Shown: one piece after another, positions 1 through 64,000 of the stretch | Layout: every line of letters begins with the position of its first letter | Numbering within the stretch: position 1 is the first letter of the stretch | Assembly (NCBI GenBank): GCA_900547405.1 | Contig: URGL01000002.1 | Span: forward strand, 16,563-80,562 | DNA length: 64,000 nucleotides | DNA from: an uncultured Eubacteriales bacterium | GTDB taxonomy: Bacteria; Bacillota; Clostridia; Oscillospirales; Oscillospiraceae | Direction of reading: 5' to 3' | Notes under the pieces: model-generated | The model's database searches: none | Told to the model about the DNA's origin: nothing | Seen by the model: the letters and a program-made list of their open reading frames with translations, nothing else | Made by a program: the position numbers and the translations under genes

Positions 1-329
1 ACAATGCCAATGAAGGCGTCCTTGTCGTCCACCACAGGGACAAAGTTCTGGGTAGAGGCCCGGTCGATGAGGTCGTGCATGGAGGTGGTGACCCGGACAG
101 GGACATTGTCCTTCCGGCGTTCGATCTCACCGATGCGGTGGGCCTCCGCCTGGCGCATATCCATATAGCAGATGTACTTCAGGGCCCAAAGGAGGTCGCC
201 CTCTGTTAAGGTGCCCCGGTATTCTCCGTGACGGTTGAGGATCGGGATGGATGAGTAGCCGGCCGACTCCATTTTTTCCATGGCCTGCCGGATGGTGTAG
301 TCGTCGTATAGGTAAGCGCACATTGCCTT
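1..329 (-). CDS. CBS-domain protein, partial (gene continues beyond window start)
   Basis: Reverse-strand translation from ATG at 329 gives MPKAMCAYLYDDYTIRQAMEKMESAGYSSIPILNRHGEYRGTLTEGDLLWAL..., a CBS-pair-like sequence. Open to window edge, so not in the ORF track. Confidence 0.55.
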
Positions 330-502
330 GGGCATCAAAAAAAACAATATGTTGTTCATACCATGCTTCCTTTCCGTTGCGGGGAATTCCCGCTGTCTAT
401 CATATTATAGCATAGGGCAGCCGGAAAAGCATGAACAATTATTGACGAAGTCCACAGGGCAAGCGAAGAAAATTTTTCTGCAATTTATGCAGTCTGCACA
501 AA

Positions 503-1402
503 TCAGTTGTGGAAGGTAAACTCCGTGCAGTCCAGAGTTGCAAAATAATCCATAGGGGTCTCTGCCCGGCGGATCTTCTGGAAGGTTCCGTCCTCGCGGA
601 GCAGGACCTCGGCGGAGCGGAGCTTGCCGTTGTAATTGTAGCCCATGGAATAGCAGTGGGCACCGGTGTCGTGGATCACCACGATGTCTCCCCGCTCAAT
701 GGCGGGCAGGCTCCGCTCAATGGCGAACTTGTCGTTGTTCTCGCACAGGCCGCCGGTGACATCGTACACGTGGTCCAGGATGGCATCCTCCTTGCCCAGC
801 ACTGTGATGTGGTGGTAAGCGCCGTACATGGCAGGCCGGATCAGGTCCGTGGCGCAGGCATCCAGGCCGATGTACTCCCGGTAGATGTGCTTCTGATGGA
901 GCACGGTGGAAACCAGGTGGCCGTAGGGAGCCAGCATGAACCGGCCCAGCTCTGTAAAGATAGCCACGTCTCCCAGGCCTGCCGGAGTCATGATCTGCTC
1001 AAATTTGGTCCGGACTCCATCGCCAATGGTCTGGATATTGCAGCTGGGCTGCTCCGGGCGGTAGTCCACACCGATGCCGCCGGAGAGGTTGATGAACCGA
1101 AAATCCGCCCCGGTGGCGTTTTTCAGCCGCACCGCCAGGCGGAAGAGCTGGCTGGCCAGCTCTGGGTAATACTCGTTGGTGGTGGTATTGGAGGCCAGGA
1201 AGGCGTGAATGCCAAAGTGCTTGGTGCCCAGCTTCATGAGGCGGTTGATGGCCCCCGCCATCTGATCTTCGGTCATGCCGTATTTGGCATCCCGGGGCAT
1301 ATCCATAATGGTGTTGCCCAGGCTGAAGGAGCCGCCGGGATTATATCGCAGGCACACCGTCTCCGGCACCGGCCCCAATCGCTCCAGGAAATCCACATTC
1401 AT
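503..1402 (-). pseudogene. Orn/DAP/Arg decarboxylase family-2 (LysA-like) gene remnant lacking the N-terminal PLP-lysine region
   Basis: 299 aa with HFGIHAFLASN, SGGIGV, ELGRF, CENND and HDTGAHCYSMGYNYNG motifs typical of the C-terminal two thirds of fold-type III decarboxylases. No room upstream for the missing ~110 aa (intergenic is 144 nt), and no SD before ATG 1402. Confidence 0.5.
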
Positions 1403-1546
1403 GGGGAATTGTCAATCTTTTTCTTTCTCTACCTTCAGTAGAAATCGGTCTCTTCCCGGTGTAGAGCTGTAGAGTCCCCACTGTAGGCACACATTCCGCC
1501 ATTTTGTGCTATACTGAAAGCACAAAACCCAAGGAGGTAACTGAGT

Positions 1547-2221
1547 ATGCTGAAACGAACCAAGCTGGCTGACCGGCAGCTTCCGAACTATAGCACCGGC
1601 GAAGAGATCATGAATACCGTCACCCATATTGTGGGCGGAGCCATGGGCGTGGCGGCTCTGACCATGTGCGTTATGCTGGCAGCCCAGAACCGCAACATCT
1701 ACGGAGTCATCGGCTCCTCCATCTACGGCTTCTGCATGATCGCCCTCTACAGTGTATCCAGCGTCTACCACGGCCTGCGGCCCGGCATGGGCAAGAAGGT
1801 CATGCAGGTCATCGACCACTGCACCATCTATTTTCTCATTTGCGGCACCTACACCGTCATCGCCCTGTCTGCCATCCGGCCCATCTATCCGAAGCTGGGC
1901 TGGCTTCTCCTTGGCTTCGAGTGGATCATGGCCATCATTGCCACGGTGCTGACGGCCATCGATCTGAAGCAATACCGGGTCTTCTCCATGATCTGCTACA
2001 TCGGTATGGGCTGGGCCATTATCCCCTTTGCCAAGGTGGTCATGCAGGTGCTGACAAAGCCCGGGTTTTATCTGCTTCTCGCCGGAGGCATCGCCTACAC
2101 CATCGGTGCCGTGCTCTATGGCATTGGCAGCAAGAAAAAGTGGATGCACTCCGTGTTCCATATCTTCGTAGACATCGGAAGCCTCCTGCAGTTTCTGTGC
2201 GTGGCGATGTACGCACTGTGA
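1547..2221 (+). CDS. hemolysin III family (PAQR/YqfA) membrane protein
   Basis: 224 aa, 7 predicted TM segments, conserved H...H/D motifs of the Hly-III family. AAGGAGG RBS and TATACT -10 upstream. Confidence 0.85.
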   Translation: MLKRTKLADRQLPNYSTGEEIMNTVTHIVGGAMGVAALTMCVMLAAQNRNIYGVIGSSIYGFCMIALYSVSSVYHGLRPGMGKKVMQVIDHCTIYFLICGTYTVIALSAIRPIYPKLGWLLLGFEWIMAIIATVLTAIDLKQYRVFSMICYIGMGWAIIPFAKVVMQVLTKPGFYLLLAGGIAYTIGAVLYGIGSKKKWMHSVFHIFVDIGSLLQFLCVAMYAL

Positions 2222-2250
2222 ACGGCATATAAACGGCATATACATATAGC

Positions 2251-2277
2251 AAACGGGGGCGGAAAACCGCCCCCGTT
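2251..2277. terminator. bidirectional intrinsic terminator hairpin between convergent genes
   Basis: aaacgggggcgg-aaaa-ccgcccccgtt perfect hairpin flanked by A/T, preceded by tandem 11-mer aacggcatata x2. Confidence 0.65.
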
Positions 2278-2536
2278 AATCGTCATAATGGCCCTTGCAT
2301 GACAGGACCTCCAGCACACCGCCTCGGATACGGTAGACCAATCGGTGCGTATCATCGATACGTCTGCTCCAGAATCCACTCAGTTCTCCCTTTAGCGGCT
2401 CCGACTTGCCAAGCCCTTCAAAGTTGTTCCTTTCGATGTCCTTCAATAGCGTGTTGATCCTCTTCAGCATTTTCTTGTCTTGCAGCTGCCAATAGAGATA
2501 GTCCTCCCACGCCTCGTCAAACCACACCTTATTCAT
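2276..2536 (-). CDS. yoeB: YoeB/Txe family type II toxin (RelE superfamily mRNA interferase)
   Basis: 86 aa; WFDEAWEDYLYWQ...GELSGFWSRRIDDTHRLVYRI nearly collinear with E. coli YoeB. ATGA overlap with upstream antitoxin gene. Confidence 0.85.
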   Translation of the reverse strand: MNKVWFDEAWEDYLYWQLQDKKMLKRINTLLKDIERNNFEGLGKSEPLKGELSGFWSRRIDDTHRLVYRIRGGVLEVLSCKGHYDD

Positions 2537-2799
2537 TCGTCATCTGCCTCAATGAGTTCGTGCTTTACGCCCTCACCCCCATTCAAGGCAGCAATTCCAC
2601 GGCGCAGATGTTCCATATTGCTCTGCGCGTAAAAGGGGTCCGCTGAAATCTCAAAAGGGATTCGTCTCTCTCTGCCAACCTTTTTGGCAAACACGGTAAA
2701 AGCCGCACTCATAGATAATCCCATGTCCGCACAGGCCTGCTCCATACTTCTTTTCACATCCGCATCCAGTTTGAAATTCACATTCACTGTCTGTGCCAT
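2533..2799 (-). CDS. RelB/DinJ-type ribbon-helix-helix antitoxin paired with YoeB
   Basis: NVNFKLDADVKRSMEQACADMGLSMSAAFTVFAKKVGRERRIPFEIS is a DinJ/RelB RHH signature. Start ambiguous (GTG 2808 / ATG 2805 / ATG 2799); SD GAGGTG favours 2799. Confidence 0.7.
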   Translation of the reverse strand: MAQTVNVNFKLDADVKRSMEQACADMGLSMSAAFTVFAKKVGRERRIPFEISADPFYAQSNMEHLRRGIAALNGGEGVKHELIEADDE

Positions 2800-2872
2800 A
2801 TTCATCACCTCACCGGTAGTATATGATATCGCTAAGAAAAAATCAAGTGTTTTTCTTTAATTTTTCTTCACT

Positions 2873-3496
2873 TTATCTTTGTAAGGGTGATACTCGGCAG
2901 GATTCCCGCACCACCTGCACCACAGTATCCGGAGCATCGGCATTCAGCTCGTGTCCGGCATGAGGGACAACATAAAGTCGGGCATTGGGAAGATATTTTG
3001 CCAGCCGCCTGGCAGCCGCAAGGTTTGGGTGGTCTTTTTCGCCGCAGGCAACGGTCACCGGGCAGTGAATGGTGCTCAACCGGTCAGTAAAATCCAGTTT
3101 TTTCATCGAGCGGGTCAAATCACGGACTTGCTCCTTTTTCATGCCTGTAGACGCGAATGCCTTGTCCGGCATACAGCGAAACAGGAGGTCCTGGATGTCC
3201 ATCAGCAGCCGGGGTGTCCTGTCTCTGGCTCCCAGCAGAACCATAGCTGCCACCTGGTCACCATGGCGGAGGGCATAATCCAGCGCCAGCATACCGCCCA
3301 GAGACAGGCCGCAGAGGCATAGGGGCTCTTTTTCATACTCGTACCGTTCTTCCAAGGAAGAGAGAATGGCGGAATAGTTCAGCTTCTCCCCCGCTATTTC
3401 AAAAAGTTCCGGGCAATCCGTATTGGGAAATTGACTGGCCACCTGGTCCCAGTCTGCCGCCCGCTGGCCCAGCCCGTGGAGAAAAACGATCTTCAT
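2873..3496 (-). CDS. alpha/beta-fold hydrolase
   Basis: 207 aa from MKIVFLHGLGQ... with GLSLGG nucleophile elbow; GGAGGG SD before ATG 3496. The longer listed ORF is an upstream extension without RBS. Confidence 0.7.
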   Translation of the reverse strand: MKIVFLHGLGQRAADWDQVASQFPNTDCPELFEIAGEKLNYSAILSSLEERYEYEKEPLCLCGLSLGGMLALDYALRHGDQVAAMVLLGARDRTPRLLMDIQDLLFRCMPDKAFASTGMKKEQVRDLTRSMKKLDFTDRLSTIHCPVTVACGEKDHPNLAAARRLAKYLPNARLYVVPHAGHELNADAPDTVVQVVRESCRVSPLQR

Positions 3497-4275
3497 TTTG
3501 TCCCCTCCTTCCGAGCATCCGCCCAAAAGCATGCCAGGGCCAGCAGCACCATGATGACGGCATTGAACAGATCCGAATAGAGGTCCACCACTCCTACCTG
3601 GGGCAGAAAGATAGCCACCAGGGCCATAACCACAAAAGGCATCGGGAGCAGGACCAGCAGCCCCACTCCCGTCGCCCGCCAGGGGCGGCCAGGGATACGT
3701 CGGCAAACCCCGTAGAGGCACCACAGGTCCGCAATAGCGGCCAGGGCAATACACCCGCCAAGGCTCAGGACTATGGGCCGCTTCAGCAGTAGGGCCAGCC
3801 CCGCCAGATAGGGAACAGGCACCAGGCTCACCATCAACAGGGTCTTAAAAAGCACCCGGTCCTTCGCCCGAAAGAAGGGCAGCAGGACACCAACCCCCAC
3901 CAGGATGGACAGCGCTACGATCCAGGACCACCCGAGCTTCCCAGAGGTGAAGTAGTCGCAGATAAAGCATACAAAGGCCCCTGTAATGCCCAAGGCAGAT
4001 ATCCACACAAAGAAGACCCGCTTTCCTTTCTCCGGCCAGCAGAAGGCCCGTCTCCCGGTCTTTCGTACCGGTTCGGCGCTGTCCTCCTTGGTCAGGTAGT
4101 CCATGGATACACCGTACAGCTCGCTGAGCCGAACCAGTATCCCCAGCTCCGGCGTGGATAGATTCAGCTCCCACTTGGATATGGTCTGCCGTGTCACGTT
4201 GACTTTCCCTGCCAAAGCCTCCTGGGATAATCCCGCCTGTTTTCTAAGCGCTTGCAGCTTTTCTCCGAGTGTCAT
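3493..4275 (-). CDS. XRE-family HTH domain protein with C-terminal multi-pass membrane domain
   Basis: MTLGEKLQALRKQAGLSQEALAGKVNVTRQTISKWE HTH followed by ~6 hydrophobic helices. GGAGGCGGGG SD; ATGA overlap with downstream hydrolase. Confidence 0.7.
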   Translation of the reverse strand: MTLGEKLQALRKQAGLSQEALAGKVNVTRQTISKWELNLSTPELGILVRLSELYGVSMDYLTKEDSAEPVRKTGRRAFCWPEKGKRVFFVWISALGITGAFVCFICDYFTSGKLGWSWIVALSILVGVGVLLPFFRAKDRVLFKTLLMVSLVPVPYLAGLALLLKRPIVLSLGGCIALAAIADLWCLYGVCRRIPGRPWRATGVGLLVLLPMPFVVMALVAIFLPQVGVVDLYSDLFNAVIMVLLALACFWADARKEGTK

Positions 4276-4449
4276 AGCTCCCCGCCTCCGTTTTCCTGTT
4301 TCCGGAACAGTATAACAGATAGGCTGCCTTTTTACCACCACTTTCGGCAAAATCCGCCCGCAACGAATCGTTGCGGGCGGGACCAATAGCTATGAAACGG
4401 AGATTGCCACACCAGTCTGCGGACTGGTGTGGCAATGGCAGCGATATTT

Positions 4450-4878
4450 TTACGGATTTTTCCGGAAGCCCTCCTCCGCCGCCTGGCGGACCTGGGCAAT
4501 CGGGATATTCTGCTCCAGGGCGATCCGGCGCAGGTCTTCGTACTCCGGCTTGAACCGGCCCTCTACGGTCTTGACCCGGACAGGCCCCCAGGGGGTTTCC
4601 GCCTGGGCGAATTCCCGGCGAAGAAGGTAGCGCCGGTGCTCCGTCTGACGGATGCCGAGGGTGGTGGTGTGCCGAAAGAGGCACTGGGCCAGTTCTTCCT
4701 TCCGGTCTTCCCTGCTCAGGACGCTGAGCTGGATCCCCGGGCGGTTTTTCTTCATGCCGATGGGGGTGGTCCACACATCCAAGGCACCGGCATCCAGGAG
4801 CCGCTCCATGGCAAAGGCTATGTCCTCCGGGGTCATATCGTCCAGATTGCAGCTGAGCTCCCACACCGTGTCCGTCAT
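4450..4878 (-). CDS. larC: LarC C-terminal domain-like protein (nickel-pincer cofactor Ni-insertase, C-domain only)
   Basis: 142 aa; CNLDDMTPEDIAFAMERLLDAGALDVWTTPIGMKKNRPG matches the conserved LarC/DUF111 C-terminal block. The N-terminal ~260 aa domain is not encoded here. GGAGG SD; ATGA overlap with larB. Confidence 0.6.
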   Translation of the reverse strand: MTDTVWELSCNLDDMTPEDIAFAMERLLDAGALDVWTTPIGMKKNRPGIQLSVLSREDRKEELAQCLFRHTTTLGIRQTEHRRYLLRREFAQAETPWGPVRVKTVEGRFKPEYEDLRRIALEQNIPIAQVRQAAEEGFRKNP

Positions 4879-5630
4879 CTTCGAGCCTCCATATGGTTCA
4901 TCATGCTGGCCAGATATCCCGCCCCAAAGCCATTGTCGATGTTCACCACAGACACACCGCTGGCGCAGGAGTTGAGCATGCTCAGAAGGGCCGCCAGGCC
5001 GCCGAAGGCCGTGCCGTAGCCCACGCTGGTGGGCACCGCGATCACCGGGCAGTCGCACAGGCCGCCGATGACGCTGGCCAGAGCCCCTTCCATACCGGCA
5101 ATGGCTACCACTACGCTGGCATCCATCAGCTCCTGGCTATGGGCCATAAGCCGGTGGATACCGGAGACACCTACATCATAGAGCCGCACCACCTCGTTGC
5201 CCAGGAACTCCGCCGTCAGGGCCGCCTCCTCGGACACAGGGATATCGCTGGTGCCGCCGGTGGCAATGACGATCCTGCCCATGCCCCAGGGCTTGGCCAT
5301 GCCGCCGGAAATGGCCAGGTTGGCATTTTCATAGTAGGTGATAGGAACCTGGGTCCCCACAAATTTCGCTTTTTCCGGAGATATCCGGGTAATGAGCACA
5401 TTTTCCTGACCGTTTTCCCGGAGGCTCCTGATGATCCCGGCAATCTGCTGGGCGGTCTTTCCGGCTCCGTAGATCACCTCTCCGGCTCCCTGGCGGAGGC
5501 GGCGGTGGAGATCCACCTTGGCATAACCGATATCCTCAAAGGGCTTCTGCTTCAGGTGAAGCAGGGCCTGGTCCACAGACATGGATCCATTCTGGACCCC
5601 CAGCAGGACCTCTCGCACCTCACTGTCCAT
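4875..5630 (-). CDS. larB: LarB, nickel-pincer nucleotide biosynthesis carboxylase/hydrolase (PurE-like)
   Basis: 251 aa; N-domain plus PurE-like core with VVAIAGMEGALASVIGG and VIAVPTSVGYG, typical of LarB. Confidence 0.8.
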   Translation of the reverse strand: MDSEVREVLLGVQNGSMSVDQALLHLKQKPFEDIGYAKVDLHRRLRQGAGEVIYGAGKTAQQIAGIIRSLRENGQENVLITRISPEKAKFVGTQVPITYYENANLAISGGMAKPWGMGRIVIATGGTSDIPVSEEAALTAEFLGNEVVRLYDVGVSGIHRLMAHSQELMDASVVVAIAGMEGALASVIGGLCDCPVIAVPTSVGYGTAFGGLAALLSMLNSCASGVSVVNIDNGFGAGYLASMMNHMEARR

Positions 5631-6375
5631 TGCGGGCCTCCATATCCAAAATCACCCCGGCATAGCGGGTCTTCAAAGTGCGGGTAATCTCCCCCCGCAG
5701 AGCCAGGAAGGTATCCATCTGGGCCTCAGGCAGCTGGACCAGGGCAAGGTCTCCGCTCAGCTGGCGCACCCGCAGATCCCGGAAGCCCAGGCTCATCAGG
5801 TGATCCTCTGCCCATTCGGTCCTGGCCAAATCCGCTCCGGTGATCTCCGTCCCCGCGGGGATCCGGGTAGCCAGGCAGGCATAGGAGGGCTTGTCCCAGG
5901 TGAAGAGCCCCGCCTCCTGGGAGAGGCTACGGATCTCTGCCTTGGTCAGCCCTGTCAGGCGCAGGGGAGACAGGACCTTCATTTCCTGTAGGGCCTTCAT
6001 GCCGGGCCGGTCAGAAACCTGGTCCGAGGCGTTGGTGCCGTCCAGCACCGTATCGTAGCCGTCAGCCTTGGCCTGCCGCAAAATATTGCCAAAAATGTGC
6101 TGCTTGCAGAAGTAGCACCGGTTCTTGGGGTTCACGGTCACGTCCGGGCAGGCCAGTACATCCAGAGTCAGCACCTGGATATCGGCTCCAAGCTGAGAGG
6201 CCAGACGCAGAGCATCCTGATACTCAAATTCCGGCTGAAAAGCGGTTTTTACATAGTAGGCCTTCACGTCCGCCCCCAGCTGCCTGGCAGCATAGAGCAG
6301 ATAAGAGGAGTCCACTCCGCCGGAGAAGGCCAAGGCCGCTTTGGGATGGGCTCCGAAAAATTCTTGTAATGTCAT
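5620..6375 (-). CDS. larE: LarE, ATP-dependent sacrificial sulfur transferase (PP-loop ATP pyrophosphatase)
   Basis: 251 aa with PP-loop SGGVDSS and conserved Cys (NRCYFCK) as in LarE. Confidence 0.8.
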   Translation of the reverse strand: MTLQEFFGAHPKAALAFSGGVDSSYLLYAARQLGADVKAYYVKTAFQPEFEYQDALRLASQLGADIQVLTLDVLACPDVTVNPKNRCYFCKQHIFGNILRQAKADGYDTVLDGTNASDQVSDRPGMKALQEMKVLSPLRLTGLTKAEIRSLSQEAGLFTWDKPSYACLATRIPAGTEITGADLARTEWAEDHLMSLGFRDLRVRQLSGDLALVQLPEAQMDTFLALRGEITRTLKTRYAGVILDMEARNGQ

Positions 6376-6376
6376 A

Positions 6377-6760
6377 TCATTTCACCAGTTTGTCGATGGC
6401 TTGAATCAAATCTTCAATGGCCTCCTGATCTCCGGCGGCCACAGCATCCACCATACAGTGGCGCATATGGTCCTTGAGGATCACTTTTCCTGTGTTATCC
6501 AGGGCGGAGCGCACTGCCGCCAGCTGCACCAGCACCTCGGAGCAGTCATAGCCTTCCTCCACCATCCGCTTCACCTTTTCCAGATGCCCGATGGCCCGGG
6601 ACAGGCGGTTGATCACCGCCTTCTGATTTTCGTGAACATGGCCGTGGGAATGGGGGATCCCGTGGGCATGGAAATAGGCATGGTCATGCTCGTGGTCATG
6701 AGGATGCTCGTGGTCATGGTCGTGGGGATGGTCCTGGTCGTGGTCATGTAATTCAGACAT
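6377..6760 (-). CDS. CsoR/RcnR/InrS-family metal-sensing repressor with His-rich N-terminal tail
   Basis: 127 aa; a ~45-residue His/Asp-rich N-terminal tail, then the DUF156 core with Cys (YDCSEV), His and Cys (KDHMRHC) at the W-X-Y-Z sensing positions. Confidence 0.8.
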   Translation of the reverse strand: MSELHDHDQDHPHDHDHEHPHDHEHDHAYFHAHGIPHSHGHVHENQKAVINRLSRAIGHLEKVKRMVEEGYDCSEVLVQLAAVRSALDNTGKVILKDHMRHCMVDAVAAGDQEAIEDLIQAIDKLVK

Positions 6761-6786
6761 GGCGGCACCTTCGTTTCTCTGTAATG

Positions 6787-6820
6787 TATAGTATTATACT
6801 CTATTTTCAGGCTCTTTGCA
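6787..6820 (-). promoter_or_regulatory. sigma-70 promoter (TTGCAA-16-TATAAT) for the metal sensor, with a 15-17 bp palindrome over the -10
   Basis: Minus strand reads TTGCAAagagcctgaaaatagagTATAAT; inverted repeat tATAGTATtATACTcTa (AGTAT-t-ATACT perfect) overlaps the -10 hexamer. Confidence 0.5.
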
Positions 6821-6847
6821 AGTAGCATTCCCCCGCAAAGAAATACT

Positions 6848-6876
6848 TTGACATCTCTGAACAATGCGAGTATAAT
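6848..6876 (+). promoter_or_regulatory. consensus sigma-70 promoter TTGACA-17-TATAAT for the His-rich protein/cooT operon
   Basis: TTGACAtctctgaacaatgcgagTATAAT, then AGGAGG SD before ATG 6911. Confidence 0.55.
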
Positions 6877-6910
6877 AAGTGCAAAATATACAAAAAGGAG
6901 GATCCTAGCT

Positions 6911-7273
6911 ATGCATTTGGATCACGATCATATTTCCGGCGGTGCCCACGAGCACACCCATACCCATGCCGATGGCACCGTCCACACCCATACCCACACC
7001 CACGAGGGGGACCACGACCACAGCCACGACTGCGCCCACGACTGCGGCTCCTGCGGCAACACCTGCGAGCATACGCCCATGGAGGAGCTCACCGCTCTCA
7101 TGAAGTATATGGTGGGCCACAATGCCGCCCACGCCAAGGAGCTGGCGGAGCTGGCCAAGAAGCTGGACGAAGCCGGCAATCACACCGCCTACGAGCAGGT
7201 CTGCGCTGCTGTCTCCGACTTCGAAAAGGGCAATATGCGTCTTTCCGTCGTCCTGCAGAGCCTGGCTGAGTAA
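6911..7273 (+). CDS. His-rich metal-binding protein (HxH/HTH repeats plus CxxC pair) with C-terminal helical domain
   Basis: 120 aa from MHLDHDHISGGAHEHTHTHADGTVHTHTHTHEGDHDHSHDCAHDCGSCGNTCEH...; AAGGAGG SD. No confident family match by eye. Confidence 0.55.
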   Translation: MHLDHDHISGGAHEHTHTHADGTVHTHTHTHEGDHDHSHDCAHDCGSCGNTCEHTPMEELTALMKYMVGHNAAHAKELAELAKKLDEAGNHTAYEQVCAAVSDFEKGNMRLSVVLQSLAE

Positions 7274-7296
7274 TTCTAACTAAGGAGGCATCAACT

Positions 7297-7494
7297 ATGT
7301 GTCTTTCCACTGTTTACCGCAACAAAATAGATCCCCAGGATGTGGTCATGAAGAACGTTATGACCATCGAGTGCAAGGATGGGGTCATCCTCCTCACCGA
7401 CCTGATGGAGCGCCAGGTAGCCGTTGAAGGCACCCTGGAAAAAGCCAACCTGGTAGACGGCTACGTCGTCATCAAGGAAGCAAAGAGCGCCTGA
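7297..7494 (+). CDS. cooT: CooT-family nickel-binding protein
   Basis: 65 aa beginning MC (conserved Ni-ligand Cys2), with length and beta-rich pattern similar to R. rubrum CooT; AAGGAGG SD. Confidence 0.6.
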   Translation: MCLSTVYRNKIDPQDVVMKNVMTIECKDGVILLTDLMERQVAVEGTLEKANLVDGYVVIKEAKSA

Positions 7495-7520
7495 CATTCT
7501 ATACACACCCAGGAGATACC

Positions 7521-7997
7521 ATGTTTTTCAAATACCTGATCGTCTTTTTCATTTCTATGGTGCCCCTCATTGAGCTCCGCGGTGCCATTCCCGTTGCCAT
7601 CGGCATGGGGCTGGACACGCTGCCCTCTATTGCGGTCTGCGCCGTAGGCAATCTGCTGCCGGTACCCATTATCTACTTTTTCGCCCGGAAGTTTCTGATC
7701 TGGGGCCTGGATAAGCCCTATATCAGCGGCATATGCCACTTCTTCCACGACAAAGGAGAAGCTGCCGGTCAGAAGCTCTCCAGCTCCCGCTTTGGTCGTT
7801 TTGGGTTAATGGCAGCCCTCATTGTCTTCGTGGGCATTCCCGTTCCCGGCACCGGTGCCTGGACCGGCACCTTAGGGGCCAGCTTTCTGGACCTGGGCAT
7901 GAAGAAAACCGCCCTGTCCGTCACATTGGGGGTTCTGATCGCCGCCATCATTATGGCCACCGTCAGCAACGTAGGGTTCCACGCCATCGGTATGTAA
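7521..7997 (+). CDS. small membrane protein, COG2426 / small multidrug export protein-like (PF06695)
   Basis: 158 aa, 4-5 TM helices, IELRGAIPVAIGMGL and GIPVPGTGAWTG motifs. Confidence 0.55.
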   Translation: MFFKYLIVFFISMVPLIELRGAIPVAIGMGLDTLPSIAVCAVGNLLPVPIIYFFARKFLIWGLDKPYISGICHFFHDKGEAAGQKLSSSRFGRFGLMAALIVFVGIPVPGTGAWTGTLGASFLDLGMKKTALSVTLGVLIAAIIMATVSNVGFHAIGM

Positions 7998-8016
7998 TCA
8001 CATAGGAGGAAGCAAT

Positions 8017-8358
8017 ATGAACGACTGTCTCTTCTGCCGGATCATTTCCGGTGAGATCCCTTCCACCAAGGTCTACGAGGACGAAACCGTCTTCGCCTTC
8101 CGGGACATTCATCCTCAGGCCCCCACCCACATTCTGGTGATCCCCAAGGTCCACATCTCCGGCTGCAACGGCGTAACCGCCGAAAACAGCCAAGTGGTGT
8201 CTCATATCTTTGAGGTCATTCCTCAGATCGCCGCGGCAGAGCATCTGACGGGGGGCTACCGGGTGGTGTCCAACTGCGGACCGGATGCCGGGCAGACTGT
8301 GCCCCATCTCCACTTCCACATCCTGGGCGGCAAAACCTTGGCCCTGGATATGGCTTGA
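8017..8358 (+). CDS. HIT-family (histidine triad, Hint-like) nucleotide hydrolase
   Basis: 113 aa with HLHFHILGG histidine triad. Confidence 0.85.
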   Translation: MNDCLFCRIISGEIPSTKVYEDETVFAFRDIHPQAPTHILVIPKVHISGCNGVTAENSQVVSHIFEVIPQIAAAEHLTGGYRVVSNCGPDAGQTVPHLHFHILGGKTLALDMA

Positions 8359-8383
8359 CAAATCCGTTCTTTCGAGTATAATA
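8355..8383 (+). promoter_or_regulatory. consensus sigma-70 promoter TTGACA-17-TATAAT for the TPP riboswitch-thiT unit
   Basis: cTTGACAaatccgttctttcgagTATAATag. Confidence 0.6.
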
Positions 8384-8393
8384 GCCTTACAAC

Positions 8394-8501
8394 GCATATA
8401 CGCTTGTCTTCGGGGTGCCGGCTCACCGGCTGAGATAGGGATATAGTCCCTGACCCGTCAAACCTGATACGGTTCGTACCGTCGTAGGGAAAGATGCGTC
8501 A
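8394..8501 (+). ncRNA. TPP (THI-box) riboswitch aptamer
   Basis: P1 acgcat/atgcgt; GGGGUGCC...CUGAGA...ACCCG..AACCUGAUACGGUUCGUACCGUCGUAGGGAAAG matches the TPP riboswitch consensus; ThiT gene downstream. Confidence 0.85.
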
Positions 8502-8514
8502 AAGAATTTTATGT

Positions 8515-8556
8515 CGCATTGCCGCCCAGACAGGTCGCAGTGCGACATTTTTTCTT
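8515..8556 (+). terminator. riboswitch expression-platform intrinsic terminator
   Basis: gucgcauugc...gcagugcgac 10 bp stem followed by UUUUUUCUUU. Confidence 0.6.
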
Positions 8557-8570
8557 TGGAGGTAGTATCT

Positions 8571-9122
8571 ATGCAATCCCACAAGCAACTTCGTGCCCTG
8601 ACCGAGGGTGCGATCCTCATCGCCCTGGCTGAAATTCTCAGCTTCCTGCCCCTGTACAAAATGCCCTGGGGCGGCTCCCTGGATCTCGCCATGCTGCCCA
8701 TCATCGTCTTCTGCGTCCGTTGGGGCTTTGGTCCCGGCCTGATCGTCAGCTTTGCCCACGCCGTGCTGCAGACCCTGTTTGAAGGCGGCATTGCCATCGG
8801 CTGGCAGAGCATCATTGGCGACTTCATCGTCGCCTACACCGTGCTGGGCCTGGCCGGTCTGTTCAAGGGCAAGTTCTATCCCGCCACGGTGGTTTCCTGT
8901 GTGTCCCGGTTCCTGGTGCACTATGTCGTCGGCGCTACCATCTGGGCCGAGTATATGCCCGAGACCTTCTTCAACATGACCATGACCTCTCCCTGGATCT
9001 ACTCCGCCCTGTATAACGCCGCTTATATGCTGCCGGACATGGTGATCATCCTGGTGGTGGGTGTCATTCTCATGAAGACCCCCGCCAAGAAATACCTCCT
9101 GGGCCAGGATCTGGCGGCTTGA
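8571..9122 (+). CDS. thiT: ThiT, thiamine ECF transporter substrate-specific (S) component
   Basis: 183 aa, 6 TM, typical ThiT pattern (PWGGSLDLAMLPII, WAEYMPETF); GGAGGT SD; downstream of TPP riboswitch. Confidence 0.85.
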   Translation: MQSHKQLRALTEGAILIALAEILSFLPLYKMPWGGSLDLAMLPIIVFCVRWGFGPGLIVSFAHAVLQTLFEGGIAIGWQSIIGDFIVAYTVLGLAGLFKGKFYPATVVSCVSRFLVHYVVGATIWAEYMPETFFNMTMTSPWIYSALYNAAYMLPDMVIILVVGVILMKTPAKKYLLGQDLAA

Positions 9123-9149
9123 CAATCCAAATACCCAAGTTTTGCAATA

Positions 9150-9188
9150 CCCCCGGAGGCTTTTGGAGCCTCCGGGGGATATTTTTTA
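9150..9188 (+). terminator. intrinsic terminator of thiT
   Basis: cccccggaggc-ttttg-gagcctccggggg perfect hairpin followed by atatttttt. Confidence 0.8.
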
Positions 9189-9312
9189 CCCTCTCCTTAC
9201 GAGAGGGCGGACCGGCGAAGCCGGGACGGGTGTGGGGCGGGACCAGGTCGGACCATGTACCACCCCTCATCCGCCGCCGCGGCGGCACCTTCCCCCAGGG
9301 GAAGGTAAGGAC
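9189..9312. repeat. multi-hairpin intergenic repeat element, copy A
   Basis: Five consecutive stem-loops (ccctctcc/gagaggg; gaccggcgaagccggg; ggggcgg...ccgcccc; ccgccgccgcggcgg; ccttcccccaggggaagg). Collinear with copy B at 19483-19620. Confidence 0.5.
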
Positions 9313-9695
9313 TATTCCTTCCAAACCGCTCCCAGCTGCCCGTTCCGCTCCTCCAAAAAGGCATCCTTGATTCTCTGGATGTAAGAAAAGGGCTCCTCCG
9401 GGTAGATGGGGGCGAATTTTGTCCCTTTGCTTTCGTGGCTGGGCTTCAGGGAAAACAGGAGCTTCCCTTCTCCGATGGATTTCACCGGACGGCGGGTGGT
9501 CAGGCAGAAGGAGTCTCCTTCCGGCACCAGAACGCCTAAATCACTTTGCCTGTCCCCGCATGATACCTGCAGCCGCCATACCGTATCCCCCGACAGGCCG
9601 CAGCGGCAGGTAACCACATAGTAGAGCCCCTGTCTCTGCACCTGGACCCGGCCCACGGTCCGCTCCCCGAGCCGCACATCCCGTTCGATCCGCAT
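9312..9695 (-). CDS. hypothetical protein
   Basis: 127 aa ORF with coding-like composition; no recognisable family. Stop codon abuts repeat copy A. Confidence 0.35.
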   Translation of the reverse strand: MRIERDVRLGERTVGRVQVQRQGLYYVVTCRCGLSGDTVWRLQVSCGDRQSDLGVLVPEGDSFCLTTRRPVKSIGEGKLLFSLKPSHESKGTKFAPIYPEEPFSYIQRIKDAFLEERNGQLGAVWKE

Positions 9696-9752
9696 AGAAT
9701 ATCCCCCCTGCCGTAACCTTATGCGGCAGGGGGGATCCTTAATCCTGTGGAA

Positions 9753-12140
9753 TTATCTCAGGGTAGCGTTCAGCTTTTCGGCCAGCGCTGCCAGGATCTT
9801 GTTGGTCACGGCCTCAGAATCCGCATCCGTCAGGGTCCGGTCGTCGGCACGGAGCTCCAGGGAGAAGGCCATGCTCTTCTTCCCGGCGGGCACACCCACG
9901 CCCCGGTAGATATCAAAGAGCTGCACATCCCGCAGCAGCTTTCCGGCGGCATCGGCAATGATCTTTTCCGCCTGGGCCACGGTGACCTCCTCATCACAGA
10001 CCAGAGCCAGGTCCCGGCTGACAGCGGGGTACTTGGGTAGCGGCACATAGGTGGGATCGGGCAGCATCAAAGAGAGCATTTTGGTGAAGTTCAGTTCCGC
10101 GCAGTAGACCTCGGCATCAATGCCGTAGTTCTTGGCAACCAGGGGATGGACCTGGCCCATAACGCCGATCTTTTCCCCGTCAACGGTGATCCTGGCGCAG
10201 CGGCCGGGGTGGTAGCTGGGGTTGTTCTTCTCGGCGGTGTACTCGGTCTTCTTCATCCGCAGCGCCCGGAAGATGCCCTCCAGTTCTCCCTTCAGGGTGA
10301 AGAAGGTCTCACCGGAGCCGTAGGTGCCCAGCATCAGCATTTTGGGCTCCTGGGGCAGCTTCTCCCCCGCCTGGGGCAGATAAACCTTGGCCACCTCGTA
10401 GAGCTTGGCGGCCTTATTGTGGTAGGCATTGTTCCGGCCCAGGATCTCCAGCATGGAGGGCAGGGCAACGGTCCGCATAATGGAGGTGTCCTCGCCCAAG
10501 GGGTTTTGGATCTTCATGGCATTGCGCAGGACGCTGTCCGCGGGCAGCCGGATCTGGTCGAACACCGTGGGAGACACGAAGGAGTATGTGATGATCTCGC
10601 TGTAGCCCATGGCCCGGCAAAGGGTACCGGCCTTGGTCTCCAGCTTCATCTCTCTGGAATAGCCCCCCTGGGTAGAGGTCTTGAACTCGGTGACGGGGAT
10701 CTTGTTGTAGCCGTAGGATCTTCCCACTTCCTCAGCGATATCCGCCATGCGGATCAGGTCAGGCCGGAAGGAGGGCACCAGGATGTTGTCCCCTTCCACA
10801 GGGATCTCCAGCAGGTCCAGATAGTTGACCATATCCTCCCGGGAAATGTCGGTGCCCAGCAGGCGGTTGATCTTCTCCGGCTCCAGCTTTACGGTCCGGG
10901 ACTGGGGCACATAGTTGATGACATCGATCATGCCGTCCAGCACATCGCCGCAGGACAGCTCCTCCACCAGCTCACAGGCCCGCTCCACAGCGGGAACCGT
11001 CAGCATGGGGTCCAGATGCTTTTCGAACTTGCCGGAGGCCTCGGTACGCATACCCAGGGCCAGAGCGGTCTGGCGGATGGAGGTGCCGTCGAAGTTGGCG
11101 GACTCGAAAACCACCATTCTGGTGTCGTCCCGGATCTCAGAATTCAGGCCGCCCATGATGCCGGCAAGGCCGATGGGCTTGGTTTCATCGGCGATGACCA
11201 GCATGCCGGGCTTCAGGGCTCTCTGGGTGCCCTCCAGGGTGGTCATGGACTCGCCCTCCTGGGCCTCCCGGACTACGATCTTTCCGGAGGACACATAGCG
11301 GTAGTCAAAGGCGTGCATGGGCTGGCCGTATTCCAGCATAACATAGTTTGTGATGTCCACAATGTTGTTGATGGGCCGGACACCGTTGGCACGGAGCCGC
11401 TGACGCATCCACTTGGGAGAGGGGCCGATCTTCACATTGGCAACCATCCGGGAGGTGTAGCGGTTGCACAGCTTCTCGGCAGGGACTTCCACGTCCAGGT
11501 GCTCGAAGATGGAACCGGCATCGGAGCCGTGGACCACAGGGTCATGATGCTTCATGTGTCGGCCAAAGGCGGCTGCGGTTTCCCGGGCCAGACCGATGAT
11601 GGAGTAGCAGTCCGGCCGGTTGTTGGTGATCTCAAAATCCACCACGGTGTCGTCATTGCCGATGACCAGGTTGATGTCATCCCCAGGCTTTCCGGCCTCA
11701 GGCTCCAGGATCCAGATACCGTCGGCAAAGACCCCAGGCAGATCGTTCTGGGTCAGGCCCAGCTCACCAAAGGAGCAGAGCATGCCGTTGGACACCTCTC
11801 CTCTGAGCTTGCCCTTGGTAATGTGAACGCCGCCGGGGAGCCAGGAATTGTGCAGGGCGGCGGGAACCAGGTCACCCTCATGGACATTCTGGGCACCGGT
11901 GACGATCTGCACAGGTGCTTCCTGTCCCACATCCACCTGGCAGATAAACATATGGTCGGAGTTGGGGTGCCGGACCATGGAGAGGACCTTGCCCACTACT
12001 ACATTCTTGATTTCGGCATCCATCCGCTCCCAGGTCTCTACCTTCTGGCCGAAGACCGTCAGGGTCTCTACAAATTCCTTATCGGAAACCTCATGGAGGT
12101 CTACGAATTCTTCATTGATCCATTTTCTGTTCAGTTTCAT
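9753..12140 (-). CDS. pheT: phenylalanine--tRNA ligase beta subunit
   Basis: 795 aa, full-length PheT architecture (tRNA-binding, B3/4, B5, FDX-ACB domains). Confidence 0.95.
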   Translation of the reverse strand: MKLNRKWINEEFVDLHEVSDKEFVETLTVFGQKVETWERMDAEIKNVVVGKVLSMVRHPNSDHMFICQVDVGQEAPVQIVTGAQNVHEGDLVPAALHNSWLPGGVHITKGKLRGEVSNGMLCSFGELGLTQNDLPGVFADGIWILEPEAGKPGDDINLVIGNDDTVVDFEITNNRPDCYSIIGLARETAAAFGRHMKHHDPVVHGSDAGSIFEHLDVEVPAEKLCNRYTSRMVANVKIGPSPKWMRQRLRANGVRPINNIVDITNYVMLEYGQPMHAFDYRYVSSGKIVVREAQEGESMTTLEGTQRALKPGMLVIADETKPIGLAGIMGGLNSEIRDDTRMVVFESANFDGTSIRQTALALGMRTEASGKFEKHLDPMLTVPAVERACELVEELSCGDVLDGMIDVINYVPQSRTVKLEPEKINRLLGTDISREDMVNYLDLLEIPVEGDNILVPSFRPDLIRMADIAEEVGRSYGYNKIPVTEFKTSTQGGYSREMKLETKAGTLCRAMGYSEIITYSFVSPTVFDQIRLPADSVLRNAMKIQNPLGEDTSIMRTVALPSMLEILGRNNAYHNKAAKLYEVAKVYLPQAGEKLPQEPKMLMLGTYGSGETFFTLKGELEGIFRALRMKKTEYTAEKNNPSYHPGRCARITVDGEKIGVMGQVHPLVAKNYGIDAEVYCAELNFTKMLSLMLPDPTYVPLPKYPAVSRDLALVCDEEVTVAQAEKIIADAAGKLLRDVQLFDIYRGVGVPAGKKSMAFSLELRADDRTLTDADSEAVTNKILAALAEKLNATLR

Positions 12141-12153
12141 TTTCTTTCCCTCC

Positions 12154-13197
12154 TCAGAACTGGTTCAGGAACCGAACGTCGTTGTCGAAGATCAGACGCA
12201 GGTCGTTGATCTTCAGTCGGCCCATAGCCATACGCTCCAGGCCCATACCGAAGGCAAAGCCGGAATACTTCTCCGGGTCAATGCCGCAGTTCTCCAGCAC
12301 CGTGGGGTGGACCATACCGGCACCCAAGAGCTCGATCCAGCCCTCTCCATGGCAGGTGGAGCAGACCTGACCGTCAATTTCCCCGGAGCCATGGCACTTG
12401 TGGCACTGCATATCCATTTCGCAGCTGGGTTCCGTAAAGGGGAAGTGATGGGGCCGGAACCGCATGGTGGCGTTCTCACCGTAGATTTTGCGCATAATGC
12501 CGATGAGAGCACCCTTCAGGTCTCCCATGGTGATGTCCTCGGCTACTACCAGGCCCTCGATCTGATGGAACATGGGGGAATGGGTGGCATCCGCCTCGTC
12601 CTTCCGGAATACCCGGCCGGGAGCCAGGATGCAGATGGGAGGTTTGGCGTTCTCCATGACCCGGATCTGCATGGGGCTGGTTTGGGTCCGCAGCAGAACG
12701 GAATCGTCATCGGTAAAGTAGAAGGTATCGCTGCGGTCCCGGGAGGGGTGCCCCTCTTCAATATTCAGCCGGGTGAAGTTGTAGTCCGCCAGCTCCACCT
12801 CGGGGCCCTCTACCACCTGGTAGCCCATGCCCACAAAGGTATCCTTGATCTGCTGGAGCACCTGGTTCATGGGGTGCTGATGGCCGATGTTGAATTCCTT
12901 TCCGGGGATGGTCACGTCAATGGCCTCAGCGGCCAGCTTGGCCTCCAATGCGGCGGCATGGATGGTGGCCTTCCGCTCCTCCAGCTTTTCCTCAATGGCG
13001 GCACGGACAGAATTGGCCATCTGGCCCATCACGGGCCGCTCCTCAGCGGAGAGCTTGCCCATCTGTTTCAGGACGGCGGTGAGCTCGCCCTTCTTGCCCA
13101 GCAGCTTTACCCGCAGCTCTTCCAGAGCCGCCGGAGTCGCCGCATCCTCCAGGGCCGCCAGGGCCTGCTGGCGAATGCTTTCCAGTTGTTCTTTCAT
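12154..13197 (-). CDS. pheS: phenylalanine--tRNA ligase alpha subunit
   Basis: 347 aa from MKEQLESIRQQA (GGAGGA SD before ATG 13197); class II aaRS motifs. Confidence 0.9.
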   Translation of the reverse strand: MKEQLESIRQQALAALEDAATPAALEELRVKLLGKKGELTAVLKQMGKLSAEERPVMGQMANSVRAAIEEKLEERKATIHAAALEAKLAAEAIDVTIPGKEFNIGHQHPMNQVLQQIKDTFVGMGYQVVEGPEVELADYNFTRLNIEEGHPSRDRSDTFYFTDDDSVLLRTQTSPMQIRVMENAKPPICILAPGRVFRKDEADATHSPMFHQIEGLVVAEDITMGDLKGALIGIMRKIYGENATMRFRPHHFPFTEPSCEMDMQCHKCHGSGEIDGQVCSTCHGEGWIELLGAGMVHPTVLENCGIDPEKYSGFAFGMGLERMAMGRLKINDLRLIFDNDVRFLNQF

Positions 13198-13510
13198 AAA
13201 TTTCTCCTCCTGAATAGAAAGGTGTTTATGGTATAAAAAAAGCCCATCATCCCACACTCCCGGGACGAAAGGCATTCCTTCCGCGGTACCACCCGCACTT
13301 TGCCGACAAAACGGCACACTCTTCGGACGCAGACACGCCCAAGACGGATAACGGCGTCACCCGACCGCTCCTACTTTGGTTCCCCGTTCAGGCGGCGGCT
13401 CCTGGGAGAAGGCCCGCACCGTTGCACGTAAGCGGATCCCACCATCCCGCTCTCTCTGAAATCGCAAACCAACAGGGGGCAGCCCATTCGCAGCTTTTGG
13501 ATATGACAGG
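13198..13510 (-). ncRNA. T-box leader (tRNA-Phe sensing riboswitch) of pheST
   Basis: Minus strand carries AGUGCGGGUGGUACCGCGGAAGG (T-box consensus AAnnnGGGUGGnACCGCGG), an AGAGAG/GA stem I motif, a UUC-containing candidate specifier region, and a terminator ending GGGCUUUUUUUAUAC before the SD. Confidence 0.7.
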
Positions 13511-13513
13511 GGT

Positions 13514-13543
13514 ATCATAGCACATCTTCTGTCCTTTTGCAAG
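13514..13543 (-). promoter_or_regulatory. sigma-70 promoter TTGCAA-17-TATGAT for the pheST leader
   Basis: Minus strand TTGCAAaaggacagaagatgtgcTATGATaccc. Confidence 0.5.
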
Positions 13544-13617
13544 GATTTTCTTTGCTTGACTCCGCCCCTTTCCCGTGCTATGGTAGCATCGGAATACAAA
13601 GGAAAGGACGATTCCCT

Positions 13618-15126
13618 ATGGCATACACAAGTTTATCCCAAGCTCTGGAGGATTTTGACAAGCTCCAGAAAACCTTAGCCGCCTACAACCACGCCGCCGG
13701 CGTTCTGGAATTGGACGCCTCCACCGCCGCCCCTGAGGGCTCCTGGGAGGGCCGGGGACAGACCATGGAGATTCTCTCCGGGCTGACCTACCAGCTCACC
13801 GCCGACCCCAAAAACGGAGAACTCTACCGGTATCTTTCGGACCACCTGGAGGAACTGACGCCCCTGCAGGCCCGGGAGCTGGAGGTCCTCAAAAAGGACT
13901 ACGACCGGATGCAGCGGATCCCTGCCCAGGAATACATCCGCCACACGGTTCTTCTGAACGAGGCCCAGGCAGCCTGGCACAAGGCCAAGCCCGCCAATGA
14001 TTTTGCCTCCTTCGCCCCCTATCTGGAAAAAATCGTGGCCGACTGCCGGAAATTCGCCGGGTACTATAATCCGGACATGGACCCCTACGATGCCCTGCTG
14101 AACGAATTTGAAGAGGGCCTGAACCAGAAGACCCTGGACCCCTTCTTTGCCCAGCTCCGGCAGGCCATTGTACCCCTGGTGGAAAAAATCCAGGCCGCAC
14201 CCCAAATGGATGACAGCTTTTTGACGAAAGAGTACCCGGTGGCCCAGCAGCGGGAATTCTCTGACTATCTGATGGAGGTCATGGGTCTGGACCGGAAATA
14301 CTGCGGCATTGCCGAAACCGAGCACCCATTCACCACCAACTTCAACAACCGGGACGTGCGGATCACCACCCACTATCTTCCCCATAGCCTGGCGTCCAAT
14401 ATGTACTCCGTGATCCACGAGGGGGGACACGCCCTGTATGAGCTGGGCTGCGACGACTGCTACAACTACACCGTCCTTTCCGGCGGCGTATCCATGGGCA
14501 TCCACGAGAGCCAGAGCCGGTTTTACGAGAATATCATCGGCCGTTCCCCGGCCTTTGTCCATGCCATTTTCCCCTATGTGAAGGAGCACTTCCCCCAGCA
14601 GCTGGAAAACGTCACCGAGGAGATGTTCTACCGGGCCGTCAACAAAGCCCAGCCCAGCCTCATCCGCACCGAGGCGGACGAACTGACCTACTGCCTGCAC
14701 ATCATGGTCCGCTATGAGCTGGAAAAGCGGCTCATTGCCGGGACCCTGGCCATACAGGACCTGCCGGAAGCCTGGAACAAGCTCTACAAGGAGTATCTGG
14801 GCCTGGATGTGCCCAACGACAGGGAGGGCTGCCTTCAGGACTCCCACTGGTCCTTCGGCGGCATTGGCTATTTCCCCAGCTACGCCCTTGGCAGCGCCTA
14901 CGGAGCCCAGATGCTCAGCGTCATGGAACAGGATCTGGGGGATGTATTCGGTCCCGTCGCCAACGGTGACCTGAGTCAGGTCACCCAATGGCTCCGGGCC
15001 CATATCCACCGCTACGCCAGCTTCCGCAAGCCCGGTGCCCTCTTCCGGGAGGTCTGCGGGGAGTTCGACCCCAAGTATTACACCGACTACCTGACGAAGA
15101 AGTACACCGCGCTCTATGGGCTGTAA
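13618..15126 (+). CDS. M32-family carboxypeptidase (Taq-like, HEGGH zinc motif)
   Basis: 502 aa; HEGGHALYE HExxH variant diagnostic of M32, also HESQSRF and IRTEADELTY blocks. Confidence 0.85.
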   Translation: MAYTSLSQALEDFDKLQKTLAAYNHAAGVLELDASTAAPEGSWEGRGQTMEILSGLTYQLTADPKNGELYRYLSDHLEELTPLQARELEVLKKDYDRMQRIPAQEYIRHTVLLNEAQAAWHKAKPANDFASFAPYLEKIVADCRKFAGYYNPDMDPYDALLNEFEEGLNQKTLDPFFAQLRQAIVPLVEKIQAAPQMDDSFLTKEYPVAQQREFSDYLMEVMGLDRKYCGIAETEHPFTTNFNNRDVRITTHYLPHSLASNMYSVIHEGGHALYELGCDDCYNYTVLSGGVSMGIHESQSRFYENIIGRSPAFVHAIFPYVKEHFPQQLENVTEEMFYRAVNKAQPSLIRTEADELTYCLHIMVRYELEKRLIAGTLAIQDLPEAWNKLYKEYLGLDVPNDREGCLQDSHWSFGGIGYFPSYALGSAYGAQMLSVMEQDLGDVFGPVANGDLSQVTQWLRAHIHRYASFRKPGALFREVCGEFDPKYYTDYLTKKYTALYGL

Positions 15127-15127
15127 T

Positions 15128-15976
15128 ATGGATATCCGGGAATTGGATCTACCGCAGGTGCGTTCTCTTCTCCCCCAGCGGAATGACAATGCCCACAAGG
15201 GTGACTTCGGGCATCTTTTGCTGCTGTGCGGCAGCCGGGGCTTTACGGGGGCCGCCTGGTTCGCGGCCATGGGTGCTCTCCGGGCCGGGGCAGGCCTTGT
15301 ATACCTGGGGGTGCCGGAGAGCATCTATGCCATTGAGGCCGTGAAGCTCAACGAGCCTGTGATCTTTCCCCTGCCGGAGAAGGACGGGATGCTCAGCGAA
15401 GATGCCCTCCCGCAGATCCTGGAACGGCTCTCCAAAATGGACGCCCTGCTCATCGGCCCCGGCCTGGGGCAAAGCCCAGGGACCTTCCGGGTGCTGACTG
15501 CCTTGCTTGAAAATGCCCGGTGCCCGGCGGTGGTGGATGCTGACGGCATAAATCTGCTTGCCGGGCATATGGATGTGTTACACGGAAGGGCTTGGCCCAC
15601 AGTGCTGACACCCCACGATGGGGAGTTTGCCCGTCTCTTCGGCCCCGTGGGGGAGGACCGGATGGCCTCCGCCCAAAGGGCAGCCCGGGAAAGCGGATCC
15701 ATTGTCCTGCTAAAAGGCCACCGGACCTGCATTACCGACGGAATAACTGCCTACCGCAACACCACCGGCAATCCCGGCATGGCCGTTGGCGGCAGCGGAG
15801 ACGTGCTGGCAGGGATCCTGGTTGGGCTTCTGGGCCAGGGTCTTGCGCCCTTAGAAGCCGCCGCCTGTGCCGCCTGGCTCCACGGCAGCGCCGGGGACGC
15901 CTGCGCGGAGCGGCTGGGACAATACGCCATGCTCCCCACCGATCTATTGGAGGCTCTTCCGCAGTTTCTGAAATAA
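15128..15976 (+). CDS. nnrD: ADP-dependent NAD(P)H-hydrate dehydratase (YjeF C-terminal / Nnr2 family)
   Basis: ~283 aa; GDFGHLLLLCGSRGFTGAA, GPGLG and GGSGDVLAGIL motifs of carbohydrate-kinase-like NnrD. Confidence 0.75.
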   Translation: MDIRELDLPQVRSLLPQRNDNAHKGDFGHLLLLCGSRGFTGAAWFAAMGALRAGAGLVYLGVPESIYAIEAVKLNEPVIFPLPEKDGMLSEDALPQILERLSKMDALLIGPGLGQSPGTFRVLTALLENARCPAVVDADGINLLAGHMDVLHGRAWPTVLTPHDGEFARLFGPVGEDRMASAQRAARESGSIVLLKGHRTCITDGITAYRNTTGNPGMAVGGSGDVLAGILVGLLGQGLAPLEAAACAAWLHGSAGDACAERLGQYAMLPTDLLEALPQFLK

Positions 15977-15982
15977 GGCGGG

Positions 15983-16555
15983 ATGCGTTTGAAGCGAATC
16001 TGGGCTCTACTGATTTTCTGTCTCCTCCTTTCCGGCTGTAAAAGTGAGGAGGATGCCGCCATGTCCCTGCGGCAGCGGGTTTTGAAAGCCCATCATCTTC
16101 AATTTCAGGCGGAAATCACAGCGGACTATGGGGACACGCTATCCGTTTTCACCCTGGACTGCCAGGCCTCTTCTCAAGGGGACGTGACCTTCCAGGTCCT
16201 GGCTCCGGAGAGCATTGCAGGCATTGCGGGAACCATCCAAGCAGGAAAAGGGGCCCTGACCTTTGATGGGACGGCCCTTTTCTTTCCCCTGCTGGCAGAC
16301 GGTCAGCTCTCCCCTGTCAGCGCCCCCTGGCTCTTTCTTCGGGTCCTTCGGGGCGGAAATCTTCTATCCCAGGGAGCCGAGGGAGAGCTGACCCGGCTGA
16401 CCTTCCGGGACGGCTTCCGGGAGGAGGACCTTTTGGCAGATGTGTGGCTGAATGCCGACGGTATCCCGGTCCGAGCCGAATTTCTCCACAAGGGCAGTAA
16501 AATACTGTCGGTCGATCTCCCTTCCTTCCGAACAGAGTCGGATCCCGGCGCATAG
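15983..16555 (+). CDS. putative lipoprotein (unknown function)
   Basis: Signal peptide with lipobox LLSGC; 190 aa; no family recognised. Confidence 0.5.
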   Translation: MRLKRIWALLIFCLLLSGCKSEEDAAMSLRQRVLKAHHLQFQAEITADYGDTLSVFTLDCQASSQGDVTFQVLAPESIAGIAGTIQAGKGALTFDGTALFFPLLADGQLSPVSAPWLFLRVLRGGNLLSQGAEGELTRLTFRDGFREEDLLADVWLNADGIPVRAEFLHKGSKILSVDLPSFRTESDPGA

Positions 16556-16671
16556 AATGGGGCAAAGCAAGGTATATTTTCCGCCCCAGCGTGGGAAACT
16601 ACTGTCAGCCGCGTTACATAAGAGCCTTTCGTAGCGCGGTCCAAAACGAACAGCACGGAGTGTGAATCGAT

Positions 16672-17034
16672 ATGGACAGCACAGTCAGACGCGGTGACAT
16701 CTTTTATGCCGACCTGTCACCGGTGGTGGGCAGCGAACAGGGCGGCACCCGTCCGGTGCTCATCGTACAAAACGACACCGGCAACCGCCACTCCCCCACG
16801 GTCATTGCCGCTGCCATCACCAGCCAGACGGGAAAAGCCCGTCTTCCCACCCACATCAACATCGCCGGCGGCAGCGTAGGCCTCAGCAAGGATTCCGTGA
16901 TCCTCCTGGAGCAGATCCGCACCATCGACAAGCGCCGTCTCCGGGAACATATGGGCAGACTGGACGATAAACAGATGTCCATGGTGGATGACGCCATCGC
17001 CGTGAGCTTCGGACTGCCGGAGAGTCGGAGTTAG
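16672..17034 (+). CDS. mazF: MazF/PemK-family endoribonuclease (EndoA/NdoA ortholog)
   Basis: 120 aa; [54 protein letters not shown]...[17 protein letters not shown] is near-collinear with B. subtilis EndoA. GGAGTG SD. Confidence 0.85.
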
Positions 17035-17101
17035 TTTTCTCTTCCCTCCAGCCAAAGGAGAGCAATCCCTGCCTTCTCCAAGCAGGAGAGGGCAGGGTTG
17101 T

Positions 17102-17938
17102 TTACCTTTGGCTGACCTGTATCCCAGAAGCTGTGCTTATGATCCGAACATCTCCATTCACGGTCTCATACACTTTACAGCCCAGGCTCTCCAGGGCCGC
17201 CAGGGTCTCCGCATCCGCCGGATTTTTATTGGAGCAGGTGATGGCGGCGGTTTTCATGCCCAGGGCCTGGAAATATTCCGGCAGGGCGCTGTTGTACCGG
17301 CCGTGGTGAGGGACTTTCAAAAAATCACAGGAGGTCACGCCTGCGGACAGCAGATCCTGGATCCTCTGCTTTTCCACATCCCCGGCGAAGAGGAGGCGGT
17401 TTCCTTCGTGGGTAATATACACCAGGAGGGAGGCGTTGTTGTCCCCATTCTTGGCGTAGGCCCTTCCGCCGGTGCCCAGGACGGTGAGGCTTGCCGTCCC
17501 CAGGGCCAATTCCAGTTTGTCACTGACCTTTGTCACCGCCACGCCGCATTGTTCCAGAGCCTGACGGTAGGACACATAGGCCTCCGCCTCCGGGTTTTCC
17601 GGGGTGTAGTCCGGCTCAATGACCCTGTCCACCGTAACGGCTTCCAGGATCTGGGCCGCGCCGCCTACATGGTCCTTATCGAAATGAGAGATGATCAGGG
17701 CATCCAGATGATCCACATTCTTTTCCTTCAGCGCCTCCAGAATTCTGGGGGCGTTTTCCGCTTCACCGGTATCGATCATGTAGCTGGTCTCTCCCTCCTG
17801 AAAGAGGGTGCAGTCCGCCTTGCCGATTTTCAGAATGTCTGCTGTCAGGGTACTGCCCTGCTCCTGGGCTTCACAGCCGGTGAACAGGGAGAGAATCAGG
17901 CTGGCCAGCAGGAGCCAGCAGAAAAAGCGCCGTCTCAT
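17102..17938 (-). CDS. MBL-fold metallo-hydrolase lipoprotein (ComEC-type lactamase_B domain)
   Basis: Lipobox LFTGC; HFDKDH metal-binding motif; 278 aa. Confidence 0.7.
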   Translation of the reverse strand: MRRRFFCWLLLASLILSLFTGCEAQEQGSTLTADILKIGKADCTLFQEGETSYMIDTGEAENAPRILEALKEKNVDHLDALIISHFDKDHVGGAAQILEAVTVDRVIEPDYTPENPEAEAYVSYRQALEQCGVAVTKVSDKLELALGTASLTVLGTGGRAYAKNGDNNASLLVYITHEGNRLLFAGDVEKQRIQDLLSAGVTSCDFLKVPHHGRYNSALPEYFQALGMKTAAITCSNKNPADAETLAALESLGCKVYETVNGDVRIISTASGIQVSQR

Positions 17939-19464
17939 TTCTGATCCGGGGGCTGCTGGCCGCCGTCCATCTTTCCGTCAGGAGGATTGCCCTCCGGGGG
18001 AGTCTTTCCGTCAAAGTCCGGTCTTTCTCCGTCAGTATTCCTCCGGTCCCCATCCGGCCGACCCATGCCGCCGTGACCGCCGCCAAATCCGCCCATACCG
18101 GAAGTAACCGCTCCGGTTTGAACTTCTGCCGCAGTCTGGCTATCTCCGGAGGCCAAGGTGCAGCTCTCGCCCTCTGTCAGCCGATCAGAGGAGAAAAACA
18201 GATAGGAGGCATTGCATTTTGCTGTGCCCTCATAGAGGGTGCTGCCGGAGGCATCGGTAATGGCAAAGGCGCTGTCCGCCGTCGCCAGGCTGCCCCCCTG
18301 ACCCATACCGCCGGAGCCGCCGAAGAGCAAGCAAGGCTGGTCCGCCTGGAGGTTCAGCTCCATGCCGGAACTGCCGCCGGCTGCCAAAACCGTACCGCCG
18401 GAGACGGTAACAGTGCCGTCGGCATCCAGAGGCTGGTTGTCCGCCGTGCTGGCAGTCCATACGCTGACAATGCCGCCGGAGATGGTCAGGTCCCCATTAG
18501 AATCGAAGCCGTCACCGCCGGAGGTATAGGCATTGATCTTACCGCCGATGATGTTTACGGCGAAGGTAACGTCCTTCAGGTCCGGATCGGCAGCGTTGAT
18601 GCAGTCATCCGTAGACCGGATCGTGATATCACCGGAGTAGATATTGACACAGGCCCCCTCCAGCCCCTCGTAACAGGACCGGATATCAATGACAGGACCT
18701 TCCTTGCCTTCAGCTCCAATGTTCAGCGTCAAGTCACTGTGGATGGCATCGTCCCCGGCGTTGACGGTCAGGCTGCCGCTGGGAATGTCCAGCAGGGCTT
18801 CCGCGTTGATGGCATCGTTGACGGGGGCATCAACAGTCAGTGTCAGGTCCTGGATCGTCAGGCTGGCCTCTCCATCCTCGGAATCCGCGCCGGACTTAAT
18901 GCCGTTTTTCCCCTTGGCGGTAACGGTCAGGCTGCCGGTACCGCAGAGGACGACCTGGGAGCCGTCCTTGCACTTGATGACGGCGTTCTCCGCGTTTCGA
19001 TTGTCCGGGTAATTTTCATCGTTGTTTTGCTCCCCGTCCGCCAGGGCGCAGGTGCCGTTTACCTGAATGGTGACCTGAGTGCCCTTGTTGCAGGCAATGG
19101 CTCCCCGGTCAGAAGCAGTAAGAGATAGATCCTCCAGCACCAAGGTTACCCCGGTGGTGCCCTTCTTCACGGTGACGCTGCCGTCGGCGCAGCTGCCGGA
19201 AAGCACGTAGATACCAGCCTTGGAAATAGACACATGGGTGCCGTCGATCTCCACCCCGGCCCCGGAGCCGCTGACAGCGACATCGGAGAAGGTCAGCTTC
19301 ACCGCATCTGCCGTACTGACAGTTTCGGCCGTCTGGGTAACCTGCGCTGTCTGAGCCGCCTGGGTAAAGACGGCAGATGTCTTATCCGCCGCGGCGCAGC
19401 CGGAGAGGCAGACAATGGACAGGCCCAGAACCAGGGCCATGGGTTTTTGATATAGAAAACGCAT
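17935..19464 (-). CDS. lipoprotein with parallel beta-helix-like repeats and Gly/Pro-rich C-terminal tail (carbohydrate-binding-like)
   Basis: Lipobox CLSGC; repetitive T/S/G/D-rich blocks typical of beta-helix surface proteins; C-terminal GMGGFGGGHGGMGRPDGD... low complexity; AGGAGGT SD; 4 nt overlap with downstream MBL gene. Confidence 0.5.
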   Translation of the reverse strand: MRFLYQKPMALVLGLSIVCLSGCAAADKTSAVFTQAAQTAQVTQTAETVSTADAVKLTFSDVAVSGSGAGVEIDGTHVSISKAGIYVLSGSCADGSVTVKKGTTGVTLVLEDLSLTASDRGAIACNKGTQVTIQVNGTCALADGEQNNDENYPDNRNAENAVIKCKDGSQVVLCGTGSLTVTAKGKNGIKSGADSEDGEASLTIQDLTLTVDAPVNDAINAEALLDIPSGSLTVNAGDDAIHSDLTLNIGAEGKEGPVIDIRSCYEGLEGACVNIYSGDITIRSTDDCINAADPDLKDVTFAVNIIGGKINAYTSGGDGFDSNGDLTISGGIVSVWTASTADNQPLDADGTVTVSGGTVLAAGGSSGMELNLQADQPCLLFGGSGGMGQGGSLATADSAFAITDASGSTLYEGTAKCNASYLFFSSDRLTEGESCTLASGDSQTAAEVQTGAVTSGMGGFGGGHGGMGRPDGDRRNTDGERPDFDGKTPPEGNPPDGKMDGGQQPPDQK

Positions 19465-19482
19465 AAACTTTACCTCCTATTT

Positions 19483-19620
19483 GATACCCTCTCCTGGGAG
19501 AGGGTGACCCGGCGAAGCCGGGTCGGGTGTGGGGCGGCACGCAGAACCAACCTGGTTCCGCCCCTCATCCACCGCCAGGGCGGTCCCCCTTCCCCCCAAG
19601 GGAAGGTTTTGGATTTACAG
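19483..19620. repeat. multi-hairpin intergenic repeat element, copy B
   Basis: Same five-hairpin order as copy A with shared cores GGCGAAGCCGGG, CGGGTGTGGGGCGG, CCCCTCATCC, CCGCC..GGCGG, CCCCC.GGGAAGG. Confidence 0.5.
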
Positions 19621-19860
19621 CCGCTCCCCGTCCTTGGGTTCGGCGGGCAGTCCGCTGGATATTTCCAGATTGCCGTTGCGGCAGCGCATGGCATCCAGCA
19701 GCTGTTTTTCCTTTGCGGCCTCCTTCAGTCGGACCTGGTATTCCAGGCTGTAGGCAAAGGCCAGCAGGGCCCCCAGACTCAAGGATACCAAAGTTGTAAT
19801 ACAAAAGGCTCCAAAAGTCAAGGAGCTGCCATAAACCGAGGAAAAAATACCGTTAAGCAT
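19615..19860 (-). pseudogene. N-terminal fragment of a small membrane protein (possibly the membrane partner of a VTC-domain gene), truncated by repeat copy B
   Basis: 81 aa with one TM helix; the last ~12 codons and the stop are encoded by repeat element B. Confidence 0.35.
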
Positions 19861-20240
19861 AGCGTCTGTCCTCCCGGATCATTTCTTTTTCCATCTGCTG
19901 ATAAGCTCTGCCGTATTTGGAATAGGACAGAGGGAATATCCCTATATCCGACAGGACCGAGCTTAGCCACAGGGGCATGGCATTGGAGATCTTGATTTCC
20001 ATCAGGGTCTCGCCCTCTTTCAGCAATGGCTCGCCCCAGGCACCCAGCCGCAGGTCTAAGCCTCGAATGCGCCAGAGGATATCCCGGTCCAGGGTCAGCC
20101 GCAGGCCCGGGTCCTCCAGTCCCCGGAAGGAATCCCGCTCATAGCTGACGAACATGGCCGGGGACAAATCGCCATAGGCAAAAAGGATCCAGTCCAGCTC
20201 CCGGAAAATCTGCCCCTCACCGCCGGGGATACTGCCATCT
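19853..20240 (-). pseudogene. VTC-domain protein remnant (C-terminal ~130 aa only)
   Basis: FVSYERDSFRG...RLTLDRDI...LMEIKISNAMPLW...SKYGRA resembles the C-terminal part of bacterial VTC (CYTH-like) proteins. The frame stays open upstream to ~20240 with no start and meets an opposite-strand gene fragment. Confidence 0.45.
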
Positions 20241-20556
20241 TCAGCGGATTGCCGCCAGCCTGATGGAAAACGCCATCAAATACGAGCCCAGGGGCGGCCA
20301 AGTCCTGGTAACCCTTACCCGTTCCCGCCGTCACGCAATTCTGGAGGTCCGCAACCGAAGCACCCGTATCTCTCAGGAGGACCTGCCCCATATCTTCGAC
20401 CGGTTCTACCGCAGCGACAAAAGCCGCCAGTCAAAAACCGGCGGCCACGGGTTGGGTTTGGCAATTACGAAGGAAATGGTCACAAAGCTGGGAGGCACCA
20501 TCCAGGCTGGCAGCGGGGAGGATGGCACCGCATTCACCGTAAAGCTCCCGCTATAA
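20240..20556 (+). pseudogene. histidine kinase C-terminal (HATPase_c) remnant
   Basis: LQRIAASLMENAIKYEPRGGQVLVTL...DRFYRSDKSRQSKTGGHGLGLAITKEMVTKLGGTI are the N/G1/G2 boxes of an HK ATPase domain. No DHp/His box or sensor upstream; abrupt junction near 20240. Confidence 0.5.
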
Positions 20557-20589
20557 ACCCTCTCCCGGGAGAGGGTGGCAGGTCTGGAA

Positions 20590-21618
20590 TTATCTTCCCA
20601 GTGCCCAGCGGAATCTTGACCGAAGCAGCAGCTCATTGAGGAGCGTCAGCACCAATAAAATGAGTGCCAGTTCCAGACTCTTCTCCCCCAGCATGGCGAG
20701 CCGGTTGGGGAAGTTCTCCATGGGTATCCCCAGCTTCGGGAAATAGACATAAATAGCCGTGATCACCGGGGTCTGGTGCCAGACAAAGTAGATCAGACTG
20801 TTCCGGCCCAGATAGCGGATGGGCTTCGCTGTTATCCACTGAGAGGCAAGGAGCACCGCTCCGATGCCGCAGAAGGCCCCGAAGTAGCTCCACAGGGGGC
20901 TGCCATACTGATTCTTGAATACGTCCATGCCGGCAGTCATTCCCTTCACCACCGTGAAGGCAACGGCCAGGTTTCCGGCGGTCAGCAGCCCGAGGGCAAT
21001 AGGTCTGGTTTTTCCACTTTGGAGCCAGGACAGGGTCTTCGGGCTGTCTTTCAGCAGATATCCCCCAATAAAAAAGGGCATGACCCCAAAGCAGGCATCC
21101 AGGTTCCAGGGCAGCACAGGCAGCCCCGCCTTTGCGTAAAGAATGCCCACAGCCCCCATAGCGGCTGCCGTCAGCGCCAGAGGTACCGGCTTTTTGACCA
21201 GCCGAAGCAGCCAGTAAGCCAGAATTTCCAGCAGGAACAGGCAAGCCAGAAACCAGATGGGCCACAGCCGCCGCTGGACCAACACTCCCAGGCTCATCTC
21301 CCCCACCCGTTCCCAAAAGTCTGCCGAACTCCCGGCCAGAGCCGCCTCCGCCGGGATGATGGGCAGGGCCAGCGCGAAATAGGGCAGCAGCAGTTTTTGA
21401 AGCTTCCCTTTCCAAAAGTCCACCCAGGGCCGGTCCGCCCGAAAAAGGAACCCGGACAGGAAGAAAAACAGCGGCACATGGAAGGTATAAAGCCACCGGG
21501 AAATCGGGTGCCCGGTCATCACATGGGAGAGGATGATTGCCAGCATCCCCCAGCCCTTGGCCGTATCCACCCAGGTGACTCTTTTCCCTCTTTCCATATA
21601 CCCAGCCTCCAGCTTCAT
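20590..21618 (-). CDS. acyltransferase family 3 (OatA/OafA-like membrane O-acyltransferase)
   Basis: ~340 aa, ~10 TM helices, conserved N-terminal WVDTAKG...H...FFF(L)SGF motif of acyl_transf_3. Confidence 0.75.
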   Translation of the reverse strand: MKLEAGYMERGKRVTWVDTAKGWGMLAIILSHVMTGHPISRWLYTFHVPLFFFLSGFLFRADRPWVDFWKGKLQKLLLPYFALALPIIPAEAALAGSSADFWERVGEMSLGVLVQRRLWPIWFLACLFLLEILAYWLLRLVKKPVPLALTAAAMGAVGILYAKAGLPVLPWNLDACFGVMPFFIGGYLLKDSPKTLSWLQSGKTRPIALGLLTAGNLAVAFTVVKGMTAGMDVFKNQYGSPLWSYFGAFCGIGAVLLASQWITAKPIRYLGRNSLIYFVWHQTPVITAIYVYFPKLGIPMENFPNRLAMLGEKSLELALILLVLTLLNELLLRSRFRWALGR

Positions 21619-21740
21619 TTCTCAAATCCGCAGGGGCGGCTGCCAGCCGCCCGCCAGCCTTTCGGAACGGAACGCTGAAATCAAGCGCTCAATCTCGGAA
21701 GCCAGACGGGCGGCTAATAGCCGCCCCTACAGGAAGGTGA

Positions 21741-23294
21741 TCAATCCATATAATACATATCCAAAGCGTCCCGCATCTTGTAGTAGTTGGGGAGCTTCCG
21801 CCAACCGTAGCCGATGGCATCGGTGCCGATACCCACCACATGGGTGTTGGGCAGAGCCTGTGTCCACTCGTAGACAACGCCGTTGCCACGCTCCATGCAC
21901 CAGAGATTTTTCAGCCAGGTCATTTTCTTGACAGGCTCCGGATCGGCAAAGGTGCGGCTCAGGTTCACATCCTCCAGGGCGGTACAGCCCAGCAGAGGCT
22001 CGTAGGACTCAATGGCACACCAGCTCAGCTCCAGCCATATCAGCTCCTTGCAATTGCTGATAGGTGTCAGGTCCCGGACATCGGTATCCGCCAAAATCAG
22101 GTACTTCAGGTGAGGCATATACGCCACAAAGTCGATATTGCGCACCCGGGAGTGGCCGATGTCAATGGCGATCATATCCTCGCAGTACTTCAGATCCACG
22201 GCGTTCCAGTCCCGGAAATAGCCGTCGCCCTGGGTCAGGGGCATAAATTTCGTATCATCCGTCCGTGCCTTGCAGATGGAGCCTAAGTACACCGTCCAGA
22301 CCACCTTGTATTCCGCCCGCTTTTCTTCCCGGAAGGCGGCCAGAGTCTCGTTGTCCAGGCCGCAGTCGGTCAGGTTCAGCTTGGTAATATTGGGGAAGCA
22401 GGAGGCATAGCGTGCCGCCTCTTCGGTGCTCGTGAGCTTCAGTCCCGTCAGGTCCACCTCTTCCGCGGTTTCAGGCACGATACGGTCCCCCACCTGAATG
22501 GTCCAGCGGATGGTCACATTGGGGTAGTCCTCCCGCAGCTGACGCAGCTCCTCCCCTGTGGCCTGGGGATTGGTGATGTCCACGGTCTTCAGATTCTTCA
22601 TGGCCGGAATGACGCCGCTGAGTTCCTGGGTGGTGGCATTTGTCACCGTCAGAGCAGTCGCTGCGAGATCCACCACCTGGCCGCCAATGTGCATACTGAA
22701 ATTCACATTCCAGTCCGGATGATCCGTTTGGAGCTGCAGCAGCAGCACATAGTCATAACACTTTTGGGCGTTGACGGTGTGAAGCTTGGGCAGATACGCC
22801 ATCGCGTCCACATCCTCCTGAGTCAGCTTCGTCACCTTTACCGTGGCCGCGGACTGGTCGTAGGTCCGGCCGTCGATCTGCACGTGATAATTCACCTGGC
22901 AGCTGGGCTTGCGCCGGACCACCTCCATGAGCTGAGGATAATCCTGGCAGTCCTGGGCCTGGAGCACCTCCAGCTGGGGAAAGTAATCCAAAACCTCCAC
23001 ATCCTCATCCGTCAGGGTTTCCACGGTAAGCTCCGAGGTAAAACTGGGGTATTTCTCCCCCTGGAAGGGAACATTCCACAGGATGGTACATCCGGGAAGT
23101 TTTTTCTTCAGCGTATCGTAGGCAGAGCAGGTCACCTCCCGCTCCCGCAGGTCCAACGCGGATTCGTTCCGCTTGTACAGGTGCCCCTCTACAACAACAA
23201 ATCGCTCCAGGGTAAAAAACGCGCCTGCCGCCACTGCCAGCATCAGGATCACCGCAATGACGATTGCGACCCACTTTGCTACGGCATTTTTCAT
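21741..23294 (-). CDS. membrane-anchored leucine-rich-repeat (LRR) domain protein
   Basis: 517 aa; N-terminal TM anchor then repeated LxxLxLxxNxI/L units (LEVLQAQDCQ, LHTVNAQKC, LKTVDITN, ITKLNLTDCGL, LKYLILADTDVRDL). Confidence 0.6.
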   Translation of the reverse strand: MKNAVAKWVAIVIAVILMLAVAAGAFFTLERFVVVEGHLYKRNESALDLREREVTCSAYDTLKKKLPGCTILWNVPFQGEKYPSFTSELTVETLTDEDVEVLDYFPQLEVLQAQDCQDYPQLMEVVRRKPSCQVNYHVQIDGRTYDQSAATVKVTKLTQEDVDAMAYLPKLHTVNAQKCYDYVLLLQLQTDHPDWNVNFSMHIGGQVVDLAATALTVTNATTQELSGVIPAMKNLKTVDITNPQATGEELRQLREDYPNVTIRWTIQVGDRIVPETAEEVDLTGLKLTSTEEAARYASCFPNITKLNLTDCGLDNETLAAFREEKRAEYKVVWTVYLGSICKARTDDTKFMPLTQGDGYFRDWNAVDLKYCEDMIAIDIGHSRVRNIDFVAYMPHLKYLILADTDVRDLTPISNCKELIWLELSWCAIESYEPLLGCTALEDVNLSRTFADPEPVKKMTWLKNLWCMERGNGVVYEWTQALPNTHVVGIGTDAIGYGWRKLPNYYKMRDALDMYYMD

Positions 23295-23397
23295 AGCATA
23301 TGCTCCTTATGTGTGTTTCCGAAGAAAACCGAAATTTTCTTCCATATTTTCTCTCTTTGTATTATGCGCAAAATGGAAGCATATGTCAAGGACTTTT

Positions 23398-24192
23398 TCA
23401 CTTTTCAAAGGTTTTGGGAATGGTAATGGTCAAAACAATTTGGTTTTCCGTCTCCCGTCGCTCCGATACCGCCGGAATGCCGGAGCGCTGGATCTTTGCA
23501 AGGGAATCCGTCAGACTGTTGAGAAAATTTCCCAGGTTGGTCTGCCGTTTTCTGGGCGTTTTTCGGGACAGCAGGGTTTCAATATAGCGCTCAGCAGCTG
23601 CCACGCTGAGTCCGTTCTTCTCGATATAGCCGATGGCCTCCCGCTTTTCTGCCTCTCCCGTCAGCTTCAGCAGAGCCCGGGCATGGCGCTCCGTAAGCCC
23701 CGCCTCCCGGATGGCATCCAGGATCTTCTCCCCGTGGCGCAGGAGCCGCAGCTTGTTGGCCACGCTGCTTTGGCTCTTTCCCAGGAGCCTTGCCGTCTGC
23801 TCCTGGGAAAGATTCTGGGCCCGCATCAGCGCGGCAATGCCCATAGCCTCCTCCACAAAGTCCAGATCCTGCCGTTGGAGATTTTCTACCAGGGCGGCAA
23901 TACCGGACTCCTGGTCGTCCATTTGCAGCAGGATGCAGGGCACTTCCGTCAGTCCCGCCTGGGCCGCCGCCCGAAGCCGCCGCTCCCCGGCGATGAGCTC
24001 ATAGCCCCCTGCTGTACGCCGAACGGACAGCGGCTGCAGCACCCCATGGGCCCGGATGGATTCTGCCAGCTCGTCCAGGGCTTCCGGCCGAAACACCCGC
24101 CTCGGCTGCATGGGATTGGGCCGGATAGCCCGGATGGGCAGAAAGACGACCCTCCCGGTCTCCATATAGGTCTTCAGCTTCTGGCACTGCAT
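23398..24192 (-). CDS. ParB/Spo0J/Noc-like protein (ParB N-terminal nuclease-like plus HTH domain)
   Basis: 264 aa; LPIRAIRPNPMQPRRVF, GGYELIAGERRLRAA and HTH QEQTARLLGKSQSSVANKLRLL. GGGGGAGGAAGGG SD. No ParA adjacent. Confidence 0.75.
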   Translation of the reverse strand: MQCQKLKTYMETGRVVFLPIRAIRPNPMQPRRVFRPEALDELAESIRAHGVLQPLSVRRTAGGYELIAGERRLRAAAQAGLTEVPCILLQMDDQESGIAALVENLQRQDLDFVEEAMGIAALMRAQNLSQEQTARLLGKSQSSVANKLRLLRHGEKILDAIREAGLTERHARALLKLTGEAEKREAIGYIEKNGLSVAAAERYIETLLSRKTPRKRQTNLGNFLNSLTDSLAKIQRSGIPAVSERRETENQIVLTITIPKTFEK

Positions 24193-24367
24193 TGCCCTTC
24201 CTCCCCCGGTAAAAGATACCTCCTATTCTAGCCCCTCGGAATGCGGAAATCCCACGAAACCGTCCCCGGATCCGGTGCTTTTTCCGCAGGACCGGCATCA
24301 CCCAAAAAAATTCAGGAAATCCTAAAATTTTCCTTTACTTTTTCAATCAATACGTGTATACTGATTG

Positions 24368-24486
24368 GCGAACAGAGTAGGAGACCCTGCGTGAAGTGCT
24401 GTCAAGATGGGGAGTTGTGTGACAGACGAAGGACTTGTGTCCGCGATGGGATCTCCGCACCCGCTGCGCCATAATCGAGGGTCTGC
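24368..24486 (+). ncRNA. THF (tetrahydrofolate) riboswitch
   Basis: cAGAGUAGGagaccCuGCGUgAAGUG...GGGGA...CGAAGGA...CCGCGAUGGGAUcUCCGC...CGCCAUAAU matches the THF-I riboswitch consensus; precedes a folate-type ECF S-component. Confidence 0.75.
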
Positions 24487-24556
24487 CTTCTTTTATGTGG
24501 CAACGATACTCCGTTAGGTGACGTATGCGCCTTGCGGTTTACTCGGCGTACTTTCT

Positions 24557-24590
24557 CCCCGGCGGTATTTTCCGCTGGGGTTTTTGTTTG
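24557..24590 (+). terminator. THF riboswitch expression-platform terminator
   Basis: ccccggcgg-uauuu-uccgcugggg stem followed by UUUUUGUUUG. Confidence 0.5.
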
Positions 24591-24637
24591 CCGGGTCCCT
24601 GGTCTCGTCACCGCTACAACAAAGGAGGTACTTTTTC

Positions 24638-25705
24638 ATGTCCAACAACCAAAAATCCACCGCACTCTATCCCCACCCCTTTTCCCGGGCCTATTGGCGT
24701 GACGCCGCCGCGGAGCTGAAGGACACCCACATGCTGGTCTTTGCCGCCCTGATGATCGCCCTGCGGCTGGTGATGAAGCAGGTCTCCATTCCCATCACAC
24801 CGACTCTGCGGATCAACACCGGCTACTTTGTCAATGCCTTAGGCGCAATGGTCTTCGGCCCCGTCATGGCTGCCATCTGCGCCGCGATCACGGACGTGCT
24901 GGGCTACATCATCCGTCCCAACGGTGTCTACTTTCTCCCCTTCATTCTGACAGAGATCGGCGGCTCCGTGATCTTCGCCCTGTTTCTCTACCGAGCCAAG
25001 GTGACCACCACCCGGGTGGTTTTGAGCCGGTTTACCATCAATCTGCTCATCAATGTCGTGCTGCAAACGCCAATTTATATGGCCTACTATGCTCTCTACA
25101 TGGGCGGCAAGCAGTATACGCTCCTGATTGCCATGCCCGGCATTGTCAAGAACATCCTCATGTTCCCCATTGAGAGCTTCCTGCTGGCCCTATTTCTCTC
25201 TATCATGCTGCCCATCACCGCCCGTCTGGGCCTCACCTATTCCGGCAGCGACGCCAAAAAAGAGCTGAAATTCACCGGCAAGCAGGTTGCCACCCTGGCG
25301 GTGCTCCTGGTTGTGGGCATCGGCTGCGTCTTCGGCTACCTGAGCTACTACTACAAAACCACTTCTCTTTCCGCCAAATATTCCACCGAGGAGCGGTATG
25401 AGAAGAACACCCAGATGACTCAGGTCCTGGCCCACAGCGAAAACCTGGACCCGGAGACCGCCGTCACCATTGTGGAGAGCGCCTACAAGAAATTCCTTTC
25501 CAACGAAATCACCTATACCGTAGCCGTCTACACCCTGGAAGACGGCAAACTGGAGGGTTACGATAAGGATCTGGAAACCATCCGAGGCCTGTCCAAATCT
25601 AAGGCCAAAGCCGTGGCCAAAGACGGGGTCATGTCCTACCAGGAAACTGCCACGATTGTCCTCGACGATAAGACCGGCCAGGTGCTGTCCCTGACGGTAA
25701 AATAA
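24638..25705 (+). CDS. folT: ECF transporter S component, folate family (FolT-like) with long C-terminal extracytoplasmic extension
   Basis: 355 aa; N-terminal ~200 aa is a typical 5-6 TM ECF S-component; C-terminal ~150 aa is soluble-looking. AAGGAGGT SD; THF riboswitch upstream. Confidence 0.65.
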   Translation: MSNNQKSTALYPHPFSRAYWRDAAAELKDTHMLVFAALMIALRLVMKQVSIPITPTLRINTGYFVNALGAMVFGPVMAAICAAITDVLGYIIRPNGVYFLPFILTEIGGSVIFALFLYRAKVTTTRVVLSRFTINLLINVVLQTPIYMAYYALYMGGKQYTLLIAMPGIVKNILMFPIESFLLALFLSIMLPITARLGLTYSGSDAKKELKFTGKQVATLAVLLVVGIGCVFGYLSYYYKTTSLSAKYSTEERYEKNTQMTQVLAHSENLDPETAVTIVESAYKKFLSNEITYTVAVYTLEDGKLEGYDKDLETIRGLSKSKAKAVAKDGVMSYQETATIVLDDKTGQVLSLTVK

Positions 25706-25796
25706 AATTTAAGGGGCTGCCTCAAATAATTGGGGGAAATACAAAAACAACCGTGATGGAACCACGATAGGGACCATTACGGTTGCTTTTTGATTG

Positions 25797-26864
25797 TTAC
25801 AACTCCTTCGTTTGGTACATATCCTCGTAGTACTTCTGATAAGCGCCGGAGGTTACATTATTCATCCAATCCTCATGCTGTAAGTACCAGTCGATGGTCA
25901 GGACGATGCCCTTTTCGAAGGGGGTCTCGGGATACCAGCCCAGGTCGTTCTTGATCTTGGTGGGGTCGATGCCGTAGCGGCGGTCGTGGCCCAGGCGATC
26001 CTCCACGTGCTTGATCAGGTCCTCGCTGATGCCCTCGTCATTCAGCCGGTCGTGGAGCTGGGCGATGATGGTTTTGACGATAAAGATGTTGGGCCGCTCG
26101 TTGTGGCCGCCCACGTTGTAGACCTCGCCTACCTTGCCACCGTCACAGACCATGTCAATGGCCTTGCAGTGATCCTCTACATATAGCCAATCCCGGACTT
26201 GCATGCCATCGCCGTAGACGGGGAGCTGCTTGTGGTGCTTCACGTTGTTGATCATCAGAGGGATCAGCTTCTCCGGGAACTGGTAGGGGCCGTAGTTGTT
26301 GGAGCAGCGGGTGATGTTGACGGGCATGCCGTAGGTGTCGTGGAAAGCCATGACGAACATATCCGCGCTGGCCTTGGAGGAGGAGTAGGGGCTGTGGGGG
26401 CACAGGGGGGTAGTCTCCATGAAGAAGCCTTCCGCACCCAGAGCACCGTAGACCTCGTCGGTGGACACCTGGAGATACTTCTTGCCCGGTTTCCAGCTCT
26501 TGGTCCCAGCGTTGTACCAGGCCTCCTTGGCCCGCTGCAAGAGGTTCACGGTGCCCATGACGTTGGTCTGGACGAAGATTTCCGGGTTGGCAATGGACCG
26601 GTCCACGTGGCTCTCAGCCGCGAAGTTTATGACATAGTCAAAGTCGTATTTCTGAAACAGGGATGTTACCAGCTCCTTGTCGCAGATATCCCCCTGGACA
26701 AAGACGTGCCGGGGGTCTCCTTCCACGCCCTTCAGGTTTTCCAGGTTCCCGGCGTAGGTCAGCTTGTCCAGGTTGACCAGGAGAATGTCATCGTGCTTTT
26801 TCAGCATGTAGTAGACGAAGTTGGAGCCAATGAAGCCCGCACCGCCAGTTATGAATATCGTCAT
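25797..26864 (-). CDS. rfbB: dTDP-glucose 4,6-dehydratase
   Basis: 355 aa; TGGAGFIGSNF Rossmann, YxxxK SDR triad, full-length RmlB similarity. Confidence 0.95.
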   Translation of the reverse strand: MTIFITGGAGFIGSNFVYYMLKKHDDILLVNLDKLTYAGNLENLKGVEGDPRHVFVQGDICDKELVTSLFQKYDFDYVINFAAESHVDRSIANPEIFVQTNVMGTVNLLQRAKEAWYNAGTKSWKPGKKYLQVSTDEVYGALGAEGFFMETTPLCPHSPYSSSKASADMFVMAFHDTYGMPVNITRCSNNYGPYQFPEKLIPLMINNVKHHKQLPVYGDGMQVRDWLYVEDHCKAIDMVCDGGKVGEVYNVGGHNERPNIFIVKTIIAQLHDRLNDEGISEDLIKHVEDRLGHDRRYGIDPTKIKNDLGWYPETPFEKGIVLTIDWYLQHEDWMNNVTSGAYQKYYEDMYQTKEL

Positions 26865-26875
26865 ATTGGCTCCTC

Positions 26876-27766
26876 TCAGAAAAATATTTTATCCTCTGCC
26901 ACCAGGCGTAAATGCTCCCCGTATGGAGATTTCCCGTAAGCCTCTGCGGCAGCAACGAGCTGGGATTTATCAATCCATTTTTCGTGATAAGCTATTTCCT
27001 CTGGTGCGGAAATCACTACACCCTGGCGGTTCTGGACCGTCTGGACAAACACAGAAGCTTCCATCAAGCTGTCCATAGTGCCGGTATCCATCCAGGCAAA
27101 GCCACGGCCCAGAATCTGCACCTTCAGTTGCCCACGTTTTAAGTACATATCATTTAGCGTAGTAATTTCCAGCTCCCCTCTAAGGGATGGACGCACCTGT
27201 TCTGCCATCTGGGCCACACCGGCAGGATAAAAATACAGTCCTGTAATGCAATAATTAGACTTGGGATTCCTTGGTTTTTCCTCTACAGAGAGGACCGTCC
27301 GTTTACTGTCAAACTCCACAACGCCAAAGCGTTGAGGATCCCGTACATAGTAGCCAAAAATGGTGGCATCTCCGTTTTGTGCATTTTTCACAGCGTCTGT
27401 CAAGTTCTTCCTGAACCAGCCTCCGTAAAAGATGTTATCTCCTAGAATCATGGCACAGGGCTCATCCCCGATGAACTCTTGGCCAATGAGGAAGGCCTGG
27501 GCCAATCCATCTGGGCTCGGCTGCACCGCATAACTCAGGCGAATGCCGAACTGACTCCCATCCCCCAGGAGTTCCCGGAACCTCGGCGTATCAGAGGGAG
27601 TAGAGATCAGTAAAATATCTCGGATCCCCGCTAACATCAGCGCTGACAGTGGATAATAAATCATGGGTTTATCATAAACCGGCAGCAACTGTTTTGACGT
27701 GACCTTCGTCAGAGGATAGAGTCTTGTGCCGGAGCCACCGGCGAGAATGATGCCCTTCACAGGCAT
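26876..27766 (-). CDS. rfbA: glucose-1-phosphate thymidylyltransferase
   Basis: 296 aa; [18 protein letters not shown] signature of RmlA. Confidence 0.95.
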
Positions 27767-27775
27767 TCCCTCCCA

Positions 27776-28879
27776 TCATCCCAAAATAGTGTCACAGATT
27801 TTATCTACATCTTCCAACGCCAAATCTGCGTACAAAGGCAATGTCAGCACCCGTAGCGCCAGGTGTTGGGCTACCGGCGTCTTTTCCACTCCAGCAGTAG
27901 GATAGTTTCGATAGCATTCGAAGCTGTTGGTCAGTGGGAAGAAATACTTCCGGGCAGTAATTTCCTGGGCTTTCAGCATTTCGAAAATCTCATTACGGGT
28001 ATACTTGTAGCCGTCAAACACCACAGGAAAGTAAGCGTAATTGGACTCTACCCCATCTTGAGGCTGGCAAAGGCAGATTCCCTCTACCCCACTCAGGCGC
28101 TGGCGATAGCGTTCCACAACTATTTTCCTTTTAGCTATTTCCCCGTCCAAATGTCGCAGATTACAGATACCCATTGCCGCCTGGAATTCGTTCATCTTGG
28201 CATTTCCGCCTACATAAGCCACTTCCTCCGGGCCATGGAATCCGAAGTTCTTCTGATCATTCAGCAGCTGTACCCAGCTGTCATTTTTATAACACACTGC
28301 GCCACCTTCGATGGTATGGAACACCTTAGTAGCGTGGAAGCTGAACATGGAGGCATCTCCGAAGCAGGCCGAGGACACGCCCTTGTACCGTACGCCAAAG
28401 GCATGAGCAGCATCGTAGATCACCTTCAGACCATACTTTTTCGCAATCATCTCAATGGTCTCTACGTCACACAGGTTTCCGTACACATGCACTGGCACGA
28501 TAGCCACGGTTTTATCGGTGATCAGGCTCTCCAGCTTGGTCACATCCATGGTGTAGTCCCGGTTGTTTACATCACAGAACACCGGCACCAGTCCATTGCG
28601 CACAATGGCGTGAGTAGTGGATGCAAATGTGAATGGCGTGGTAATCACTTCTCCCCCTTCCGGCAGGTTCAGCGCCCCAATAGCATTCTCCAGCGCCAGA
28701 TGCCCGTTGGTATAGAGGGTCACATGGGGAACACCCAGGTATTTCTCTAGTTCCGTCTGAAGCTGCTTGTGCTTTGCACCCATATTGGTCAGCCAGCGGG
28801 TATTCCATAAATCTTTGATTTCGTCACAGTATTCCTCAAATGTTGGCATTGAGGAACGGGTAACCAAAATTTGTTTCAT
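27776..28879 (-). CDS. DegT/DnrJ/EryC1/StrS-family PLP aminotransferase (dTDP-4-keto-6-deoxyhexose 4-aminotransferase-like)
   Basis: ~367 aa; sugar aminotransferase fold with candidate PLP lysine in SFHATKVF; AAGGAAGG SD before ATG 28879. Confidence 0.85.
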   Translation of the reverse strand: MKQILVTRSSMPTFEEYCDEIKDLWNTRWLTNMGAKHKQLQTELEKYLGVPHVTLYTNGHLALENAIGALNLPEGGEVITTPFTFASTTHAIVRNGLVPVFCDVNNRDYTMDVTKLESLITDKTVAIVPVHVYGNLCDVETIEMIAKKYGLKVIYDAAHAFGVRYKGVSSACFGDASMFSFHATKVFHTIEGGAVCYKNDSWVQLLNDQKNFGFHGPEEVAYVGGNAKMNEFQAAMGICNLRHLDGEIAKRKIVVERYRQRLSGVEGICLCQPQDGVESNYAYFPVVFDGYKYTRNEIFEMLKAQEITARKYFFPLTNSFECYRNYPTAGVEKTPVAQHLALRVLTLPLYADLALEDVDKICDTILG

Positions 28880-28900
28880 CTTGCCTTCCTTCATTCCTTT

Positions 28901-29410
28901 TCAAAATATATCCAGCAGGAAGCGTAGCTGGTCCGCATCTGTCTGCGAAAACGGGATGCACATATTCTGATTATAGTACCGTCTATCCCCAGTTACATCC
29001 TCTAATGTACCAAAACTTTGCAAGGTTGCATTTTCAAAGTTCTCCCCTTCATACTCCAGTAAATACTCCGTAACACCATTTGATCTCAGAAATCTATCCA
29101 AGAACACTTTTTCTCTGATAGATCTCCGTTTCAGCACAAAGGGGATCCCCACCATTTTTCCCGGATTAAAATCACGAATATCCAGGTATTCCACATTTTT
29201 GTGATTTTTCCCTTCTCCACAACTCACTTTAGATATACGCGCATATATGATTTTGGCCCTTGTCAAATCAAAAATTATTTTTTCTTTGACACTTCCCTGC
29301 GCATTCTTCTCAAGAAACCATTGGTAAACAATATGTTCTCGTTCCCAAGTTTCCTCTTTTTGATTCTTCGAAATTAAATATTTTCTTTCGTTTTCTTCAA
29401 TTGTCTTCAT
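28901..29410 (-). CDS. hypothetical protein (low-GC, within the dTDP-sugar module)
   Basis: 169 aa, no recognisable motif; translationally coupled (4 nt overlap) to the upstream ATP-grasp gene. Confidence 0.4.
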   Translation of the reverse strand: MKTIEENERKYLISKNQKEETWEREHIVYQWFLEKNAQGSVKEKIIFDLTRAKIIYARISKVSCGEGKNHKNVEYLDIRDFNPGKMVGIPFVLKRRSIREKVFLDRFLRSNGVTEYLLEYEGENFENATLQSFGTLEDVTGDRRYYNQNMCIPFSQTDADQLRFLLDIF

Positions 29411-30584
29411 GTCTTTTCAGCCTTCCTCAGCAGCCTTTTATTGACAAAATCATCCACAGCAAACGGCTCTTTCTCATCTGAGGAATGATTGCGAATCACT
29501 GTCATAATAAAATCTGCGTTTGAAGAGAATCCACCCTTCTTTTCCGGATGCAGCTGATTCACCTGAATCTCGCATTCACCAAAGACTGTTGACAACACCT
29601 TCTGGCATTCCTCCAAATCATACTCCACCGGACAGCTCTGATGGTTAAATACATAGTCCATACGCAAATTGGGTCTAGCAACCTGAAATGGAATCACTTT
29701 GTCCCCGGTGATCAGCCGGATATACTCGTCCATCAAATTCCGATCATACAGTCGGGAAATAAAAGTCTTATAGTACGTTCCGCCTCCAACTCCAATATCC
29801 ATTTCGATCATATCAATGCTCTTTTCGGAAACAATGATATCCGCTTTGATAATGGAATTTTGGATTCCAGAATCCGCCAGAAACCGCTGAATGTACGCTT
29901 GAAGCCTGTCCAGATGGTCATCCGCATATCGCAGCACACCTAAAAATACTGTATCCCGGTAGGATCTGCGCAAAACAGGTGCCAGCAGCTTCAGTTTTCC
30001 GTTCTGAACAATCGTGACACAGCGATATTCGTCACCTTTACGTACATCCTGTACAATATCCTCTTTGCACACATCCCCATTATCCCGATAACGATGCATC
30101 AACGTTTCCCCGGACAGAATCGTAATTCCCTCCGATCCTCTGCCGGATGCGGGCTTTAGAATGTACTCCTCATTTGGGTGGATATCTCCATCTGTCAGCT
30201 CCGATATTTTCCATGTATGGATTGTAGACAGCCCATATTTCTCCAGCAATAACTGCTGCTTTGTCTTGTCAGAACCAACTGCAAGCTCATCCGGAATGGC
30301 TGTCACGGTACCATAGTAGTTCGACAATCTCTGAACCGTTTGAACCGCTCCACCTCCGGCAAAGGAACCAACTGCTGCCACCTGGACTCCTAAGGAATCG
30401 ATCCATCGAATGGCCGCCTCCGGATCATGCGTGTCCAGCTCTGCCGAATAGTCGCACAAGCGAATCGCCTCAGCAGAGTTTTTTCCCTTTCCAAAGGCAA
30501 CCACTGTATAGCCATTTTCCTTTAGTCTCTTGATAAAAGCCAGCTGCTGCGGCCCCATTCCAACAGATATTACTACTTTTTTCA
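29407..30584 (-). CDS. ATP-grasp domain protein (amide ligase-like)
   Basis: ~392 aa from GTG 30584 (GGGAGGA SD); pre-ATP-grasp Rossmann N-domain plus ATP-grasp core. Confidence 0.6.
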
Positions 30585-30601
30585 CCGCTATCCTCCCAAA
30601 A

Positions 30602-31708
30602 TCAACGTTCCATAGTCTCCATTCGATACACATTTATCGTGTCCGGCCTGTCATACATATCCGCTCGCTGGAAATTCTCCCAATGATCCTGAAAAAATTG
30701 TCTTCCGGGACCGTGCCACACGCAGTCTTTCTCCGCGCTGCGTCCCCCGCTCCAATAATAATATGCCTCACAAGGTTGATCGGTAAATGCCTTCTCCTTC
30801 ATAAATCCCGTATCCTGAAGAAACGCTTCAATTAATGGAACACCCGCATCAACATACAGCTGTGTTGGACCCCAGAGTCTAGGATTGGCCTCGATCATGT
30901 AGTACCGCTCCTTACATTTCCGAAGCTCAATCATAACAAACCCAACAAACTTTTGATCCTTAAAAAGTGCCTCGAATTGACCCGATATCTCCGAAGTGTG
31001 CAAATTCCTGGATACCGCCGCCAAAATGGATTTTCCATTGGGCTGCTGCGCAATATTTTCCTGTGAAAAAGATATTACTGTTCCATTTTTTGCGAAGTAA
31101 TACAAGAGATAGAAGCTTTCACCCTGCACAAACTCCTGTAAATCAAAGTCTTCTCCTCGATAATTCCGTATAAAAGTCCGGTACTCCTCTTCTGTTTCTA
31201 CAATCACCGGTGCGTATACCTTCCCATCCGATGATACATAATGCTTCGGTTTGGCAACAAAAGGCTGTCCCTGCCAGCAGTCAATCTCTATATTCTCCGG
31301 GACCGTTAGTCCCCGATTTCTGCACAGTTTCCAAAAGGTCTCTTTATCCGATATTTCATAATATTGCTTAGCCTCAACCAAAGGAATCTCGCATTTGTGT
31401 TTTCGAAATATTTCTCGGTTCTCCAAGACGAACCGGTTTAATGCCTCGGTGCTTGGTACAATTGTTGCCATTTCTGCACCGGTATCCGCTAATGTAGCCT
31501 CTGTCGCGAAAAGTATTTCGTCCAGATTCAACTGCTTTATCTTTCTAACATAAGAGACTCTGTCTTTATAATCCGTCACAAGTATTGTGTCCTGATCTGA
31601 TGCGGCAATAATCCTAAAATTATCTATTCTGTTCTTTTTTAGCTCCCGCAAAAACGCAACTACAGCCCGCTGGTTGTATCCTGAGAAAATCAACAGCACT
31701 TTTTTCAT
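30602..31708 (-). CDS. ATP-grasp domain protein (second, paralogous-type ligase)
   Basis: 368 aa; ATP-grasp architecture (central fold, E...N catalytic residues, MIEANPRLWGP). Confidence 0.6.
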   Translation of the reverse strand: MKKVLLIFSGYNQRAVVAFLRELKKNRIDNFRIIAASDQDTILVTDYKDRVSYVRKIKQLNLDEILFATEATLADTGAEMATIVPSTEALNRFVLENREIFRKHKCEIPLVEAKQYYEISDKETFWKLCRNRGLTVPENIEIDCWQGQPFVAKPKHYVSSDGKVYAPVIVETEEEYRTFIRNYRGEDFDLQEFVQGESFYLLYYFAKNGTVISFSQENIAQQPNGKSILAAVSRNLHTSEISGQFEALFKDQKFVGFVMIELRKCKERYYMIEANPRLWGPTQLYVDAGVPLIEAFLQDTGFMKEKAFTDQPCEAYYYWSGGRSAEKDCVWHGPGRQFFQDHWENFQRADMYDRPDTINVYRMETMER

Positions 31709-33168
31709 TTAGACTCTTCCCTTTTCCCATTTTTTTTCCAAACAAGTTTTAACTGCTCCCACAAATACTGGAAGCCCTCCAGTTTCAGCAAGGCAGAGCC
31801 CACAATGAAAATGCAGGCCCCCATAATGACCTGAATAAGCAGCGTAAGCAAATCTGAAAATCCTATCCACTTTACTGGATAAACGCAGCAGCCCATAAAC
31901 ACAGCAAGTAAAATTCCCGGAAGAATATCCCTGATTTGTTCTGGGTAACTGTAATCTAACAATTTCTTGTTGGGCCAACTATTGATAATCTGGCTGGTAA
32001 TACTTGTAAACAAGAGACTATACGCCATTGCCATAACGCCAAACCACATCGTACCTAGCAGGACAATCAGCCCAATCACCTTCTTTATTGTCTCCAGCTT
32101 CAAAAACAAATCGCTGCGTCCCATTGCCTTGATAGCATTCAGATTTGTAGTATTGACCGGATAAAACATATATGTGATACAAAATATCCGAAGGAAAGGT
32201 ACACAAGGTAGCCATTTTTCCGTTAAAATCAGGTGAATAACCGACTCCGCTGTAAAGGCCAGCCCCATCATAACCGGTGCAATCACGTAGGTGCTCGTCT
32301 TCATTGCACGCCGAGTCATATTCTTGACTCGTTCCGGATTGTCCTGGACCTGAGACATAGCTGGCAACAAAACACTGTTGATGGAGGTGTCAATATTATT
32401 CACCAGCAGATCCGGCAGCTGTTTACCCCGATTATACTGAGCCAGGTCTGTCTTTGTATACATCTTCCCAATGATTAGCTGGCGCAAATCGTTATACACA
32501 GTATCCAGGAGCGACGAAGCAAGCAACTTCCAACCAAAAGAAAACAGGCCCTTCAATCGCCGCCAGGAGAACATCCATTTAGGCCGCCACTTGACGGTAA
32601 TCCATAGAATGAGGGTGTCCACAGTGGCGTTGAATATCTGCTGGGCTACCAACGCCCACACGCCAAATCCAAAATAGGCCATAGCAATACCGATAACCGC
32701 CGCACCGATGGTACCTCCCAAGGTAGCAAAGAAGAAGCGCTTAAACTGCATAGTCCGGCTCACGTATGCCTGCTGCACATTTTTTACACCGGAAATTACC
32801 AGTGTCAAACTCAATACCCGGACCACCGATATCAGAGATGCATCATTATAAAATTTTGCAATCATCGGTGCTGCCAGGAACATTCCTAGGTATAGCAACA
32901 CGCATATGGCGATATTAAAATAGAACACCGTAGAAAAGTCCAAATCATCTGCATCTTTTTTTTGGATCAAAGCATTTCCGAATCCGCTGTCTATAAAAAC
33001 ATTCAGGATTTGAGTAAAAACCGTTACCAAAGCAATTGTGCCGTAGGCTTCCGGCGCCAGCAGTCTAGCCAGGACAATGGATACTACAAATGCAACGCCC
33101 TGGGCACCAAAGCGCTCCGCCAAGCGCCATATAAAATTAGACATAACTCCGGAATTCTCTCTTGCCAC
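31705..33168 (-). CDS. wzx: Wzx-type oligosaccharide flippase (MOP superfamily polysaccharide biosynthesis protein)
   Basis: 487 aa, ~12-14 TM, typical polysaccharide-biosynthesis (PST) N-terminal block. Confidence 0.8.
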   Translation of the reverse strand: MARENSGVMSNFIWRLAERFGAQGVAFVVSIVLARLLAPEAYGTIALVTVFTQILNVFIDSGFGNALIQKKDADDLDFSTVFYFNIAICVLLYLGMFLAAPMIAKFYNDASLISVVRVLSLTLVISGVKNVQQAYVSRTMQFKRFFFATLGGTIGAAVIGIAMAYFGFGVWALVAQQIFNATVDTLILWITVKWRPKWMFSWRRLKGLFSFGWKLLASSLLDTVYNDLRQLIIGKMYTKTDLAQYNRGKQLPDLLVNNIDTSINSVLLPAMSQVQDNPERVKNMTRRAMKTSTYVIAPVMMGLAFTAESVIHLILTEKWLPCVPFLRIFCITYMFYPVNTTNLNAIKAMGRSDLFLKLETIKKVIGLIVLLGTMWFGVMAMAYSLLFTSITSQIINSWPNKKLLDYSYPEQIRDILPGILLAVFMGCCVYPVKWIGFSDLLTLLIQVIMGACIFIVGSALLKLEGFQYLWEQLKLVWKKNGKREESK

Positions 33169-34122
33169 TTATCTCATCCTCCGGCGCAAATCGAAAATCA
33201 GGCTGGCCGCCTTTGGACAATACTGCCCAATCTTCATGACTGCCTGCCTGTAAGAAGGCATCTTACGGAACTGGATGCTGTATTGAGGAGCACAAATCGT
33301 CCGATACTCTCTGGCTTGCACCAGACACTCGAATTTCAAATCGTTAATCGCTTCCAGAATCGCCTCCTGATACTTTCCAGCAGTATCTGTATTCAGTTGT
33401 TGCAACATTTCGAATACTCTATCATTGTGTTTTTTTCTGGCCTCTAAATTCTGATTCATGCGAACCGTCCAAGAACCAATCGTTTCCGCCCGAAAAATAC
33501 TCATAGGTGCTCCAAGGTAGAGCATCCCGCCTCGAAGGGAACCCGCAATCTGCAATGGGTAATCCCCACTCATCTTGTAAAAAAAAGGAAGCGAATTCTC
33601 CCGCACCTCTTTTCGGTACATCAGCGACCCCGTCGCCACAAATCCGCCACCGCCGCGAATGACCTCGTCCGGTGTAAACAAGCCATCCTCATTTGAGGGA
33701 AACACCTGAGCCTGCACCTTTCCATTTACATCGGTTTTTGTCCCAGATGCGCAGATATCCACATTAGAGTTAGCCTCCAAAGCATCAAACTGTTTTTGCA
33801 GCTTTAACGGGTCCGTCCAATAGTCATCCCCTTCGCACAGCGCAATATATCTTCCCTGAACCCTACCATATTGAATCCGCTGCAAGGATCCGTCCCGCTT
33901 GGAATACTGATTCACCGTTTCATAAATTGGCTTGACGATTTCAGGATATCTTTTTTCATACTCTCTGATAATGTCCGCCGTTTTATCTGTCGAAGCATCG
34001 TCATGCACCAATATTTCGAATGGAAAGGTCGTTCTTTGCATGACAAATCCTTCCATCGCATCCCGGATATATTTCTCATGATTATAGGCATTGCATATAA
34101 TGCTCACCTGAATATCATCCAT
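33169..34122 (-). CDS. glycosyltransferase family 2
   Basis: VSIICNAYNHEKYI...LVHDDASTD...EGDDYW: DxD/GT-A motifs. Confidence 0.8.
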   Translation of the reverse strand: MDDIQVSIICNAYNHEKYIRDAMEGFVMQRTTFPFEILVHDDASTDKTADIIREYEKRYPEIVKPIYETVNQYSKRDGSLQRIQYGRVQGRYIALCEGDDYWTDPLKLQKQFDALEANSNVDICASGTKTDVNGKVQAQVFPSNEDGLFTPDEVIRGGGGFVATGSLMYRKEVRENSLPFFYKMSGDYPLQIAGSLRGGMLYLGAPMSIFRAETIGSWTVRMNQNLEARKKHNDRVFEMLQQLNTDTAGKYQEAILEAINDLKFECLVQAREYRTICAPQYSIQFRKMPSYRQAVMKIGQYCPKAASLIFDLRRRMR

Positions 34123-34418
34123 GGTAACCTCCATCGTCTATCTAAAAGGGGTTTCGTAAAATTGACAAAAATCCATGATTAAGTATACCACATATGCGTC
34201 AAAAAGCAAGCCCAGGCTTCCATCTCCATTCATGCTATTTATTATAGCATTCCATATTTTTTCATATGTACCCAGTTCAAAAATTTTCTATTCATCTCCG
34301 CTTTTCTCTTGATTTTCCACTGCTTCTGTGATAGAATTTTCAAAAAGAGTAGCAGAGTTTTCCGTTTTCGCTCTTTGTAATGCTGTAAATTCTATCATTT
34401 TAGAAAGGATACTTCCCT

Positions 34419-35891
34419 ATGAAAAAGCTCTCCTTCCGTCTTCTGGCCGAAACCGTAAAGACAATGCGCAAGGAAAAGGGGCTGACCCAGATCGATCTGG
34501 CGAAACTCACCGGCATCAATCGCTCTATGATCGGCCAGCTGGAAAATATGACCTTCAAGCCCTCCATTGAGCAGCTGGAGGCTCTGGCAGAGGCTCTGGA
34601 CTTTGACATTACCAATCTGTATGTGGACGATGCCAAATCCACCCCCAAGGCCGCCCCCGCCAAGCGATACAAGGTGGCCGTGGCCGGTACGGGCTATGTG
34701 GGTCTGTCCATCGCCACCTTGCTGAGCCAGCACAACCACGTCACCGCCGTGGACATTATCCCGGAAAAGGTGGACCTCATCAATAAGCGCAAATCCCCCA
34801 TTCAGGACGAGTACATCGAAAAGTACCTGGCGGAAAAGGACCTGGATCTGACCGCCACGCTGGATGGGGAATCCGCCTACCGGGACGCGGACTTTGTGGT
34901 CATTGCCGCCCCCACCAACTACGACAGCAAGAAGAACTACTTTGACACCTCCGCCGTGGAGGCCGTCATCGAGCTGGTGCTGAAGGTGAACCCCAATGCC
35001 ACCATGGTCATCAAGTCCACCATTCCTGTTGGCTACACTGCCTCCGTCCGGGAGAAATATGGCACCGCCAACATTCTCTTCAGCCCGGAGTTCCTGCGGG
35101 AGAGCAAGGCCCTGTACGACAACCTCTACCCCAGCCGGATCATTGTCTCCTGCGATGCTGAGAGCCGGGAAAAGGCTGAGATTTTCGCTTCCTTGCTGCA
35201 GCAAGGTGCCATCAAAGAGGATATCCCCACCCTGTTCATGGGCTTTACCGAGGCCGAGGCCGTAAAGCTCTTTGCCAACACCTATCTGGCCCTGCGGGTC
35301 AGCTACTTCAACGAGCTGGACACCTATGCCGAGACCAAGGGGCTATGCACCAAGGACATCATCGACGGCGTATGCCTGGACCCCCGGATCGGCACCCACT
35401 ACAATAACCCCAGCTTCGGTTACGGCGGCTACTGCCTGCCCAAGGACACCAAGCAGTTGCTTGCCAACTTTGAAAATGTGCCCCAGAACATGATGACCGC
35501 CATTGTGGAAAGCAACCGGACCCGAAAGGACTTCATCGCCGACCAGGTGCTGGAAATCGCCGGGGGCTATGAAGCCAACGACAGCTGGAGCGCCAGCAAG
35601 GAGGGCGAGACCGTGGTAGGCGTGTACCGGCTGACCATGAAGGCCAACTCCGACAACTTCCGTCAGAGCGCCATCCAGGGCGTTATGAAGCGCATCAAGG
35701 CCAAGGGTGCCACCGTCATCATCTATGAGCCCACCCTAAAGGACGGCGAGACCTTCTTCGGCTCCAAGGTGGTCAACGATCTGGAAAAATTCAAAAAGCA
35801 GTCCCACTGCATCATCGCCAACCGGTACGATCCCTGCCTGGACGATGTGCAGGACAAGGTCTTCACCCGGGACATCTTCAAGCGGGACTGA
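34419..35891 (+). CDS. ugd: UDP-glucose 6-dehydrogenase fused to an N-terminal XRE-type helix-turn-helix domain
   Basis: 490 aa; residues 1-70 form an XRE HTH ([23 protein letters not shown]); the remainder is full-length Ugd ([12 protein letters not shown] Rossmann, GGYCLPKD catalytic Cys). Confidence 0.85.
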
Positions 35892-35901
35892 GGTGAATAC
35901 G

Positions 35902-36969
35902 ATGGAACGGATCGATCTGAAAAACAAAACCGTCTTCGTCACCGGTGCCGCAGGCTTCATTGGCTCCAACCTGGTGCTGAAGCTCCTGGATACCGTGTCC
36001 CCGGTGACCATCGTGGGCATGGACAACCTGAACGACTACTACGATGTATCCATCAAGAACTGGCGCCTGGACCAAATTCAGGCCAGCGCCGCAAAGCATC
36101 CCGGCTCCGCCTGGACCTTTGTGAAGGGCGATATTGCCGACCGGGCGGCTGTGGACCGCATCTTTGCCGAATGGAAACCCGATGTGGTGGTGAATCTGGC
36201 CGCCCAGGCCGGAGTCCGGTACTCCATCACCAATCCGGATGCCTACATCCAGAGCAACCTCATCGGCTTCTACAATGTCCTGGAGGCCTGCCGCCACAGC
36301 CCCGTGGCGCACCTGGTCTATGCCTCCTCCTCCAGCGTCTACGGCACCAACAAGAAGGTTCCCTACTCCACTGAGGACAAGGTAGACAACCCGGTCTCCC
36401 TCTATGCCGCCACCAAAAAAAGCAACGAGCTCATGGCCCACGCCTACTCCAAGCTCTACAACATTCCCTCCACCGGTCTGCGGTTCTTCACCGTCTACGG
36501 TCCCGCCGGCCGGCCGGACATGGCCTATTTCGGCTTTACCAACAAGCTGCGCAAGGGCCAGACCATCCAGATCTTCAACTATGGCAACTGCAAGCGGGAC
36601 TTCACCTATATTGATGACATTGTGGAGGGAGTCCTGCGGGTGATGCAGGGAGCCCCGGAAAAGAAAAACGGGGAGGACGGTCTGCCCATTCCTCCCTACG
36701 CCGTATACAACATCGGCAACAGCAACCCGGAGAACCTTCTGGACTTCGTCCAGATCCTCTCCGAGGAGCTGGTGTCCGCCGGTGTGCTTCCCGCCGACTA
36801 TGACTTCGAAGCCCATAAGGAGCTGGTGCCTATGCAGCCCGGCGATGTGCCCGTAACCTACGCCGACACCGCCCCCCTGGAGCGGGACTTCGGCTTCAAG
36901 CCCGCCACGCCTTTGCGGGAGGGGCTGCGGAAGTTCGCCAGATGGTATCAGGAATTTTATCAGGTGTAA
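35902..36969 (+). CDS. NAD-dependent UDP-glucuronate 4-epimerase (GalE-like SDR)
   Basis: 355 aa; VTGAAGFIGSNL, YAATK; adjacent to ugd as in UDP-GalA pathways. Confidence 0.8.
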   Translation: MERIDLKNKTVFVTGAAGFIGSNLVLKLLDTVSPVTIVGMDNLNDYYDVSIKNWRLDQIQASAAKHPGSAWTFVKGDIADRAAVDRIFAEWKPDVVVNLAAQAGVRYSITNPDAYIQSNLIGFYNVLEACRHSPVAHLVYASSSSVYGTNKKVPYSTEDKVDNPVSLYAATKKSNELMAHAYSKLYNIPSTGLRFFTVYGPAGRPDMAYFGFTNKLRKGQTIQIFNYGNCKRDFTYIDDIVEGVLRVMQGAPEKKNGEDGLPIPPYAVYNIGNSNPENLLDFVQILSEELVSAGVLPADYDFEAHKELVPMQPGDVPVTYADTAPLERDFGFKPATPLREGLRKFARWYQEFYQV

Positions 36970-36972
36970 GGC

Positions 36973-37000
36973 AACTGCCGCGGCTTTCGCCGCGGCAGTT
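36973..37000. terminator. bidirectional intrinsic terminator between convergent genes
   Basis: aactgccgcgg-ctttcg-ccgcggcagtt perfect hairpin with A/T flanks. Confidence 0.6.
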
Positions 37001-37003
37001 ATG

Positions 37004-38200
37004 TTATACCGGTTCTGCGAAGGTATCCGGGTGGCCTGGGTCGAAGACCTCATCGCAGGTCATGACGGTTACCAGGTCCTCGGTATCGCTCAGGTTGATA
37101 ATGTTGTGGGTCCAGCCGGGGATCATGTAGACGGCCTCGATTTTCTCGCCGGAAACTTCAAATTCTACCGTCTCCCCCGTGTGAATGTTCCGCTCCTGGA
37201 TCAGGCCGTGGCCGTGGACCACGATGAACTGCTCCCACTTGGAGTTGTGCCAGTGCTGGCCCTTGGTGATGCCGGGCTTGGAGATGTTGATGCTCACCTG
37301 GCCGCAGTCGGCGGTGTGGATCAGCTCCGTGAAGCTGCCCCGGGCATCGCAGTTCATTTTCATGGCGTACTTGAACTTCTCCTTGGGCAGGTAAGTCAGG
37401 TACAGGCTGAACAGCTTCTTGGCAAAGCTGCCATCGGGGATCCTGGGCATGAGAAGGGATACCGGCTGGTTTTTGAACTGGGCCAGCAGGTCCACGATTT
37501 CACCCAAGGTAACCTTGTGAGAACCGGGGACGCAGCAGTAGCGGCCATCCTCGGTAAGAACAGTCTCTACGCCGTCAAACTCGCAGTGCTGCTCCTTGCC
37601 CTCCAGGAGGTCAAACATTCCCTCCACCAGGTCGTCAATGTAGAGAACTTCCAGCTCCGTGGACCGGTCATTGACGGTAAAGGGTTCGTCGTTGGCTACC
37701 GCCCAGCAGAAGGTGGAAATGGCGCTGTTATACTTGGGGCGGCTGTGGCCCATGAGGTTGACGAAGCGATAGACGGCAACCTTTGCCCCGGTTTCCTTGG
37801 CGTAATCGAAGAACAGCTCCTCCCCCGCTTTCTTGCTCCGGCCATACTCGGAGTTGCCGAACCGACCGGCCAGAGTGGCCTGGACAGAGGAGGACAGCAT
37901 AATGGTTGCCTTGTTGCTGTGCTTTTTCAGGCAGTTCAGCAGGTCGGAGGCAAAGCCAAAGTTGCCCTTCATAAAGTCCTCAGGATTCTCCGGGCGGTTC
38001 ACACCGGCCAGATTGAAGACGAAGTCGGCTTTGGCGCAATACCCGTCCAGCTCTTCCGGGGTGGACTGCATGTCGTACTCGTAGATCTCGTCAATATGGA
38101 TATTGGGCCGGGTGCGGTTTTTGCCGTCCCGGATATTTTTCAGGTTGGCGCACAGGGCGGTTCCCACCATGCCCCTTGCGCCGGTGACCAGGATGTTCAT
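37004..38200 (-). CDS. fnlB: Cap5F/WbjC/FnlB-like reductase (SDR N-domain plus cupin C-domain)
   Basis: 398 aa; ILVTGARGMVG Rossmann and C-terminal cupin (QHWHNSKWEQFIVVHGHG) as in Cap5F. Confidence 0.75.
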   Translation of the reverse strand: MNILVTGARGMVGTALCANLKNIRDGKNRTRPNIHIDEIYEYDMQSTPEELDGYCAKADFVFNLAGVNRPENPEDFMKGNFGFASDLLNCLKKHSNKATIMLSSSVQATLAGRFGNSEYGRSKKAGEELFFDYAKETGAKVAVYRFVNLMGHSRPKYNSAISTFCWAVANDEPFTVNDRSTELEVLYIDDLVEGMFDLLEGKEQHCEFDGVETVLTEDGRYCCVPGSHKVTLGEIVDLLAQFKNQPVSLLMPRIPDGSFAKKLFSLYLTYLPKEKFKYAMKMNCDARGSFTELIHTADCGQVSINISKPGITKGQHWHNSKWEQFIVVHGHGLIQERNIHTGETVEFEVSGEKIEAVYMIPGWTHNIINLSDTEDLVTVMTCDEVFDPGHPDTFAEPV

Positions 38201-39388
38201 TTAGTACTTCCTCCACACCATCTTATTGACTACGTTTACATAACCCTGGATGATGCGCACTACCTTCATGGAAACAGTCTCATCCACATAGTCGGGGCAG
38301 GGCTTGCCCAGGATGCCCTTCTGTTTCATCTCGATGGCCATATCCGTTGCGTTCAGCAGCTCCCGGGTGGTGATGCCGGCCAGGATGAAGTCCCCGGCTT
38401 CCAGGGCCTCGGGGCGCTCGGTGGAGGTGCGGATGCACACGGCGGCAATGGGGTGGCCGATGGAGAGATAGAAGCTGCTCTCCTCCGGCAGGGTGCCGGA
38501 GTCGGAGACAATGGCCAGGGCGTTCATTTGCAGCTTGTTGTAGTCATTGAAGCCCAGGGGCTCGTTGACCCGGACTCTGGGGTCCAGCCGGAAGCCGCTC
38601 TTCTCCAGCCGGTGACGGCTTCTGGGGTGGCAGGAATAGAGGATGGGCATATCATACTTCTCTGCCAGGGCATTGATGGCGGTGAAGAGGCTCAGGAAGT
38701 TCTGCTCGGAGTCGATGTTTTCCTCCCGGTGGGCAGACAGGAGAATATACTTATCCTTTTCCAGCCCCAGGCGCTCCAGCACATCGCTCTTGCGGATCTT
38801 GTCCAGATTCATGTGCAGCACCTCCGCCATGGGAGAGCCGGTCATGTAGGTCCGCTCTTTGGGCAGGCCCGTGTCTGCCAGATACTTCCGGGCAAACTCA
38901 CTGTAGCACAGGTTCACGTCGGAGATCACGTCCACGATCCGGCGGTTGGTCTCCTCCGGCAGGCACTCGTCCTTGCAGCGGTTGCCGGCCTCCATGTGGA
39001 AAAGGGGGATGTGCAGCCGCTTGGCGCTGATGGCGGAGAGGCAACTGTTGGTATCCCCCAGCACCAAGTAGCCCTCCGGCTGCAATTCGGCCAGCAGCTC
39101 ATAGCTGCGGCCCAGGATGTTGCCGCAGGTCACCCCCAGGTTCTCCCCCACCACAGGCACCAGAATGTCCGGGCCAAATTCCCCGAAGGTGTTCTTCAGC
39201 TCGAAATCCTCCCAGAACACGGTGCTCAGGTTCCGGTCCCAGTTCTGGTTGTAGTAGACCACGCAGCAGTCAAAATATTCCCGGCAGCGCTTGATGACGG
39301 CGGCCAGCCGGATGATCTCCGGCCGGGTGCCGCAGCCGATCATGATTTTGGTGCGGCCGTTGTTTTTCCATTTGAAGTTGTGTTCCAT
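38201..39388 (-). CDS. fnlC: UDP-N-acetylglucosamine 2-epimerase family (Cap5G/WbjD/FnlC-like, non-hydrolysing)
   Basis: ~395 aa; GTRPEIIRL N-terminus and C-terminal epimerase_2 blocks. Confidence 0.8.
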   Translation of the reverse strand: MEHNFKWKNNGRTKIMIGCGTRPEIIRLAAVIKRCREYFDCCVVYYNQNWDRNLSTVFWEDFELKNTFGEFGPDILVPVVGENLGVTCGNILGRSYELLAELQPEGYLVLGDTNSCLSAISAKRLHIPLFHMEAGNRCKDECLPEETNRRIVDVISDVNLCYSEFARKYLADTGLPKERTYMTGSPMAEVLHMNLDKIRKSDVLERLGLEKDKYILLSAHREENIDSEQNFLSLFTAINALAEKYDMPILYSCHPRSRHRLEKSGFRLDPRVRVNEPLGFNDYNKLQMNALAIVSDSGTLPEESSFYLSIGHPIAAVCIRTSTERPEALEAGDFILAGITTRELLNATDMAIEMKQKGILGKPCPDYVDETVSMKVVRIIQGYVNVVNKMVWRKY

Positions 39389-39389
39389 A

Positions 39390-40424
39390 TCATTTCTCCG
39401 CCAGCCGCTGCCGGATGTAGCCCAGGGAGGCGATGGTATCGATGGTCTCCTGCAAATTTAAGCGGCGGGTGTTGTTGGAGTTGAACTCCGTCAGGGTGTT
39501 CCGCTTGTCGTCGCCCTCTTTGAAGTACTTATCGTAGTTCAGCCCCCGGTTGTCGGCGGGGACCCGGTAGAAGTCCCCCATGTCGATGGCCTTGGCGCAC
39601 TCCTCGTTGGTGAGGAGGGTCTCGTACATCTTCTCGCCGTGGCGGATGCCGATGACCTTGATCTCCTCTTTCTTGCCGCCGAAGAGCTCGCAGACGGCTT
39701 CCGCCTGGGTCCGGATGGTGCAGGCGGGGGCCTTCTTGATGAGCAGGTCGCCGTTCTCGCCGTGCTCAAAGGCGAAGAGCACCAGGTCCACGGCCTCTTC
39801 CAGGGACATGATGAACCGGGTCATGTTGGGCTCGGTGACGGTGATGGGATTGCCGGATCTGATCTGGTCGATCCACAGGGGGATGACGGAGCCCCGGGAG
39901 CACATGACGTTGCCGTAGCGGGTGCAGCAGATCTTCGTCTTGCCGGACATTCTGGATTTGGCAATGGCCACCTTTTCCTCAATGGCCTTGGACATGCCCA
40001 TGGCGTTGATGGGGTAGGCGGCCTTGTCGGTGGACAGGCAGATGACGCACTCCACCCCGGCCTCGATGGCGGCGGTGAGGACATTGTCCGTGCCGATGAC
40101 GTTGGTCCGCACGGCTTCCATGGGGAAGAACTCGCAGGAGGGCACCTGCTTCAGGGCGGCGGCGTGGAAGATATAGTCCACCCCGGTCATGGCCCCCCGG
40201 ACGGATTGCAGGTCCCGGACGTCGCCAATGTAAAACTTGATTTTGTTCGCCACCTCCGGCATTCTGGCCTGGTACTCGTGGCGCATGTCGTCCTGCTTCT
40301 TCTCATCCCGGGAGAAGATGCGGATCTCGCCAATGTCCGTGGCCAGGAAGCGGTTTAAAACGGCGTTACCGAAGGAGCCGGTACCGCCGGTGATCATCAG
40401 GGTTTTGTTTTTAAAAAGAGACAT
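39390..40424 (-). CDS. fnlA: Cap5E/WbjB/FnlA-like UDP-GlcNAc 4,6-dehydratase/5,3-epimerase (CapD-like SDR)
   Basis: 344 aa from MSLFKNKTLMITGGTGSFGN (GGAGGA SD). Its RBS and first 19 codons lie inside the 75 bp direct repeat. Confidence 0.85.
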   Translation of the reverse strand: MSLFKNKTLMITGGTGSFGNAVLNRFLATDIGEIRIFSRDEKKQDDMRHEYQARMPEVANKIKFYIGDVRDLQSVRGAMTGVDYIFHAAALKQVPSCEFFPMEAVRTNVIGTDNVLTAAIEAGVECVICLSTDKAAYPINAMGMSKAIEEKVAIAKSRMSGKTKICCTRYGNVMCSRGSVIPLWIDQIRSGNPITVTEPNMTRFIMSLEEAVDLVLFAFEHGENGDLLIKKAPACTIRTQAEAVCELFGGKKEEIKVIGIRHGEKMYETLLTNEECAKAIDMGDFYRVPADNRGLNYDKYFKEGDDKRNTLTEFNSNNTRRLNLQETIDTIASLGYIRQRLAEK

Positions 40425-40440
40425 GATGTGTCCTCCATTC
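40366..40440. repeat. 75 bp direct repeat, copy 1 (RBS plus 5' end of fnlA), flanking the Abi cassette
   Basis: ttaccgaaggagccggtaccgccggtgatcatcagggttttgtttttaaaaagagacatgatgtgtcctccattc is identical to 41693-41767. Confidence 0.9.
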
Positions 40441-40537
40441 AATCATATTTTTTCTTATTGAACAAGGCAATTGTAACAAATACACTGCACAACAGTTTTT
40501 TGACAGCGATATTTGATAGAGTAGAATTTCTTTGCAC

Positions 40538-40566
40538 TTGACAATTTTGATACAATCCACTATAAT
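40538..40566 (+). promoter_or_regulatory. consensus sigma-70 promoter TTGACA-17-TATAAT driving the Abi gene
   Basis: cTTGACAattttgatacaatccacTATAATg in an AT-rich insert; then AGAGGTG SD and ATG 40653. Confidence 0.6.
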
Positions 40567-40652
40567 GTTTGCAATAGAACCCGCCACGCCTAGTCATGTT
40601 CCCATGAATGCGCAACCCGGCGGGACTTTTTGTATTTATAGAGGTGCGCAAT

Positions 40653-41558
40653 ATGTACCAGTATCCAAAAAATATCCAGAACACCGCACAGCTATTGCAA
40701 AAGTGGAGCAATGCTGGGATGCAGATCACCGCAAACGACAATGCCGAAGAAACCCTTGATCAGGTTGGGTATTATCGTCTCAAAGGCTACGCTTTTCACC
40801 TGTACGACAAATCATCCGGAAAATTTGAGACCGGTGTGACCTTTGCGAAGGTTGCAAACATTTACAGGTTTGATTCCGCGTTATCAAATCTTGTGTTCAG
40901 TTTCATTGCGCAAATTGAGGTATCGCTTCGTGCCCGGCTTGTTTCTGCGCTTTTGCTCCATGGAGATGCATTGGTTCTAAATGACCCGTCTATATTTTCA
41001 GAGAAAGACAAGTATTGGAAAAATCAGGGTACCATCGCATCTGAAATCGCACGATCAAATGATGTGTTTATAAAGCACAACTTCCGTCAATACGATGGGG
41101 CTGTCCCGCTCTGGGCCTCTGTTGAGGTAATGTCATTCGGCACGCTCTCTAAAGTGATCAAAAACCTCAAGCCTACCACTGCCGAATACAAAGCATTGGT
41201 TCAACATTACAGATTTATCGGACCGTCCGGCAAATACATTGTTCCCTCACAAAAAATGTTCACGTCGTGGATCCAGTCCGTCTCCGTAATGCGGAATATC
41301 TGTGCGCATAACAGCAGGATTTATAATAGGGCTATCAGTACCGCGCCCCAATTGACGCAATTAGATTTCGTCAATCCGCAGCCGCAATACAATGGCCTGT
41401 ATCAAATCCTTTTGGCCATGAAATACCTTCGTCCGTCAGACAATGCGTGGAATTCTTTTGTTGCAAAGCTCAATGGGTTGTTCTCGCAATACCCGGCCGT
41501 CGTTGATCTCACCCGACTAAATTTTCCGTCAGACTGGCGTGATCATTTTAAGCTTTAA
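40653..41558 (+). CDS. Abi_2-family abortive-infection protein (AbiD/AbiF-like, HEPN Rx4H motif)
   Basis: 301 aa; GYYRLKGYAF, SALLLHGDA and MRNICAHNSRIYN (R-x4-H HEPN motif) are characteristic of Abi_2/AbiD/F proteins. Low GC relative to flanks. Confidence 0.8.
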   Translation: MYQYPKNIQNTAQLLQKWSNAGMQITANDNAEETLDQVGYYRLKGYAFHLYDKSSGKFETGVTFAKVANIYRFDSALSNLVFSFIAQIEVSLRARLVSALLLHGDALVLNDPSIFSEKDKYWKNQGTIASEIARSNDVFIKHNFRQYDGAVPLWASVEVMSFGTLSKVIKNLKPTTAEYKALVQHYRFIGPSGKYIVPSQKMFTSWIQSVSVMRNICAHNSRIYNRAISTAPQLTQLDFVNPQPQYNGLYQILLAMKYLRPSDNAWNSFVAKLNGLFSQYPAVVDLTRLNFPSDWRDHFKL

Positions 41559-41654
41559 GTTCCGGAATATTTCCACCCCCTGTCACATATACTATCCATT
41601 ACAGAGCTGATCAAGCCTCTCAAAGACGCTCAAATCGGTCAGCCTTTCTGTGGC

Positions 41655-41694
41655 CGCCCCAGCAGTTCATTTCAGACTGCTGGGGCGGTTTTTA
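41655..41694 (+). terminator. intrinsic terminator of the Abi cassette
   Basis: ccgccccagcag-ttcatttcagac-tgctggggcgg then ttttt. Confidence 0.75.
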
Positions 41695-41767
41695 CCGAAG
41701 GAGCCGGTACCGCCGGTGATCATCAGGGTTTTGTTTTTAAAAAGAGACATGATGTGTCCTCCATTCT
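41693..41767. repeat. 75 bp direct repeat, copy 2 (orphaned RBS plus 19 codons of fnlA, reading into cassette end)
   Basis: Identical 75-mer; encodes MSLFKNKTLMITGGTGSFG then out-of-context KNRPSSLK-stop. Confidence 0.9.
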
Positions 41768-41779
41768 TATGTTTGGCAT

Positions 41780-42328
41780 TCAAAAGACCGGCTCCAGCAG
41801 GTCCACCTTCTCGCCGCCGCGGAAGACCCGCTTGATCCGCAGGTTTGTCCGGTTTTCGCCTTTGAACTCGGCCCGGAGAATGTAGCCCGAGGGGTAGTGA
41901 AAGTCCCACTTGGTGTCGGTCAGCTTCTGCAGGCGGTTTTCCTCCGCCTTGTTGCCCTCCTGCTTTCCGGCGGCCTTCACCTCGGCGCACAGGACATTCA
42001 CGGGAGGGATACCGGCGGCCTCGTCGCCCCGCTTGCGAATGAGTATATCCAGGCCCAGGTGGGGCCGCTGTCTTGTCTTCTTCGCGGTGATGTCCACCCC
42101 CACCACCAGCCGTCCGTACTCCATGTCCACCACGTAATCCTCGATACGGCGCATCCACAGAAAGAACTGCAAATAGAAGGCGATCCGGGCAGAGACCATC
42201 AGCCGGTCAAAGGGCTGCGTCAGCAGATCCTGGTCATGGCGGTTGAACTGGGCCACCGCGTACATCATCATATAGTCATGGAGCGCCGGATTCTGGGGCA
42301 CGGGAATGGAATAATCTGGGGCTTTCAT
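41780..42328 (-). CDS. hypothetical protein, paralog 1 of a tandem pair; putative PD-(D/E)xK (restriction-endonuclease-like) fold
   Basis: 182 aa; shares with the 42508-43005 product the pattern ER..x..R.A.YL...Y.VD.EY.R...D(L/I)(L/I)I(R/H)KRG...N(V/L)(L/I)C(A/M)E(V/M)K...A.E.RL.K.TD...F.Y..G...L.IK..FR.G, compatible with E / hhhD / hhhExK nuclease motifs. Confidence 0.45.
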   Translation of the reverse strand: MKAPDYSIPVPQNPALHDYMMMYAVAQFNRHDQDLLTQPFDRLMVSARIAFYLQFFLWMRRIEDYVVDMEYGRLVVGVDITAKKTRQRPHLGLDILIRKRGDEAAGIPPVNVLCAEVKAAGKQEGNKAEENRLQKLTDTKWDFHYPSGYILRAEFKGENRTNLRIKRVFRGGEKVDLLEPVF

Positions 42329-42384
42329 GGGCGGTTGTGCTCCTTTTCATGTAGTATTTGATTCTCTTTGGGTATTATAATCGA

Positions 42385-42422
42385 AACCGCGAGAATTGGC
42401 AAGCAATTCTCGCGGGTTTTTG
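42385..42422. terminator. strong hairpin between the two paralogs
   Basis: aaaccgcgagaattg-gcaag-caattctcgcgggttttt, a perfect 13 bp stem with A/T flanks. Confidence 0.45.
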
Positions 42423-42507
42423 TACAGGAGATGGTAAATTGTTTGGGTGTCCCATCGGGCGTTTGCTGGATTCCCGGACTGGGGAAGTCAGAGAGGGGCT
42501 ATTGCGG

Positions 42508-43005
42508 TCATTGAGGGGGGATATGTACTCCATTGCGGAATATGCTTTTGATTGTCAACGCACATTGCTTCATATCCGCTACGATCATGAAGCCGGTCTT
42601 GTAGTTGAAGCCATAGTCCGGGTCGGTCATCTTCCCCAAGCGGGCTTCGTCTGCGTCACATCCATCCCGGTTGGTGCTTTTCTTCATTTCCATACAAATC
42701 AGATTCTGGTAGCCCATTTCATTGTCGTATCCGCGTTTATGAATGATTAGGTCTACTACAATCAAATCGTCATTCAAGCGCTTTGGGCTCCGGTCGTGGC
42801 CGTCCATGCCGCGATTGTACTCTACGTCCACTGTGTACCCTTCGGCCTGGTATACCGAGAGCTGCTTTTCCAGGTACATGGCGAATCTGGCGCAGATGCA
42901 GCGTTCACTGAGATTGGCTTCCAGGAGGTATCGTTCGTGGAGGTTGAAGTCGGCCAGGGCGGCTTGGACCAGGGCGTGGTGGATAGTGGGGGATAGAGTT
43001 GGCAT
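42508..43005 (-). CDS. hypothetical protein, paralog 2 of the tandem pair; putative PD-(D/E)xK fold
   Basis: 165 aa; see paralog 1. ERCICARFAMYLE / YTVDVEYNR / VVDLIIHKRG / NLICMEMKK. Confidence 0.45.
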   Translation of the reverse strand: MPTLSPTIHHALVQAALADFNLHERYLLEANLSERCICARFAMYLEKQLSVYQAEGYTVDVEYNRGMDGHDRSPKRLNDDLIVVDLIIHKRGYDNEMGYQNLICMEMKKSTNRDGCDADEARLGKMTDPDYGFNYKTGFMIVADMKQCALTIKSIFRNGVHIPPQ

Positions 43006-43117
43006 GGGGGGACCTCTTTTTTGATTATAATACCGTTCACGCTTAAAACCTCTTTATTCTTCATCTGGATCCTCTATAGTAGTGCAGACTAAATCAAAGA
43101 TTCCCTAATGTAATCTC

Positions 43118-44512
43118 TTACTGATGTGCTTTATGATGTAGTAATGAAACCCAAATATTTCTATTAATCAGCATAAGCACTCCCAATTCTACAAACTGCA
43201 TCACTTGTCCCAGCATATTATCCCAGAACATAGTCAACGCTGCCAGAACTACCATACAACAGGAGGCCCACTGCTGAACCTGCCCGAACTGAAGATGAAC
43301 ATACTTTTTCGTGTCAAAAATACGATACACAAACACCAAGGTATAGCTTATACAAGTAGCGAGTGCTGCTCCAGTAACACCTAGTATTGGAATCAGCATT
43401 GCGTTCAGGCTTACATTAGCAATTGCTCCTGTAAGTCCGGAAAATAAAAAGCCTTTGCTATCTTTGTTTACCGTATAGTAAGAAGACAAAAATGTTCCCA
43501 GTGTCAAGAACACAAATCCAACAATTAAAAATGGGGTATATCTCCACGCAGAATAGTATTCTCTTTCCACATAAAAACGAAGGAACGGTTTCATAACAGC
43601 AAGCAGTCCAACACCAGCAATGCTGGACATGGCAACAACACCACTAAATACACGACTACTGTAGGCATCCCTGTCCTCACTGTTGTTTTCGCGAATAGCA
43701 GAGTAGGACCATGCCTGGTTGAAAATCCCTGTAATGGTCTGTACCAAAGACGGAACCTTATAAGAAATAGCATAGATACCATTTGCCGCAACACCCACCA
43801 TAGCTGTCACCATGATACGGTCGGAGGAGTTCATAATCCACCACATAAAAGTGTTGGGAATTAACACCACTGAAAACTTTGCCATTTCCTTCACTAACAT
43901 TAGATTGAGATGGAATTCGCGTAACGGCTCCCAAACTTTTCCAGCAAAAATAGAATATATAATTGTTACAATATTTGCAGCAATATAGGCAATGAAATAC
44001 CCCTGAACACCTTTTTTCAGAAGTAGTAATTCAATAATATTGAAGCAGGCGATGGCCAATGCATGAATAATATTGCCAATTGAATACTGCACCAGGCGTT
44101 CCGTCCCCCTCAAATAACCCAAAAAGACTTGAGTACCAGCAAGAGAAATTGTATAGGAGTACAGATAAGCCGCATATTCAGAAATAATAGGAAATGCAGA
44201 GGCCATTGGAATTAGTATAAGCCCACCAATAAAAGACATCCCCAAGAGCATGATTCCAACACTCATAATCTCAGTAGTGTTTGCGTTCTCATCCAGCGAA
44301 AACCGCATAATTGCCTCATTAATATTCAAAATAAGAATCGGTGCCAAAACGGTACAAATGGTTGTCACCAAATCAACAACACCATATTCGGAAGTCGACA
44401 ATATGTTTGTGTACAGCGGCACTAAGAAAAACGAAATCACCTTTGTTCCGATGCTTCCCAATGCAAATATTGCTGTGTTTTTAAGCAAATATTTCGATCT
44501 ATTTTTTTCCAC
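43118..44512 (-). CDS. second Wzx-like oligosaccharide flippase (MATE/PST family)
   Basis: 464 aa, 12-14 TM, PST-family N-terminal block; low GC. Confidence 0.75.
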   Translation of the reverse strand: MEKNRSKYLLKNTAIFALGSIGTKVISFFLVPLYTNILSTSEYGVVDLVTTICTVLAPILILNINEAIMRFSLDENANTTEIMSVGIMLLGMSFIGGLILIPMASAFPIISEYAAYLYSYTISLAGTQVFLGYLRGTERLVQYSIGNIIHALAIACFNIIELLLLKKGVQGYFIAYIAANIVTIIYSIFAGKVWEPLREFHLNLMLVKEMAKFSVVLIPNTFMWWIMNSSDRIMVTAMVGVAANGIYAISYKVPSLVQTITGIFNQAWSYSAIRENNSEDRDAYSSRVFSGVVAMSSIAGVGLLAVMKPFLRFYVEREYYSAWRYTPFLIVGFVFLTLGTFLSSYYTVNKDSKGFLFSGLTGAIANVSLNAMLIPILGVTGAALATCISYTLVFVYRIFDTKKYVHLQFGQVQQWASCCMVVLAALTMFWDNMLGQVMQFVELGVLMLINRNIWVSLLHHKAHQ

Positions 44513-44521
44513 AGTGCTTCC

Positions 44522-45649
44522 TCACAGGCTTAATGCTTTTTTCAGAAATATAACCCCTTTGCCTCGCTCAATACTCAGTATTTTCTGAGCGGATTCTGTG
44601 TCGTATTTTCTGTCCGCTATAGTAAAATCCTGGTAATTCCGCAAGAGCCTATCTTGCGTACCAGTAAGATCTAGGATGCTTTCTATTCTCGTGCCAAAGC
44701 GCGGTGGCATAATAACTGTAAACATCTTTTCCAAATTTAAAGAAAATGCAGTGGCATGGAACGAGTCTGTCAAAATATGCTCTGCATTGACAAAATATCC
44801 TAAAAAATCTTCCACAGACGGGCTCAACGCACAAAATCCAGCTTTTTTTCTTGCAGAACGGCTATAGCCAATTCGAATAATATCCCAATGATTACGTGCT
44901 GCAAGCTCTTCAGCATAATCGTCCATCTGTGTATTTTTATTTAATTGATAAATCAGCAGATATGGTTGACGCTTTTTTTCATGAAATGTAGCAAGTTCTT
45001 TCCACTGATTTCCATCCAGCATTAGTGTAGGGTCCAATATCAGTTCCGAAGAAATACCAATCTCAGAAAGTTGCTTCACAGCGCTTGCCTCTCTCATTGA
45101 AATGGCAGAGTATTTTTTCAGCAGCCTCTGCATTTCCGGAATCTCACTCTGAATTAGCTCATCCATGCCTATACTGGCCGCAAAAGCAATTCTCTTTTTT
45201 CCTTCCGGCGCAAAGGCAAGATAGAGCGGATAATCAACTCCTTCATTCCAAATACTATTCCACACCTGATCACTGCCAGTCACATAAACATCTGCCTTTG
45301 GCGGATTGTTTTGAAGTTCTTCAAAAGAATGATAGGCTTGCGGTGTCAGCGTGATATATTTCTCTAGAAATCTTCGCGTTGGGGCTTTATAGAGCTTTAC
45401 GTATTCTTCCAGCAACAAGACCATCATTTTCTCTGTTGCAGCTGTGCATCCCCATATCGGTTGCAGTCTTTTTAATGTACTACTTTTCAGCAACGCTTCT
45501 GCTTGTCTCTTCGGTGTCTGATTTGCTCTCCAATAATCCACGAATTCGACCTCGCAGCCAAGATATTCTAACGTTTTCTTTGTTGCATATGTTTGCAAAA
45601 CCGATCCATAGTTATTGACATTAAGTAATGTTATAACGCTTACTTTCAT
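44522..45649 (-). CDS. polysaccharide pyruvyl transferase (CsaB/WcaK/EpsO family)
   Basis: KVSVITLLNVNNYGSVLQTYAT N-terminus and DSFH motif typical of PS_pyruv_trans. Confidence 0.8.
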   Translation of the reverse strand: MKVSVITLLNVNNYGSVLQTYATKKTLEYLGCEVEFVDYWRANQTPKRQAEALLKSSTLKRLQPIWGCTAATEKMMVLLLEEYVKLYKAPTRRFLEKYITLTPQAYHSFEELQNNPPKADVYVTGSDQVWNSIWNEGVDYPLYLAFAPEGKKRIAFAASIGMDELIQSEIPEMQRLLKKYSAISMREASAVKQLSEIGISSELILDPTLMLDGNQWKELATFHEKKRQPYLLIYQLNKNTQMDDYAEELAARNHWDIIRIGYSRSARKKAGFCALSPSVEDFLGYFVNAEHILTDSFHATAFSLNLEKMFTVIMPPRFGTRIESILDLTGTQDRLLRNYQDFTIADRKYDTESAQKILSIERGKGVIFLKKALSL

Positions 45650-45662
45650 AATTTCTCCCAAA

Positions 45663-46898
45663 CTACCTATTCAAGCATTTTTTAGCGATATTCTTCCATC
45701 TTCTTGGAATCCAGTCCCATGCTTGATACAGATAGTACTTCATGCCCAGGTGTTTCCAATACCATTCATTAACAGCAGCGTACCCGTTCTTGCAATACAA
45801 TTCCATAACTGCCTCTCTACTCTCATGCCGTTTGGTTGGGTGGTTCAGCTGACCATTTCTCTTTGCCGCAGCCTCGTAGGTGGAATCCAACAGTATCATG
45901 TTTTCTCGGCATGTTTCTAAGAAACTCTGCCCCTTTTCTGTGTTAACTAAGATACAAGAAATCCCCTTTTCAGCATTCAGCAATCCTTTTTGCAGATACT
46001 CGGGATGCATCTCTTCAATGCCCCAAAAGTCACCAATAGTTAAATCGCTGAATCTTTGTCCGCCTGCATACTTGCAAGAGTAACAGCTATCTCGGTATGT
46101 CGCACCCTTCAAAAACAACCAGTAGTAGGAAGACTGTCTTGCATACAGAAACCTACTGATTTTCTTTTGGTCTGAAACTCTGCAATGCTCTGCAAGCACA
46201 AAACTTCCCCAACCGTCTTTTTTGTTCCTGAACTCAACATCACAGATGCGCATGCCCAGCTTCTTCTCTTCTTCCGCAATATAATCCCGAAACAGCTTTT
46301 CCCCTGGCACACCATGGCAGATAATGTCTACTGTGATTAGATTGTCATACTGCTTTCTGCCCAGGAATCCATTTAATCCATCCACCTGGCAAGGAGTCCC
46401 GGAAAACAAAACCTTTCTTCCGGTGTTCAGTTGCTTTAAAACTTCGCGATAACACAATACCATGTCACTTTTAACATACTTTGATCCCTGAATTTTTTTC
46501 AGTTCAGATAGATTCTCTACCATAATATGGCAGGTTTGGATTCCTGTCTTATCCGTAAATTCAGTGGCGCAGCCAAATACTACGCCGGATTGCCCCAATA
46601 TCTTAGTTGCAAGAGCTGCAAATGCACCACCTGATGAGGAAATTTGCAGGATCATATCCTCTTTCGCTGCCGCAGCATATACCTTTATCGGAGTTTGCCC
46701 AACCATATCCTTTTTATAGCTACAAGCACTGATACACTTCCCACACCGAACGCAAAGATTCTCTTCAATCTCCGGAAAAACATTGCCATAGCTGTCTTCC
46801 TTCATAGAAATTGCATTTCGGGGGCAGCTGTTTAAACACGCCCCACATCCACAGCAATCTTCTTTTCCATGAAACAGAACAATTTCTCGTTTTACCAT
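45663..46898 (-). CDS. 4Fe-4S ferredoxin plus coenzyme F420 hydrogenase/dehydrogenase beta-subunit-like protein
   Basis: N-terminal CxxCxxC...CP and CxxCxxC...C clusters, then FrhB/FdhB-like N and C domains; commonly paired with pyruvyl transferases in glycan loci. Confidence 0.75.
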   Translation of the reverse strand: MVKREIVLFHGKEDCCGCGACLNSCPRNAISMKEDSYGNVFPEIEENLCVRCGKCISACSYKKDMVGQTPIKVYAAAAKEDMILQISSSGGAFAALATKILGQSGVVFGCATEFTDKTGIQTCHIMVENLSELKKIQGSKYVKSDMVLCYREVLKQLNTGRKVLFSGTPCQVDGLNGFLGRKQYDNLITVDIICHGVPGEKLFRDYIAEEEKKLGMRICDVEFRNKKDGWGSFVLAEHCRVSDQKKISRFLYARQSSYYWLFLKGATYRDSCYSCKYAGGQRFSDLTIGDFWGIEEMHPEYLQKGLLNAEKGISCILVNTEKGQSFLETCRENMILLDSTYEAAAKRNGQLNHPTKRHESREAVMELYCKNGYAAVNEWYWKHLGMKYYLYQAWDWIPRRWKNIAKKCLNR

Positions 46899-46915
46899 AG
46901 AATAAATCTCCTAAT

Positions 46916-48040
46916 TTAGCTTTCCACTGCTTGCTTCAGAAATATAATACCTTTGTTTCTTTCCAGATCTAGAATCTCGTTGACCCGCTTTTTATCGATT
47001 TTTGTATCTATAACAGACAAATCCCGATAGTCCCGAAGCAAGCGATGATTTGTATCCGTTAAACGTAGAATACTCTCAATTCTCGTACCGAAACGAGGAG
47101 GGAGAATACTGATAAAATCCGTTCCCAGGTTTAGAGAAAATGCAGTTGCGTGAAAAGAATCTGTCAGGACGCACTGTGCATTTTCTATATATCCCAACAG
47201 CTTTTCAACACTTGGGCTGACAACGCACTTACCATATGGCTGTTTTTGGGGAAGCGAAAACCCAATGCGGATGATGTGCCACTGCTTCTTCTTGGCCAAT
47301 CTAACAGCATAGTCATCCATATCTCGATTTTCATTAAGCTGATAAATCAGCAAATAGGGCTTGCTTTCTACAGGCCGTTTTGCAATTGCGATCCACTGTT
47401 CTCTATTCAGCATAAGCGTAGGATCAAGAATCAACTGCGCAGGAATACCATATTGAGCCAGCAGTGTTACTGCGCTTTCTTCTCGAACAGAAATGGCATG
47501 ATATTTTTTCAAAAGCGATACTGTTTCCTCTACCTCTTCTGGGAAGAATTCTGTGCGGCCGATACTGGCAGAAAATGCAATTCGTTTTTTCCCGGGAGGC
47601 GCGTAATCAAGGAAGTAAGGACGCTCAATTCCATGGTTCCAGACACTGTTCCACACCTGGTCACTGCCTGTCATGTAGACATCGCCATCCGGAACATCGA
47701 GCAGCAAATCCTCCATGGAATAGTATGGGTGTGGTGTGAGCTTTACTCGTCTATGTATGAACTCTCGCATCGGCTTTCGCTTCCGATAGAGCATATAGCG
47801 AAGAGGGATACGTATCAAGGACTCTGTGAAACTGTTTAATCCCCAAATACGCTTGTATTTTTGCATTTGAGGGCTTTGCAAAGCCTTATCCACCGCACCT
47901 TCACCGCAGTTATCGTGTCTCCAATAATCCACTATTTCTACATCATAGCCCAATTCAGATAAAACTTGTTGTGTTGCGTAGGTCTGCAGAGCAGATCCAT
48001 AATTGTTTACTGTGTGCAATGTTATGACGCTGATTTTCAT
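46916..48040 (-). CDS. polysaccharide pyruvyl transferase (paralog)
   Basis: MKISVITLHTVNNYGSALQTYAT...DSFHATAFSLNLG; paralogous to 44522-45649. Confidence 0.8.
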   Translation of the reverse strand: MKISVITLHTVNNYGSALQTYATQQVLSELGYDVEIVDYWRHDNCGEGAVDKALQSPQMQKYKRIWGLNSFTESLIRIPLRYMLYRKRKPMREFIHRRVKLTPHPYYSMEDLLLDVPDGDVYMTGSDQVWNSVWNHGIERPYFLDYAPPGKKRIAFSASIGRTEFFPEEVEETVSLLKKYHAISVREESAVTLLAQYGIPAQLILDPTLMLNREQWIAIAKRPVESKPYLLIYQLNENRDMDDYAVRLAKKKQWHIIRIGFSLPQKQPYGKCVVSPSVEKLLGYIENAQCVLTDSFHATAFSLNLGTDFISILPPRFGTRIESILRLTDTNHRLLRDYRDLSVIDTKIDKKRVNEILDLERNKGIIFLKQAVES

Positions 48041-48078
48041 AAGTTCTCCTAATTTGGTATACCATCACCTATAGGCTC

Positions 48079-49047
48079 TTATCTGTGTTCTGTCCGAGCA
48101 ATTACGGCGCGATAGAGTGGCAAAGTCCAGCAAAAGCTCAAGGCTTGCAACTTTTTAATCTTCGGTATATCGGGATTTTTAAGAACAGACGGCAAGTATT
48201 TGCGAGCTATTTTCTTTAAATGCCGAAGCATCTCCGGGGGACACGGCTGTCCACTACGGACATACGCAGTATAAATGCCCATGTGAGAAAAAGCACATGC
48301 TGTCTTTGCCGCAAAAGCAATATCTGGATAGTTCTGTTCAAAAAATTTCAGTTGTACAAGAGAGGCATCCATTGGCGCAAGATTTATATTTTTATTTCTT
48401 GAAATGCTGTTAGGACGCTGGATATAGTGGTAATATGGAGTTGAATCATATACGATTTTATGGGCTCTAGCTATGATCTGATGCATGAGATAGTAGTCTT
48501 CACATTTTTTCCCAAAGGGGAAACGAAGAATGGGTTTAGCATCAAACAGGTTACAACGAAACAGCACATTCCATACGCTCATATTAAAGTATTGGTATGA
48601 ATTTAGTGCTCTTAATGCTCCCGTGGTATCCCATTCCTTTAGCACACCGGTTGCACGAAATGTAGATTTCTCGCCGTTCTCTTTTTCAACCCATACACCA
48701 CAGATAGAAATATCAGCATTGTATTTTTCAAGGTTTTGAAATAAGGTCTCATACATATCTGGATCAATATAATCATCAGAATCTACAAATGTAATCCAAG
48801 GGGTGTCTGCTGTATCGATTCCGGTATTTCTGGCGGCGGATAATCCCTGATTTGATTGATGAATTACCTGAATTGTTTCATCCCTTTCAGCATATTCATC
48901 ACAAATAATTCCGCTGTTATCGGTTGATCCGTCATCGACCAGTATGATTTTTTGCGCCTTTATGGTTTGTGCAAGTACAGACTCAATACAACGCGGAAGA
49001 TAGAATTCAACATTATATACAGGAATGACAACTGTGTATTCTCTCAT
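48079..49047 (-). CDS. glycosyltransferase family 2
   Basis: VVIPVYNVEFYLPRCIESV...VDDGSTDNS...DSDDY motifs. Confidence 0.8.
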   Translation of the reverse strand: MREYTVVIPVYNVEFYLPRCIESVLAQTIKAQKIILVDDGSTDNSGIICDEYAERDETIQVIHQSNQGLSAARNTGIDTADTPWITFVDSDDYIDPDMYETLFQNLEKYNADISICGVWVEKENGEKSTFRATGVLKEWDTTGALRALNSYQYFNMSVWNVLFRCNLFDAKPILRFPFGKKCEDYYLMHQIIARAHKIVYDSTPYYHYIQRPNSISRNKNINLAPMDASLVQLKFFEQNYPDIAFAAKTACAFSHMGIYTAYVRSGQPCPPEMLRHLKKIARKYLPSVLKNPDIPKIKKLQALSFCWTLPLYRAVIARTEHR

Positions 49048-49057
49048 ATTAAACCCC

Positions 49058-50110
49058 TTAGTAAATTGAAAATATAGTTTGATATGGCAGCACATTATTG
49101 CCATTTTTTACACCAATCGTGTACGATGCATACAGAAAATACAGAAATACGATCAGTAAACTCAACAAAACTCGATTGTTTCTGTTTCGAATATTTCGAA
49201 TTGCCATTGGAATCAGGATAATTGCTTGTATTCCAAACATCCAGCGGATTCGACTAATCAAAGCAACTTTACCTGTTAATGAAGCAATCCACAACGCAAC
49301 TACTTGAAAGTTGTAATATTGTGAATATTGCGAGTTATCTGAATAACAGATGGACGCAAAAAGAACAAGCACGATATTGAGAGCAAGCACAACCCAGCCT
49401 TGCTCTGCGCTATCAAATCTTGAGCCTTGATATATTGAGTAAGATGTCAACTGAACCAGCCGGTTAAGTAGCGAACCAAGAGACTGTCCGAGAATAAAGA
49501 TACACACTGTAATGATTGCAATCCATTTTGGACGGATGTGCAAATCCGGCAACCAATATGTTAAAATAAACAAGATGCAAGACGTATGAAACAGGGAGGC
49601 AACCCCTACAACTGCCGCAAATCTCCAGAACTTTTTTTCGCGGGAATATGGAAGAGACATTAACAAAATGGCACATCCAACCATTTGACGCATTGTGTTC
49701 AGGAATATAAAATAATAGGTCATTGCGACCAAAAGGTAGATGCTGAGCAACGGATAAGGGGAATCTGTAAAAATTCGATAGTAAACAAGAGTAAGGAATA
49801 TGACGGCACAAATCGCAAAGACCCACGGATAATCACCATGCAACCGGATAACAACGACATTGATCAGGTGATACAGTGGCTCCAATTTCTGATAAACGAT
49901 TCCCCTTTGTAGACGCAAAAAATAGGGAACATACGTATAGAGATAGTCTTGTCCAACGTCATAACGGATAGACGCAATAAAAATCAATGGAAGCGCTGAA
50001 AAAAAGCTCAATTTAAGATAATATGCTGCGTTTGTTCGCCTATGTGCTACTTTTAGGCCGAATGCAGCAAATGCGACAGAACAAATACAGGCAGTCCAGT
50101 ATATCAGCAT
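49058..50110 (-). CDS. EpsG-family polysaccharide polymerase (Wzy-like)
   Basis: 350 aa, ~10 TM, EpsG-type topology and composition; low GC. Confidence 0.65.
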   Translation of the reverse strand: MLIYWTACICSVAFAAFGLKVAHRRTNAAYYLKLSFFSALPLIFIASIRYDVGQDYLYTYVPYFLRLQRGIVYQKLEPLYHLINVVVIRLHGDYPWVFAICAVIFLTLVYYRIFTDSPYPLLSIYLLVAMTYYFIFLNTMRQMVGCAILLMSLPYSREKKFWRFAAVVGVASLFHTSCILFILTYWLPDLHIRPKWIAIITVCIFILGQSLGSLLNRLVQLTSYSIYQGSRFDSAEQGWVVLALNIVLVLFASICYSDNSQYSQYYNFQVVALWIASLTGKVALISRIRWMFGIQAIILIPMAIRNIRNRNNRVLLSLLIVFLYFLYASYTIGVKNGNNVLPYQTIFSIY

Positions 50111-51219
50111 ATTACCTCCGGCATTAGCTCCTTATATCGATTTTCCATGTTTTGGGCTGCGTGCCTAACATCGAAAATATCCGTTATCGGCCTTACTACA
50201 TCCCTATGCGTATTGACTTTAGCGGTGGACAATACATCAATCCACGTTGTAACATCTTTGTCTGAAATTCCGACAAAGTGTACCGAATCTGTTATTTTCA
50301 CTTCTTTTGTGATTTTATCTGATAGTACACATGGCAATCCAGAATACTGCGCTTCAATTCCTGTTACTGGTAGCCCCTCAAATACAGATGGAAGAACAAA
50401 CACATCCATAGCCTGATAGTATTTTTCCACATCTTTATGGACGCCCGCAAAAATAATTGCTTCTTCAATATGAAGTTCATGCGACATTTTTTGAATTTCC
50501 TCAAAAAGTTCGCCATCACCTAGCAAAAGTAGTCGTGCCTCGGGACGTCTATCCAAAACACCTTTGAAAATCCGAAGCAAGTACTCATGATTTTTCTGTA
50601 AATTGAAGCGGCCCACATGACCTATGACATAATTGTTCTCCAGTCCTAATTCTTCACGTAAGCGATTGCGAACATCAGAATCAAAGGAAAAACGTTCTAC
50701 ATCTATTCCATTCGGAACAAATTCGAAAGGACTGTTTCCATATAAATATTTTCCAGCTTCGGTCGAACAAGCAAGTCGAATATTAGCATTCCATTTTGTG
50801 GTGCGGAAGAGCAGGTATTTAGCAATTCCTTTTGGTGTATGCAAAAATCCAGCGCCGTGACTGTGGGCAATTCTAAAAGGGACACCATATTGTTTGGCGA
50901 CACCGAGATAAAAGACAGCAAGACTGCTCAAATGGCCATGAACAATTTTATATTCTTTGTGTTCAGCAAAAAATCTGCGAAGAGCAACAATGTATTTAAA
51001 AACATTCTTATCGTCTAATACTGAAAAATGGTATACCTTCCCTCCTAGCTCCTCAATTTCTTGTTCGTAAAGGCCGATAACTGCATGGTGAACAAGAAAA
51101 TCAAATTGGACCTTCGACCTATCGATTGCTCGATACAGGTTCATTATGTAATTTTCCATTCCGCCAGCATTCATCCATGCTACGACTTGCAAAACTCTGA
51201 TTGGTTTCTTGTTATTCAT
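50104..51219 (-). CDS. glycosyltransferase family 4 (GT-B)
   Basis: 371 aa; N-terminal glycos_transf_4 region and C-terminal GT1 E-x7-E-like region (FVLPSVFEGLPVTGIEA). Confidence 0.8.
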   Translation of the reverse strand: MNNKKPIRVLQVVAWMNAGGMENYIMNLYRAIDRSKVQFDFLVHHAVIGLYEQEIEELGGKVYHFSVLDDKNVFKYIVALRRFFAEHKEYKIVHGHLSSLAVFYLGVAKQYGVPFRIAHSHGAGFLHTPKGIAKYLLFRTTKWNANIRLACSTEAGKYLYGNSPFEFVPNGIDVERFSFDSDVRNRLREELGLENNYVIGHVGRFNLQKNHEYLLRIFKGVLDRRPEARLLLLGDGELFEEIQKMSHELHIEEAIIFAGVHKDVEKYYQAMDVFVLPSVFEGLPVTGIEAQYSGLPCVLSDKITKEVKITDSVHFVGISDKDVTTWIDVLSTAKVNTHRDVVRPITDIFDVRHAAQNMENRYKELMPEVIC

Positions 51220-51296
51220 TTCGCACTAATGACGCCTTTCTTTAAAGCATTTGTCTCAGTATAATGTAAAACGTCCACATGTCATTCTAAAAAGCG

Positions 51297-52130
51297 TTAT
51301 TTTCTCAAAAAATGCCTGTAGATGTAGTCTCTTACTGTGTTTGGCAGAAGGCACACAACAGCATGTGGAACAAAGGACTTCAGAAATTCAAAATAGGTAA
51401 CATACCCAACCGTATATTGTTCCTTCTTAAACCGATAAATACTTTTTAGGTATTTCACGCCACCCCTGCGTTTGTAGAAGTCATCGCTAATCCTCATGTA
51501 TGTCAGGAATTCCTGAATGTTATAACACTTGCAACCACTCCGAATCATCCGCACCCACATATCGTAGTCCTCAAATAGGTAATACTCCCGGTAGTTGCCA
51601 GCTGCGAGTACTGCGGATTTTTTGAAAACAATACTTGGGTGTCGGAATGGGTTCCTTTTTTTTGAAAATGCCTGAATCTCGTCATGTGTTTCGGGCAAAA
51701 CAACTTTGGACACGCAATTGTCAGGGGAATCAATAAACTCAATAACATTCGTCCCAACCATGCCCAAAGTTGGATCCTGCTGAAACATATCTAATTCCTT
51801 TTCAATTCGATTGGGTTCGCAGTAATCGTCCGAATCCATTCTCGCTATGAATTCGTTCGAACACTTTTCAATACCAAGACGAAGCGCAGGACCAAGGCCA
51901 CCATTTTTATTAAGCGCAACAATCTTAAAGACATTGGGATACTGTGATTTATACTGCTCAGCCACCGAATCCAACTCCGGCGTTAATGGACCATCCTCAA
52001 TTAAGATGAATTCAGCCGGTTGGACAGTTTGCGCAAAAATACTGGCTATACTAGAACGGAACCACTCTGGATTCTCTTTATAATAGACAGACATCAATAC
52101 GCTGTATTTTGGATAATTTATACTATTCAT
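51297..52130 (-). CDS. glycosyltransferase family 2
   Basis: YSVLMSVYYKENPEWF...LIEDGPLT...DSDDY motifs. Confidence 0.8.
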   Translation of the reverse strand: MNSINYPKYSVLMSVYYKENPEWFRSSIASIFAQTVQPAEFILIEDGPLTPELDSVAEQYKSQYPNVFKIVALNKNGGLGPALRLGIEKCSNEFIARMDSDDYCEPNRIEKELDMFQQDPTLGMVGTNVIEFIDSPDNCVSKVVLPETHDEIQAFSKKRNPFRHPSIVFKKSAVLAAGNYREYYLFEDYDMWVRMIRSGCKCYNIQEFLTYMRISDDFYKRRGGVKYLKSIYRFKKEQYTVGYVTYFEFLKSFVPHAVVCLLPNTVRDYIYRHFLRK

Positions 52131-52139
52131 CTTATCACC

Positions 52140-53636
52140 TCACTTTGCCCCATCCCGCTTCAAGATAGCCGCCGCCGTCTTCACCACCGTCAGCGCATCC
52201 ATCCACAGCGAGCAATTCTTCACATAATAATACTCCAGCTCCAGCCGCTCGTCATAGGTGGTGTTGCTCCGCCCGTTGCAGCCCCACCAGCCGGTGATGC
52301 CGGGCTTGACCTGGTTATAGAGCTGCAAGCCGCCGTGCTGCTCCAGCTCTCCGGGGACCAGGGGCCGGGGGCCGATGACGGACATATCGCCCTTGAGGAC
52401 GTTGATAAACTGGGGCACCTCGTCCAGGCTGGTCTTGCGGAGGAACCCGCCCATCTTGGTGATGCGGGGGTCGTGCTCGAACTTCTGGTTCTCGGCCCAC
52501 TCCTTGGCGTAGCCGGGGTCCTTCAGCATTTCCTCCAGGATGTCCCCGGCGTTCCAGACCATGGAGCGGAACTTGATGAGCTGGAAGGGCTGGCCGTTGA
52601 GGCCCACCCGGGTCTGGGTGTAGAAGATAGGCTTTCTGTCCCCGCCGAGGAGGAAGGAGACCTTCACGATCAGCATCAGGGGCAGCAGGGCGATGAGGCC
52701 GATGAGGCCGAAGACGATGTCCATAAAGCGCTTCACCACCATATAGATCATCTGCTTGCCGGTGAAGGAGTAGACCCCCAGGCCCAAGGCCTTGTAGGTG
52801 CCCACGGTGGTGATGAACTGGTTGTCCGTCTGGATGCCAATCATGGGCCGGATGCTCAGGTGGATGCTCTTGCCGTTGTCGATGAGGGCCTGGTAAGTTT
52901 CCGGAGGCAGCTCCGAGGGCTTGGTGCCCACAAAGAGCTCCTCGATGTGGTTCTTCAGAATGTAGTCCACAATGCCGTCAACGCCTGTGGAGTTGGTGAA
53001 GGTCTCGTAGGTCTCCTTCACCCGGCCCAGGGCGTCGGTCAGGTCGATGCGGGCGGTGACGGTCTCTCCGGGGGTGCCGTCCAGGATGCAGATGCCCTTG
53101 ACGGCGTACTCCTTGAAAAAGCCGGAGTTGATACTGCGCAGCAGCTGGGGCATATCTGCCCAGTAGCCAAGGACGAAGATGCTCTTCTCTGCCGTGGCTA
53201 CGGAGGTGGCCTTGCCGGAACGGAGCAGGTCTTTCCACAGCAGCCGCAGGCTCAGAGAAATGACCAGGTAGAAGCCGTAGGTCAGCAGCACCACCGCCCG
53301 GGAGTAGGTGCCGCCGATTTTCAGTATGTACAGCAGGATGGCGCACAGGACGAAGTTATAGCCCGCCTGCCGGAAGGTACACAGCAGCTCCTCGCTGCCG
53401 TTCCGCCGGAAAATGCCGGAGAAGGGGCTGGTAAACAGGATCAGCACCAGGTCCATCAGCAGCTCGATGGTCAGCACGCTCCGCCAGCCGGAGTCCCGCA
53501 GGAAGCCCAGGCTCCCGAATCGGGCCAGATAGGCCAGGGTGAAGGAAACAAACAGCGCCAGCACATCCAGCACCATGAAATCCAGGTGCTTCAGCCAGCT
53601 GTATTTCCCTTTGATATGTCGTGTGCGCATACTCAT
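52140..53636 (-). CDS. priming polyprenyl-phosphate hexose-1-phosphate transferase (WbaP/CpsE-like bacterial sugar transferase)
   Basis: ~499 aa; 4-5 N-terminal TM, C-terminal sugar-transferase domain (KRFMDIVFGLIGL...PLVPGELE...KPGITGWW). Start ATG 53636 has a GGAGAG SD. Confidence 0.85.
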   Translation of the reverse strand: MSMRTRHIKGKYSWLKHLDFMVLDVLALFVSFTLAYLARFGSLGFLRDSGWRSVLTIELLMDLVLILFTSPFSGIFRRNGSEELLCTFRQAGYNFVLCAILLYILKIGGTYSRAVVLLTYGFYLVISLSLRLLWKDLLRSGKATSVATAEKSIFVLGYWADMPQLLRSINSGFFKEYAVKGICILDGTPGETVTARIDLTDALGRVKETYETFTNSTGVDGIVDYILKNHIEELFVGTKPSELPPETYQALIDNGKSIHLSIRPMIGIQTDNQFITTVGTYKALGLGVYSFTGKQMIYMVVKRFMDIVFGLIGLIALLPLMLIVKVSFLLGGDRKPIFYTQTRVGLNGQPFQLIKFRSMVWNAGDILEEMLKDPGYAKEWAENQKFEHDPRITKMGGFLRKTSLDEVPQFINVLKGDMSVIGPRPLVPGELEQHGGLQLYNQVKPGITGWWGCNGRSNTTYDERLELEYYYVKNCSLWMDALTVVKTAAAILKRDGAK

Positions 53637-54052
53637 TCGTTTTCTCTCCATTTCTTCCATACTCCCCAGGACAGGAGAATTCCCGCCCCGTAGCCCAGAA
53701 GATCCATGGGCAGGTCCAGCAGGTCAAAATGCCGGACGGGGATCAAAGCCTTCAGCGTCTGATCCGCCAGGGATACCAGCAGACAGGCAGCAAAGGCCCA
53801 ATAGACATTTCTTCGAGAGGGAACCGTCACTTTCAGCGCAGGATACATGGCGCAGCCCAGAAGAAAATACTCCGGTATGTGGCCCAGGCGCCGGGCATTG
53901 GCGGTAATCCACCGGGCCGCCCCGCTGCCCTCCGGCACCAGCCCCAAAAGCAGGTTCCGAAACCATCCCGACAGGGCCATAGAGCCCTGAGGTGATTGCA
54001 GCGTCAGCCCAATGATTCCAGCCAAGGCCCCTACCACCAGGGCCCAAACCAC
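53633..54052 (-). CDS. VanZ-family membrane protein
   Basis: 139 aa, 4 TM, VanZ-like C-terminal motif (RHFDLLDLPMD). Confidence 0.6.
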   Translation of the reverse strand: MVWALVVGALAGIIGLTLQSPQGSMALSGWFRNLLLGLVPEGSGAARWITANARRLGHIPEYFLLGCAMYPALKVTVPSRRNVYWAFAACLLVSLADQTLKALIPVRHFDLLDLPMDLLGYGAGILLSWGVWKKWRENE

Positions 54053-54077
54053 AAGTACCTTCCGTCTTCTGTCCGTG

Positions 54078-55469
54078 TTACCGTTCCTCTCTTCCGTCTC
54101 CCCGTCTCTCCGCCGTCACCTGCCCGGCGGCCACTCCTTCGGTGCTTTCCGGCTGGAAGAGGATCTTCACCGTGGCGAAGATGATCTTCAGGTCCGTGAC
54201 CATGTTCATGGAGCCGATATATTGCAGGTCCATCTGGAGCTTATTATAGGGAGTTGTGTTGTATTTGCCGTAAACCTGGGCGAGGCCCGTAAGGCCTGCC
54301 TTGGCCTGGAGCCGCAGGGCGAACTCCGGGAAATCCTGCTCATACTGCCTGGCGATCTCCGGACGCTCGGGGCGGGGGCCCACGATGGTCATGGTGCCGA
54401 GCAGGATGCAGAAAAGCTGGGGCATCTCGTCGATGCGCAGCATGCGGATGATTTTCCCCACAGGGGTGATGCGGTCGTCATTGGTCTGGGCCAGCCGGGC
54501 CACGCCGTCCTTTTCGGCGTCTACCCGCATACTGCGGAACTTGTAGACATAGAATTCCTTCCGGTCTTTGGTGAGCCGCAGCTGCTTATAGAGGACGGGG
54601 CCGCCGTCGTAGGCCTTGATGGCAATGGCCGTGACCAGCATAAAGGGGCTGAACACCACCAGGGCCAGAAGACTCAGGAGGATGTCCGTCAGCCGCTTGA
54701 CGGCCAGATACCCGATGGAGGGGCTGGACCGGTGGCACAGCAGCACCGGCAGACTGTCCAGCTGGAGGGACCTGGCCCCCTTGATGAGGAAGTCGCCGAT
54801 GTTGGGCCGGACGTAGGCCTCCACCCCCCGGTCGATGCAATACTTCACCAGGTCGTTGCGCAGACTGGAGGGGATGCCGCAGAGCATCACCGCCCGGGCC
54901 GACTGCGCCTCGATCTGACGGCACAGCTCCTGCCCCCCCTGCCGGGCATCCAGGCATCCCAGGATGCGGAAAACCCCCGGCAGACTCTTCAGGATGGCTT
55001 CGCCGTCCTCCTTGGCATCCTTGTTGTCATAGATCAGCAGGATGGTCCGCTTGGTCAGCAGCTTCGCCGTCAGCTTTTTCACGCCGTAGGCCCAGAGGGT
55101 GCCCACCAGAATGGACACCGCAATCAGGGCCAGCATAGGCCACAGGCTGGGCACGGCACGCATCAGCAGCGCCGTCACCAGATACATGATGGCGCTGCTC
55201 AGCACCGCCGAGACGGCGTGGGAATAGGCCAGCTCCCCGGGACCGTGGAAGGTCACGTCGAAGCCGCCGTAAAGCTGGGCAAAAATAGCGTACAGCACCG
55301 TAAACAGCAGGATGACGATCAGGTCGCCCTTGGCAAAGAAGGGGAAGATATACATCTTTTTCTTGTAGCAGCTGTACCACATGAGGGCAAACAGGGCCCC
55401 ATTCATCAGGGTCAGCACCAGGCTGAATCCGGTCATCAGCGCCTGGCGCTTCTGTTGACTGTTAAACAT
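54078..55469 (-). CDS. second priming polyprenyl glycosylphosphotransferase (EpsL/CpsE-like)
   Basis: 463 aa; TM N-domain plus bacterial sugar transferase C-domain (KRLTDILLSL...PRPERPE...KAGLTGLAQV). Confidence 0.85.
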   Translation of the reverse strand: MFNSQQKRQALMTGFSLVLTLMNGALFALMWYSCYKKKMYIFPFFAKGDLIVILLFTVLYAIFAQLYGGFDVTFHGPGELAYSHAVSAVLSSAIMYLVTALLMRAVPSLWPMLALIAVSILVGTLWAYGVKKLTAKLLTKRTILLIYDNKDAKEDGEAILKSLPGVFRILGCLDARQGGQELCRQIEAQSARAVMLCGIPSSLRNDLVKYCIDRGVEAYVRPNIGDFLIKGARSLQLDSLPVLLCHRSSPSIGYLAVKRLTDILLSLLALVVFSPFMLVTAIAIKAYDGGPVLYKQLRLTKDRKEFYVYKFRSMRVDAEKDGVARLAQTNDDRITPVGKIIRMLRIDEMPQLFCILLGTMTIVGPRPERPEIARQYEQDFPEFALRLQAKAGLTGLAQVYGKYNTTPYNKLQMDLQYIGSMNMVTDLKIIFATVKILFQPESTEGVAAGQVTAERRGDGREER

Positions 55470-55936
55470 CTATGTTCTCTCCAATCGGCCAAATTCCCCT
55501 TCCGGATTGCTACCTTATTTTATACTCTTTTCGCATGTCGTTTCAAGAATAAACGCGCAAAAAAACGCATAACCGAAATATTCTCTACTTTATACAACAG
55601 AGCACCGGGAAATTTAACCATTTTTTGTCAAACTCCCGGCAAGGGCATCCTGCCTCGGGGTATATCAAAGACATTCACGCATTATTATACCCAAAAACGC
55701 AGGAATTGCAATCTTTCTATGGAAAAATCCCCGGATTGGCGAAACTGCACCCCTTCCCTCCTATCCTAAAGAAAATGGGACCGGAGCCCCGCAGGATCCC
55801 GGTCCCGAGTCAGTGACCTGCGGCCGGCAGAGGCTTATCTCCGGTAAACTGACTCCCTGCAACCGGGAACGCATGCAAAATTCCCTGCGGCAAAATATGC
55901 TGCTTTGTGTTGCATTGTGTCTATTATAGTAAAGAT

Positions 55937-55982
55937 ATGTATTAAAGTCAATAGTAAATATCTTTACTTTGGTACACTTGTG
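55937..55982. promoter_or_regulatory. inverted repeat (gtaaagatat ... atatctttac) upstream of the XRE regulator gene; candidate operator
   Basis: tagtaaagatatgtattaaagtcaatagtaaatatctttacttt; an extended -10 (TGgTATCAT) and AGGAG SD follow. Confidence 0.35.
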
Positions 55983-56011
55983 GTATCATAACCACATAGG
56001 AGCTTAAACCC

Positions 56012-56263
56012 ATGAACACCTTTCTGGACCGTCTCCGAGGACTGCGGGAGGACAACGATTTGACCCAATCCCAGGTAGCCGCCTTCCTTGGTACCTCCCA
56101 GACCATGTACGCCAGGTATGAACGGGGCGCCAACGAAATGCCCCTCCGGCACCTGGTTGCCCTGTGCAGGCTCTACAATGTTTCCGCGGATTACCTTTTG
56201 GGCACCGCCCCGGACCCCAGACGGCGGCAGAAGCGGATCCCCAGGCCACTGGTGCGGCGCTAG
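56012..56263 (+). CDS. XRE-family HTH transcriptional regulator (small)
   Basis: 83 aa; LTQSQVAAFLGTSQTMYARYERG HTH. Confidence 0.75.
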   Translation: MNTFLDRLRGLREDNDLTQSQVAAFLGTSQTMYARYERGANEMPLRHLVALCRLYNVSADYLLGTAPDPRRRQKRIPRPLVRR

Positions 56264-56414
56264 GCCCTGTACATTAGGATAACCCTCCTCTCTTCTGAAA
56301 ACAATATGCTGGCTGCATAGTGTCTTACAAATTTTACATATTTTTTCTTCACTTTCCAATGAAACTATGCTATAGTAATGGCGTGTTTTCTCGAAACAGC
56401 AAAGGGAGGACGAT

Positions 56415-57599
56415 ATGTACGCATTGTCTTATTGGGAAAATAACACCTTTTGTATATTGATCCTGATGATTCTGCTGGTCTGTCACCAGCAGAATCCGGA
56501 TTTTCGGCCCAGCAGCCGGTACTTCCGCAGCCTGCTGACCAGTATGATCTTTTACGCCGCCATCGACATGGCCTGCGGACTACAGGAAAATCAGGTCTTT
56601 TCCCCGCCCGTTTGGGTCGTGGCGGTCATGAATGTTCTGTTTTTCTACGCCTCCGGGGTGGTGATCTATCTGGGCCTGCTCTATACCGAGTGCGAACTGG
56701 GGGCCAAGTGGCTCAGTAATCCCAAAAAGCGGCTCCTGAGCGCCCTGCCCACCATGGTCCTGCTGGTCACCGTTCCCCTGAGCCTCTGGGGAAAGTTCTA
56801 CTTCTATATTGACGCCGAAGGCCGGTATACCAAAGGGCCCATGTATCCCCTGCTTCTGGTGCTGTGCTACGGACCTCTGCTGGTGATCAGCACCCGGGCG
56901 CTGGCGGGGCTGCTGAGCAAGCACGGCTACGCCCGCCGGATGGAGTACCTTGCCATGGGCTCCTTTGTGGTGCTGCCACTGGTGGGCGGCATTGCCCAGG
57001 CCCATTACACAGGGGTATCCATCATCTGTCTGGCGGCTACCGTTGCCGCGGTGCAGGTATTTGTCAATCTCCAGCAGACCCGGATCACCATTGACCCTCT
57101 GACCCAGATCAACAATCGGACAAAGCTCATTCAGTATCTGGACAAATGCGTCAGCCATCAGCGCTCCGGCACAGGCCGGCATTTGGCGCTGTGCATGATC
57201 GACATCAACGACTTTAAGCAGATCAACGACCGGTTCGGCCACCCGGAGGGTGACGCGGCCCTGATCCTGCTGGCGGAAACCCTGAAGCAGGTGGGAGCGC
57301 ACTTCAAGGGCCTGATCGCCCGCTACGGCGGAGACGAGTTCTTCATCGTGCTGGAAACGAAGAGCCCCCAGGAGGTATCCGCATTCCGTCAGGAGCTCCT
57401 GGACACCCTGGCCCAAAACAACACTCAGGCCGCCAAGCCCTACAATGTGGAGATCAGCCTGGGCTTCGCCGACTATGACCCCCAACTCACCATCCCCGAA
57501 CTCATCGAAAGAACCGACCAGGCCCTCTATATCAATAAGGGCATTTCAAAGTCCGCCAAGCGCCGGGCTATTTCCGTTGACAAATCCAGCCTGCTGTGA
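56415..57599 (+). CDS. membrane-bound GGDEF diguanylate cyclase
   Basis: 394 aa; ~6 TM N-terminal sensor region, then GGDEF domain with RYGGDEFFIV active-site motif. Confidence 0.85.
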   Translation: MYALSYWENNTFCILILMILLVCHQQNPDFRPSSRYFRSLLTSMIFYAAIDMACGLQENQVFSPPVWVVAVMNVLFFYASGVVIYLGLLYTECELGAKWLSNPKKRLLSALPTMVLLVTVPLSLWGKFYFYIDAEGRYTKGPMYPLLLVLCYGPLLVISTRALAGLLSKHGYARRMEYLAMGSFVVLPLVGGIAQAHYTGVSIICLAATVAAVQVFVNLQQTRITIDPLTQINNRTKLIQYLDKCVSHQRSGTGRHLALCMIDINDFKQINDRFGHPEGDAALILLAETLKQVGAHFKGLIARYGGDEFFIVLETKSPQEVSAFRQELLDTLAQNNTQAAKPYNVEISLGFADYDPQLTIPELIERTDQALYINKGISKSAKRRAISVDKSSLL

Positions 57600-57626
57600 T
57601 AAAATCAGACTCACCGCAAGCGGTAT

Positions 57627-57709
57627 GCGGGCATGGTGGAATTGGTAGACTCGGTGGATTTAGGTTCCACTGCGCAAGCGTGCAGGTTCGAGTCCTGTTG
57701 CCCGCACCA
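57627..57709 (+). tRNA. tRNA-Leu (anticodon TAG), CCA encoded
   Basis: 7 bp acceptor stem gcgggca/tgcccgc, anticodon arm gtgga-tttaggt-tccac with TAG at 34-36, long variable arm, T-arm gttcgagtc, 3' CCA. Confidence 0.9.
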
Positions 57710-57838
57710 TAACGGGGCTGTGAAATAACCCCAAAAAGAAATCGCAGACTCTTTCCCAAAATGGAAAGGGTCTGCTTTTTCTTACCCATCAAGGCTGTGG
57801 ATAACTTTTCTGCAAAAATCATAAAGGTCATTGCGCCT

Positions 57839-58024
57839 CCCCCCGCTTTCGGTTCCCGGAAGCGGGGGGCCAGCTTGTCAAAAAACTACCCAAATTCCCT
57901 CATTTGTGATTGATATGTACCCCCAATACTGGACACCCAGTATTGGGGGTACATATCAGAAAGCAGGGGGTCTTTGACAGACTGACAGCCTGCCGTGACG
58001 CGCGTCACGGCAGGCTGTTTGTTT
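57839..58024. repeat. cluster of three perfect palindromes/hairpins downstream of tRNA-Leu
   Basis: 10 bp stem ccccccgctt/aagcgggggg (57839-57869); 20 bp perfect inverted repeat atatgtacccccaatactgg-acac-ccagtattgggggtacatat (57913-57956); 16 bp palindrome cagcctgccgtgacgc|gcgtcacggcaggctg then tttgttt (57986-58024). Confidence 0.6.
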
Positions 58025-58028
58025 CGGC

Positions 58029-59174
58029 TTATTCTCCGGTGTTCTCGCCGGTGTCTTCACCGGTATTCTCACCAGTGCCCTCTCCGGCAGTCTCGGTAGG
58101 ATCCTCCTCAGTGCTCTCAACGGTTGTCTCAACGGTGGTCTCGGCGATATCCCGGGTTTCCGTCTTCCCGCAGCGGCTGCAGGTGCGGATCTCCTGGGTC
58201 CCGTTATCCGTCCAATCACTCCAGTCATGTCCCAATGGATCCACCTCACGGGACGCACCTTTCTTGTGGCAGACGCTGCACACTTCTTCTTCGGCACCCT
58301 TTTCTTCACAGGTTGGCTCCTGGGTGATTTTCCAAATGAACGTATGGCCGTTGGCTGGCACCTTGTCAATTTTTTCTTCGATTTTGCAGCGGGAACATTT
58401 CCTCACGGTGTAGCCGCCTTTTGTGCAGGTGGGTTTTACAACTTCCTTTGTCTTCCACTTGTGCCCAAGCGCAGGGATGGTCACACGGGCATTCGGATTG
58501 CTGTAGCCGCAGACACTGCACAGCTCTCCCTTTGCCCCGGCCTTGGTACAGGTAGGCTCATTTTTGAATTCATAATATTTGTGGGTATGCTCCCGGAAGG
58601 ACGGAGTCTGCTCCTCCTCCTGGGCCTTGCAGTTCTCGCAGATGCGGACCTTCAGGCCCTTGGCGGTGTCGGTGGGGATCTTGGTGAATTTCCAGCTTCC
58701 CCACTTGTGGCCGGTGGCCTTCAGGGGCACCTCATACCAGTCCCCGCAGCTACAGTAGTAATAGGCCCAGCCGTCTTCCAGGCAGGTAGCGGTGGATTTT
58801 TCTACCTTATATTTGTGGGTATGGTTGGTAGTCTTAGGCAGGGTAGGCTCGATCTCTACGTCCTCTTCCCCGCAGACCACGCAGGTGCGGACCCGCTTGC
58901 CCTCGGTGGTGGTGGAGGGCTTCTCCCACCGGACCCACTCGCCCCAGGTGTGCTCCGCGCAGGGGGCTACGGTGGCCTCGGTTTCCTCTGTGGTTTCGGT
59001 TTCCTCCACAGTTTCTTCTGTCATCTCTTCTGTGGTCTCTTCCGTCGTTTCCTCGGTGGTCTCGGCCTCCAGGGTCATCTGAGATTCTTCCAGCTGGTTC
59101 TCCCTGTCTTTTTTACAGCCGGCAAGGCCCAAAAGCAAGACAACCGCCAGCAGGGCGCAAATCATCCGTTTCAT
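58029..59174 (-). CDS. secreted lipoprotein with seven tandem ~35 aa His/Cys3 (zinc-ribbon-like) repeats and acidic Thr/Glu-rich linkers
   Basis: Lipobox LAGC; repeats of G/T-H-x-W/Y...P-T-C...(R/L)-x-C-x-x-C (e.g. GHKWKTKEVVKPTCTKGGYTVRKCSRCKIEE); termini ETTEETTEE... and GEGTGENTGEDTGE. Confidence 0.6.
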   Translation of the reverse strand: MKRMICALLAVVLLLGLAGCKKDRENQLEESQMTLEAETTEETTEETTEEMTEETVEETETTEETEATVAPCAEHTWGEWVRWEKPSTTTEGKRVRTCVVCGEEDVEIEPTLPKTTNHTHKYKVEKSTATCLEDGWAYYYCSCGDWYEVPLKATGHKWGSWKFTKIPTDTAKGLKVRICENCKAQEEEQTPSFREHTHKYYEFKNEPTCTKAGAKGELCSVCGYSNPNARVTIPALGHKWKTKEVVKPTCTKGGYTVRKCSRCKIEEKIDKVPANGHTFIWKITQEPTCEEKGAEEEVCSVCHKKGASREVDPLGHDWSDWTDNGTQEIRTCSRCGKTETRDIAETTVETTVESTEEDPTETAGEGTGENTGEDTGENTGE

Positions 59175-59292
59175 TGGAACACTTCCTTCTCTTTTTCAGC
59201 GGAATGAAGCTCCGCAAATCACTACTCTAACTTTACGGAAAAACCGGCCAGAAGTCAAGAGGCCTGGGAAAATTTAATAATCGCAACTCCGT

Positions 59293-60405
59293 CTACACGG
59301 TAAAAAATCGGGAAAAAACCACCTCTGCGGCAGACAGCACCCCCACATTGGGGTTCTCCGCCACAGGCGCAATCTGGACATCCATCTTGTCCCGGAACAG
59401 GGCCTTGGCCCCGATCTCCCTCTGGAGCCGCTGAGCCAGCAGCTCGTAGCGGTAGCAGATGTCCCCCGCCAGGAAAATACTGTCGAAGGGGATCAGATTC
59501 AGCAGATTCACCAGGCCCGCGGACAGATACACCGCCTCCTGGTCCAGAAGCCTCCGGGCCTCCTCCTCCCGATCCACATGGTCGATGAAATCAAACCAGC
59601 TGTGGTAGGGCGAGCCCTCCAGCAGCGCCGGGATGGAAGCATAGGTCTCCAGGCAGCCCCGGTTGCCGCACTCGCACTGTCGGCCGTCAAAGCGGATGGA
59701 GGTGTGGCCCAGCTCTCCCGTAAAATACTTGGAGTTTCCCAGCAGTTTTCCGCCGGACATGACCGCCGCGCCGATACCGATGTCGATAAACAGCAGCATA
59801 AAGTTCCGGCTCTGGCCCAGTTCCAGCTGGTGCAGAGCCATGGCATTGACATCATGCTCCAGATAGGCGGGCATTCCCAGAGCCTCGGACAGGAGCTTGC
59901 CGATCTCCACCCCGTGCCAGCGCTCAAACCGGGGCGGGTTTAGTATTCTGCCGTGGACGCAGTCCAGGGGGCCCGGAGAACTGATGCCGATGCCCAGGAT
60001 CTTATCTCGGTCCACTGTTTCCGAAAGGGCCTCCAGGGCCTGGGCGATGGCCGCCACCATGTTGTCCTGGTCCGGCAGCTTTCTGCATTGCAGCAGCTTT
60101 CCTGCCATGTCGCACAGGCCCACGGTGCAGCCCTTTCTGGCCAGGTCCACCGTCAGGGCATAGAAGCTGTCGGAGCGCAGGGCCAGGGGGGTGGCGCTGC
60201 GGCCCCTGCCCACAGACTGGGGTGCCAGCTCCGTAACGATGTCCCGCTTCAGCAGCTCCTCTACAATCAGGGAGGTCCCCGCCCGGGTCAGGCCTGTGGC
60301 CCGGGCCAGCTCCGCCCGGCTCATGGCCTGGCGGCGCAGATGGCGCAGGACCGCCTTTTGGTTGTATTCTTTTGTGTAATCCGCGTTTCTGGCTTTTTGG
60401 GGCAT
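59293..60405 (-). CDS. ROK-family transcriptional regulator (NagC/XylR-like: HTH plus sugar-kinase-like domain)
   Basis: ~370 aa from MPQKARN... (AAGGA SD); HTH MSRAELARATGLTRAGTSLIVEEL, ROK motifs incl. CECGNRGCLE zinc site. The long listed ORF is a GC-frame extension. Confidence 0.8.
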   Translation of the reverse strand: MPQKARNADYTKEYNQKAVLRHLRRQAMSRAELARATGLTRAGTSLIVEELLKRDIVTELAPQSVGRGRSATPLALRSDSFYALTVDLARKGCTVGLCDMAGKLLQCRKLPDQDNMVAAIAQALEALSETVDRDKILGIGISSPGPLDCVHGRILNPPRFERWHGVEIGKLLSEALGMPAYLEHDVNAMALHQLELGQSRNFMLLFIDIGIGAAVMSGGKLLGNSKYFTGELGHTSIRFDGRQCECGNRGCLETYASIPALLEGSPYHSWFDFIDHVDREEEARRLLDQEAVYLSAGLVNLLNLIPFDSIFLAGDICYRYELLAQRLQREIGAKALFRDKMDVQIAPVAENPNVGVLSAAEVVFSRFFTV

Positions 60406-60436
60406 TTTCCTTACCGCTTTCCATTCAACTGGCTCC

Positions 60437-60470
60437 ATTATACGGGCTTGGGGACCACTTGTCAATTGAC
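60437..60470 (-). promoter_or_regulatory. consensus sigma-70 promoter (TTGACA-17-TATAAT) for the ROK gene, overlapped by 10 bp palindrome GTCAATTGAC (candidate operator)
   Basis: Minus strand TTGACAagtggtccccaagcccgTATAAT; palindrome gtcaattgac at 60461-60470 spans the -35. Confidence 0.5.
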
Positions 60471-60518
60471 TTGGGAAAAATACGGACCGGCAGCTTTCAC
60501 TGTCGGTCCAATTGGCTT

Positions 60519-61469
60519 TTATAAAATGACTTTCAGCACCGTCTCCCGGTCCTGGATGCTGGGGATCCCCCCGGGATGCTCCGTAGACAGGCTGGCCGCG
60601 GCGGCGGCGAAGGAACCGATATAGCAAAGGTCCTCTTCCGTCAGCTGGGCCATGGGCTTGTCCAGCTCCAGGAGCCTCGTCATCGCGCTGCCGCCGAAGA
60701 TGTCCCCGGCCCCGGTGGTATCGATGGGATGGACCTTGGGGCACTTCGCCCAGAAGGAGGCGCTCTTCGTTTTCAGCAGGCAGCCGTCGGGGCCAAGGGT
60801 CACCATGGCCAGAGACACGCCGAACTCCTTCAGGAGCTTCTGGGCCCCCTCCTCCGGCGTGCAGCCCCACAGGAACTCCACCTCGTTGTCGCTGATCTTT
60901 ACCACGTCCGCCTGACGAAGGCTCCAAAGCATCTGCTCCTTGGCAGCCTCTTCCGACTTCCACAGGGGCAGCCGCAGATTGGGGTCGCAGCTGATGAGCT
61001 TGCCCTTTTCCTTTGCGTAGGCCACCGCCTTCTGGGTAGCGGTCCGGGCAGGCTCGTCTGTCAGGCTCAGGGTGCCGAAGTGGAAAACCCTGGCCTCGTC
61101 AATGAGGCTCTTGTCGATCTCCTCCCAGCGGAGCTGGGTGTCCGCTCCGGGCTTCCGGGCGAAGGCAAAGGACCGGTCCCCGGTTTCATCGAAGGTTACG
61201 AATGCCAGGGTGGTGAAAAAGTGATCGTCTACCAGAATTCCCTTGGTCTCGATCCCCGCCCGGCTCAAAGTGCCCAGCAGGAGATGGCCAAAGGTATCGT
61301 CGCCTACCTTTCCAAGGAAGGCCGTCTTCCGGCCGTAGGCGTTCAGCGCCGCCAGAAAATTGCCGGGAGCGCCGCCGGGGTTGGCGGCCATAGTGGGATA
61401 TCCGGCAGCATCTGTGGATTTTGCGGCGAAATCAATGAGCAGTTCGCCCAGGGCTACTACATCGATCAT
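60519..61469 (-). CDS. PfkB-family carbohydrate kinase (fructokinase/ribokinase-like)
   Basis: 316 aa from MIDVVALGELLIDF (GAGGAG SD); DTTGAGD anion-hole motif. Confidence 0.8.
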   Translation of the reverse strand: MIDVVALGELLIDFAAKSTDAAGYPTMAANPGGAPGNFLAALNAYGRKTAFLGKVGDDTFGHLLLGTLSRAGIETKGILVDDHFFTTLAFVTFDETGDRSFAFARKPGADTQLRWEEIDKSLIDEARVFHFGTLSLTDEPARTATQKAVAYAKEKGKLISCDPNLRLPLWKSEEAAKEQMLWSLRQADVVKISDNEVEFLWGCTPEEGAQKLLKEFGVSLAMVTLGPDGCLLKTKSASFWAKCPKVHPIDTTGAGDIFGGSAMTRLLELDKPMAQLTEEDLCYIGSFAAAAASLSTEHPGGIPSIQDRETVLKVIL

Positions 61470-61483
61470 GGTTTTCTCCTCTC

Positions 61484-62173
61484 TCAGTCCTTTGCGTTCG
61501 GGTACTCTGTGCACAGCAGCCGATAGGGCGGCTCGTCCTCCTCGATGGCAGGGAAGCGGCCCATAGGGGGATTGAACCGGTTGTCGTGGGCATCGTCGTT
61601 GCACTGGCTGACCTCCCCCAGGAGCACGGCACCGGTACCCTGCTCCACCTCGAAATCGTGGTATAGGTACTGGGTGACGAAAATGCTCTCGCCAGGGGTC
61701 AGCCGGATCTGGGTACCGGCGGGGACGGTATAGGTCCGGCCATCGGTATGAACGGTCACATCGCTTTCGTAGTCGATGGACTCATCCGGCTTGGAATTGT
61801 ACACCCGGATCAGCACATTTCCGCCGCCCCGGTTGATAATATCCTCGGTTTTGTACCAGTGGAAGTGGTTGGGGGAATACTGGCCCTCCTTCAGGTACAG
61901 CAGCTTCTCGGCGTAGACCTTGGGGTACTTGTCACGCATGGTCTGGCTGCCGTTGCGGATGGTGATGAGGGAAAAACCAATCTTGTCGAAATTTCCCTGG
62001 CCGTAATCCGTAATGTCCCAGCCCAGGCAGCAGTCCCGGACCTCATCGTACTCGTGGCCCTTCGTTTGCCACTGCTCCGGGGTGAAGTGGCAGAAGGGAG
62101 GCAGATAGCAGCAGTATTTCTGGCACATGGCCTCCAGCTCACGAAGAGCCTTGTTGACTTCGGAACGTTTCAT
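61484..62173 (-). CDS. D-lyxose/D-mannose-family sugar isomerase (cupin; YdaE-like)
   Basis: 229 aa; MKRSEVNKALRELEAMCQKY...LPPF...TPEQW N-terminus and cupin His/Glu ligands typical of this family. Confidence 0.7.
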   Translation of the reverse strand: MKRSEVNKALRELEAMCQKYCCYLPPFCHFTPEQWQTKGHEYDEVRDCCLGWDITDYGQGNFDKIGFSLITIRNGSQTMRDKYPKVYAEKLLYLKEGQYSPNHFHWYKTEDIINRGGGNVLIRVYNSKPDESIDYESDVTVHTDGRTYTVPAGTQIRLTPGESIFVTQYLYHDFEVEQGTGAVLLGEVSQCNDDAHDNRFNPPMGRFPAIEEDEPPYRLLCTEYPNAKD

Positions 62174-62257
62174 GATTATCTCTCCTTTGTGAGATCAAAT
62201 GGGGCGTCCGGCCGGTGGCCGAACTTTTTCCTATTCGTACAGTATAGCACACTTTGC

Positions 62258-62290
62258 CGGATTTGGCAAAAGCGCCGGGAGGACCCGGCG
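62258..62290. terminator. intrinsic terminator downstream of the SBP gene
   Basis: aaaagcgccggg-agga-cccggcgctttt perfect hairpin, then atttttcgg. Confidence 0.7.
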
Positions 62291-62308
62291 CTTTTATTTT
62301 TCGGAAAC

Positions 62309-64000
62309 TTACTTAGTCAGAACGGATACGCCGGTGTCGGTGACGGCGCCGCCCAGATTTTCACCGTTCAGAGCGGCAACAGCAGCCTTCACGCCCTCAG
62401 CGCCCATAACGTCGGGGTTCTGAGCCATGGTAGCCAGGATGTAGCCGTCAGCAATCAGGCCCAGGATGGCATCGGACTTGTCAAAGCCCACGCAGATCAC
62501 ATCGGAACCGGAGGCCTTCACAGCGTTGCCCGCGCCGTTGGTGGAGCCTTCGTTGCAGCCGAAGATGCCCACAACGCCCTGGGTAATGTAATTCTCGGCA
62601 ATACCCTGGGATTTGGCAGCGTCGCCTTCACCGTACTGGGTCTCCAGCAGCTCGAAGCCGGTGCCCTCGAAGGCGGAGCGGAAGCCGCTTTCACGGGCCA
62701 CACAGGAGGCGGTGGCGGCGTTGACGTTGACGATGCCGATCTTACCGGAAGTGACACCCTTCTCGGTCAGGGCATCCAGCATGGTCTCACCGGCAGTCTT
62801 ACCGGCGGCGGTGTTGTCGGTGGAGAAGGTGGCCTCACCGGGCACGTTGGCGGGAGAGTCCACATAGACGATCTTCACACCGGCGGCTTCCGCTTCCTTC
62901 AGGGCGGAGGAAATGGCATCGGGGCCGTTGGCGGCCACGATGATGGCCTTGCAGCCGGAGGCTACCGCATTGTTGACCTGCTCAATCTGCTGGGCATCGT
63001 CCTTGGTGTTGGGGGCCATGAAGACCAGCTCCACACCCAGCTCCTTGGCGACCTTCTCAGCACCCTCCTTCAAGGTGATCCAGTGCTGGTCGATGGAGTC
63101 CATGGTAATCAGTGCAATCTTGTAGTCACCGGCGGGCTTGACATCACCGGTGGGTGCAGCGGAAGAGGAAGCTTTCAGGACAGAGACACCAGTATCGGTA
63201 ACGGCGCCGCCCAGATTCTCGCCCTTCAAGGCGGCAACGGCAGCCTTCACGCCTTCGTAGCCCATGACATCGGGGTTCTGGGCCATGGTGGCCAGGATGT
63301 AACCGTCGTCGATCAGGCCCAGGATGGCATCGGACTTATCGAAGCCCACGCAGACAACATCCGCACCGGCTGCCTTCACAGCGTTGCCAGCACCATTGGT
63401 GGAGCCTTCGTTGCAACCGAAGATGCCCACAACGCCCTGGGTGATGTAGTTCTCGGCAATGCCCTGGGACTTGGCGGCATCGCCTTCGCCGTACTGGGTC
63501 TCCAGCAGCTCGAAGCCGGTGCCCTCGAAGGCGGAGCGGAAGCCGCTTTCACGGGCCACACAGGAGGCGGTGGCGGCGTTGACGTTGACGATGCCGATCT
63601 TACCGGAAGTGACACCCTTCTCGGTCAGGGCATCCAGCATGGTCTCACCGGCAGTCTTACCGGCGGCGGTGTTGTCGGTGGAGAAGGTGGCCTCACCGGG
63701 GACGTTGGCGGGAGAGTCCACATAGATGATCTTCACACCGGCGGCTTCCGCTTCCTTCAGGGCGGAAGAGATGGCGTCGGGGCCGTTGGCGGCCACGATG
63801 ATGGCCTTGTTGCCGGCAGAGACGGCGTTGTTGACCTGTTCGATCTGCAGAGCGTCGTCCTTGGTGTTGGGGGCCATGAAGGTCAGGTCTACGCCCAGCT
63901 CGGCGGCGGCCTTCTCAGCGCCCTCTTTCAGGGTGATCCAGTGCTGGTCAATGGAGTCCATGGTGATCAGTGCGACTTTGTAGGTTTCGCTGGAGTTTGC
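62309..64000 (-). CDS. sugar ABC-transporter substrate-binding protein (RbsB-like type I PBP) built from at least two tandem near-identical PBP modules; 5' end beyond window
   Basis: Two ~286 aa modules (period ~858 bp), each a complete periplasmic-binding-protein-like sequence, joined by an SSSAAPTGDVKPAGDYKIALIT linker. A third linker-like sequence (ETYKVALIT) runs into the window edge. Confidence 0.75.
   Translation of the reverse strand, partial: ANSSETYKVALITMDSIDQHWITLKEGAEKAAAELGVDLTFMAPNTKDDALQIEQVNNAVSAGNKAIIVAANGPDAISSALKEAEAAGVKIIYVDSPANVPGEATFSTDNTAAGKTAGETMLDALTEKGVTSGKIGIVNVNAATASCVARESGFRSAFEGTGFELLETQYGEGDAAKSQGIAENYITQGVVGIFGCNEGSTNGAGNAVKAAGADVVCVGFDKSDAILGLIDDGYILATMAQNPDVMGYEGVKAAVAALKGENLGGAVTDTGVSVLKASSSAAPTGDVKPAGDYKIALITMDSIDQHWITLKEGAEKVAKELGVELVFMAPNTKDDAQQIEQVNNAVASGCKAIIVAANGPDAISSALKEAEAAGVKIVYVDSPANVPGEATFSTDNTAAGKTAGETMLDALTEKGVTSGKIGIVNVNAATASCVARESGFRSAFEGTGFELLETQYGEGDAAKSQGIAENYITQGVVGIFGCNEGSTNGAGNAVKASGSDVICVGFDKSDAILGLIADGYILATMAQNPDVMGAEGVKAAVAALNGENLGGAVTDTGVSVLTK

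Follow-up and report, generated by a model that had tools for sequence, protein, structure and literature searches.

The 64-kb window (the whole stretch of DNA that was analysed) comes from a Faecousia species (Oscillospiraceae, human gut) and carries an operon predicted to encode all steps of nickel-pincer cofactor synthesis except nickel insertion. The variant itself is new, being a known lar system from which the nickel-inserting half of LarC has been cleanly deleted, and it is conserved in at least 12 species of one clade, the window species included. Four genes are found on the minus strand in the order InrS-like repressor (6760..6377), larE (6375..5620), larB (5630..4875) and a gene encoding only the LarC2 domain (4878..4450). 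The stop codon of the repressor gene lies 1 nt before the larE start, the larE and larB reading frames overlap by 11 nt, and larB and larC2 overlap by 4 nt. Together these genes probably form a working operon under nickel control. The original prediction had recognized an operon for the nickel-pincer cofactor in which LarE and LarB are full length, and both proteins indeed score above the cut-offs of their families. Its larE-larB-larC2 extent was correct but too short, since the CsoR/InrS-family gene upstream (6377..6760) had been overlooked.

The product of larE (251 aa), a putative ATP-dependent sulfur insertase, matches TIGR00268 with 239 bits (cut-off 150) and contains the PP-loop motif AFSGGVDSS (SGGxDS). 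LarE proteins with three cysteines, a CxxC pair and the active-site Cys, form the Fe-S-cluster-dependent subtype, while those with a single sacrificial Cys are of the other type. The window protein and its relatives contain both NRCYFC and YACLATR, whereas in the alignment the LarE of L. paracasei has only the last Cys; with its three-Cys pattern the window LarE is probably of the Fe-S cluster type. The product of larB (251 aa), a putative NaAD carboxylase/hydrolase, matches NF033503 (282.4 bits, cut-off 175) and the PurE-like AIRC domain PF00731, and is 55% identical to the LarB of L. paracasei.

The third gene had been said to encode, in 142 aa, nothing but the C-terminal domain of LarC, and this was confirmed in three ways. 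The product matches the Pfam family Ni_insertion (PF01969) only at positions 242-374 of 375 (E 3e-51), it covers the whole NCBIfam model NF052512 'LarC2' (positions 1-118 of 118, 155.3 bits against a cut-off of 50), which represents the CTP-binding domain of the LarC cyclometallase, and, in the alignment to LarC structures that had been proposed as a check, it aligns end to end (residues 3-134, E 2e-25) with the LarC2 crystal chain of L. plantarum, 6bwo. The motifs NxDD, MKKxRP, TTTxGxR and PE(Y/F)xD, invariant in the LarC2 family, are all kept. The ATGA formed by the larB stop and the larC2 start, also predicted, can be read directly in the sequence. The protein begins at the domain boundary (MTDTVWELSCNLDDM) and lacks the interdomain linker, which in the full-length proteins of sister species precedes the motif equivalent to MTDTVWELSCNLDDM.

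The N-terminal domain LarC1 (PF01969 positions ~1-240, with the His patch and the acidic pocket) had no match at the locus, and tblastn with five LarC1 query sequences found none in the 64-kb window or in the flanks of the relatives; larB occupies the upstream position, as had been claimed. A 202-aa ORF that extends the LarC2 frame upstream (from GTG 5058) was considered as a hidden LarC1 and rejected, and because its 60 additional residues match no family there is no LarC1 remnant upstream. A frameshift split of the L. plantarum type was discarded as well, the upstream gene being larB, with no larC1 ORF overlapping in another frame. The DUF8180 protein described below was tried as a remote LarC1 homologue, and its match proved to be a 15-column His-rich low-complexity stretch only. 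No full-length larC paralogue was seen in the 64-kb window.

The claim that no LarA gene is nearby also holds within the 64 kb: with one LarA homologue as query, tblastn (E < 10) gave no match better than chance, and PF09861 (LarA) was absent from the Pfam scans of the window and from the precomputed annotations of the relatives. Among the ~50 ORFs of the window, Pfam scans detected no LarC1, LarA, aldo-keto reductase or ornithine cyclodeaminase. The absence of LarA beside the biosynthetic genes is not unusual, since none of 80 related GTDB loci has LarA within 10 kb (one LarA query).

Predicted nickel sensor, control region and neighbouring genes

The first gene of the operon encodes a CsoR/RcnR-family repressor of 127 aa (Pfam PF02583, E 4e-28) with a His-rich N-terminal tail. 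The closest solved structures are 6ahx and InrS 5fmn (80 bits), against ~50 bits for copper CsoRs. The nickel ligands of InrS, H21/C53/H78/C82, align with H41/C73/H98/C102 of the repressor, so that the His-Cys-His-Cys set is kept. Its domain and ligand set mark this protein as a predicted nickel sensor of the InrS type, and we infer that the operon is derepressed in a nickel-dependent manner. The linkage of such a sensor to lar genes is a regulatory logic of which our literature searches found no description.

A promoter-like site (TTGCAA-17-TATAAT, 6793..6821, minus strand) precedes the operon; its -10 box lies within the palindrome AGTATAATACT and a G5 tract (6830..6834) is placed just upstream. 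TTGC and TATAAT do not vary among the regions upstream of the operon in 11 relatives, and several of these regions have C/G-tract or -10-centred inverted repeats at the promoter. We regard the palindrome AGTATAATACT and the G5 tract as a candidate operator. At the other end, 18 nt 3' of the larC2 stop, a stem-loop (4407..4432, minus strand) with a perfect stem of 11 bp precedes a weak T-rich stretch; the stem-loop is unique in the window, with no matches in 100 shuffles, and is the probable transcript end. A NiCo or other riboswitch at the operon was rejected, as the only riboswitch found was a TPP riboswitch before thiT.

The intergenic region is shared with a divergent promoter (TTGACA-17-TATAAT, 6848..6876, plus strand) that is a perfect sigma-70 consensus (12/12 matches) and faces nickel-handling genes, all on the plus strand. 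The gene at 6911..7273 encodes a His/Cys-rich DUF8180 protein (120 aa, precomputed Pfam annotation), which is probably metal-binding; according to tblastn it adjoins the operon in seven other species, all of them within the 11-species LarC1-less clade. Proteins of the CooT family bind nickel, and a small member of this family is encoded next (7297..7494, 65 aa, Pfam PF10133, E 2e-17), with the gene placed beside the operon in six other species (tblastn). In Pfam the family is entered as a CO dehydrogenase accessory protein. These are followed by genes for a membrane protein of the 'small multidrug export' family (7521..7997, 158 aa, Pfam PF06695, E 6e-36) and for a HIT-family nucleotide hydrolase (8017..8358, 113 aa, NCBIfam and Pfam HIT), each syntenic in six relatives. 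The former is possibly an exporter of metal or ligand, a suggestion for which its association with the operon is the sole ground, and a role of the latter in the pathway is speculative. A Nik-type ABC transporter, seen beside the lar operon at one of 67 loci with full-length larC, was rejected as a general neighbour.

Distribution and origin of the LarC1-less module

The repressor-larE-larB-larC2 module was found in 11 other GTDB species and in three metagenome contexts, and LarC1 never occurred within 10 kb. In a LarB tree the loci with this module are monophyletic and nested among loci with full-length larC. The junction between larB and larC, with its RBS and ATGA, is identical in the LarC1-less loci and in the sister species with the full-length gene, where the protein reads M-KQLYLD...GDTVFELSCNLDDM in place of MTDTVWELSCNLDDM in the window. 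Because the junction is the same in both groups, LarC1 must have been lost when the clade's ancestor underwent a single in-frame deletion that retained the start codon.

All four genes of the operon are under purifying selection, with dN/dS well below 1: 0.02-0.10 for the repressor (83-93% identity across relatives), 0.08-0.27 for larE, 0.03-0.19 for larB and 0.11-0.43 for the LarC2-only gene. On this ground the module is not decaying. The conserved residues of LarB, LarE and LarC2 show no clade-specific loss. Two positions alone separate the LarC2 proteins of the clade from the LarC2 domains of full-length enzymes, and no new ligand-like residues were found except the invariant His81. The LarC2 sequence cluster of the window species contains 425 sequences and the gene is abundant in gut metagenomes.

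All 11 LarC1-less loci have an InrS-like gene directly upstream of larE. No such gene precedes larE at any of the 67 loci with full-length larC; four of them show only weak CsoR-like matches, elsewhere in the locus. The deletion of LarC1 and the gain of the His-rich InrS-like gene coincide on the tree. Since Pseudoflavonifractor sp. MSJ-30 (NZ_JAHLPU01), a cultured isolate, carries the module, the question of nickel insertion is directly testable.

Partial forms of LarC were also found elsewhere. Intact orphan genes encoding LarC1 alone exist in other Oscillospiraceae (loci L016, L017 and L102) and would need a LarC2 in trans; they are rare, the known ones forming clusters of one to three sequences against the 425 of the LarC2 cluster, they show no special relationship to the Faecousia sister group, and their loci have no synteny with the window. 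The aldo-keto reductase beside two of them (L016 and L102) was rejected as a pincer client because it is a canonical YvgN-type enzyme (3f7j, E 1.5e-83). An orphan LarC1 gene is also carried by the MAG GCA_017633235.1. LarC1-less arrangements are seen in the isolate Acutalibacter sp. 1XD8-36 (NZ_QZDU01; L051), in which larB and larC2 remain at the locus without larE, in locus L104, in which LarE is fused to LarC2, in L084, another independent arrangement, and in Collinsella, where an orphan LarC2 homologue adjoins yfcE and mazG and no lar gene lies close by.

Possible routes to nickel insertion

By homology to the enzymes of L. plantarum and M. thermoacetica, LarB would carboxylate and hydrolyse NaAD to P2CMN, and LarE, probably of the Fe-S type, would convert P2CMN into the dithio acid P2TMN. 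The stand-alone LarC2, probably a hexamer, would then carry out the CTP-dependent CMPylation of P2TMN to the CMP-activated P2TCD, and repression by the InrS-like protein would last until nickel is present. It has been reported that LarC1 is essential and is the site of nickel insertion, and that LarC2 does the CTP-dependent CMPylation (PMC13510736). As the best explanation as a whole, and one that we hold tentatively, we suggest that a LarC1-type protein from an unlinked locus inserts the nickel in trans and completes the cofactor, which would make this a naturally split LarC. Lar genes are known to be scattered in other gut Clostridia (PMC7702098). As LarC1 was deleted and not relocated, a second source of LarC1 must in that case have existed beforehand; and because linker mutations strongly lower the activity of M. 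thermoacetica LarC, complementation in trans is not guaranteed. A profile of the sister-group LarC1 detected 80 metagenome loci, and all 78 that reach past LarC1 carry LarC2, giving 0/78 LarC1-only partners, a scan of little power because only two of the 80 loci are from the sister group.

Nearly level with the unlinked partner, and quite possible, is a pathway independent of LarC1, in which the genomes have no LarC1 homologue and the operon ends at P2TCD or P2TMN. The nickel would then be added by another factor, such as the client enzyme, CooT or the His-rich DUF8180 protein, or the thiocarboxylates would simply chelate nickel in an InrS-controlled response. That LarC1 was deleted rather than moved, at the point where the InrS-like gene was gained, and that selection on larE, larB and larC2 persisted while at least 12 species diverged, agree with such a pathway, as do the divergent CooT or DUF8180 and exporter genes that share the control region in seven species, the rarity of LarC1-only genes in three LarC1-seeded searches and the independent LarC1-less arrangements described above (L084, L051, the L104 fusion and the Collinsella orphan). 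The cofactor is moreover already known in a dinucleotide form, NPAD, as cited in PMC13524815. Against it, LarC1 residues are essential in both systems studied and the formation of a Ni-C bond is chemically hard, LarC2 has gained no ligand-like residue besides His81, and about half of the clade members lack CooT and DUF8180 next to the operon. Its strongest form, namely that the Faecousia/Pseudoflavonifractor clade lacks any LarC1 homologue and completes or bypasses nickel insertion without it, appears possible though somewhat doubtful. If true, P2TCD could pass to the client or to nickel chaperones as a cytidine-dinucleotide cofactor, comparable to NPAD, or the clade could make a thiocarboxylate nucleotide to chelate nickel, with InrS in control.

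The other explanations have far less in their favour. Several LarA homologues per genome are common in Clostridia (PMC11770544) and related gut species commonly have full-length LarC, so a second full-length larC elsewhere might do the work and leave LarC2 here accessory or redundant. This is improbable, since a redundant LarC2 should decay and yet the gene is intact in every member of the clade, with dN/dS like that of LarE; it is also suggestive that, among the GTDB matches listed, none of the 11 clade genomes has a second LarC2 locus. The abundant full-length LarC P0336, tried as a same-genome paralogue, comes from a different organism that carries larE-larB of its own, and the assemblies differ. 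A move of LarC2 to a nucleotidyl-transfer role outside the pincer cofactor is brought to mind by the Collinsella homologue and its neighbours; it is very improbable for a protein whose gene shares an operon with larE and is coupled in translation to larB, and which is fused to LarE elsewhere and differs at so few positions from the LarC2 of full-length enzymes. The loss of the essential LarC1 domain and the reduced locus of Acutalibacter sp. 1XD8-36 could also be read as signs of a functionless lar remnant in decay, a reading which is close to refuted: the ORFs are intact and the ATGA coupling is kept in 15/15 clade loci examined, synonymous divergence is near saturation while dN/dS is 0.03-0.43, the promoter and the LarC2 motifs are conserved, and the gene is frequent in gut metagenomes.

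Comparison with known lar systems

LarC has been described as the sole known biological cyclometallase, and a cryo-EM study of 2026 places nickel insertion in LarC1 and finds the linker important for activity. An abundant human-gut clade that deleted the nickel-inserting half and kept larE, larB and larC2 under selection, together with a predicted nickel sensor, is a natural experiment on this model. If LarC1 and LarC2 work unlinked, the enzyme can do without the covalent link and P2TCD would be an intermediate that diffuses; if not, nickel insertion or ligand use follows an undescribed route.

In L. plantarum, LarC2 (38-40% identical to the 142-aa product) is likewise encoded in an operon with larB and larE, but its larC1 is immediately upstream and joined to larC2 by a programmed ribosomal frameshift, whereas in the window larB ends at the larC2 start, with no larC1 ORF, remnant or linker. 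The LarC2 domains of the full-length LarC of M. thermoacetica (cryo-EM, 12bi) and of the sister Faecousia operons are 50-65% identical to that of the window, and the larE-larB-larC order and the ATGA junction of larB and larC are common to the full-length operons and the window. Compared with them, codons 2 to ~250 (LarC1 and linker) are deleted in frame, the His patch and acidic pocket reported as essential are missing and an InrS-like gene is added upstream of larE. In Paenibacillus cellulositrophicus LarC2 is also a separate polypeptide with its own start codon; there, however, the same operon holds larC1, 28 nt upstream, and a LarA homologue adjoins (the adjacent genes are annotated as 'LarC family nickel insertion protein' and 'nickel insertion protein'), while the window has neither LarC1 nor LarA within 64 kb.

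The clusters of NPAD ornithine cyclodeaminase and NPMN aldo-keto reductase resemble the window in that no LarA gene adjoins their lar biosynthetic genes, so that a client other than LarA, or an unlinked one, is implied. They differ in containing ornithine cyclodeaminase or aldo-keto reductase, for which the window has no gene; the published systems were discovered in searches anchored on LarC or LarE and were not described as LarC1-less. Among named structural relatives, InrS of Synechocystis (5fmn) matches the repressor best, and its His-rich N-terminal extension and all four nickel ligands are kept. InrS controls nickel efflux and import genes, whereas its homologue in the window, with a predicted specificity for nickel, is co-transcribed with the genes of the cofactor.

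The lar operon and its regulator

Four closely spaced genes occupy positions 4450 to 6760 on the minus strand. The gene larE (6375..5620) encodes a protein with the PP-loop AFSGGVDSS (239 bits, TIGR00268) and larB (5630..4875) a protein with a PurE-like AIRC domain (282 bits, NF033503). The last gene, larC2 (4878..4450), whose ATG overlaps the larB stop codon as ATGA, encodes only 142 aa. This product matches the 375-position Pfam Ni_insertion model at positions 242-374 only (E 3e-51), covers the full length of NCBIfam NF052512 'LarC2' and aligns with the crystallised LarC2 of L. plantarum (chain 6bwo, E 2e-25). When this frame is read from GTG 5058 instead, the 60 residues gained have no family match, and thus no remnant of LarC1, the N-terminal half of LarC, is concealed there.

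The LarC1 regions of L. paracasei, Paenibacillus and three full-length LarCs from among the closest (P0127, P0141, P0128), and a Paenibacillus LarA homologue, gave nothing beyond chance-level tblastn matches in the 64 kb, although in control loci these LarC1 queries detect their target at 1e-28 to 1e-40. About 50 window ORFs were scanned with Pfam, and neither LarA nor an aldo-keto reductase nor an ornithine cyclodeaminase was among them; the remaining content comprises clusters of polysaccharide genes, pheST and ordinary housekeeping genes. The original prediction, which described larE, a PurE-like larB and an overlapping gene for the LarC C-terminal domain, with neither the N-terminal domain nor a lactate racemase-type (LarA) gene nearby, is correct, but it overlooked the gene directly upstream of larE (6760..6377, minus strand).

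This gene, which ends 1 nt before larE, encodes an InrS-like repressor of the CsoR/RcnR family (PF02583). Among solved structures it is closest to 6ahx and to the nickel sensor InrS (5fmn, 80 bits), whereas it scores about 50 bits against copper CsoRs and about 30 bits against FrmR. The Ni(II) ligands of InrS, His21, Cys53, His78 and Cys82 (PMC7055735), align with His41, Cys73, His98 and Cys102 of the repressor, which are invariant in its relatives together with a His-rich N-terminal tail. Upstream lies a promoter-like TTGCAA-17-TATAAT, of which TTGC and TATAAT are invariant in 11 relatives. The upstream regions of several relatives contain G/C-tract or -10-centred inverted repeats, such as those used by CsoR/RcnR-family repressors. 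These features suggest nickel-dependent derepression of the operon. A CsoR/InrS-like gene is also placed directly downstream of full-length larC in some other lineages (L142:7295-7537, L143:3693-3929, L076:10440-10703), so the lar/sensor pairing is not unique to the LarC1-less loci.

A perfect consensus promoter drives away from the operon toward four divergent genes, encoding a His/Cys-rich DUF8180 protein, a CooT-family protein, which we take to be nickel-binding, a small exporter-family membrane protein and a HIT hydrolase. Synteny of these genes extends to 6-7 further species of the LarC1-less clade; the remaining members lack them beside the operon. An ordinary TPP riboswitch (8401-8507, plus strand; Rfam RF00059, 76.8 bits) precedes a thiT-type thiamine transporter gene (8571..9122).

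Conservation and origin of the LarC1-less operon

The identical LarC2 protein recurs in constant context, both on numerous contigs from human-gut metagenomes and in the MAGs GCA_052310635.1 and GCA_964316935.1, and its cluster at the 90% level comprises 425 members. Its 120 best homologues in a collection of 5.8 billion proteins are all 127-229 aa long, with identity down to 59%; all but two fall below 175 aa, and each of the two exceptions has a second Pfam domain of an unrelated kind. In a GTDB scan with one genome per species, the closest species among the matches listed was a Faecousia sp. (Oscillospiraceae), with 90% protein and 88-90% DNA identity across the locus. When the best 80 loci were sorted by tblastn gene content, 11 species, including the isolate Pseudoflavonifractor sp. 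MSJ-30, showed repressor-larE-larB-larC2 without LarC1. Two more loci lacked LarC1 in other layouts (larB-larC2 only in Acutalibacter sp. 1XD8-36; larE-larB-larC2 in L084), and 67 had full-length larC, mostly as larE-larB-larC without a repressor upstream of larE. No LarA match was found within 10 kb in any of the 80, so an unlinked client enzyme appears usual in this group.

Directly after or overlapping larC2, 8 related species or contexts have an 83-aa gene with a FakA-like middle domain (PF21645; L009:10431-10682, L010, L011, L027, L029, L030, L032, L033, L095), which the window lacks; its product keeps 92-94% identity across species whose LarC2 shares only about 60-65% with that of the window. 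Most strains of the species carry the RelB/YoeB toxin-antitoxin pair found at 2276-2808 (minus strand), which MAG GCA_964316935.1 (L005) lacks at that position. The Orn/DAP/Arg decarboxylase at 503-1402 (minus strand) has 299 aa here and in L001 and L006, against 420 aa in L002-L005, and looks like a strain-specific 5' truncation. An alpha/beta-hydrolase gene (2873-3754, minus strand), downstream of an HTH membrane protein gene, varies among strains: L002 lacks it, and in L003 a 65-aa ORF is left. Two low-GC islands (about 28000-34000 and 40000-52000; 39-47% vs about 58%) contain polysaccharide biosynthesis genes (flippases, glycosyltransferases, pyruvyl transferases, EpsG) and are probably surface-polysaccharide loci of horizontal origin; an Abi-like gene lies at 40608..41558.

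In a neighbour-joining tree of LarB all 12 loci of the repressor-larE-larB-larC2 type, counting the window, group as a single clade nested within Faecousia-like loci with full-length larC. In these sister loci the larB/larC junction is GAGGCAAAGAAATGAAAC, followed by MKQLYLD..., and both its ribosome-binding context and its ATGA overlap are as in the clade; the LarC2 domain begins '...GDTVFELSCNLDDM'. The clade junction is GAGGCCAGGAAATGACGG, followed by MTDTVWELSCNLDDM. One in-frame deletion, of codons 2 to about 250, thus took out LarC1 and the linker while retaining the start codon and translational coupling.

The larC2 ORFs are intact in all clade members (140-153 aa). Pairwise dN/dS within the clade is 0.11-0.43 for LarC2, 0.08-0.27 for LarE, 0.03-0.19 for LarB and 0.02-0.10 for the repressor, with synonymous divergence near saturation for all but the closest species, L022, for which it is about 0.4-0.6. 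No loss of residues conserved in the full-length group was found in clade LarB, LarE or LarC2, and the clade-specific residues are limited to His81 and Arg87 of LarC2. The intact ORFs, low dN/dS and retained residues argue against decay of the operon, which on sequence grounds is a functional, long-lived arrangement.

Possible nickel insertion without a linked LarC1

The LarE of the window has three Cys, a pattern of the Fe-S type, and is thus probably catalytic rather than sacrificial. By homology, we propose that LarB would convert NaAD to P2CMN, LarE would convert this to P2TMN, and LarC2 with CTP would yield P2TCD. In the reported system LarC2 performs the CTP-dependent CMPylation of P2TMN and LarC1 inserts nickel through a His patch and an acidic pocket, which are both reported to be essential, as the linker is reported to be important (PMC13510736). 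In the clade, nickel might be inserted by an unlinked LarC1-type protein, a reading to which we give slightly less than an even chance, and the cofactor would then be handed to an unlinked client enzyme.

Separate, adjacent larC1 and larC2 genes in Paenibacillus favour such a partner, as do intact orphan LarC1-only genes in Oscillospiraceae (L016:1278-2204, L102:796-1596 and, from MAG GCA_017633235.1, L017:10001-10939). These encode very His-rich proteins of 266-312 aa that stop exactly at the linker, and their flanks lack larB, larE and larC2. The mutually syntenic L016 and L102 share two small membrane proteins, a 252-aa TPR-like protein, DUF3842 and a canonical aldo-keto reductase. A LarE::LarC2 fusion, which couples LarC2 to LarE without LarC1, also speaks for it: a 387-aa ORF with complete LarE and a LarC2 domain (L104:1571-2734; GCA_028748505.1, JAMHJE010013148.1), a Rosetta-stone link on a 3-kb contig with neither LarB nor LarC1. 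Nevertheless LarC1 was lost by deletion and not by relocation, and the orphan LarC1s form clusters of 1-3 members, against 425 for the window LarC2, and show no particular closeness to the Faecousia sister group. In full-length relatives LarC1 is 61-82% identical where LarC2 is 52-74% identical, and LarC1-seeded searches should accordingly have ranked any vertically inherited partner high. A metagenome scan with a sister-group LarC1 profile also showed no LarC1-only gene, LarC2 being present in all 78 loci that reach past LarC1 (two others stop at the contig edge), although this is weak because only 2 of the 80 loci come from the sister group. The alternative, a nickel route that uses no LarC1 homologue at all, is a possibility that we rate only a little lower; genomes devoid of LarC1 would, if real, make the finding much more interesting. 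The GTDB matches listed include no second LarC2-containing locus in the 11 clade genomes, which argues mildly against a full-length paralogue. A stand-alone LarC2 homologue in Collinsella aerofaciens (L014:5953-6438, NZ_OY725717.1; 161 aa, 41% identical) adjoins yfcE phosphodiesterase and mazG genes, with larB and larE absent nearby, and the domain may there be used outside the lar pathway.

Relation to known lar systems

In the literature searched we found no description of a conserved, selected operon with LarC1 excised and none nearby, of a LarC1-less lar operon under an InrS-type nickel sensor, or of the spread of such an operon through an abundant gut clade. NCBIfam already has a model for stand-alone LarC2, and LarC split in two occurs in L. 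plantarum, where the two parts are joined by a frameshift, and in Paenibacillus, where larC1 and larC2 are adjacent.

Follow-up and report, generated by a model that had tools for sequence, protein, structure and literature searches.

Many bacteria carry abundant BoxC/PIT and CGTC repeats, which for thirty years have remained without a known function or means of spread; earlier work on BoxC and PIT elements is reportedly that of Bachellier and of Hoyne/Maher. The BoxC/PIT/TMECO motif has been defined as 5'-CCCTCNCCC N3-6 GGGNGAGGG N3 GGGNGAGGG-3', and 3610 copies of it were reported across 262 proteobacterial genomes (Holder et al. 2015, PMC4666352). In that study, isolated strands of the E. 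coli 34- to 36-mers were found by CD and NMR to adopt a purine-motif intrastrand triplex, a structure that cannot form in RNA and that was not demonstrable in duplex DNA or in vivo (PMC4666352). The elements were always intergenic and free of strand bias, their inverted pairs always joined two unlike types, and their loci were hypervariable, with complete or partial deletions and no link to a transposon, while PIT elements had neither promoter nor terminator activity (PMC4666352). The CGTC-tagged REPs are described by Di Nocera et al. (2013, PMC3733652) as mainly Alphaproteobacterial head-to-head dimers with no dedicated transposase. Our search of the literature on BoxC and CGTC repeats likewise returned no report of a mobilising gene.

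Here we analysed a repeat found in a 64,000-nt stretch of DNA (hereafter the window) from an uncultured bacterium of the family Oscillospiraceae. We are highly confident that this repeat is a BoxC/PIT-type variant in which a second hairpin, b, replaces the 3-nt second loop. The repeat family is therefore already known in kind, and what is new is its Bacillota host and the architecture of its arms. We further consider it fairly probable that it represents a high-copy, non-coding palindromic DNA-repeat family of Faecousia-like Oscillospiraceae, which acts as folded DNA and is moved as a unit.

Copies and architecture of the repeat

An exhaustive model scan of the window detected two full copies, A and B, and one fragment at 20556-20589 only (Table 1). 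Copies A and B lie in the same orientation and align end to end with 75% identity over 122 aligned positions, and they share a 29-nt core, CCGGCGAAGCCGGGNCGGGTGTGGGGCGG, that occurs exactly twice in the window and in none of 100 shuffles. The same five hairpins form in either strand of either copy, in folds of single-stranded DNA as well as of RNA (z -3.1 to -5.1 against shuffles), which bears out the initial annotation of a common hairpin order and common cores. Within A, the arm covariance model matched 9185-9242 on the plus strand and 9258-9309 on the minus strand. The initial annotation had placed B at 19483-19620, and the empty-site alleles described below narrow it to the interval in Table 1. 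Element A stands 3' of the thiT terminator, and a TPP riboswitch lies at 8401-8507 according to the Rfam scan of the window.

Table 1. Positions of the repeat copies, their parts and the adjacent terminator in the window
Feature	Position	Strand	Basis
Element A, full copy (F1 arm, spacer, inverted F2 arm, tail)	9189..9311	+	nhmmer E=1e-36
Hairpin a of the F1 arm of A (pyrimidine CCCTCTC, loop CTTAC, purine GAGAGGG)	9189..9207	+	DNA and RNA folds; stems as in E. coli BoxC
Hairpin b of A (CCGGC-GAA-GCCGG, flanks (C)GGA and GAC)	9212..9224	+	Stem covariation across 136 arms
Segment c of A (GGGTGTGGGG, mirror of the purine strand of a, putative third strand)	9228..9237	+	Mirror-register test; motif definition in PMC4666352
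Segment c' of the inverted F2 arm of A (CCACCCCTCATCC, imperfect pairing with c)	9260..9272	+	Folds; minus-strand arm-model match
Hairpin b' of the F2 arm of A (GCCGCC-GC-GGCGGC)	9273..9286	+	Folds
Hairpin a' of the F2 arm of A (CCTTCCCC / GGGGAAGG)	9288..9305	+	Folds
3' tail of A (TAAGGA; family consensus YRGGGRAT)	9306..9311	+	Alignment of 16 copies
Element B, full copy, 128 nt	19487..19614	+	Boundaries set by empty-site alleles
Internally deleted element (left-end 26 nt and right-end ~7 nt)	20556..20589	+	Full element at the site in L068/L055; model match 20558-20620, E=0.003
thiT intrinsic terminator (context, outside element A)	9150..9187	+	13-bp stem followed by a T-run

The complete element measures about 120-130 nt and consists of two unlike arms of about 50 nt, inverted head to head around a variable loop. 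Each arm comprises, from 5' to 3', hairpin a (pyrimidine strand, loop of 3-5 nt, purine strand), the linker TGG, hairpin b, the linker GAC and c, a G-rich 10-mer. The stem of hairpin b is made of 5-7 GC pairs of free sequence and is closed by a GNA triloop (GAA, GCA or AAA); the GCGAAGC core is a classically hyper-stable DNA mini-hairpin. We distinguished two arm flavours, F1 (CCCTCTCC/GGAGAGGG, with GGGTGTGGGG as c) and F2 (CCTTCCCC/GGGGAAGG, with GGATGAGGGG as c), and a typical element is built from a left F1 arm, a 20-nt loop, an inverted F2 arm and a short tail, YRGGGRAT. All but two inverted pairs combine F1 with F2, the exceptions being L034:5651 and L048:10009. The ends are asymmetric, with 0 nt outside hairpin a on the left and the 8-nt tail on the right. 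A long central stem is formed by the c of one arm paired to the c' of the other, always with a G-T and a T-T mismatch, such that segment c of A doubles as the 5' side of this stem. Non-orthologous copies have a mean identity of 84%, with 87-89% in the arms and 65% in the central loop, and the b' position in other copies is occupied by variant stems such as GGCC..GGCC and CTCGGC-GAA-GCCGAG.

The arm covariance model recovered 145 arms in 425 kb, and the stems were found to covary. Across 136 distinct arms, 94.6% of the cells of hairpin b were paired and double changes occurred at 6/6 pairs, a covariation score equalled by 0/500 shuffles and a signal that collapsed when the partner column was slid; the alignment used here was fitted to the model, and the raw list of stems, each with its complement (CCGGC, CACGGC, CAGGGC, CACGCC, CTCGGC and CAGGGCC), agrees with it. 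In hairpin a, exchanges of C-G for T-A distinguish the two flavours. The loop-proximal helix differs among orthologous B loci, which have either AACCA/TGGTT or AACCG/CGGTT.

Segment c mirrors the purine strand of hairpin a, A being matched by either A or T. In the mirror register, 130 distinct arms gave on average 6.51/7 compatible triads, compared with 4.65 in the direct register and 5.48 in the best alternative, and 72 arms were perfect. The purine strand and c also covary by flavour: GAGAGGG occurs with GGGTG(A/T)GGG, GAGAAGG with GGATGAGGG and GGGAGGG with GGGTGGGGG. The segment GGGTGTGGGG of A and B allows 7-8 perfect triads (G·G-C and T·A-T), and the F2 arms of Faecousia (GGGGAAGG with GGATGAGGGG) have one mismatched triad. 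Two other folds were considered and rejected, namely Watson-Crick pairing of c with the pyrimidine strand of a, which fails for the F2 flavour, and a G-quadruplex, which Holder et al. ruled out by NMR for the E. coli motif (PMC4666352).

Relation to known repeats and distribution

The arms carry the stems, the first loop and the third strand of the BoxC/PIT/TMECO motif. The pyrimidine stem CCCTCNCCC, a first loop within 3-6 nt and the purine stem GGGNGAGGG are all present, stem a reading CCCTCTC-CTTAC-GAGAGGG in A and CCCTCTCC-TGG-GAGAGGG (read as GGGAGAGGG) in B, and the third strand GGGNGAGGG mirrors the purine stem, with one mismatch in the F2 arms. E. coli BoxC copy no. 2 agrees with the F1 arm at 26/27 stem positions (CCCTCTCC(C), GGGAGAGGG and GGGTG(A/T)GGGG). 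As in BoxC/PIT/TMECO, the copies of the family are intergenic, show no strict strand bias and pair unlike arms in inverted orientation; their loci are hypervariable, with complete or partial deletions, and no transposase is associated with them. In contrast, the second loop, which is exactly 3 nt (TTA or CCG) in BoxC/PIT/TMECO, here spans 20-23 nt and holds hairpin b; the third strand carries T (a T·A-T triad) where that of E. coli carries A; and the second arm flavour (CCTTCCCC/GGGGAAGG) and the conserved 3' tail are particular to the present family. TMECO was reported from proteobacterial genomes only, and the present host is a gut anaerobe of the Bacillota; a scar-free presence/absence allele is also documented here. 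Alphaproteobacterial copies display both forms of the second loop, since some arms keep the 3-nt version (e.g., the right arm in Azospirillum) and many others have a loop of about 21 nt holding hairpin b, as in the window. By direct alignment, the architecture and near-identical stems are common to the E. coli hrpB-mrcB BoxC pair, Methylosinus, Azospirillum and soil contigs.

Hairpin b and its linkers also recall the CGTC-tagged REPs, which we compared through the text description in PMC3733652 and through one genuine CGTC dimer in contig L051. The complement of TGG-b-GACG reads CGTC-stem-loop-stem-CCA, and this tag and tail are present in most of 57 distinct arms, although copy B has TGA...GTCG, that is, CGAC rather than CGTC. 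The CGTC REPs described there have 8-9-bp stems starting from A/T pairs and loops of 4-5 nt, whereas the stem of hairpin b consists of 5-7 GC pairs and its loop of 3 nt; here the unit is nested in a triplex motif, and no CGTC REPs were reported from Firmicutes. Because stem length, A/T pairs and loop size all differ, we regard hairpin b as resembling these REPs and not as a member of them. A covarying hairpin nested in the loop of a triplex motif links two orphan families, BoxC/PIT and CGTC.

We then turned to the occurrence of the repeat outside the window. An exact scan for the strict core in 185,579 species-representative genomes gave matches only in one Faecousia MAG, the pattern being too strict. 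This MAG contains two further full copies at unrelated loci, and it has in common with the window the synteny pheT-orf127-thiT, with orf127 85% identical; the window organism is a congener of the MAG. The genus Faecousia belongs to the Oscillospiraceae, phylum Bacillota. A slightly relaxed core matched 61 metagenome contigs, of which about 20 were low-GC and about 35 were high-GC environmental contigs. Besides A and B, full copies occupy 12 or more unrelated, non-orthologous loci in low-GC contigs, the two in the MAG included, and these contigs also hold solo arms and truncated copies, and profile searches revealed more diverged extra copies in the same contigs, e.g., three in the 8-kb contig L002. 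With three copies per 64 kb in the window and about one per 8 kb in these selected contigs, we infer by extrapolation, not by counting, that a genome may hold on the order of 100 or more copies.

The left arm of the high-GC contigs reads CC(C/T)CTCCC-loop-GGGAGAGGGTGG-CCGGCGAAGCCGG-G(A/T)C-GGGTG(A/G)GGGG and is often followed after 25-85 nt by a mirrored right arm. BLAST searches with this left arm identified replicons of Methylosinus, Neorhizobium, Rhizobium and Azospirillum, in which a single record holds up to 21 sites, none of them annotated. Among plasmids, element A gave one weak match in Xanthomonas and the left-arm query again led to Alphaproteobacterial replicons, while a degenerate arm pattern had 0 matches in viral contigs. 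The Rfam scan of the window yielded only THF, TPP and tRNA above the gathering threshold and did not match the element; for A searched at E<=10, the best sub-threshold score was 23.5 bits against a cut-off of 52.5, with nothing relevant among the hits. A literature search for the sequence strings of the repeat gave no relevant match. The Bru-RS and RIME repeats may be relatives. The family is thus extended to Bacillota with about 45 nt nearly unchanged relative to Alphaproteobacteria, and this conservation across phyla speaks for either a sequence-specific partner or horizontal spread.

Allelic variation and means of spread

All three loci in the window vary among strains whose flanks are 97-100% identical. 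Locus B is filled in four contigs (L073, L076, L077 and L079), and the element is exactly absent from four others (L072, L074, L075 and L078). The empty allele reads CCTCCTATTTGATA^TTACAGCC and differs by exactly 128 nt, i.e., GATA^TTAC compared with GATA[CCCTCTCC...TTGGAT]TTAC in the filled allele, and the boundaries are unambiguous. Comparison of filled and empty alleles revealed neither a target duplication nor a flanking direct repeat at B, which is the one clean empty site available. The more distant strains, at 95.6-96.3% flank identity, have the element and closer ones (97.5%) lack it, so the empty allele may reflect exact loss or excision, or recombinational replacement, and not the ancestral site before insertion.

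The other two loci show partial losses. At locus A, three contigs (L007, L008 and L010) lack 9201-9310 (110 nt) and keep ACCCTCTCCTTAC together with the last 2-3 nt. At this site the elements of three Faecousia lineages differ in composition, and none of the lineages compared had a virgin allele, so we interpret the short allele as an internal deletion. The fragment at 20556-20589 had been described in the initial annotation as the first hairpin standing alone at 20552-20580. That hairpin does recur, at 20556-20582, but the fragment is a whole element that has lost about 92 nt of its interior and kept both ends, as is evident from the full 134-nt element at the same site in L068 (9405-9538) and in L055. 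The same kinds of alleles are found for the E. coli hrpB-mrcB BoxC pair, which is present in 3536/5426 complete genomes and absent from, e.g., Nissle 1917.

Taken together with the architecture, these alleles suggest that the element acts at the DNA level and not through RNA or protein. Exposure of one strand in replication, repair or transcription would let each arm fold into its hairpins, c would probably lie in the groove of a in a triplex that would tolerate a hairpin in its loop, and the whole element could fold into a long cruciform-type hairpin. This folded single-stranded form is probably what is recognised or processed, and the element would be gained or lost as a discrete unit without target-site duplication. 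Its excised circle would carry TTTTGGAT joined to CCCTCTCC. The same folds might also cause the frequent internal deletions that leave end remnants. As the agent, we tentatively suggest an enzyme acting in trans on single-stranded DNA, for which the HUH/Y1 type (RAYT, IS200/IS605) would be the closest analogue.

Like the GTAG REPs and REPINs, the family forms inverted hairpin doublets that can fold into one long hairpin, is high-copy and intergenic, and leaves singlets by decay, and mobility without duplication is what would be expected of an HUH/Y1 enzyme acting on single strands; however, GTAG is absent from all aligned copies, and the arms are twice as long, with two hairpins and a mirror repeat. 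With IS200/IS605 and their miniature derivatives, the PATEs, it shares the lack of classical terminal-inverted-repeat transposase sites, subterminal hairpins, unlike ends and the absence of target-site duplication. IS200/IS605 elements insert 3' of a fixed target of 4-5 nt that is kept at the left flank, whereas the flanks vary here: the left flanks of 12 non-orthologous copies differ (ATA, AGA, AAA, TGA, GGG), with only a preference for A. Insertion of the IS608 type after TTAC, at which the A allele had hinted, was rejected, as B and the 12 left flanks share no fixed target and the A allele is an internal deletion. A tblastn search of 565 kb with approximate sequences of IS608 TnpA and the E. 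coli RAYT gave nothing at E<0.4, and neither a Y1 transposase nor a RAYT came to light in that DNA. An IS4-family transposase beside a Methylosinus copy was also discarded as mobiliser, the IS having inserted into a hairpin loop with its own 9-bp duplication.

The main rival is that the element is a passive structural repeat, which spreads by template switching, microhomology-mediated copying or recombination between copies, is lost by slippage, and is conserved only for stable folding. We regard this as unlikely, if credible. It accounts well for the deletions: the junction of the remnant shows an AGG microhomology, a deletion in L041 lies between GGCGGCAC direct repeats, the BoxC pair of E. 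coli SJ2D has collapsed to one hairpin between two GGGAGAGGG copies, and the inverted thiT terminator loop in the locus A deletion alleles is a template-switch signature. The differently composed elements at site A are what copy-to-copy exchange predicts, and the lack of a known transposase for BoxC or CGTC repeats points in the same direction. It does not account for the exact boundaries of B or for the conservation of the linkers. At B the indel boundaries are unique and fall on the family ends, without a flanking direct repeat, and slippage therefore does not explain this indel; the near-identity of about 45 nt between Bacillota and Alphaproteobacteria includes the unpaired linkers TGG and GAC, which stability does not require; and some 100 or more copies at unrelated sites would need an efficient copying route. 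Movement as a unit remains our preferred reading. A wider version of it, in which the arm (a triplex-capable mirror repeat with a CGTC/CCA-tagged hairpin nested in its loop) is the recognition module of a cross-phylum single-stranded DNA mobilisation system, BoxC/PIT and the CGTC REPs form one super-family that has crossed between Proteobacteria and gut Clostridia, and exact excision and insertion free of target duplication still take place in Faecousia populations today, seems to us distinctly doubtful. The clean population polymorphisms of the family make the spread of BoxC and CGTC repeats testable, and gut metagenomes of humans and animals offer naturally occurring filled, empty and collapsed alleles in which target choice, excision and effects on neighbours can be studied without culture.

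Genomic setting and neighbouring genes

Every copy is intergenic, and copies occur in both orientations relative to genes. Using an ORF table filtered by GC3 to assign neighbours, we found that the F1 end lies 0-9 nt past the stop codon of a gene reading into the element in 10/13 informative copies, while B, L033 and probably L002:7795 are antisense to an operon and other copies follow terminators or sit between convergent genes. The bias of the F1 end toward stop codons is weak (about 0.09 two-sided by our own estimate); selection acting within very short spacers might account for it, and so might a replication-strand preference. In the window, A adjoins the stop codon of a 127-aa ORF (TAG, complement of 9312-9314), and B ends 8 nt from the ribosome-binding site of a lipoprotein gene (CCTCCT at 19473-19478), both in line with the initial annotation.

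The position beside stop codons would also suit a functional cis-acting RNA, namely an mRNA 3'-end stabiliser, an intercistronic attenuator or a translation-termination roadblock immediately past the stop codon, a role demonstrated for some E. coli REPs. REPs within 15 nt of stop codons have been proposed as translational regulators (PMC12306157), the hairpin stems covary, and the RNA folds of the elements are very stable, at -70 to -78 kcal/mol with z about -4. We nonetheless consider an RNA function improbable. The folding energies are the same for both strands, the three copies named above run antisense to operons, and strains with identical neighbouring genes lack the element. No Rfam family was matched, the sense strand of the elements has no adjoining U-tract, and B has no sense-strand terminator, its sole terminator-like site being antisense to the operon. 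Moreover, the mirror-repeat covariation fits a purine-motif triplex, which according to PMC4666352 is impossible in RNA, and the lack of promoter and terminator activity in PIT elements (PMC4666352) points the same way. The intergenic location, the occurrence of both orientations, the equal folding of the two strands and the lack of an Rfam match lead us to read the repeat as a DNA-level selfish repeat and not as an RNA gene, although RNA-level side effects of elements beside stop codons are plausible.

A conventional MITE, derived by deletion from an IS with a DDE transposase and recognised through its terminal inverted repeats, is extremely unlikely: the arms do form imperfect inverted repeats of about 50 nt, and size, copy number, inverted ends, intergenic location and co-transcription with neighbours recall classical MITEs (Correia/NEMIS, RUP, ERIC), but B lacks the target-site duplication, which sets it apart from a classical MITE, the ends are asymmetric (0 nt on the left, 8-nt tail on the right), and no parent IS with these ends was seen, the sole IS beside a copy being the IS4-family element lodged in a hairpin loop in Methylosinus. 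Of the original proposal of a REP/MITE-like mobile or structured-RNA element, therefore, the multi-copy, intergenic, covarying and strain-variable character holds, while the absence of target-site duplication at B and of GTAG speaks against either named class, and the structured-RNA part is disfavoured by the strand symmetry, both orientations and dispensability of the element and by the lack of an Rfam family. The proposal had also not recognised the inverted pair as a BoxC/PIT/TMECO-type triplex motif.

The initial annotation had further proposed that B supplies the last ~12 codons and the stop of a truncated membrane-protein gene, and that the element can truncate genes and possibly mediate rearrangement. 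B supplies neither the codons nor the stop: the 81-aa ORF beside it ends 1 nt outside the insert (stop at 19615-19617), and its product is the same in strains that lack B. The gene has indeed been truncated, L020 and L055 having the intact form, a DUF4956 gene of 224 aa; the cause is an in-frame internal deletion of 429 nt located far from B, whose junction touches no element. Similarly, the fragments of the VTC and histidine-kinase genes were fused by a deletion of about 2.1 kb (L055 6848-8938), and there is no element at its junction, at about 20241-20262 of the window. The copies in the window are therefore passengers in intergenic spacers beside stop codons and have truncated nothing, and the claim of rearrangement is likewise left unsupported by these two junctions. 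Repeats of this kind do have practical consequences for genome data, as they break short-read assemblies, create spurious ORFs and mimic terminators or small RNAs; several of the short-read contigs recovered here end inside the repeat.

Orientation of the thiT terminator loop and deletion of element A

We compared the thiT terminator, which precedes the full repeat copy termed element A, across contigs and found that the loop of its hairpin (window 9150-9178) occurs in two orientations, CTTTTGGAG versus CTCCAAAAG (alignment A2). The inverted loop was present in all three contigs with a 110-nt deletion of element A (L007, L008, and L010) and in none of the four filled alleles, in which the element is present (alignment A2). 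A template switch tied to the deletion of element A could account for this inversion; alternatively, the deletion alleles could carry the inverted loop as part of a shared haplotype.

Gene deletions around element B and the kinase remnant

The 81-aa ORF adjoining element B, the second full copy, corresponds to a 224-aa DUF4956 gene, intact in contigs L020 and L055, from which 429 nt have been removed internally and in frame, between ...AFAYS and ...SLYS. Relative to L055 (6848-8938), a further deletion of ~2.1 kb maps to window ~20241-20262, between the VTC and HATPase_c remnants; lost with it were the N-terminal portion of VTC, a response regulator gene, and the greater part of a histidine kinase. 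A longer VTC gene is retained in L081. Separately, contig L016 (1-2306) contains chimeric ORFs, with a lipoprotein joined to unrelated sequence and the N-terminus of an ABC ATPase joined to the C-terminus of DUF4956; these fusions reflect a genuine rearrangement or else an assembly error beside the repeats.

Element variants, recombination and insertion

At site A, two other Faecousia lineages carry a longer mosaic (L085 1885-2040; L087 1885-2085), within which we found a third arm flavour, GCTCCCCC/GGGGGAGC-TGG-CACGGC GCA GCCGTG-ACT-GAGAGGG, that keeps the a-b-c plan (hairpin a, hairpin b, segment c) and differs from the other arms in its purine tract. A sub-family with GGGTGTGGAGGGGAC as segment c was detected in four contigs (L002 4000-4190, L045 5961-6143, L048 6636-6820, and L001 34-95); between its arms lies a 100-nt insert resembling an intrinsic terminator when read on the other strand. 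The sequence GGGGACAC of L002 conforms to GGGGWSAS, a motif that has been described from the inverted repeats on either side of certain RAYT-like genes.

Contig L061 (2250-2424) harbors a full copy preceded, at a distance of 19 nt, by a 27-nt fragment of the element's left end, with a duplicated gene 3' end in between; this arrangement suggests recombination between GAGGGTGGACCGG of the element and the similar GAGGTGTACCGG in the gene. In Methylosinus trichosporium pOB3b1 (L082 3990-4125, 5555-5575), an IS4-family insertion sequence lies within the loop of a right-arm hairpin and is accompanied by a duplication of 9 bp, CCCTTTGGG. Insertion sequences thus target this repeat, as has likewise been reported for REPs.

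Other features of the window

The TPP riboswitch is located directly 5' of thiT (table below).

Coordinates of remnant genes and RNA features in the window
Feature	Position	Strand	Score (bits)
81-aa ORF	19615-19860	minus	
VTC remnant	19853-20167		
HATPase_c remnant	20263-20556		
TPP riboswitch	8401-8507		77
THF riboswitch	24371-24468		81
tRNA-Leu(TAG) gene	57627-57709		

About 200 nt past the tRNA-Leu(TAG) gene is an inverted repeat (57911-57958) whose 22-nt arms match perfectly and are separated by 4 nt. Three further repeat sets, probably paralogous or tandemly duplicated genes, comprise a 75-nt repeat with 100% identity (40366-40440 and 41692-41766, 1326 nt apart), blocks with 72-78% identity at 2391-nt spacing (44911-48052), and a 300-nt block that recurs 858 nt away with 86% identity (62317-63474).

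Follow-up and report, generated by a model that had tools for sequence, protein, structure and literature searches.

A predicted AbiF toxin–antitoxin cassette and a 75-bp target duplication in a capsule operon

The capsule locus and its insert

The window analysed here, a 64-kb stretch of DNA, contains a capsule operon in which a low-GC cassette lies between the gene for a FnlA-like UDP-GlcNAc 4,6-dehydratase/5-epimerase and a gene for a 182-residue protein (Table 1). The FnlA-like protein matches the Pfam families Polysacc_synt_2 (3e-105) and Polysacc_syn_2C, and its gene is followed by those for FnlC-like and CapF/FnlB-like proteins. Although its domains and its neighbours fit, the protein is referred to only as FnlA-like, because its score against TIGR04130 (500.2 bits) lies below the equivalog cutoff of 730. 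The 182-residue protein is a paralogue of a 165-residue PD-Lambda-3_A-like protein encoded at 42508-43005. Over about 6 kb to either side of the cassette, the genes that could be identified belong to polysaccharide synthesis and none is phage-like. The initial annotation had remarked that most nearby polysaccharide genes lie on the opposite strand; the neighbouring ones are in fact all found on the minus strand, and the Abi gene of the cassette, on the plus strand, is antisense to the capsule operon.

The cassette is enclosed by a perfect direct repeat of 75 bp. The two copies, R1 and R2, are 100% identical, have their starts 1326 bp apart and lose their identity exactly at the repeat borders on both sides. 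The initial annotation had described this repeat accurately, both in its perfection and in its content. The 75-mer holds the ribosome-binding site and the first 19 codons of the fnlA-like gene, such that R1 still heads the intact gene of 344 codons, whilst R2 heads an orphan stub of 27 codons whose translation, MSLFKNKTLMITGGTGSFGKNRPSSLK*, reads into the terminator of the cassette. The low GC content of the insert also stands, with 44.4% compared to 58.8% for the fnlA-fnlC-fnlB genes, but the length of 1252 bp and the end at 41692 given earlier have to be corrected to 1251 bp and 41691.

Table 1. Features of the cassette and of the adjoining capsule genes (positions in the window)
Feature	Position	Strand	Details
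CapF/FnlB-like gene	37004-38200		
2-epimerase gene (FnlC-like)	38201-39388		follows the FnlA-like gene
FnlA-like UDP-GlcNAc 4,6-dehydratase/5-epimerase gene	39390-40424	-	344 aa; intact; first 19 codons in R1
Direct repeat copy 1 (R1)	40366-40440		SD GGAGG 40436-40432; ATG 40424; 19 codons of the fnlA-like gene
Inserted cassette X	40441-41691	+	1251 bp; 44.4% GC; missing from nine related contigs
Promoter-like TTGCCT-17-TATGAT facing fnlA	40442-40470	-	9/12 match; doubtful
Cassette promoter P1, TTGACA-17-TATAAT	40538-40566	+	12/12 consensus match
Putative abiF RNA motif 1	40580-40625	+	5' leader hairpin CCCGCC...GGCGGG, then ACTTTTT
AbiF-type toxin gene (Abi_2/HEPN)	40653-41558	+	301 aa; RBS AGAGGTG 40640-40646
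Candidate -10-like box TATACT	41588-41593	+	7 nt 5' of ACAGAGC, with which the second abiF RNA opens
Putative abiF RNA motif 2	41607-41643	+	3' of the toxin gene
Rho-independent terminator	41652-41693	+	16-pair predicted stem, 7-nt loop, then TTTTT
Orphan stub ORF	41667-41750	-	27 codons; MSLFKNKTLMITGGTGSFG + KNRPSSLK*; ends inside the terminator (from translation)
Direct repeat copy 2 (R2), orphan	41692-41766		in its original context, beside the 13-nt spacer and the 182-aa stop codon
182-aa gene	41780-42328	-	outside the cassette; directly precedes fnlA in empty sites (29-nt gap)

One earlier suggestion, that the end of the cassette supplies fnlA with a new promoter (TTGCCT-17-TATGAT), does not survive closer inspection. 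Its -10 element ends at 40442, only 5 nt before the Shine–Dalgarno sequence, so the expected start site of transcription would fall inside the Shine–Dalgarno sequence itself and the element is not credible as a promoter for fnlA. Moreover, the AATCATA that forms the TATGAT is missing from a homologous cassette, L158. The insertion nevertheless parts the fnl genes from the upstream capsule operon and could thereby alter the expression of surface glycans in its carriers.

The toxin gene and its RNA motifs

The gene within the cassette had been annotated as Abi_2/AbiD-F-like with an Rx4H HEPN motif, and the proposed search against Pfam PF07751 returned a match (E 8.8e-47) of 160.2 bits against a cutoff of 25.6, which extends over profile positions 2-184 of 184. 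The protein also matches the PADLOC AbiD model (286.8 bits, E 5.1e-86) and aligns over its full length, residues 4-297, with the structurally solved PbAbiF (PDB 8VZ6; E 1.8e-30). Its motif, R214-N-I-C-A-H219, has R214 and H219 invariant among 25 relatives and aligns with the RNSCCH motif of PbAbiF, in which the residues numbered R210 and H215 are needed for activity (PMC12373285). By its family match and its catalytic motif, the product is assigned to the Abi_2/AbiD-AbiF HEPN family.

The initial annotation regarded the cassette as a self-contained defence unit composed of a promoter, an Abi gene and a terminator. All three components are present, but the cassette is more than a gene with its signals as it also contains two putative abiF RNA motifs, one on either side of the toxin gene. 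The promoter P1 had already been recognised as a consensus promoter, and 56 distinct sequences of related cassettes keep it at the same distance from motif 1. Both motifs are detected with the Rfam model RF03085 at scores under its gathering score of 37 (motif 1, 31.1 bits, E 0.0034; motif 2, 33.5 bits, E 0.00084). The two classes fold alike, with compensatory changes at seven of nine pairs in 26 sequences of both classes, and nucleotide identity among relatives is 79-92% in the motif regions compared to about 70% in the gene. Motif 2 is found in 98 of 130 related loci, and the order of promoter, motif 1, gene, motif 2 and terminator is likewise observed in 98 of the 130. AbiF units occur between phage packaging genes, beside tRNA genes and in capsule loci.

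The toxin gene has no separate promoter, the layout proceeding from P1 through motif 1 and its ACTTTTT to the ribosome-binding site at 40640 and the ATG at 40653. By analogy with the similar layout of RCd22/AbiFCd (PMC12373285), motif 1 is predicted to act both as an attenuator and as an antitoxin RNA. The second RNA is preceded by the TATACT box, whose spacing to this RNA equals that between the -10 element of P1 and the first RNA, and a 'CATATAmTAT' pattern is kept at a fixed distance in related cassettes. The box may therefore provide promoter activity for the second abiF RNA.

The strong rho-independent terminator of the initial annotation is borne out by the fold of region 41601-41696 (-46.8 kcal/mol, z -6.4), although it had gone unnoticed that it would also end the second abiF RNA. 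The hairpin spans 41652-41689, with the arms of its core stem at 41654-41665 and 41677-41688, and the last two T of the U-run are the first bases of R2. A simple scanner missed this terminator, which was recognised from its fold; in the minus-strand reading the hairpin has no U-tract.

The cassette is thus predicted to be a complete AbiF type III toxin–antitoxin unit with two abiF RNA motifs. The sigma-70 promoter would drive the synthesis of a short structured abiF RNA, whose stem and U-run would attenuate transcription, and read-through past this attenuator would yield the 301-residue HEPN RNase toxin. A second abiF RNA, with the conserved -10-like box and the strong terminator, would be made after the gene. 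If they behave like those of AbiFCd/RCd22 and PbAbiF/AbiFr, the RNAs would bind the toxin dimer and keep it silent, and the RNase would then be freed upon phage infection or loss of the locus. The RNA–toxin mechanism of AbiF has been published (PMC12373285, PMC12737573).

Alleles of the site and the origin of the duplication

Nine related metagenome contigs (L006-L015), whose flanks are 97-98% identical to the window, represent the empty site. They encode an identical 182-residue protein, the stop codon of which is followed by 29 nt and then the ATG of fnlA, and in each of them the 75-mer is single and is followed by the identical spacer TTATGTTTGGCAT. The synteny comparison proposed in the initial annotation therefore finds exactly one copy of the repeat wherever the Abi gene is missing, rather than a duplicated 75-mer without its insert. 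A second allele of the cassette, 99% identical with 13-16 SNPs per 1.3 kb, occurs in at least five other samples and shares both junctions. The AbiF module is hence a presence/absence polymorphism in the species, located between the 182-aa gene and the FnlA-like gene, and its arrangement is stable, as the second allele keeps both junctions.

As the window derives from a MAG, and as Logan contigs built with k=31 break at the repeat (L003 consists of the cassette with 30 nt at either end) and do not establish the order, it could be argued that an empty chromosome and a separate 1326-bp circle, or some other context of the cassette, were threaded together by assembly via the 75-bp repeat. Such an artefact is highly improbable. 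A 98.8-kb MAG contig (GCA_052310635.1) matches the window with 100% identity, another three long contigs are listed as similar places, and the arrangement is one and the same in four contigs that exceed 20 kb and come from different assemblies. The junctions of fnlA body, 75-mer and cassette and of cassette and 75-mer occur in independent Logan contigs from at least eight runs, and two contigs each cross a complete 75-mer, L246 from the fnlA body into the cassette and L248 outwards from the cassette. The same topology is seen in unrelated assemblies of an independent insertion (L019/L251), and a circle would itself have to derive from an integrated form.

A third type of allele is found in L158, L159 and L160, where a cassette occupies the same place without any repeat. 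The Abi protein of this lineage is 77% identical to that of the window and the fnl operon 87.6% identical. The fnlA-side junction is homologous to that of the window, with CCTCCAT(T)C, 0-7 nt and then TTTTTTsTTATT, and at the other end almost nothing separates the terminator from the stop codon of the 182-aa gene. Since this repeat-less lineage shares both the position and the fnlA-side junction, the duplication is probably secondary. Moreover, R1 and R2 are 100% identical in both alleles whereas the window and L158-type cassettes are about 25% diverged (23% for the protein), which makes the duplication much younger than the cassette–fnlA junction. The initial annotation had seen in the locus a mini-cassette with a long target duplication and a recombination footprint that rebuilt the interrupted start of the gene. 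The 75-bp target duplication holds, with the FnlA-like gene intact beside an orphan stub and a single copy in the empty sites, but a primary transposition footprint is improbable given the L158-type lineage.

From these alleles it is inferred, with slightly better than even confidence, that a foreign AbiF module was inserted in two steps and that its 75-bp target duplication arose through one homologous and one illegitimate join. The starting point would have been a cassette resident immediately 5' of fnlA in a related genome, and from there it would have passed into an empty allele. One side would then have joined by homologous recombination within the conserved 5' end of fnlA, and the other illegitimately, from the T-run of the terminator to codon 19/20 of fnlA, with about 2 nt of microhomology. 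The process would correspond to homology-facilitated illegitimate recombination (HFIR) or, equivalently, to a Campbell-type insertion-duplication of a circle made of the cassette and the 75-mer, and the duplication would keep one complete ribosome-binding site and start for fnlA. The repeat-less allele and a single template switch are not sufficient for this outcome, as a template of the empty type is needed in which the spacer follows the 75-mer. Between the window and the repeat-less lineages, identity in the 182-aa gene is as low as 70.6%, which would hinder a second crossover by homology. Next to the cassette, fnlA shows no SNP tract derived from a donor, and the homologous exchange, if real, must therefore have been short or have come from a near-identical donor; no repeat-less allele with a window-type cassette was found. 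The fnlA-side junctions of the two lineages differ by a 7-nt indel, and the lineages may instead have received independent site-directed insertions at fnlA.

A replication fork that left the empty allele, copied an ectopic cassette and returned 75 bp behind its point of departure (MMBIR/FoSTeS-like template switching) would naturally give variable and sometimes long duplications, with ill-defined ends of the element at hairpins. Donors could be imagined among the closest relatives of the cassette, as the approximately 70%-identical L161, L164 and L256 are phage morons located in prophages between the genes for portal and TerL. However, the fnlA-side junction is common to the window and L158, and a switch made at random would not recreate it; no second copy of the cassette lies within the 64-kb window, and the microhomology at the junction amounts to only about 2 nt. 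Such switching appears quite unlikely.

The locus has several properties of an island integrated at a specific site. The flanking direct repeats match a single-copy target exactly and a precise empty site exists, the repeat restores the end of the gene as with islands in gene ends, the two lineages carry the cassette at the same nucleotide position to within 7 nt, and one relative adjoins three large serine recombinase genes. The 75-mer would in this case be attP-like on a circular cassette, R1 and R2 would be attL and attR, and a tyrosine or serine recombinase would be encoded elsewhere, in the manner of a cis-mobilisable element. This is nonetheless an improbable origin, since no recombinase gene is found in the cassette or within about 6 kb on each side in the window, the L158 form has no second att copy, and the repeats at other insertions, being unrelated in sequence and length, provide no common att core.

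These other insertions bear on a further possibility, that the cassette belongs among non-autonomous mobile elements and depends on an unrecognised enzyme acting in trans, through widely and variably staggered cuts or target-primed copying. The repeats would then represent genuine target-site duplications that vary in length from 13 to about 190 bp, and the repeat-less L158 form would reflect later loss of the orphan copy; the 'CATT-TTAT' after the L158 terminator could be a remnant of the repeat end and spacer. Two verified insertions with empty sites have long duplications, the 75 bp described here and, in L019/L251, 148-194 bp of the 3' end of an SseB-like gene, for which an empty-site relative exists. 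Exact flanking repeats of at least 12 bp occur in 7 of 35 site clusters compared to 23 of 1190 null pairs (about 2%), and in all cases the cassette ends on its right 0-45 nt past the terminator. The recurrence of long flanking duplications hints at something more systematic than rare accidents. Against mobilisation in trans, the cassette contains no transposase, integrase or reverse transcriptase, the Abi gene being its sole real ORF and the other ORFs short overlapping frames with no family match. Terminal inverted repeats were looked for at its ends and none were found, nor is any sequence conserved at the cassette ends between insertions. The duplication has no fixed short length, as it measures 75 bp at this site and 148-194 bp in L251/L019 and is missing from L158, and about 80% of the site clusters have no repeat above chance. 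An apparent 15-bp duplication in the L097 group was discarded, as it is part of a right-end sequence common to all members whatever their left flank. Finally, the complete identity of R1 and R2 beside 23% protein divergence makes the duplication younger than the insertion site. Movement in trans is hence regarded as unlikely.

A broader claim, that the AbiF cassettes of this clade are non-autonomous mobile elements of about 1.2 kb that insert at gene ends and between genes, in phages as well as in chromosomes, is speculative and itself unlikely to hold. If true, a trans-acting nuclease, recombinase or target-primed copying would make duplications of 13 to about 190 bp whilst sparing the target gene, and we know of no such long-duplication mode of insertion described for bacterial defence or toxin–antitoxin modules.

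The module itself is of a known system, and it is the long, recurrent duplication footprint that is unusual. If the join was indeed homologous on one side and illegitimate on the other, then the three alleles of this site (empty, occupied with no repeat, occupied with the 75-bp repeat) together represent a rare natural record of such an insertion. A one-gene defence or addiction module would here travel as a compact promoter-RNA-toxin-RNA-terminator unit, and such a unit can enter an operon while the neighbouring gene is left intact. The split abiF RNAs that flank the toxin in most members of the clade also suggest a testable variant of AbiF regulation.

Comparison with known systems

AbiFCd/RCd22 and PbAbiF/AbiFr are AbiF type III toxin–antitoxin systems, which belong to a family proposed as the ancestor of Cas13. 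The cassette resembles both in its Abi_2/HEPN toxin with an Rx4H motif, in having two (here putative) abiF motifs per locus and in its association with mobile DNA. It would also share their control, with a sigma-70 promoter, an RNA with the abiF motif (RF03085), a terminator or attenuator and read-through into the toxin ORF. AbiFCd/RCd22 comes from the phi027 prophage of Clostridioides difficile (Saunier et al., PLoS Genet 2025; PMC12373285). Unlike RCd22, where both motifs are found in one upstream RNA, the motifs of the cassette are split, one 5' and one 3' of the toxin gene, and the downstream motif comes with a conserved -10-like box and a terminator of its own. The cassette is housed in a capsule operon rather than in a lysis module, and its activity is predicted from sequence.

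The lactococcal proteins AbiD, AbiD1 and AbiF are the plasmid-borne founders of Pfam Abi_2. They are, as predicted for the product of the cassette, single-gene abortive-infection proteins of the same Pfam/PADLOC family, but the cassette is chromosomal and the lactococcal proteins are only distant relatives, the closest characterised protein found being PbAbiF. A parallel can also be drawn with phage morons, the autonomous promoter-gene-terminator units between phage genes (after Hendrix and colleagues), as the cassette has its own promoter and terminator, a deviant GC content and an orientation antisense to the surrounding operon. In contrast to morons, the copy in the window lies in a bacterial capsule locus and not between phage genes, and to our knowledge morons have not been described with long target duplications. 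As with the type III systems ToxIN and AbiQ, an RNase toxin would be neutralised by a structured RNA encoded in cis, with an intervening terminator that may set their ratio. The toxin fold is, however, HEPN rather than ToxN-like, and the tandem RNA repeats upstream of the ToxIN toxin contrast with two single flanking motifs.

With regard to the insertion, the nearest precedents are HFIR, as defined previously (PMC3240628), and Campbell-type integration; the way in which T6SS effector–immunity modules displace one another in Vibrio cholerae (PMC5361080) offers a natural analogue. Here the process is deduced from three allele types, and no donor, intermediate or donor SNP tract was found. The outcome nonetheless resembles that of HFIR and Campbell-type integration, in that one junction is shared or homologous and the other is novel with minimal microhomology, and in that duplication of a conserved segment has left an intact gene with an orphan fragment next to it.

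The cassette and its alleles

Between positions 39000 and 43000 the repeat finder returned one long repeat family, confirmed on re-checking, that consists of two 75-nt copies with 100% identity. The identity ends exactly, such that neither copy can be extended by a single base. The segment between the copies is 1251 bp long with a GC content of 44.4%, compared with 58.8% for the three fnl-type genes on its left and 59.9% for the 182-aa gene on its right. The perfect direct repeats around an AT-rich Abi_2 segment described in the initial annotation are therefore borne out, both by the repeat finder and by the Pfam match of the enclosed ORF. Translation likewise agrees with what had been said of the two copies: the first provides the intact FnlA-like gene with its Shine-Dalgarno sequence (SD), its ATG and 19 codons, whilst the second is the start of an orphan 27-codon stub with its stop codon within the cassette terminator. 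The naming of the target gene stands only as FnlA-like, as its product falls below the TIGR04130 equivalog cutoff for a full FnlA. Searches of the cassette found no terminal inverted repeats and no family-matching ORF besides Abi. An 827-aa ORF at 37001-39484 (+) was discarded, being no gene but a shadow ORF antisense to the high-GC fnl genes, with similar antisense calls in the related contig L159.

Features of the cassette and its immediate neighbourhood, in window coordinates
Feature	Position	Strand	Match or remark
CapF/FnlB-like gene	37004-38200	-	fnl-type, left of cassette
UDP-GlcNAc 2-epimerase gene	38201-39388	-	fnl-type, left of cassette
FnlA-like gene	39390-40424	-	Polysacc_synt_2, 3e-105
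75-mer, copy 1	40366-40440		
Cassette	40441-41691		
Promoter-like site TTGCCT-17-TATGAT	40470-40442	-	9/12 match
Promoter-like site TTGACA-16-TAGAAT	40500-40527	+	11/12 match, 38 nt upstream of P1
Promoter P1	40538-40566		12/12 consensus
abiF motif 1	40580-40625	+	Rfam 31.1 bits; between P1 and start codon
Abi ORF	40653-41558	+	Pfam Abi_2, 8.8e-47; in low-GC segment
CATATAmTAT box	41586-41595		conserved, precedes motif 2
abiF motif 2	41607-41643	+	Rfam 33.5 bits; between stop codon and large terminator
75-mer, copy 2	41692-41766		
182-aa small gene	41780-42328	-	paralogue of 165-aa gene, 34% identity, E 2e-28
165-aa small gene	42508-43005	-	PADLOC candidate defence protein PD-Lambda-3_A, 3.3e-13

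An exact look-up of the 182-aa protein returned, in addition to the window's own contig, nine sites in independent metagenome assemblies where 29 nt separate this gene from the downstream FnlA-like gene and the Abi gene is absent. The 75-mer region of these contigs is single and unbroken (...CAAACATAA / 75-mer / CGCCGTTTT...), as had been anticipated for relatives without the insert; it is exact in six of the nine and has a one-base difference in the other three. The empty-site contigs share 97-98% identity with the window over the fnl genes and the 182-aa gene, and upstream of the latter their capsule genes differ and vary. The insertion is found in 2 of the 18 contigs represented in this output. 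A 98.8-kb MAG contig matches the window with full identity, and three other contigs were grouped with it as similar places. A second cassette allele, with 13-16 differences per 1.3 kb and both junctions unchanged, is present in at least five other sequencing runs, where one contig spans the fnlA body, the whole 75-mer and the cassette, and another the cassette and the whole 75-mer. As this allele has the same junctions in other samples, the structure is real and, at around 1% divergence, old enough to have accumulated it. The cassette is thus a polymorphic insertion.

The initial annotation also took the minus-strand TTGCCT-17-TATGAT site as a promoter for fnlA, a proposal that was not upheld. 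The gap between its -10 and the SD is 5 nt, which would place transcript starts inside the SD, and the 7 nt that form this -10 are missing from the cassette of the related lineage L158. The terminator hairpin lacks a U-tract on the minus strand, so that in carriers transcription from the capsule operon may read through it, in the antisense direction to Abi.

The predicted toxin and abiF RNAs

The cassette protein matches PADLOC AbiD (5.1e-86) and aligns over its full length with PbAbiF, the single relative with a solved structure (PDB 8VZ6, E 1.8e-30); no NCBIfam model matched it. The R214-x4-H219 motif of the protein does not vary across 25 relatives and aligns with the PbAbiF motif, in which R210 and H215 are reported to be catalytic (PMC12373285). 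From its sequence, the protein is classed as an AbiD/AbiF-type HEPN protein.

The cassette also contains two Rfam matches to the abiF RNA motif (RF03085), one on each side of the toxin gene and both slightly below the gathering threshold of 37 bits. A Spot 42 match, with 19.8 bits against a threshold of 80, was taken as noise. The order of promoter, motif 1, gene, motif 2 and terminator is kept in 98 of 130 related loci, with the motif regions 79-92% identical at the DNA level compared with about 70% for the toxin gene itself. When the two motif classes are aligned together, a single consensus hairpin emerges, with compensatory changes in seven of nine pairs, and the comparative support for both predicted abiF RNAs is strong.

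The stem of motif 1 is followed by ACTTTTT and together they are predicted to act as an attenuator. The conserved box that precedes motif 2 resembles a -10 element and has the same 7-nt spacing as is seen at P1, and a 16-bp terminator lies after motif 2 (predicted fold of 41601-41696 at -46.8 kcal/mol, z -6.4). Motif 2 may consequently represent an independently transcribed small RNA. The second promoter-like site upstream of P1 lies in a stretch that is missing from the L158 cassette and therefore does not count among the conserved parts of the unit. Overall, the architecture is that of a predicted AbiF type III toxin-antitoxin system, in which the HEPN toxin and an RNA with the abiF motif are transcribed together and the RNA binds the toxin directly and so neutralises it, with two RNA copies on each AbiF dimer (PMC12373285, PMC12737573). 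In the C. difficile AbiF system both motifs reside within one upstream RNA, whereas here they are found on either side of the gene.

Origin of the 75-bp duplication

Outside the pair of window-type alleles the nearest Abi relative is 77% identical and occupies the equivalent position, between the start of an FnlA-like gene and the stop of a homologue of the 182-aa gene. In this L158-type lineage the fnl operon is 87.6% and the 182-aa gene 70.6% identical to the window, and the repeat is absent. The fnlA-side junction is homologous in the two (CCTCCAT(T)C, 0 or 7 nt, then TTTTTTsTTATT). At the other junction, L158 has the terminator, 14 nt and the stop codon, and the window has the terminator, the 75-mer, a 13-nt spacer and the stop codon. 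There are thus three allele states: empty, with the cassette alone, and with the cassette between repeats.

The 75-mers are identical in both window-type alleles, whereas the cassettes of the window and L158 are about 25% diverged, which makes the duplication far younger than the junction between cassette and fnlA. The same comparison with an orthologous cassette led to the rejection of the 75-mer as a primary duplication dating from the insertion. A single switch from the repeat-less allele alone gives the order 75-mer, cassette, 75-mer, cassette and cannot produce the arrangement in the window, which would need an empty-type template with the spacer after the 75-mer.

The order of events and the pathway can be proposed as follows. 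In the simplest history, the fnlA 5' end and the cassette would have been transferred together into an empty allele. One side would have joined through homologous exchange within the conserved start of fnlA, and the other through an illegitimate link from the T-run of the terminator to codon 19/20 (GGCGGTTT/TTACCG), with about 2 nt of microhomology. Such a history would fit the definition of homology-facilitated illegitimate recombination given in PMC3240628, or could equivalently be described as single-crossover integration of a circle containing the cassette and the 75-mer. That no second homologous crossover took place would be explained by how poorly the 182-aa gene is conserved. No donor-type SNP tract was found in fnlA; compared with the nine empty alleles, the window has 21 private differences in 5.6 kb, unclustered near the cassette. 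Retro-transposition through an RNA intermediate, suggested by a right end that follows the terminator, was dropped as the main reading, as the cassette includes its promoter and 25-100 nt upstream of it.

Related insertions and the capsule-locus setting

Long duplications around AbiF cassettes are not a one-off. An Oscillospiraceae MAG (L019) has a cassette of the same architecture, with an Abi 57% identical to that of the window, flanked on both sides by a 194-bp repeat whose copies have one mismatch and agree exactly over 183 bp. This repeat is drawn from an SseB-like gene beside a tRNA-Leu, of which it covers the 3' end and the terminator. The same insertion recurs in the contig L251 (92-94% identity), where the repeat is 148 bp long and 98% identical, and in three more distant contigs (77% identity) the SseB-like gene is found once and the cassette is absent.

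Cassettes of about 70% identity are also found in prophages, antisense between the portal and TerL genes (L161 4001-4906, L164 4001-4906 and L256 3501-4406), the portal/large-terminase gap being a classic moron position. L161 contains an orphan 41-bp copy (88%) of the TerL 3' region at 3828-3868, upstream of the cassette promoter. A RelB/ParE pair lies beside the L161 cassette. The scan of viral contigs gave only five close relatives.

Exact flanking repeats of at least 12 bp occur in 7 of 35 distinct-site clusters compared with 23 of 1190 null pairs, in which flanks from different sites were combined; around four fifths of the sites have no flanking repeat above chance. The 15-bp repeats of L096/L097/L098 and the 32-bp repeat of L089, first taken as target duplications, are no longer counted as verified. 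As every member of the L096/L097/L098 group has TTTAATCTTTTTTATA after the terminator, whatever the left flank, this sequence may be part of the element, and the 15-bp case among the seven clusters is doubtful because its sequence matches this conserved right end. Candidate repeats include a 25-bp pair in L109, with copies 2.9 kb apart, and imperfect ones in L033, L017 and L045. The ends of the 3032-bp contig L155 match each other (66-178 and 2920-3032, 98%), and it may represent either a circle of 2.85 kb or a unit lying between upstream regions of Rpn-like paralogues. By eye, from translation, the Abi cassettes of L155 (1-3032) and L033 (5640-7400) adjoin putative genes for Rpn-type PD-(D/E)xK nucleases ('recombination-promoting nuclease'), and a 67%-identical cassette in L257 (4591-7921) directly adjoins three consecutive large serine recombinase genes.

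The recurrence of long repeats would be expected of a dedicated mechanism generating long staggered duplications, but with most sites free of such repeats and no conserved cassette ends across the compared insertions this is considered improbable. The AbiF cassette is instead read as a passively moved, selectable and addictive module. Insertions that spare the neighbouring gene would survive best, so that events that duplicate a gene end would be favoured.

Neither Pfam nor NCBIfam gave a match for the 182-aa or the 165-aa gene. Together with the Abi cassette these two genes appear to form a small defence cluster within the capsule locus. In the empty-site relatives (L006-L015) the slot between the flippase and the 182-aa gene (locus ~3300-5000; window ~42330-43100) holds small genes that vary by strain, including 165-171-aa paralogues, a PhdYeFM antitoxin pair, a Transposase_31/Rpn-like gene and VanZ. 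The slot is a hot spot at the border of the variable (~40% GC) and conserved (59% GC) halves of the locus. All related capsule loci also encode a 490-aa UDP-glucose/GDP-mannose dehydrogenase with an N-terminal HTH_3 (XRE-type) DNA-binding domain (window ~34419-35891; L001 10534-12006), an unusual fusion of enzyme and regulator.

The AbiF toxin and its abiF RNA antitoxin were already described as a system in 2025, to which the window adds a member and not a new kind. Less ordinary are the placement of two predicted abiF RNAs on separate sides of the toxin gene, the setting within a capsule operon next to two PD-Lambda-3_A-like genes, and target duplications that are long and recurrent and for which all three allele states survive. 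These features offer material for studies on the movement of defence genes.
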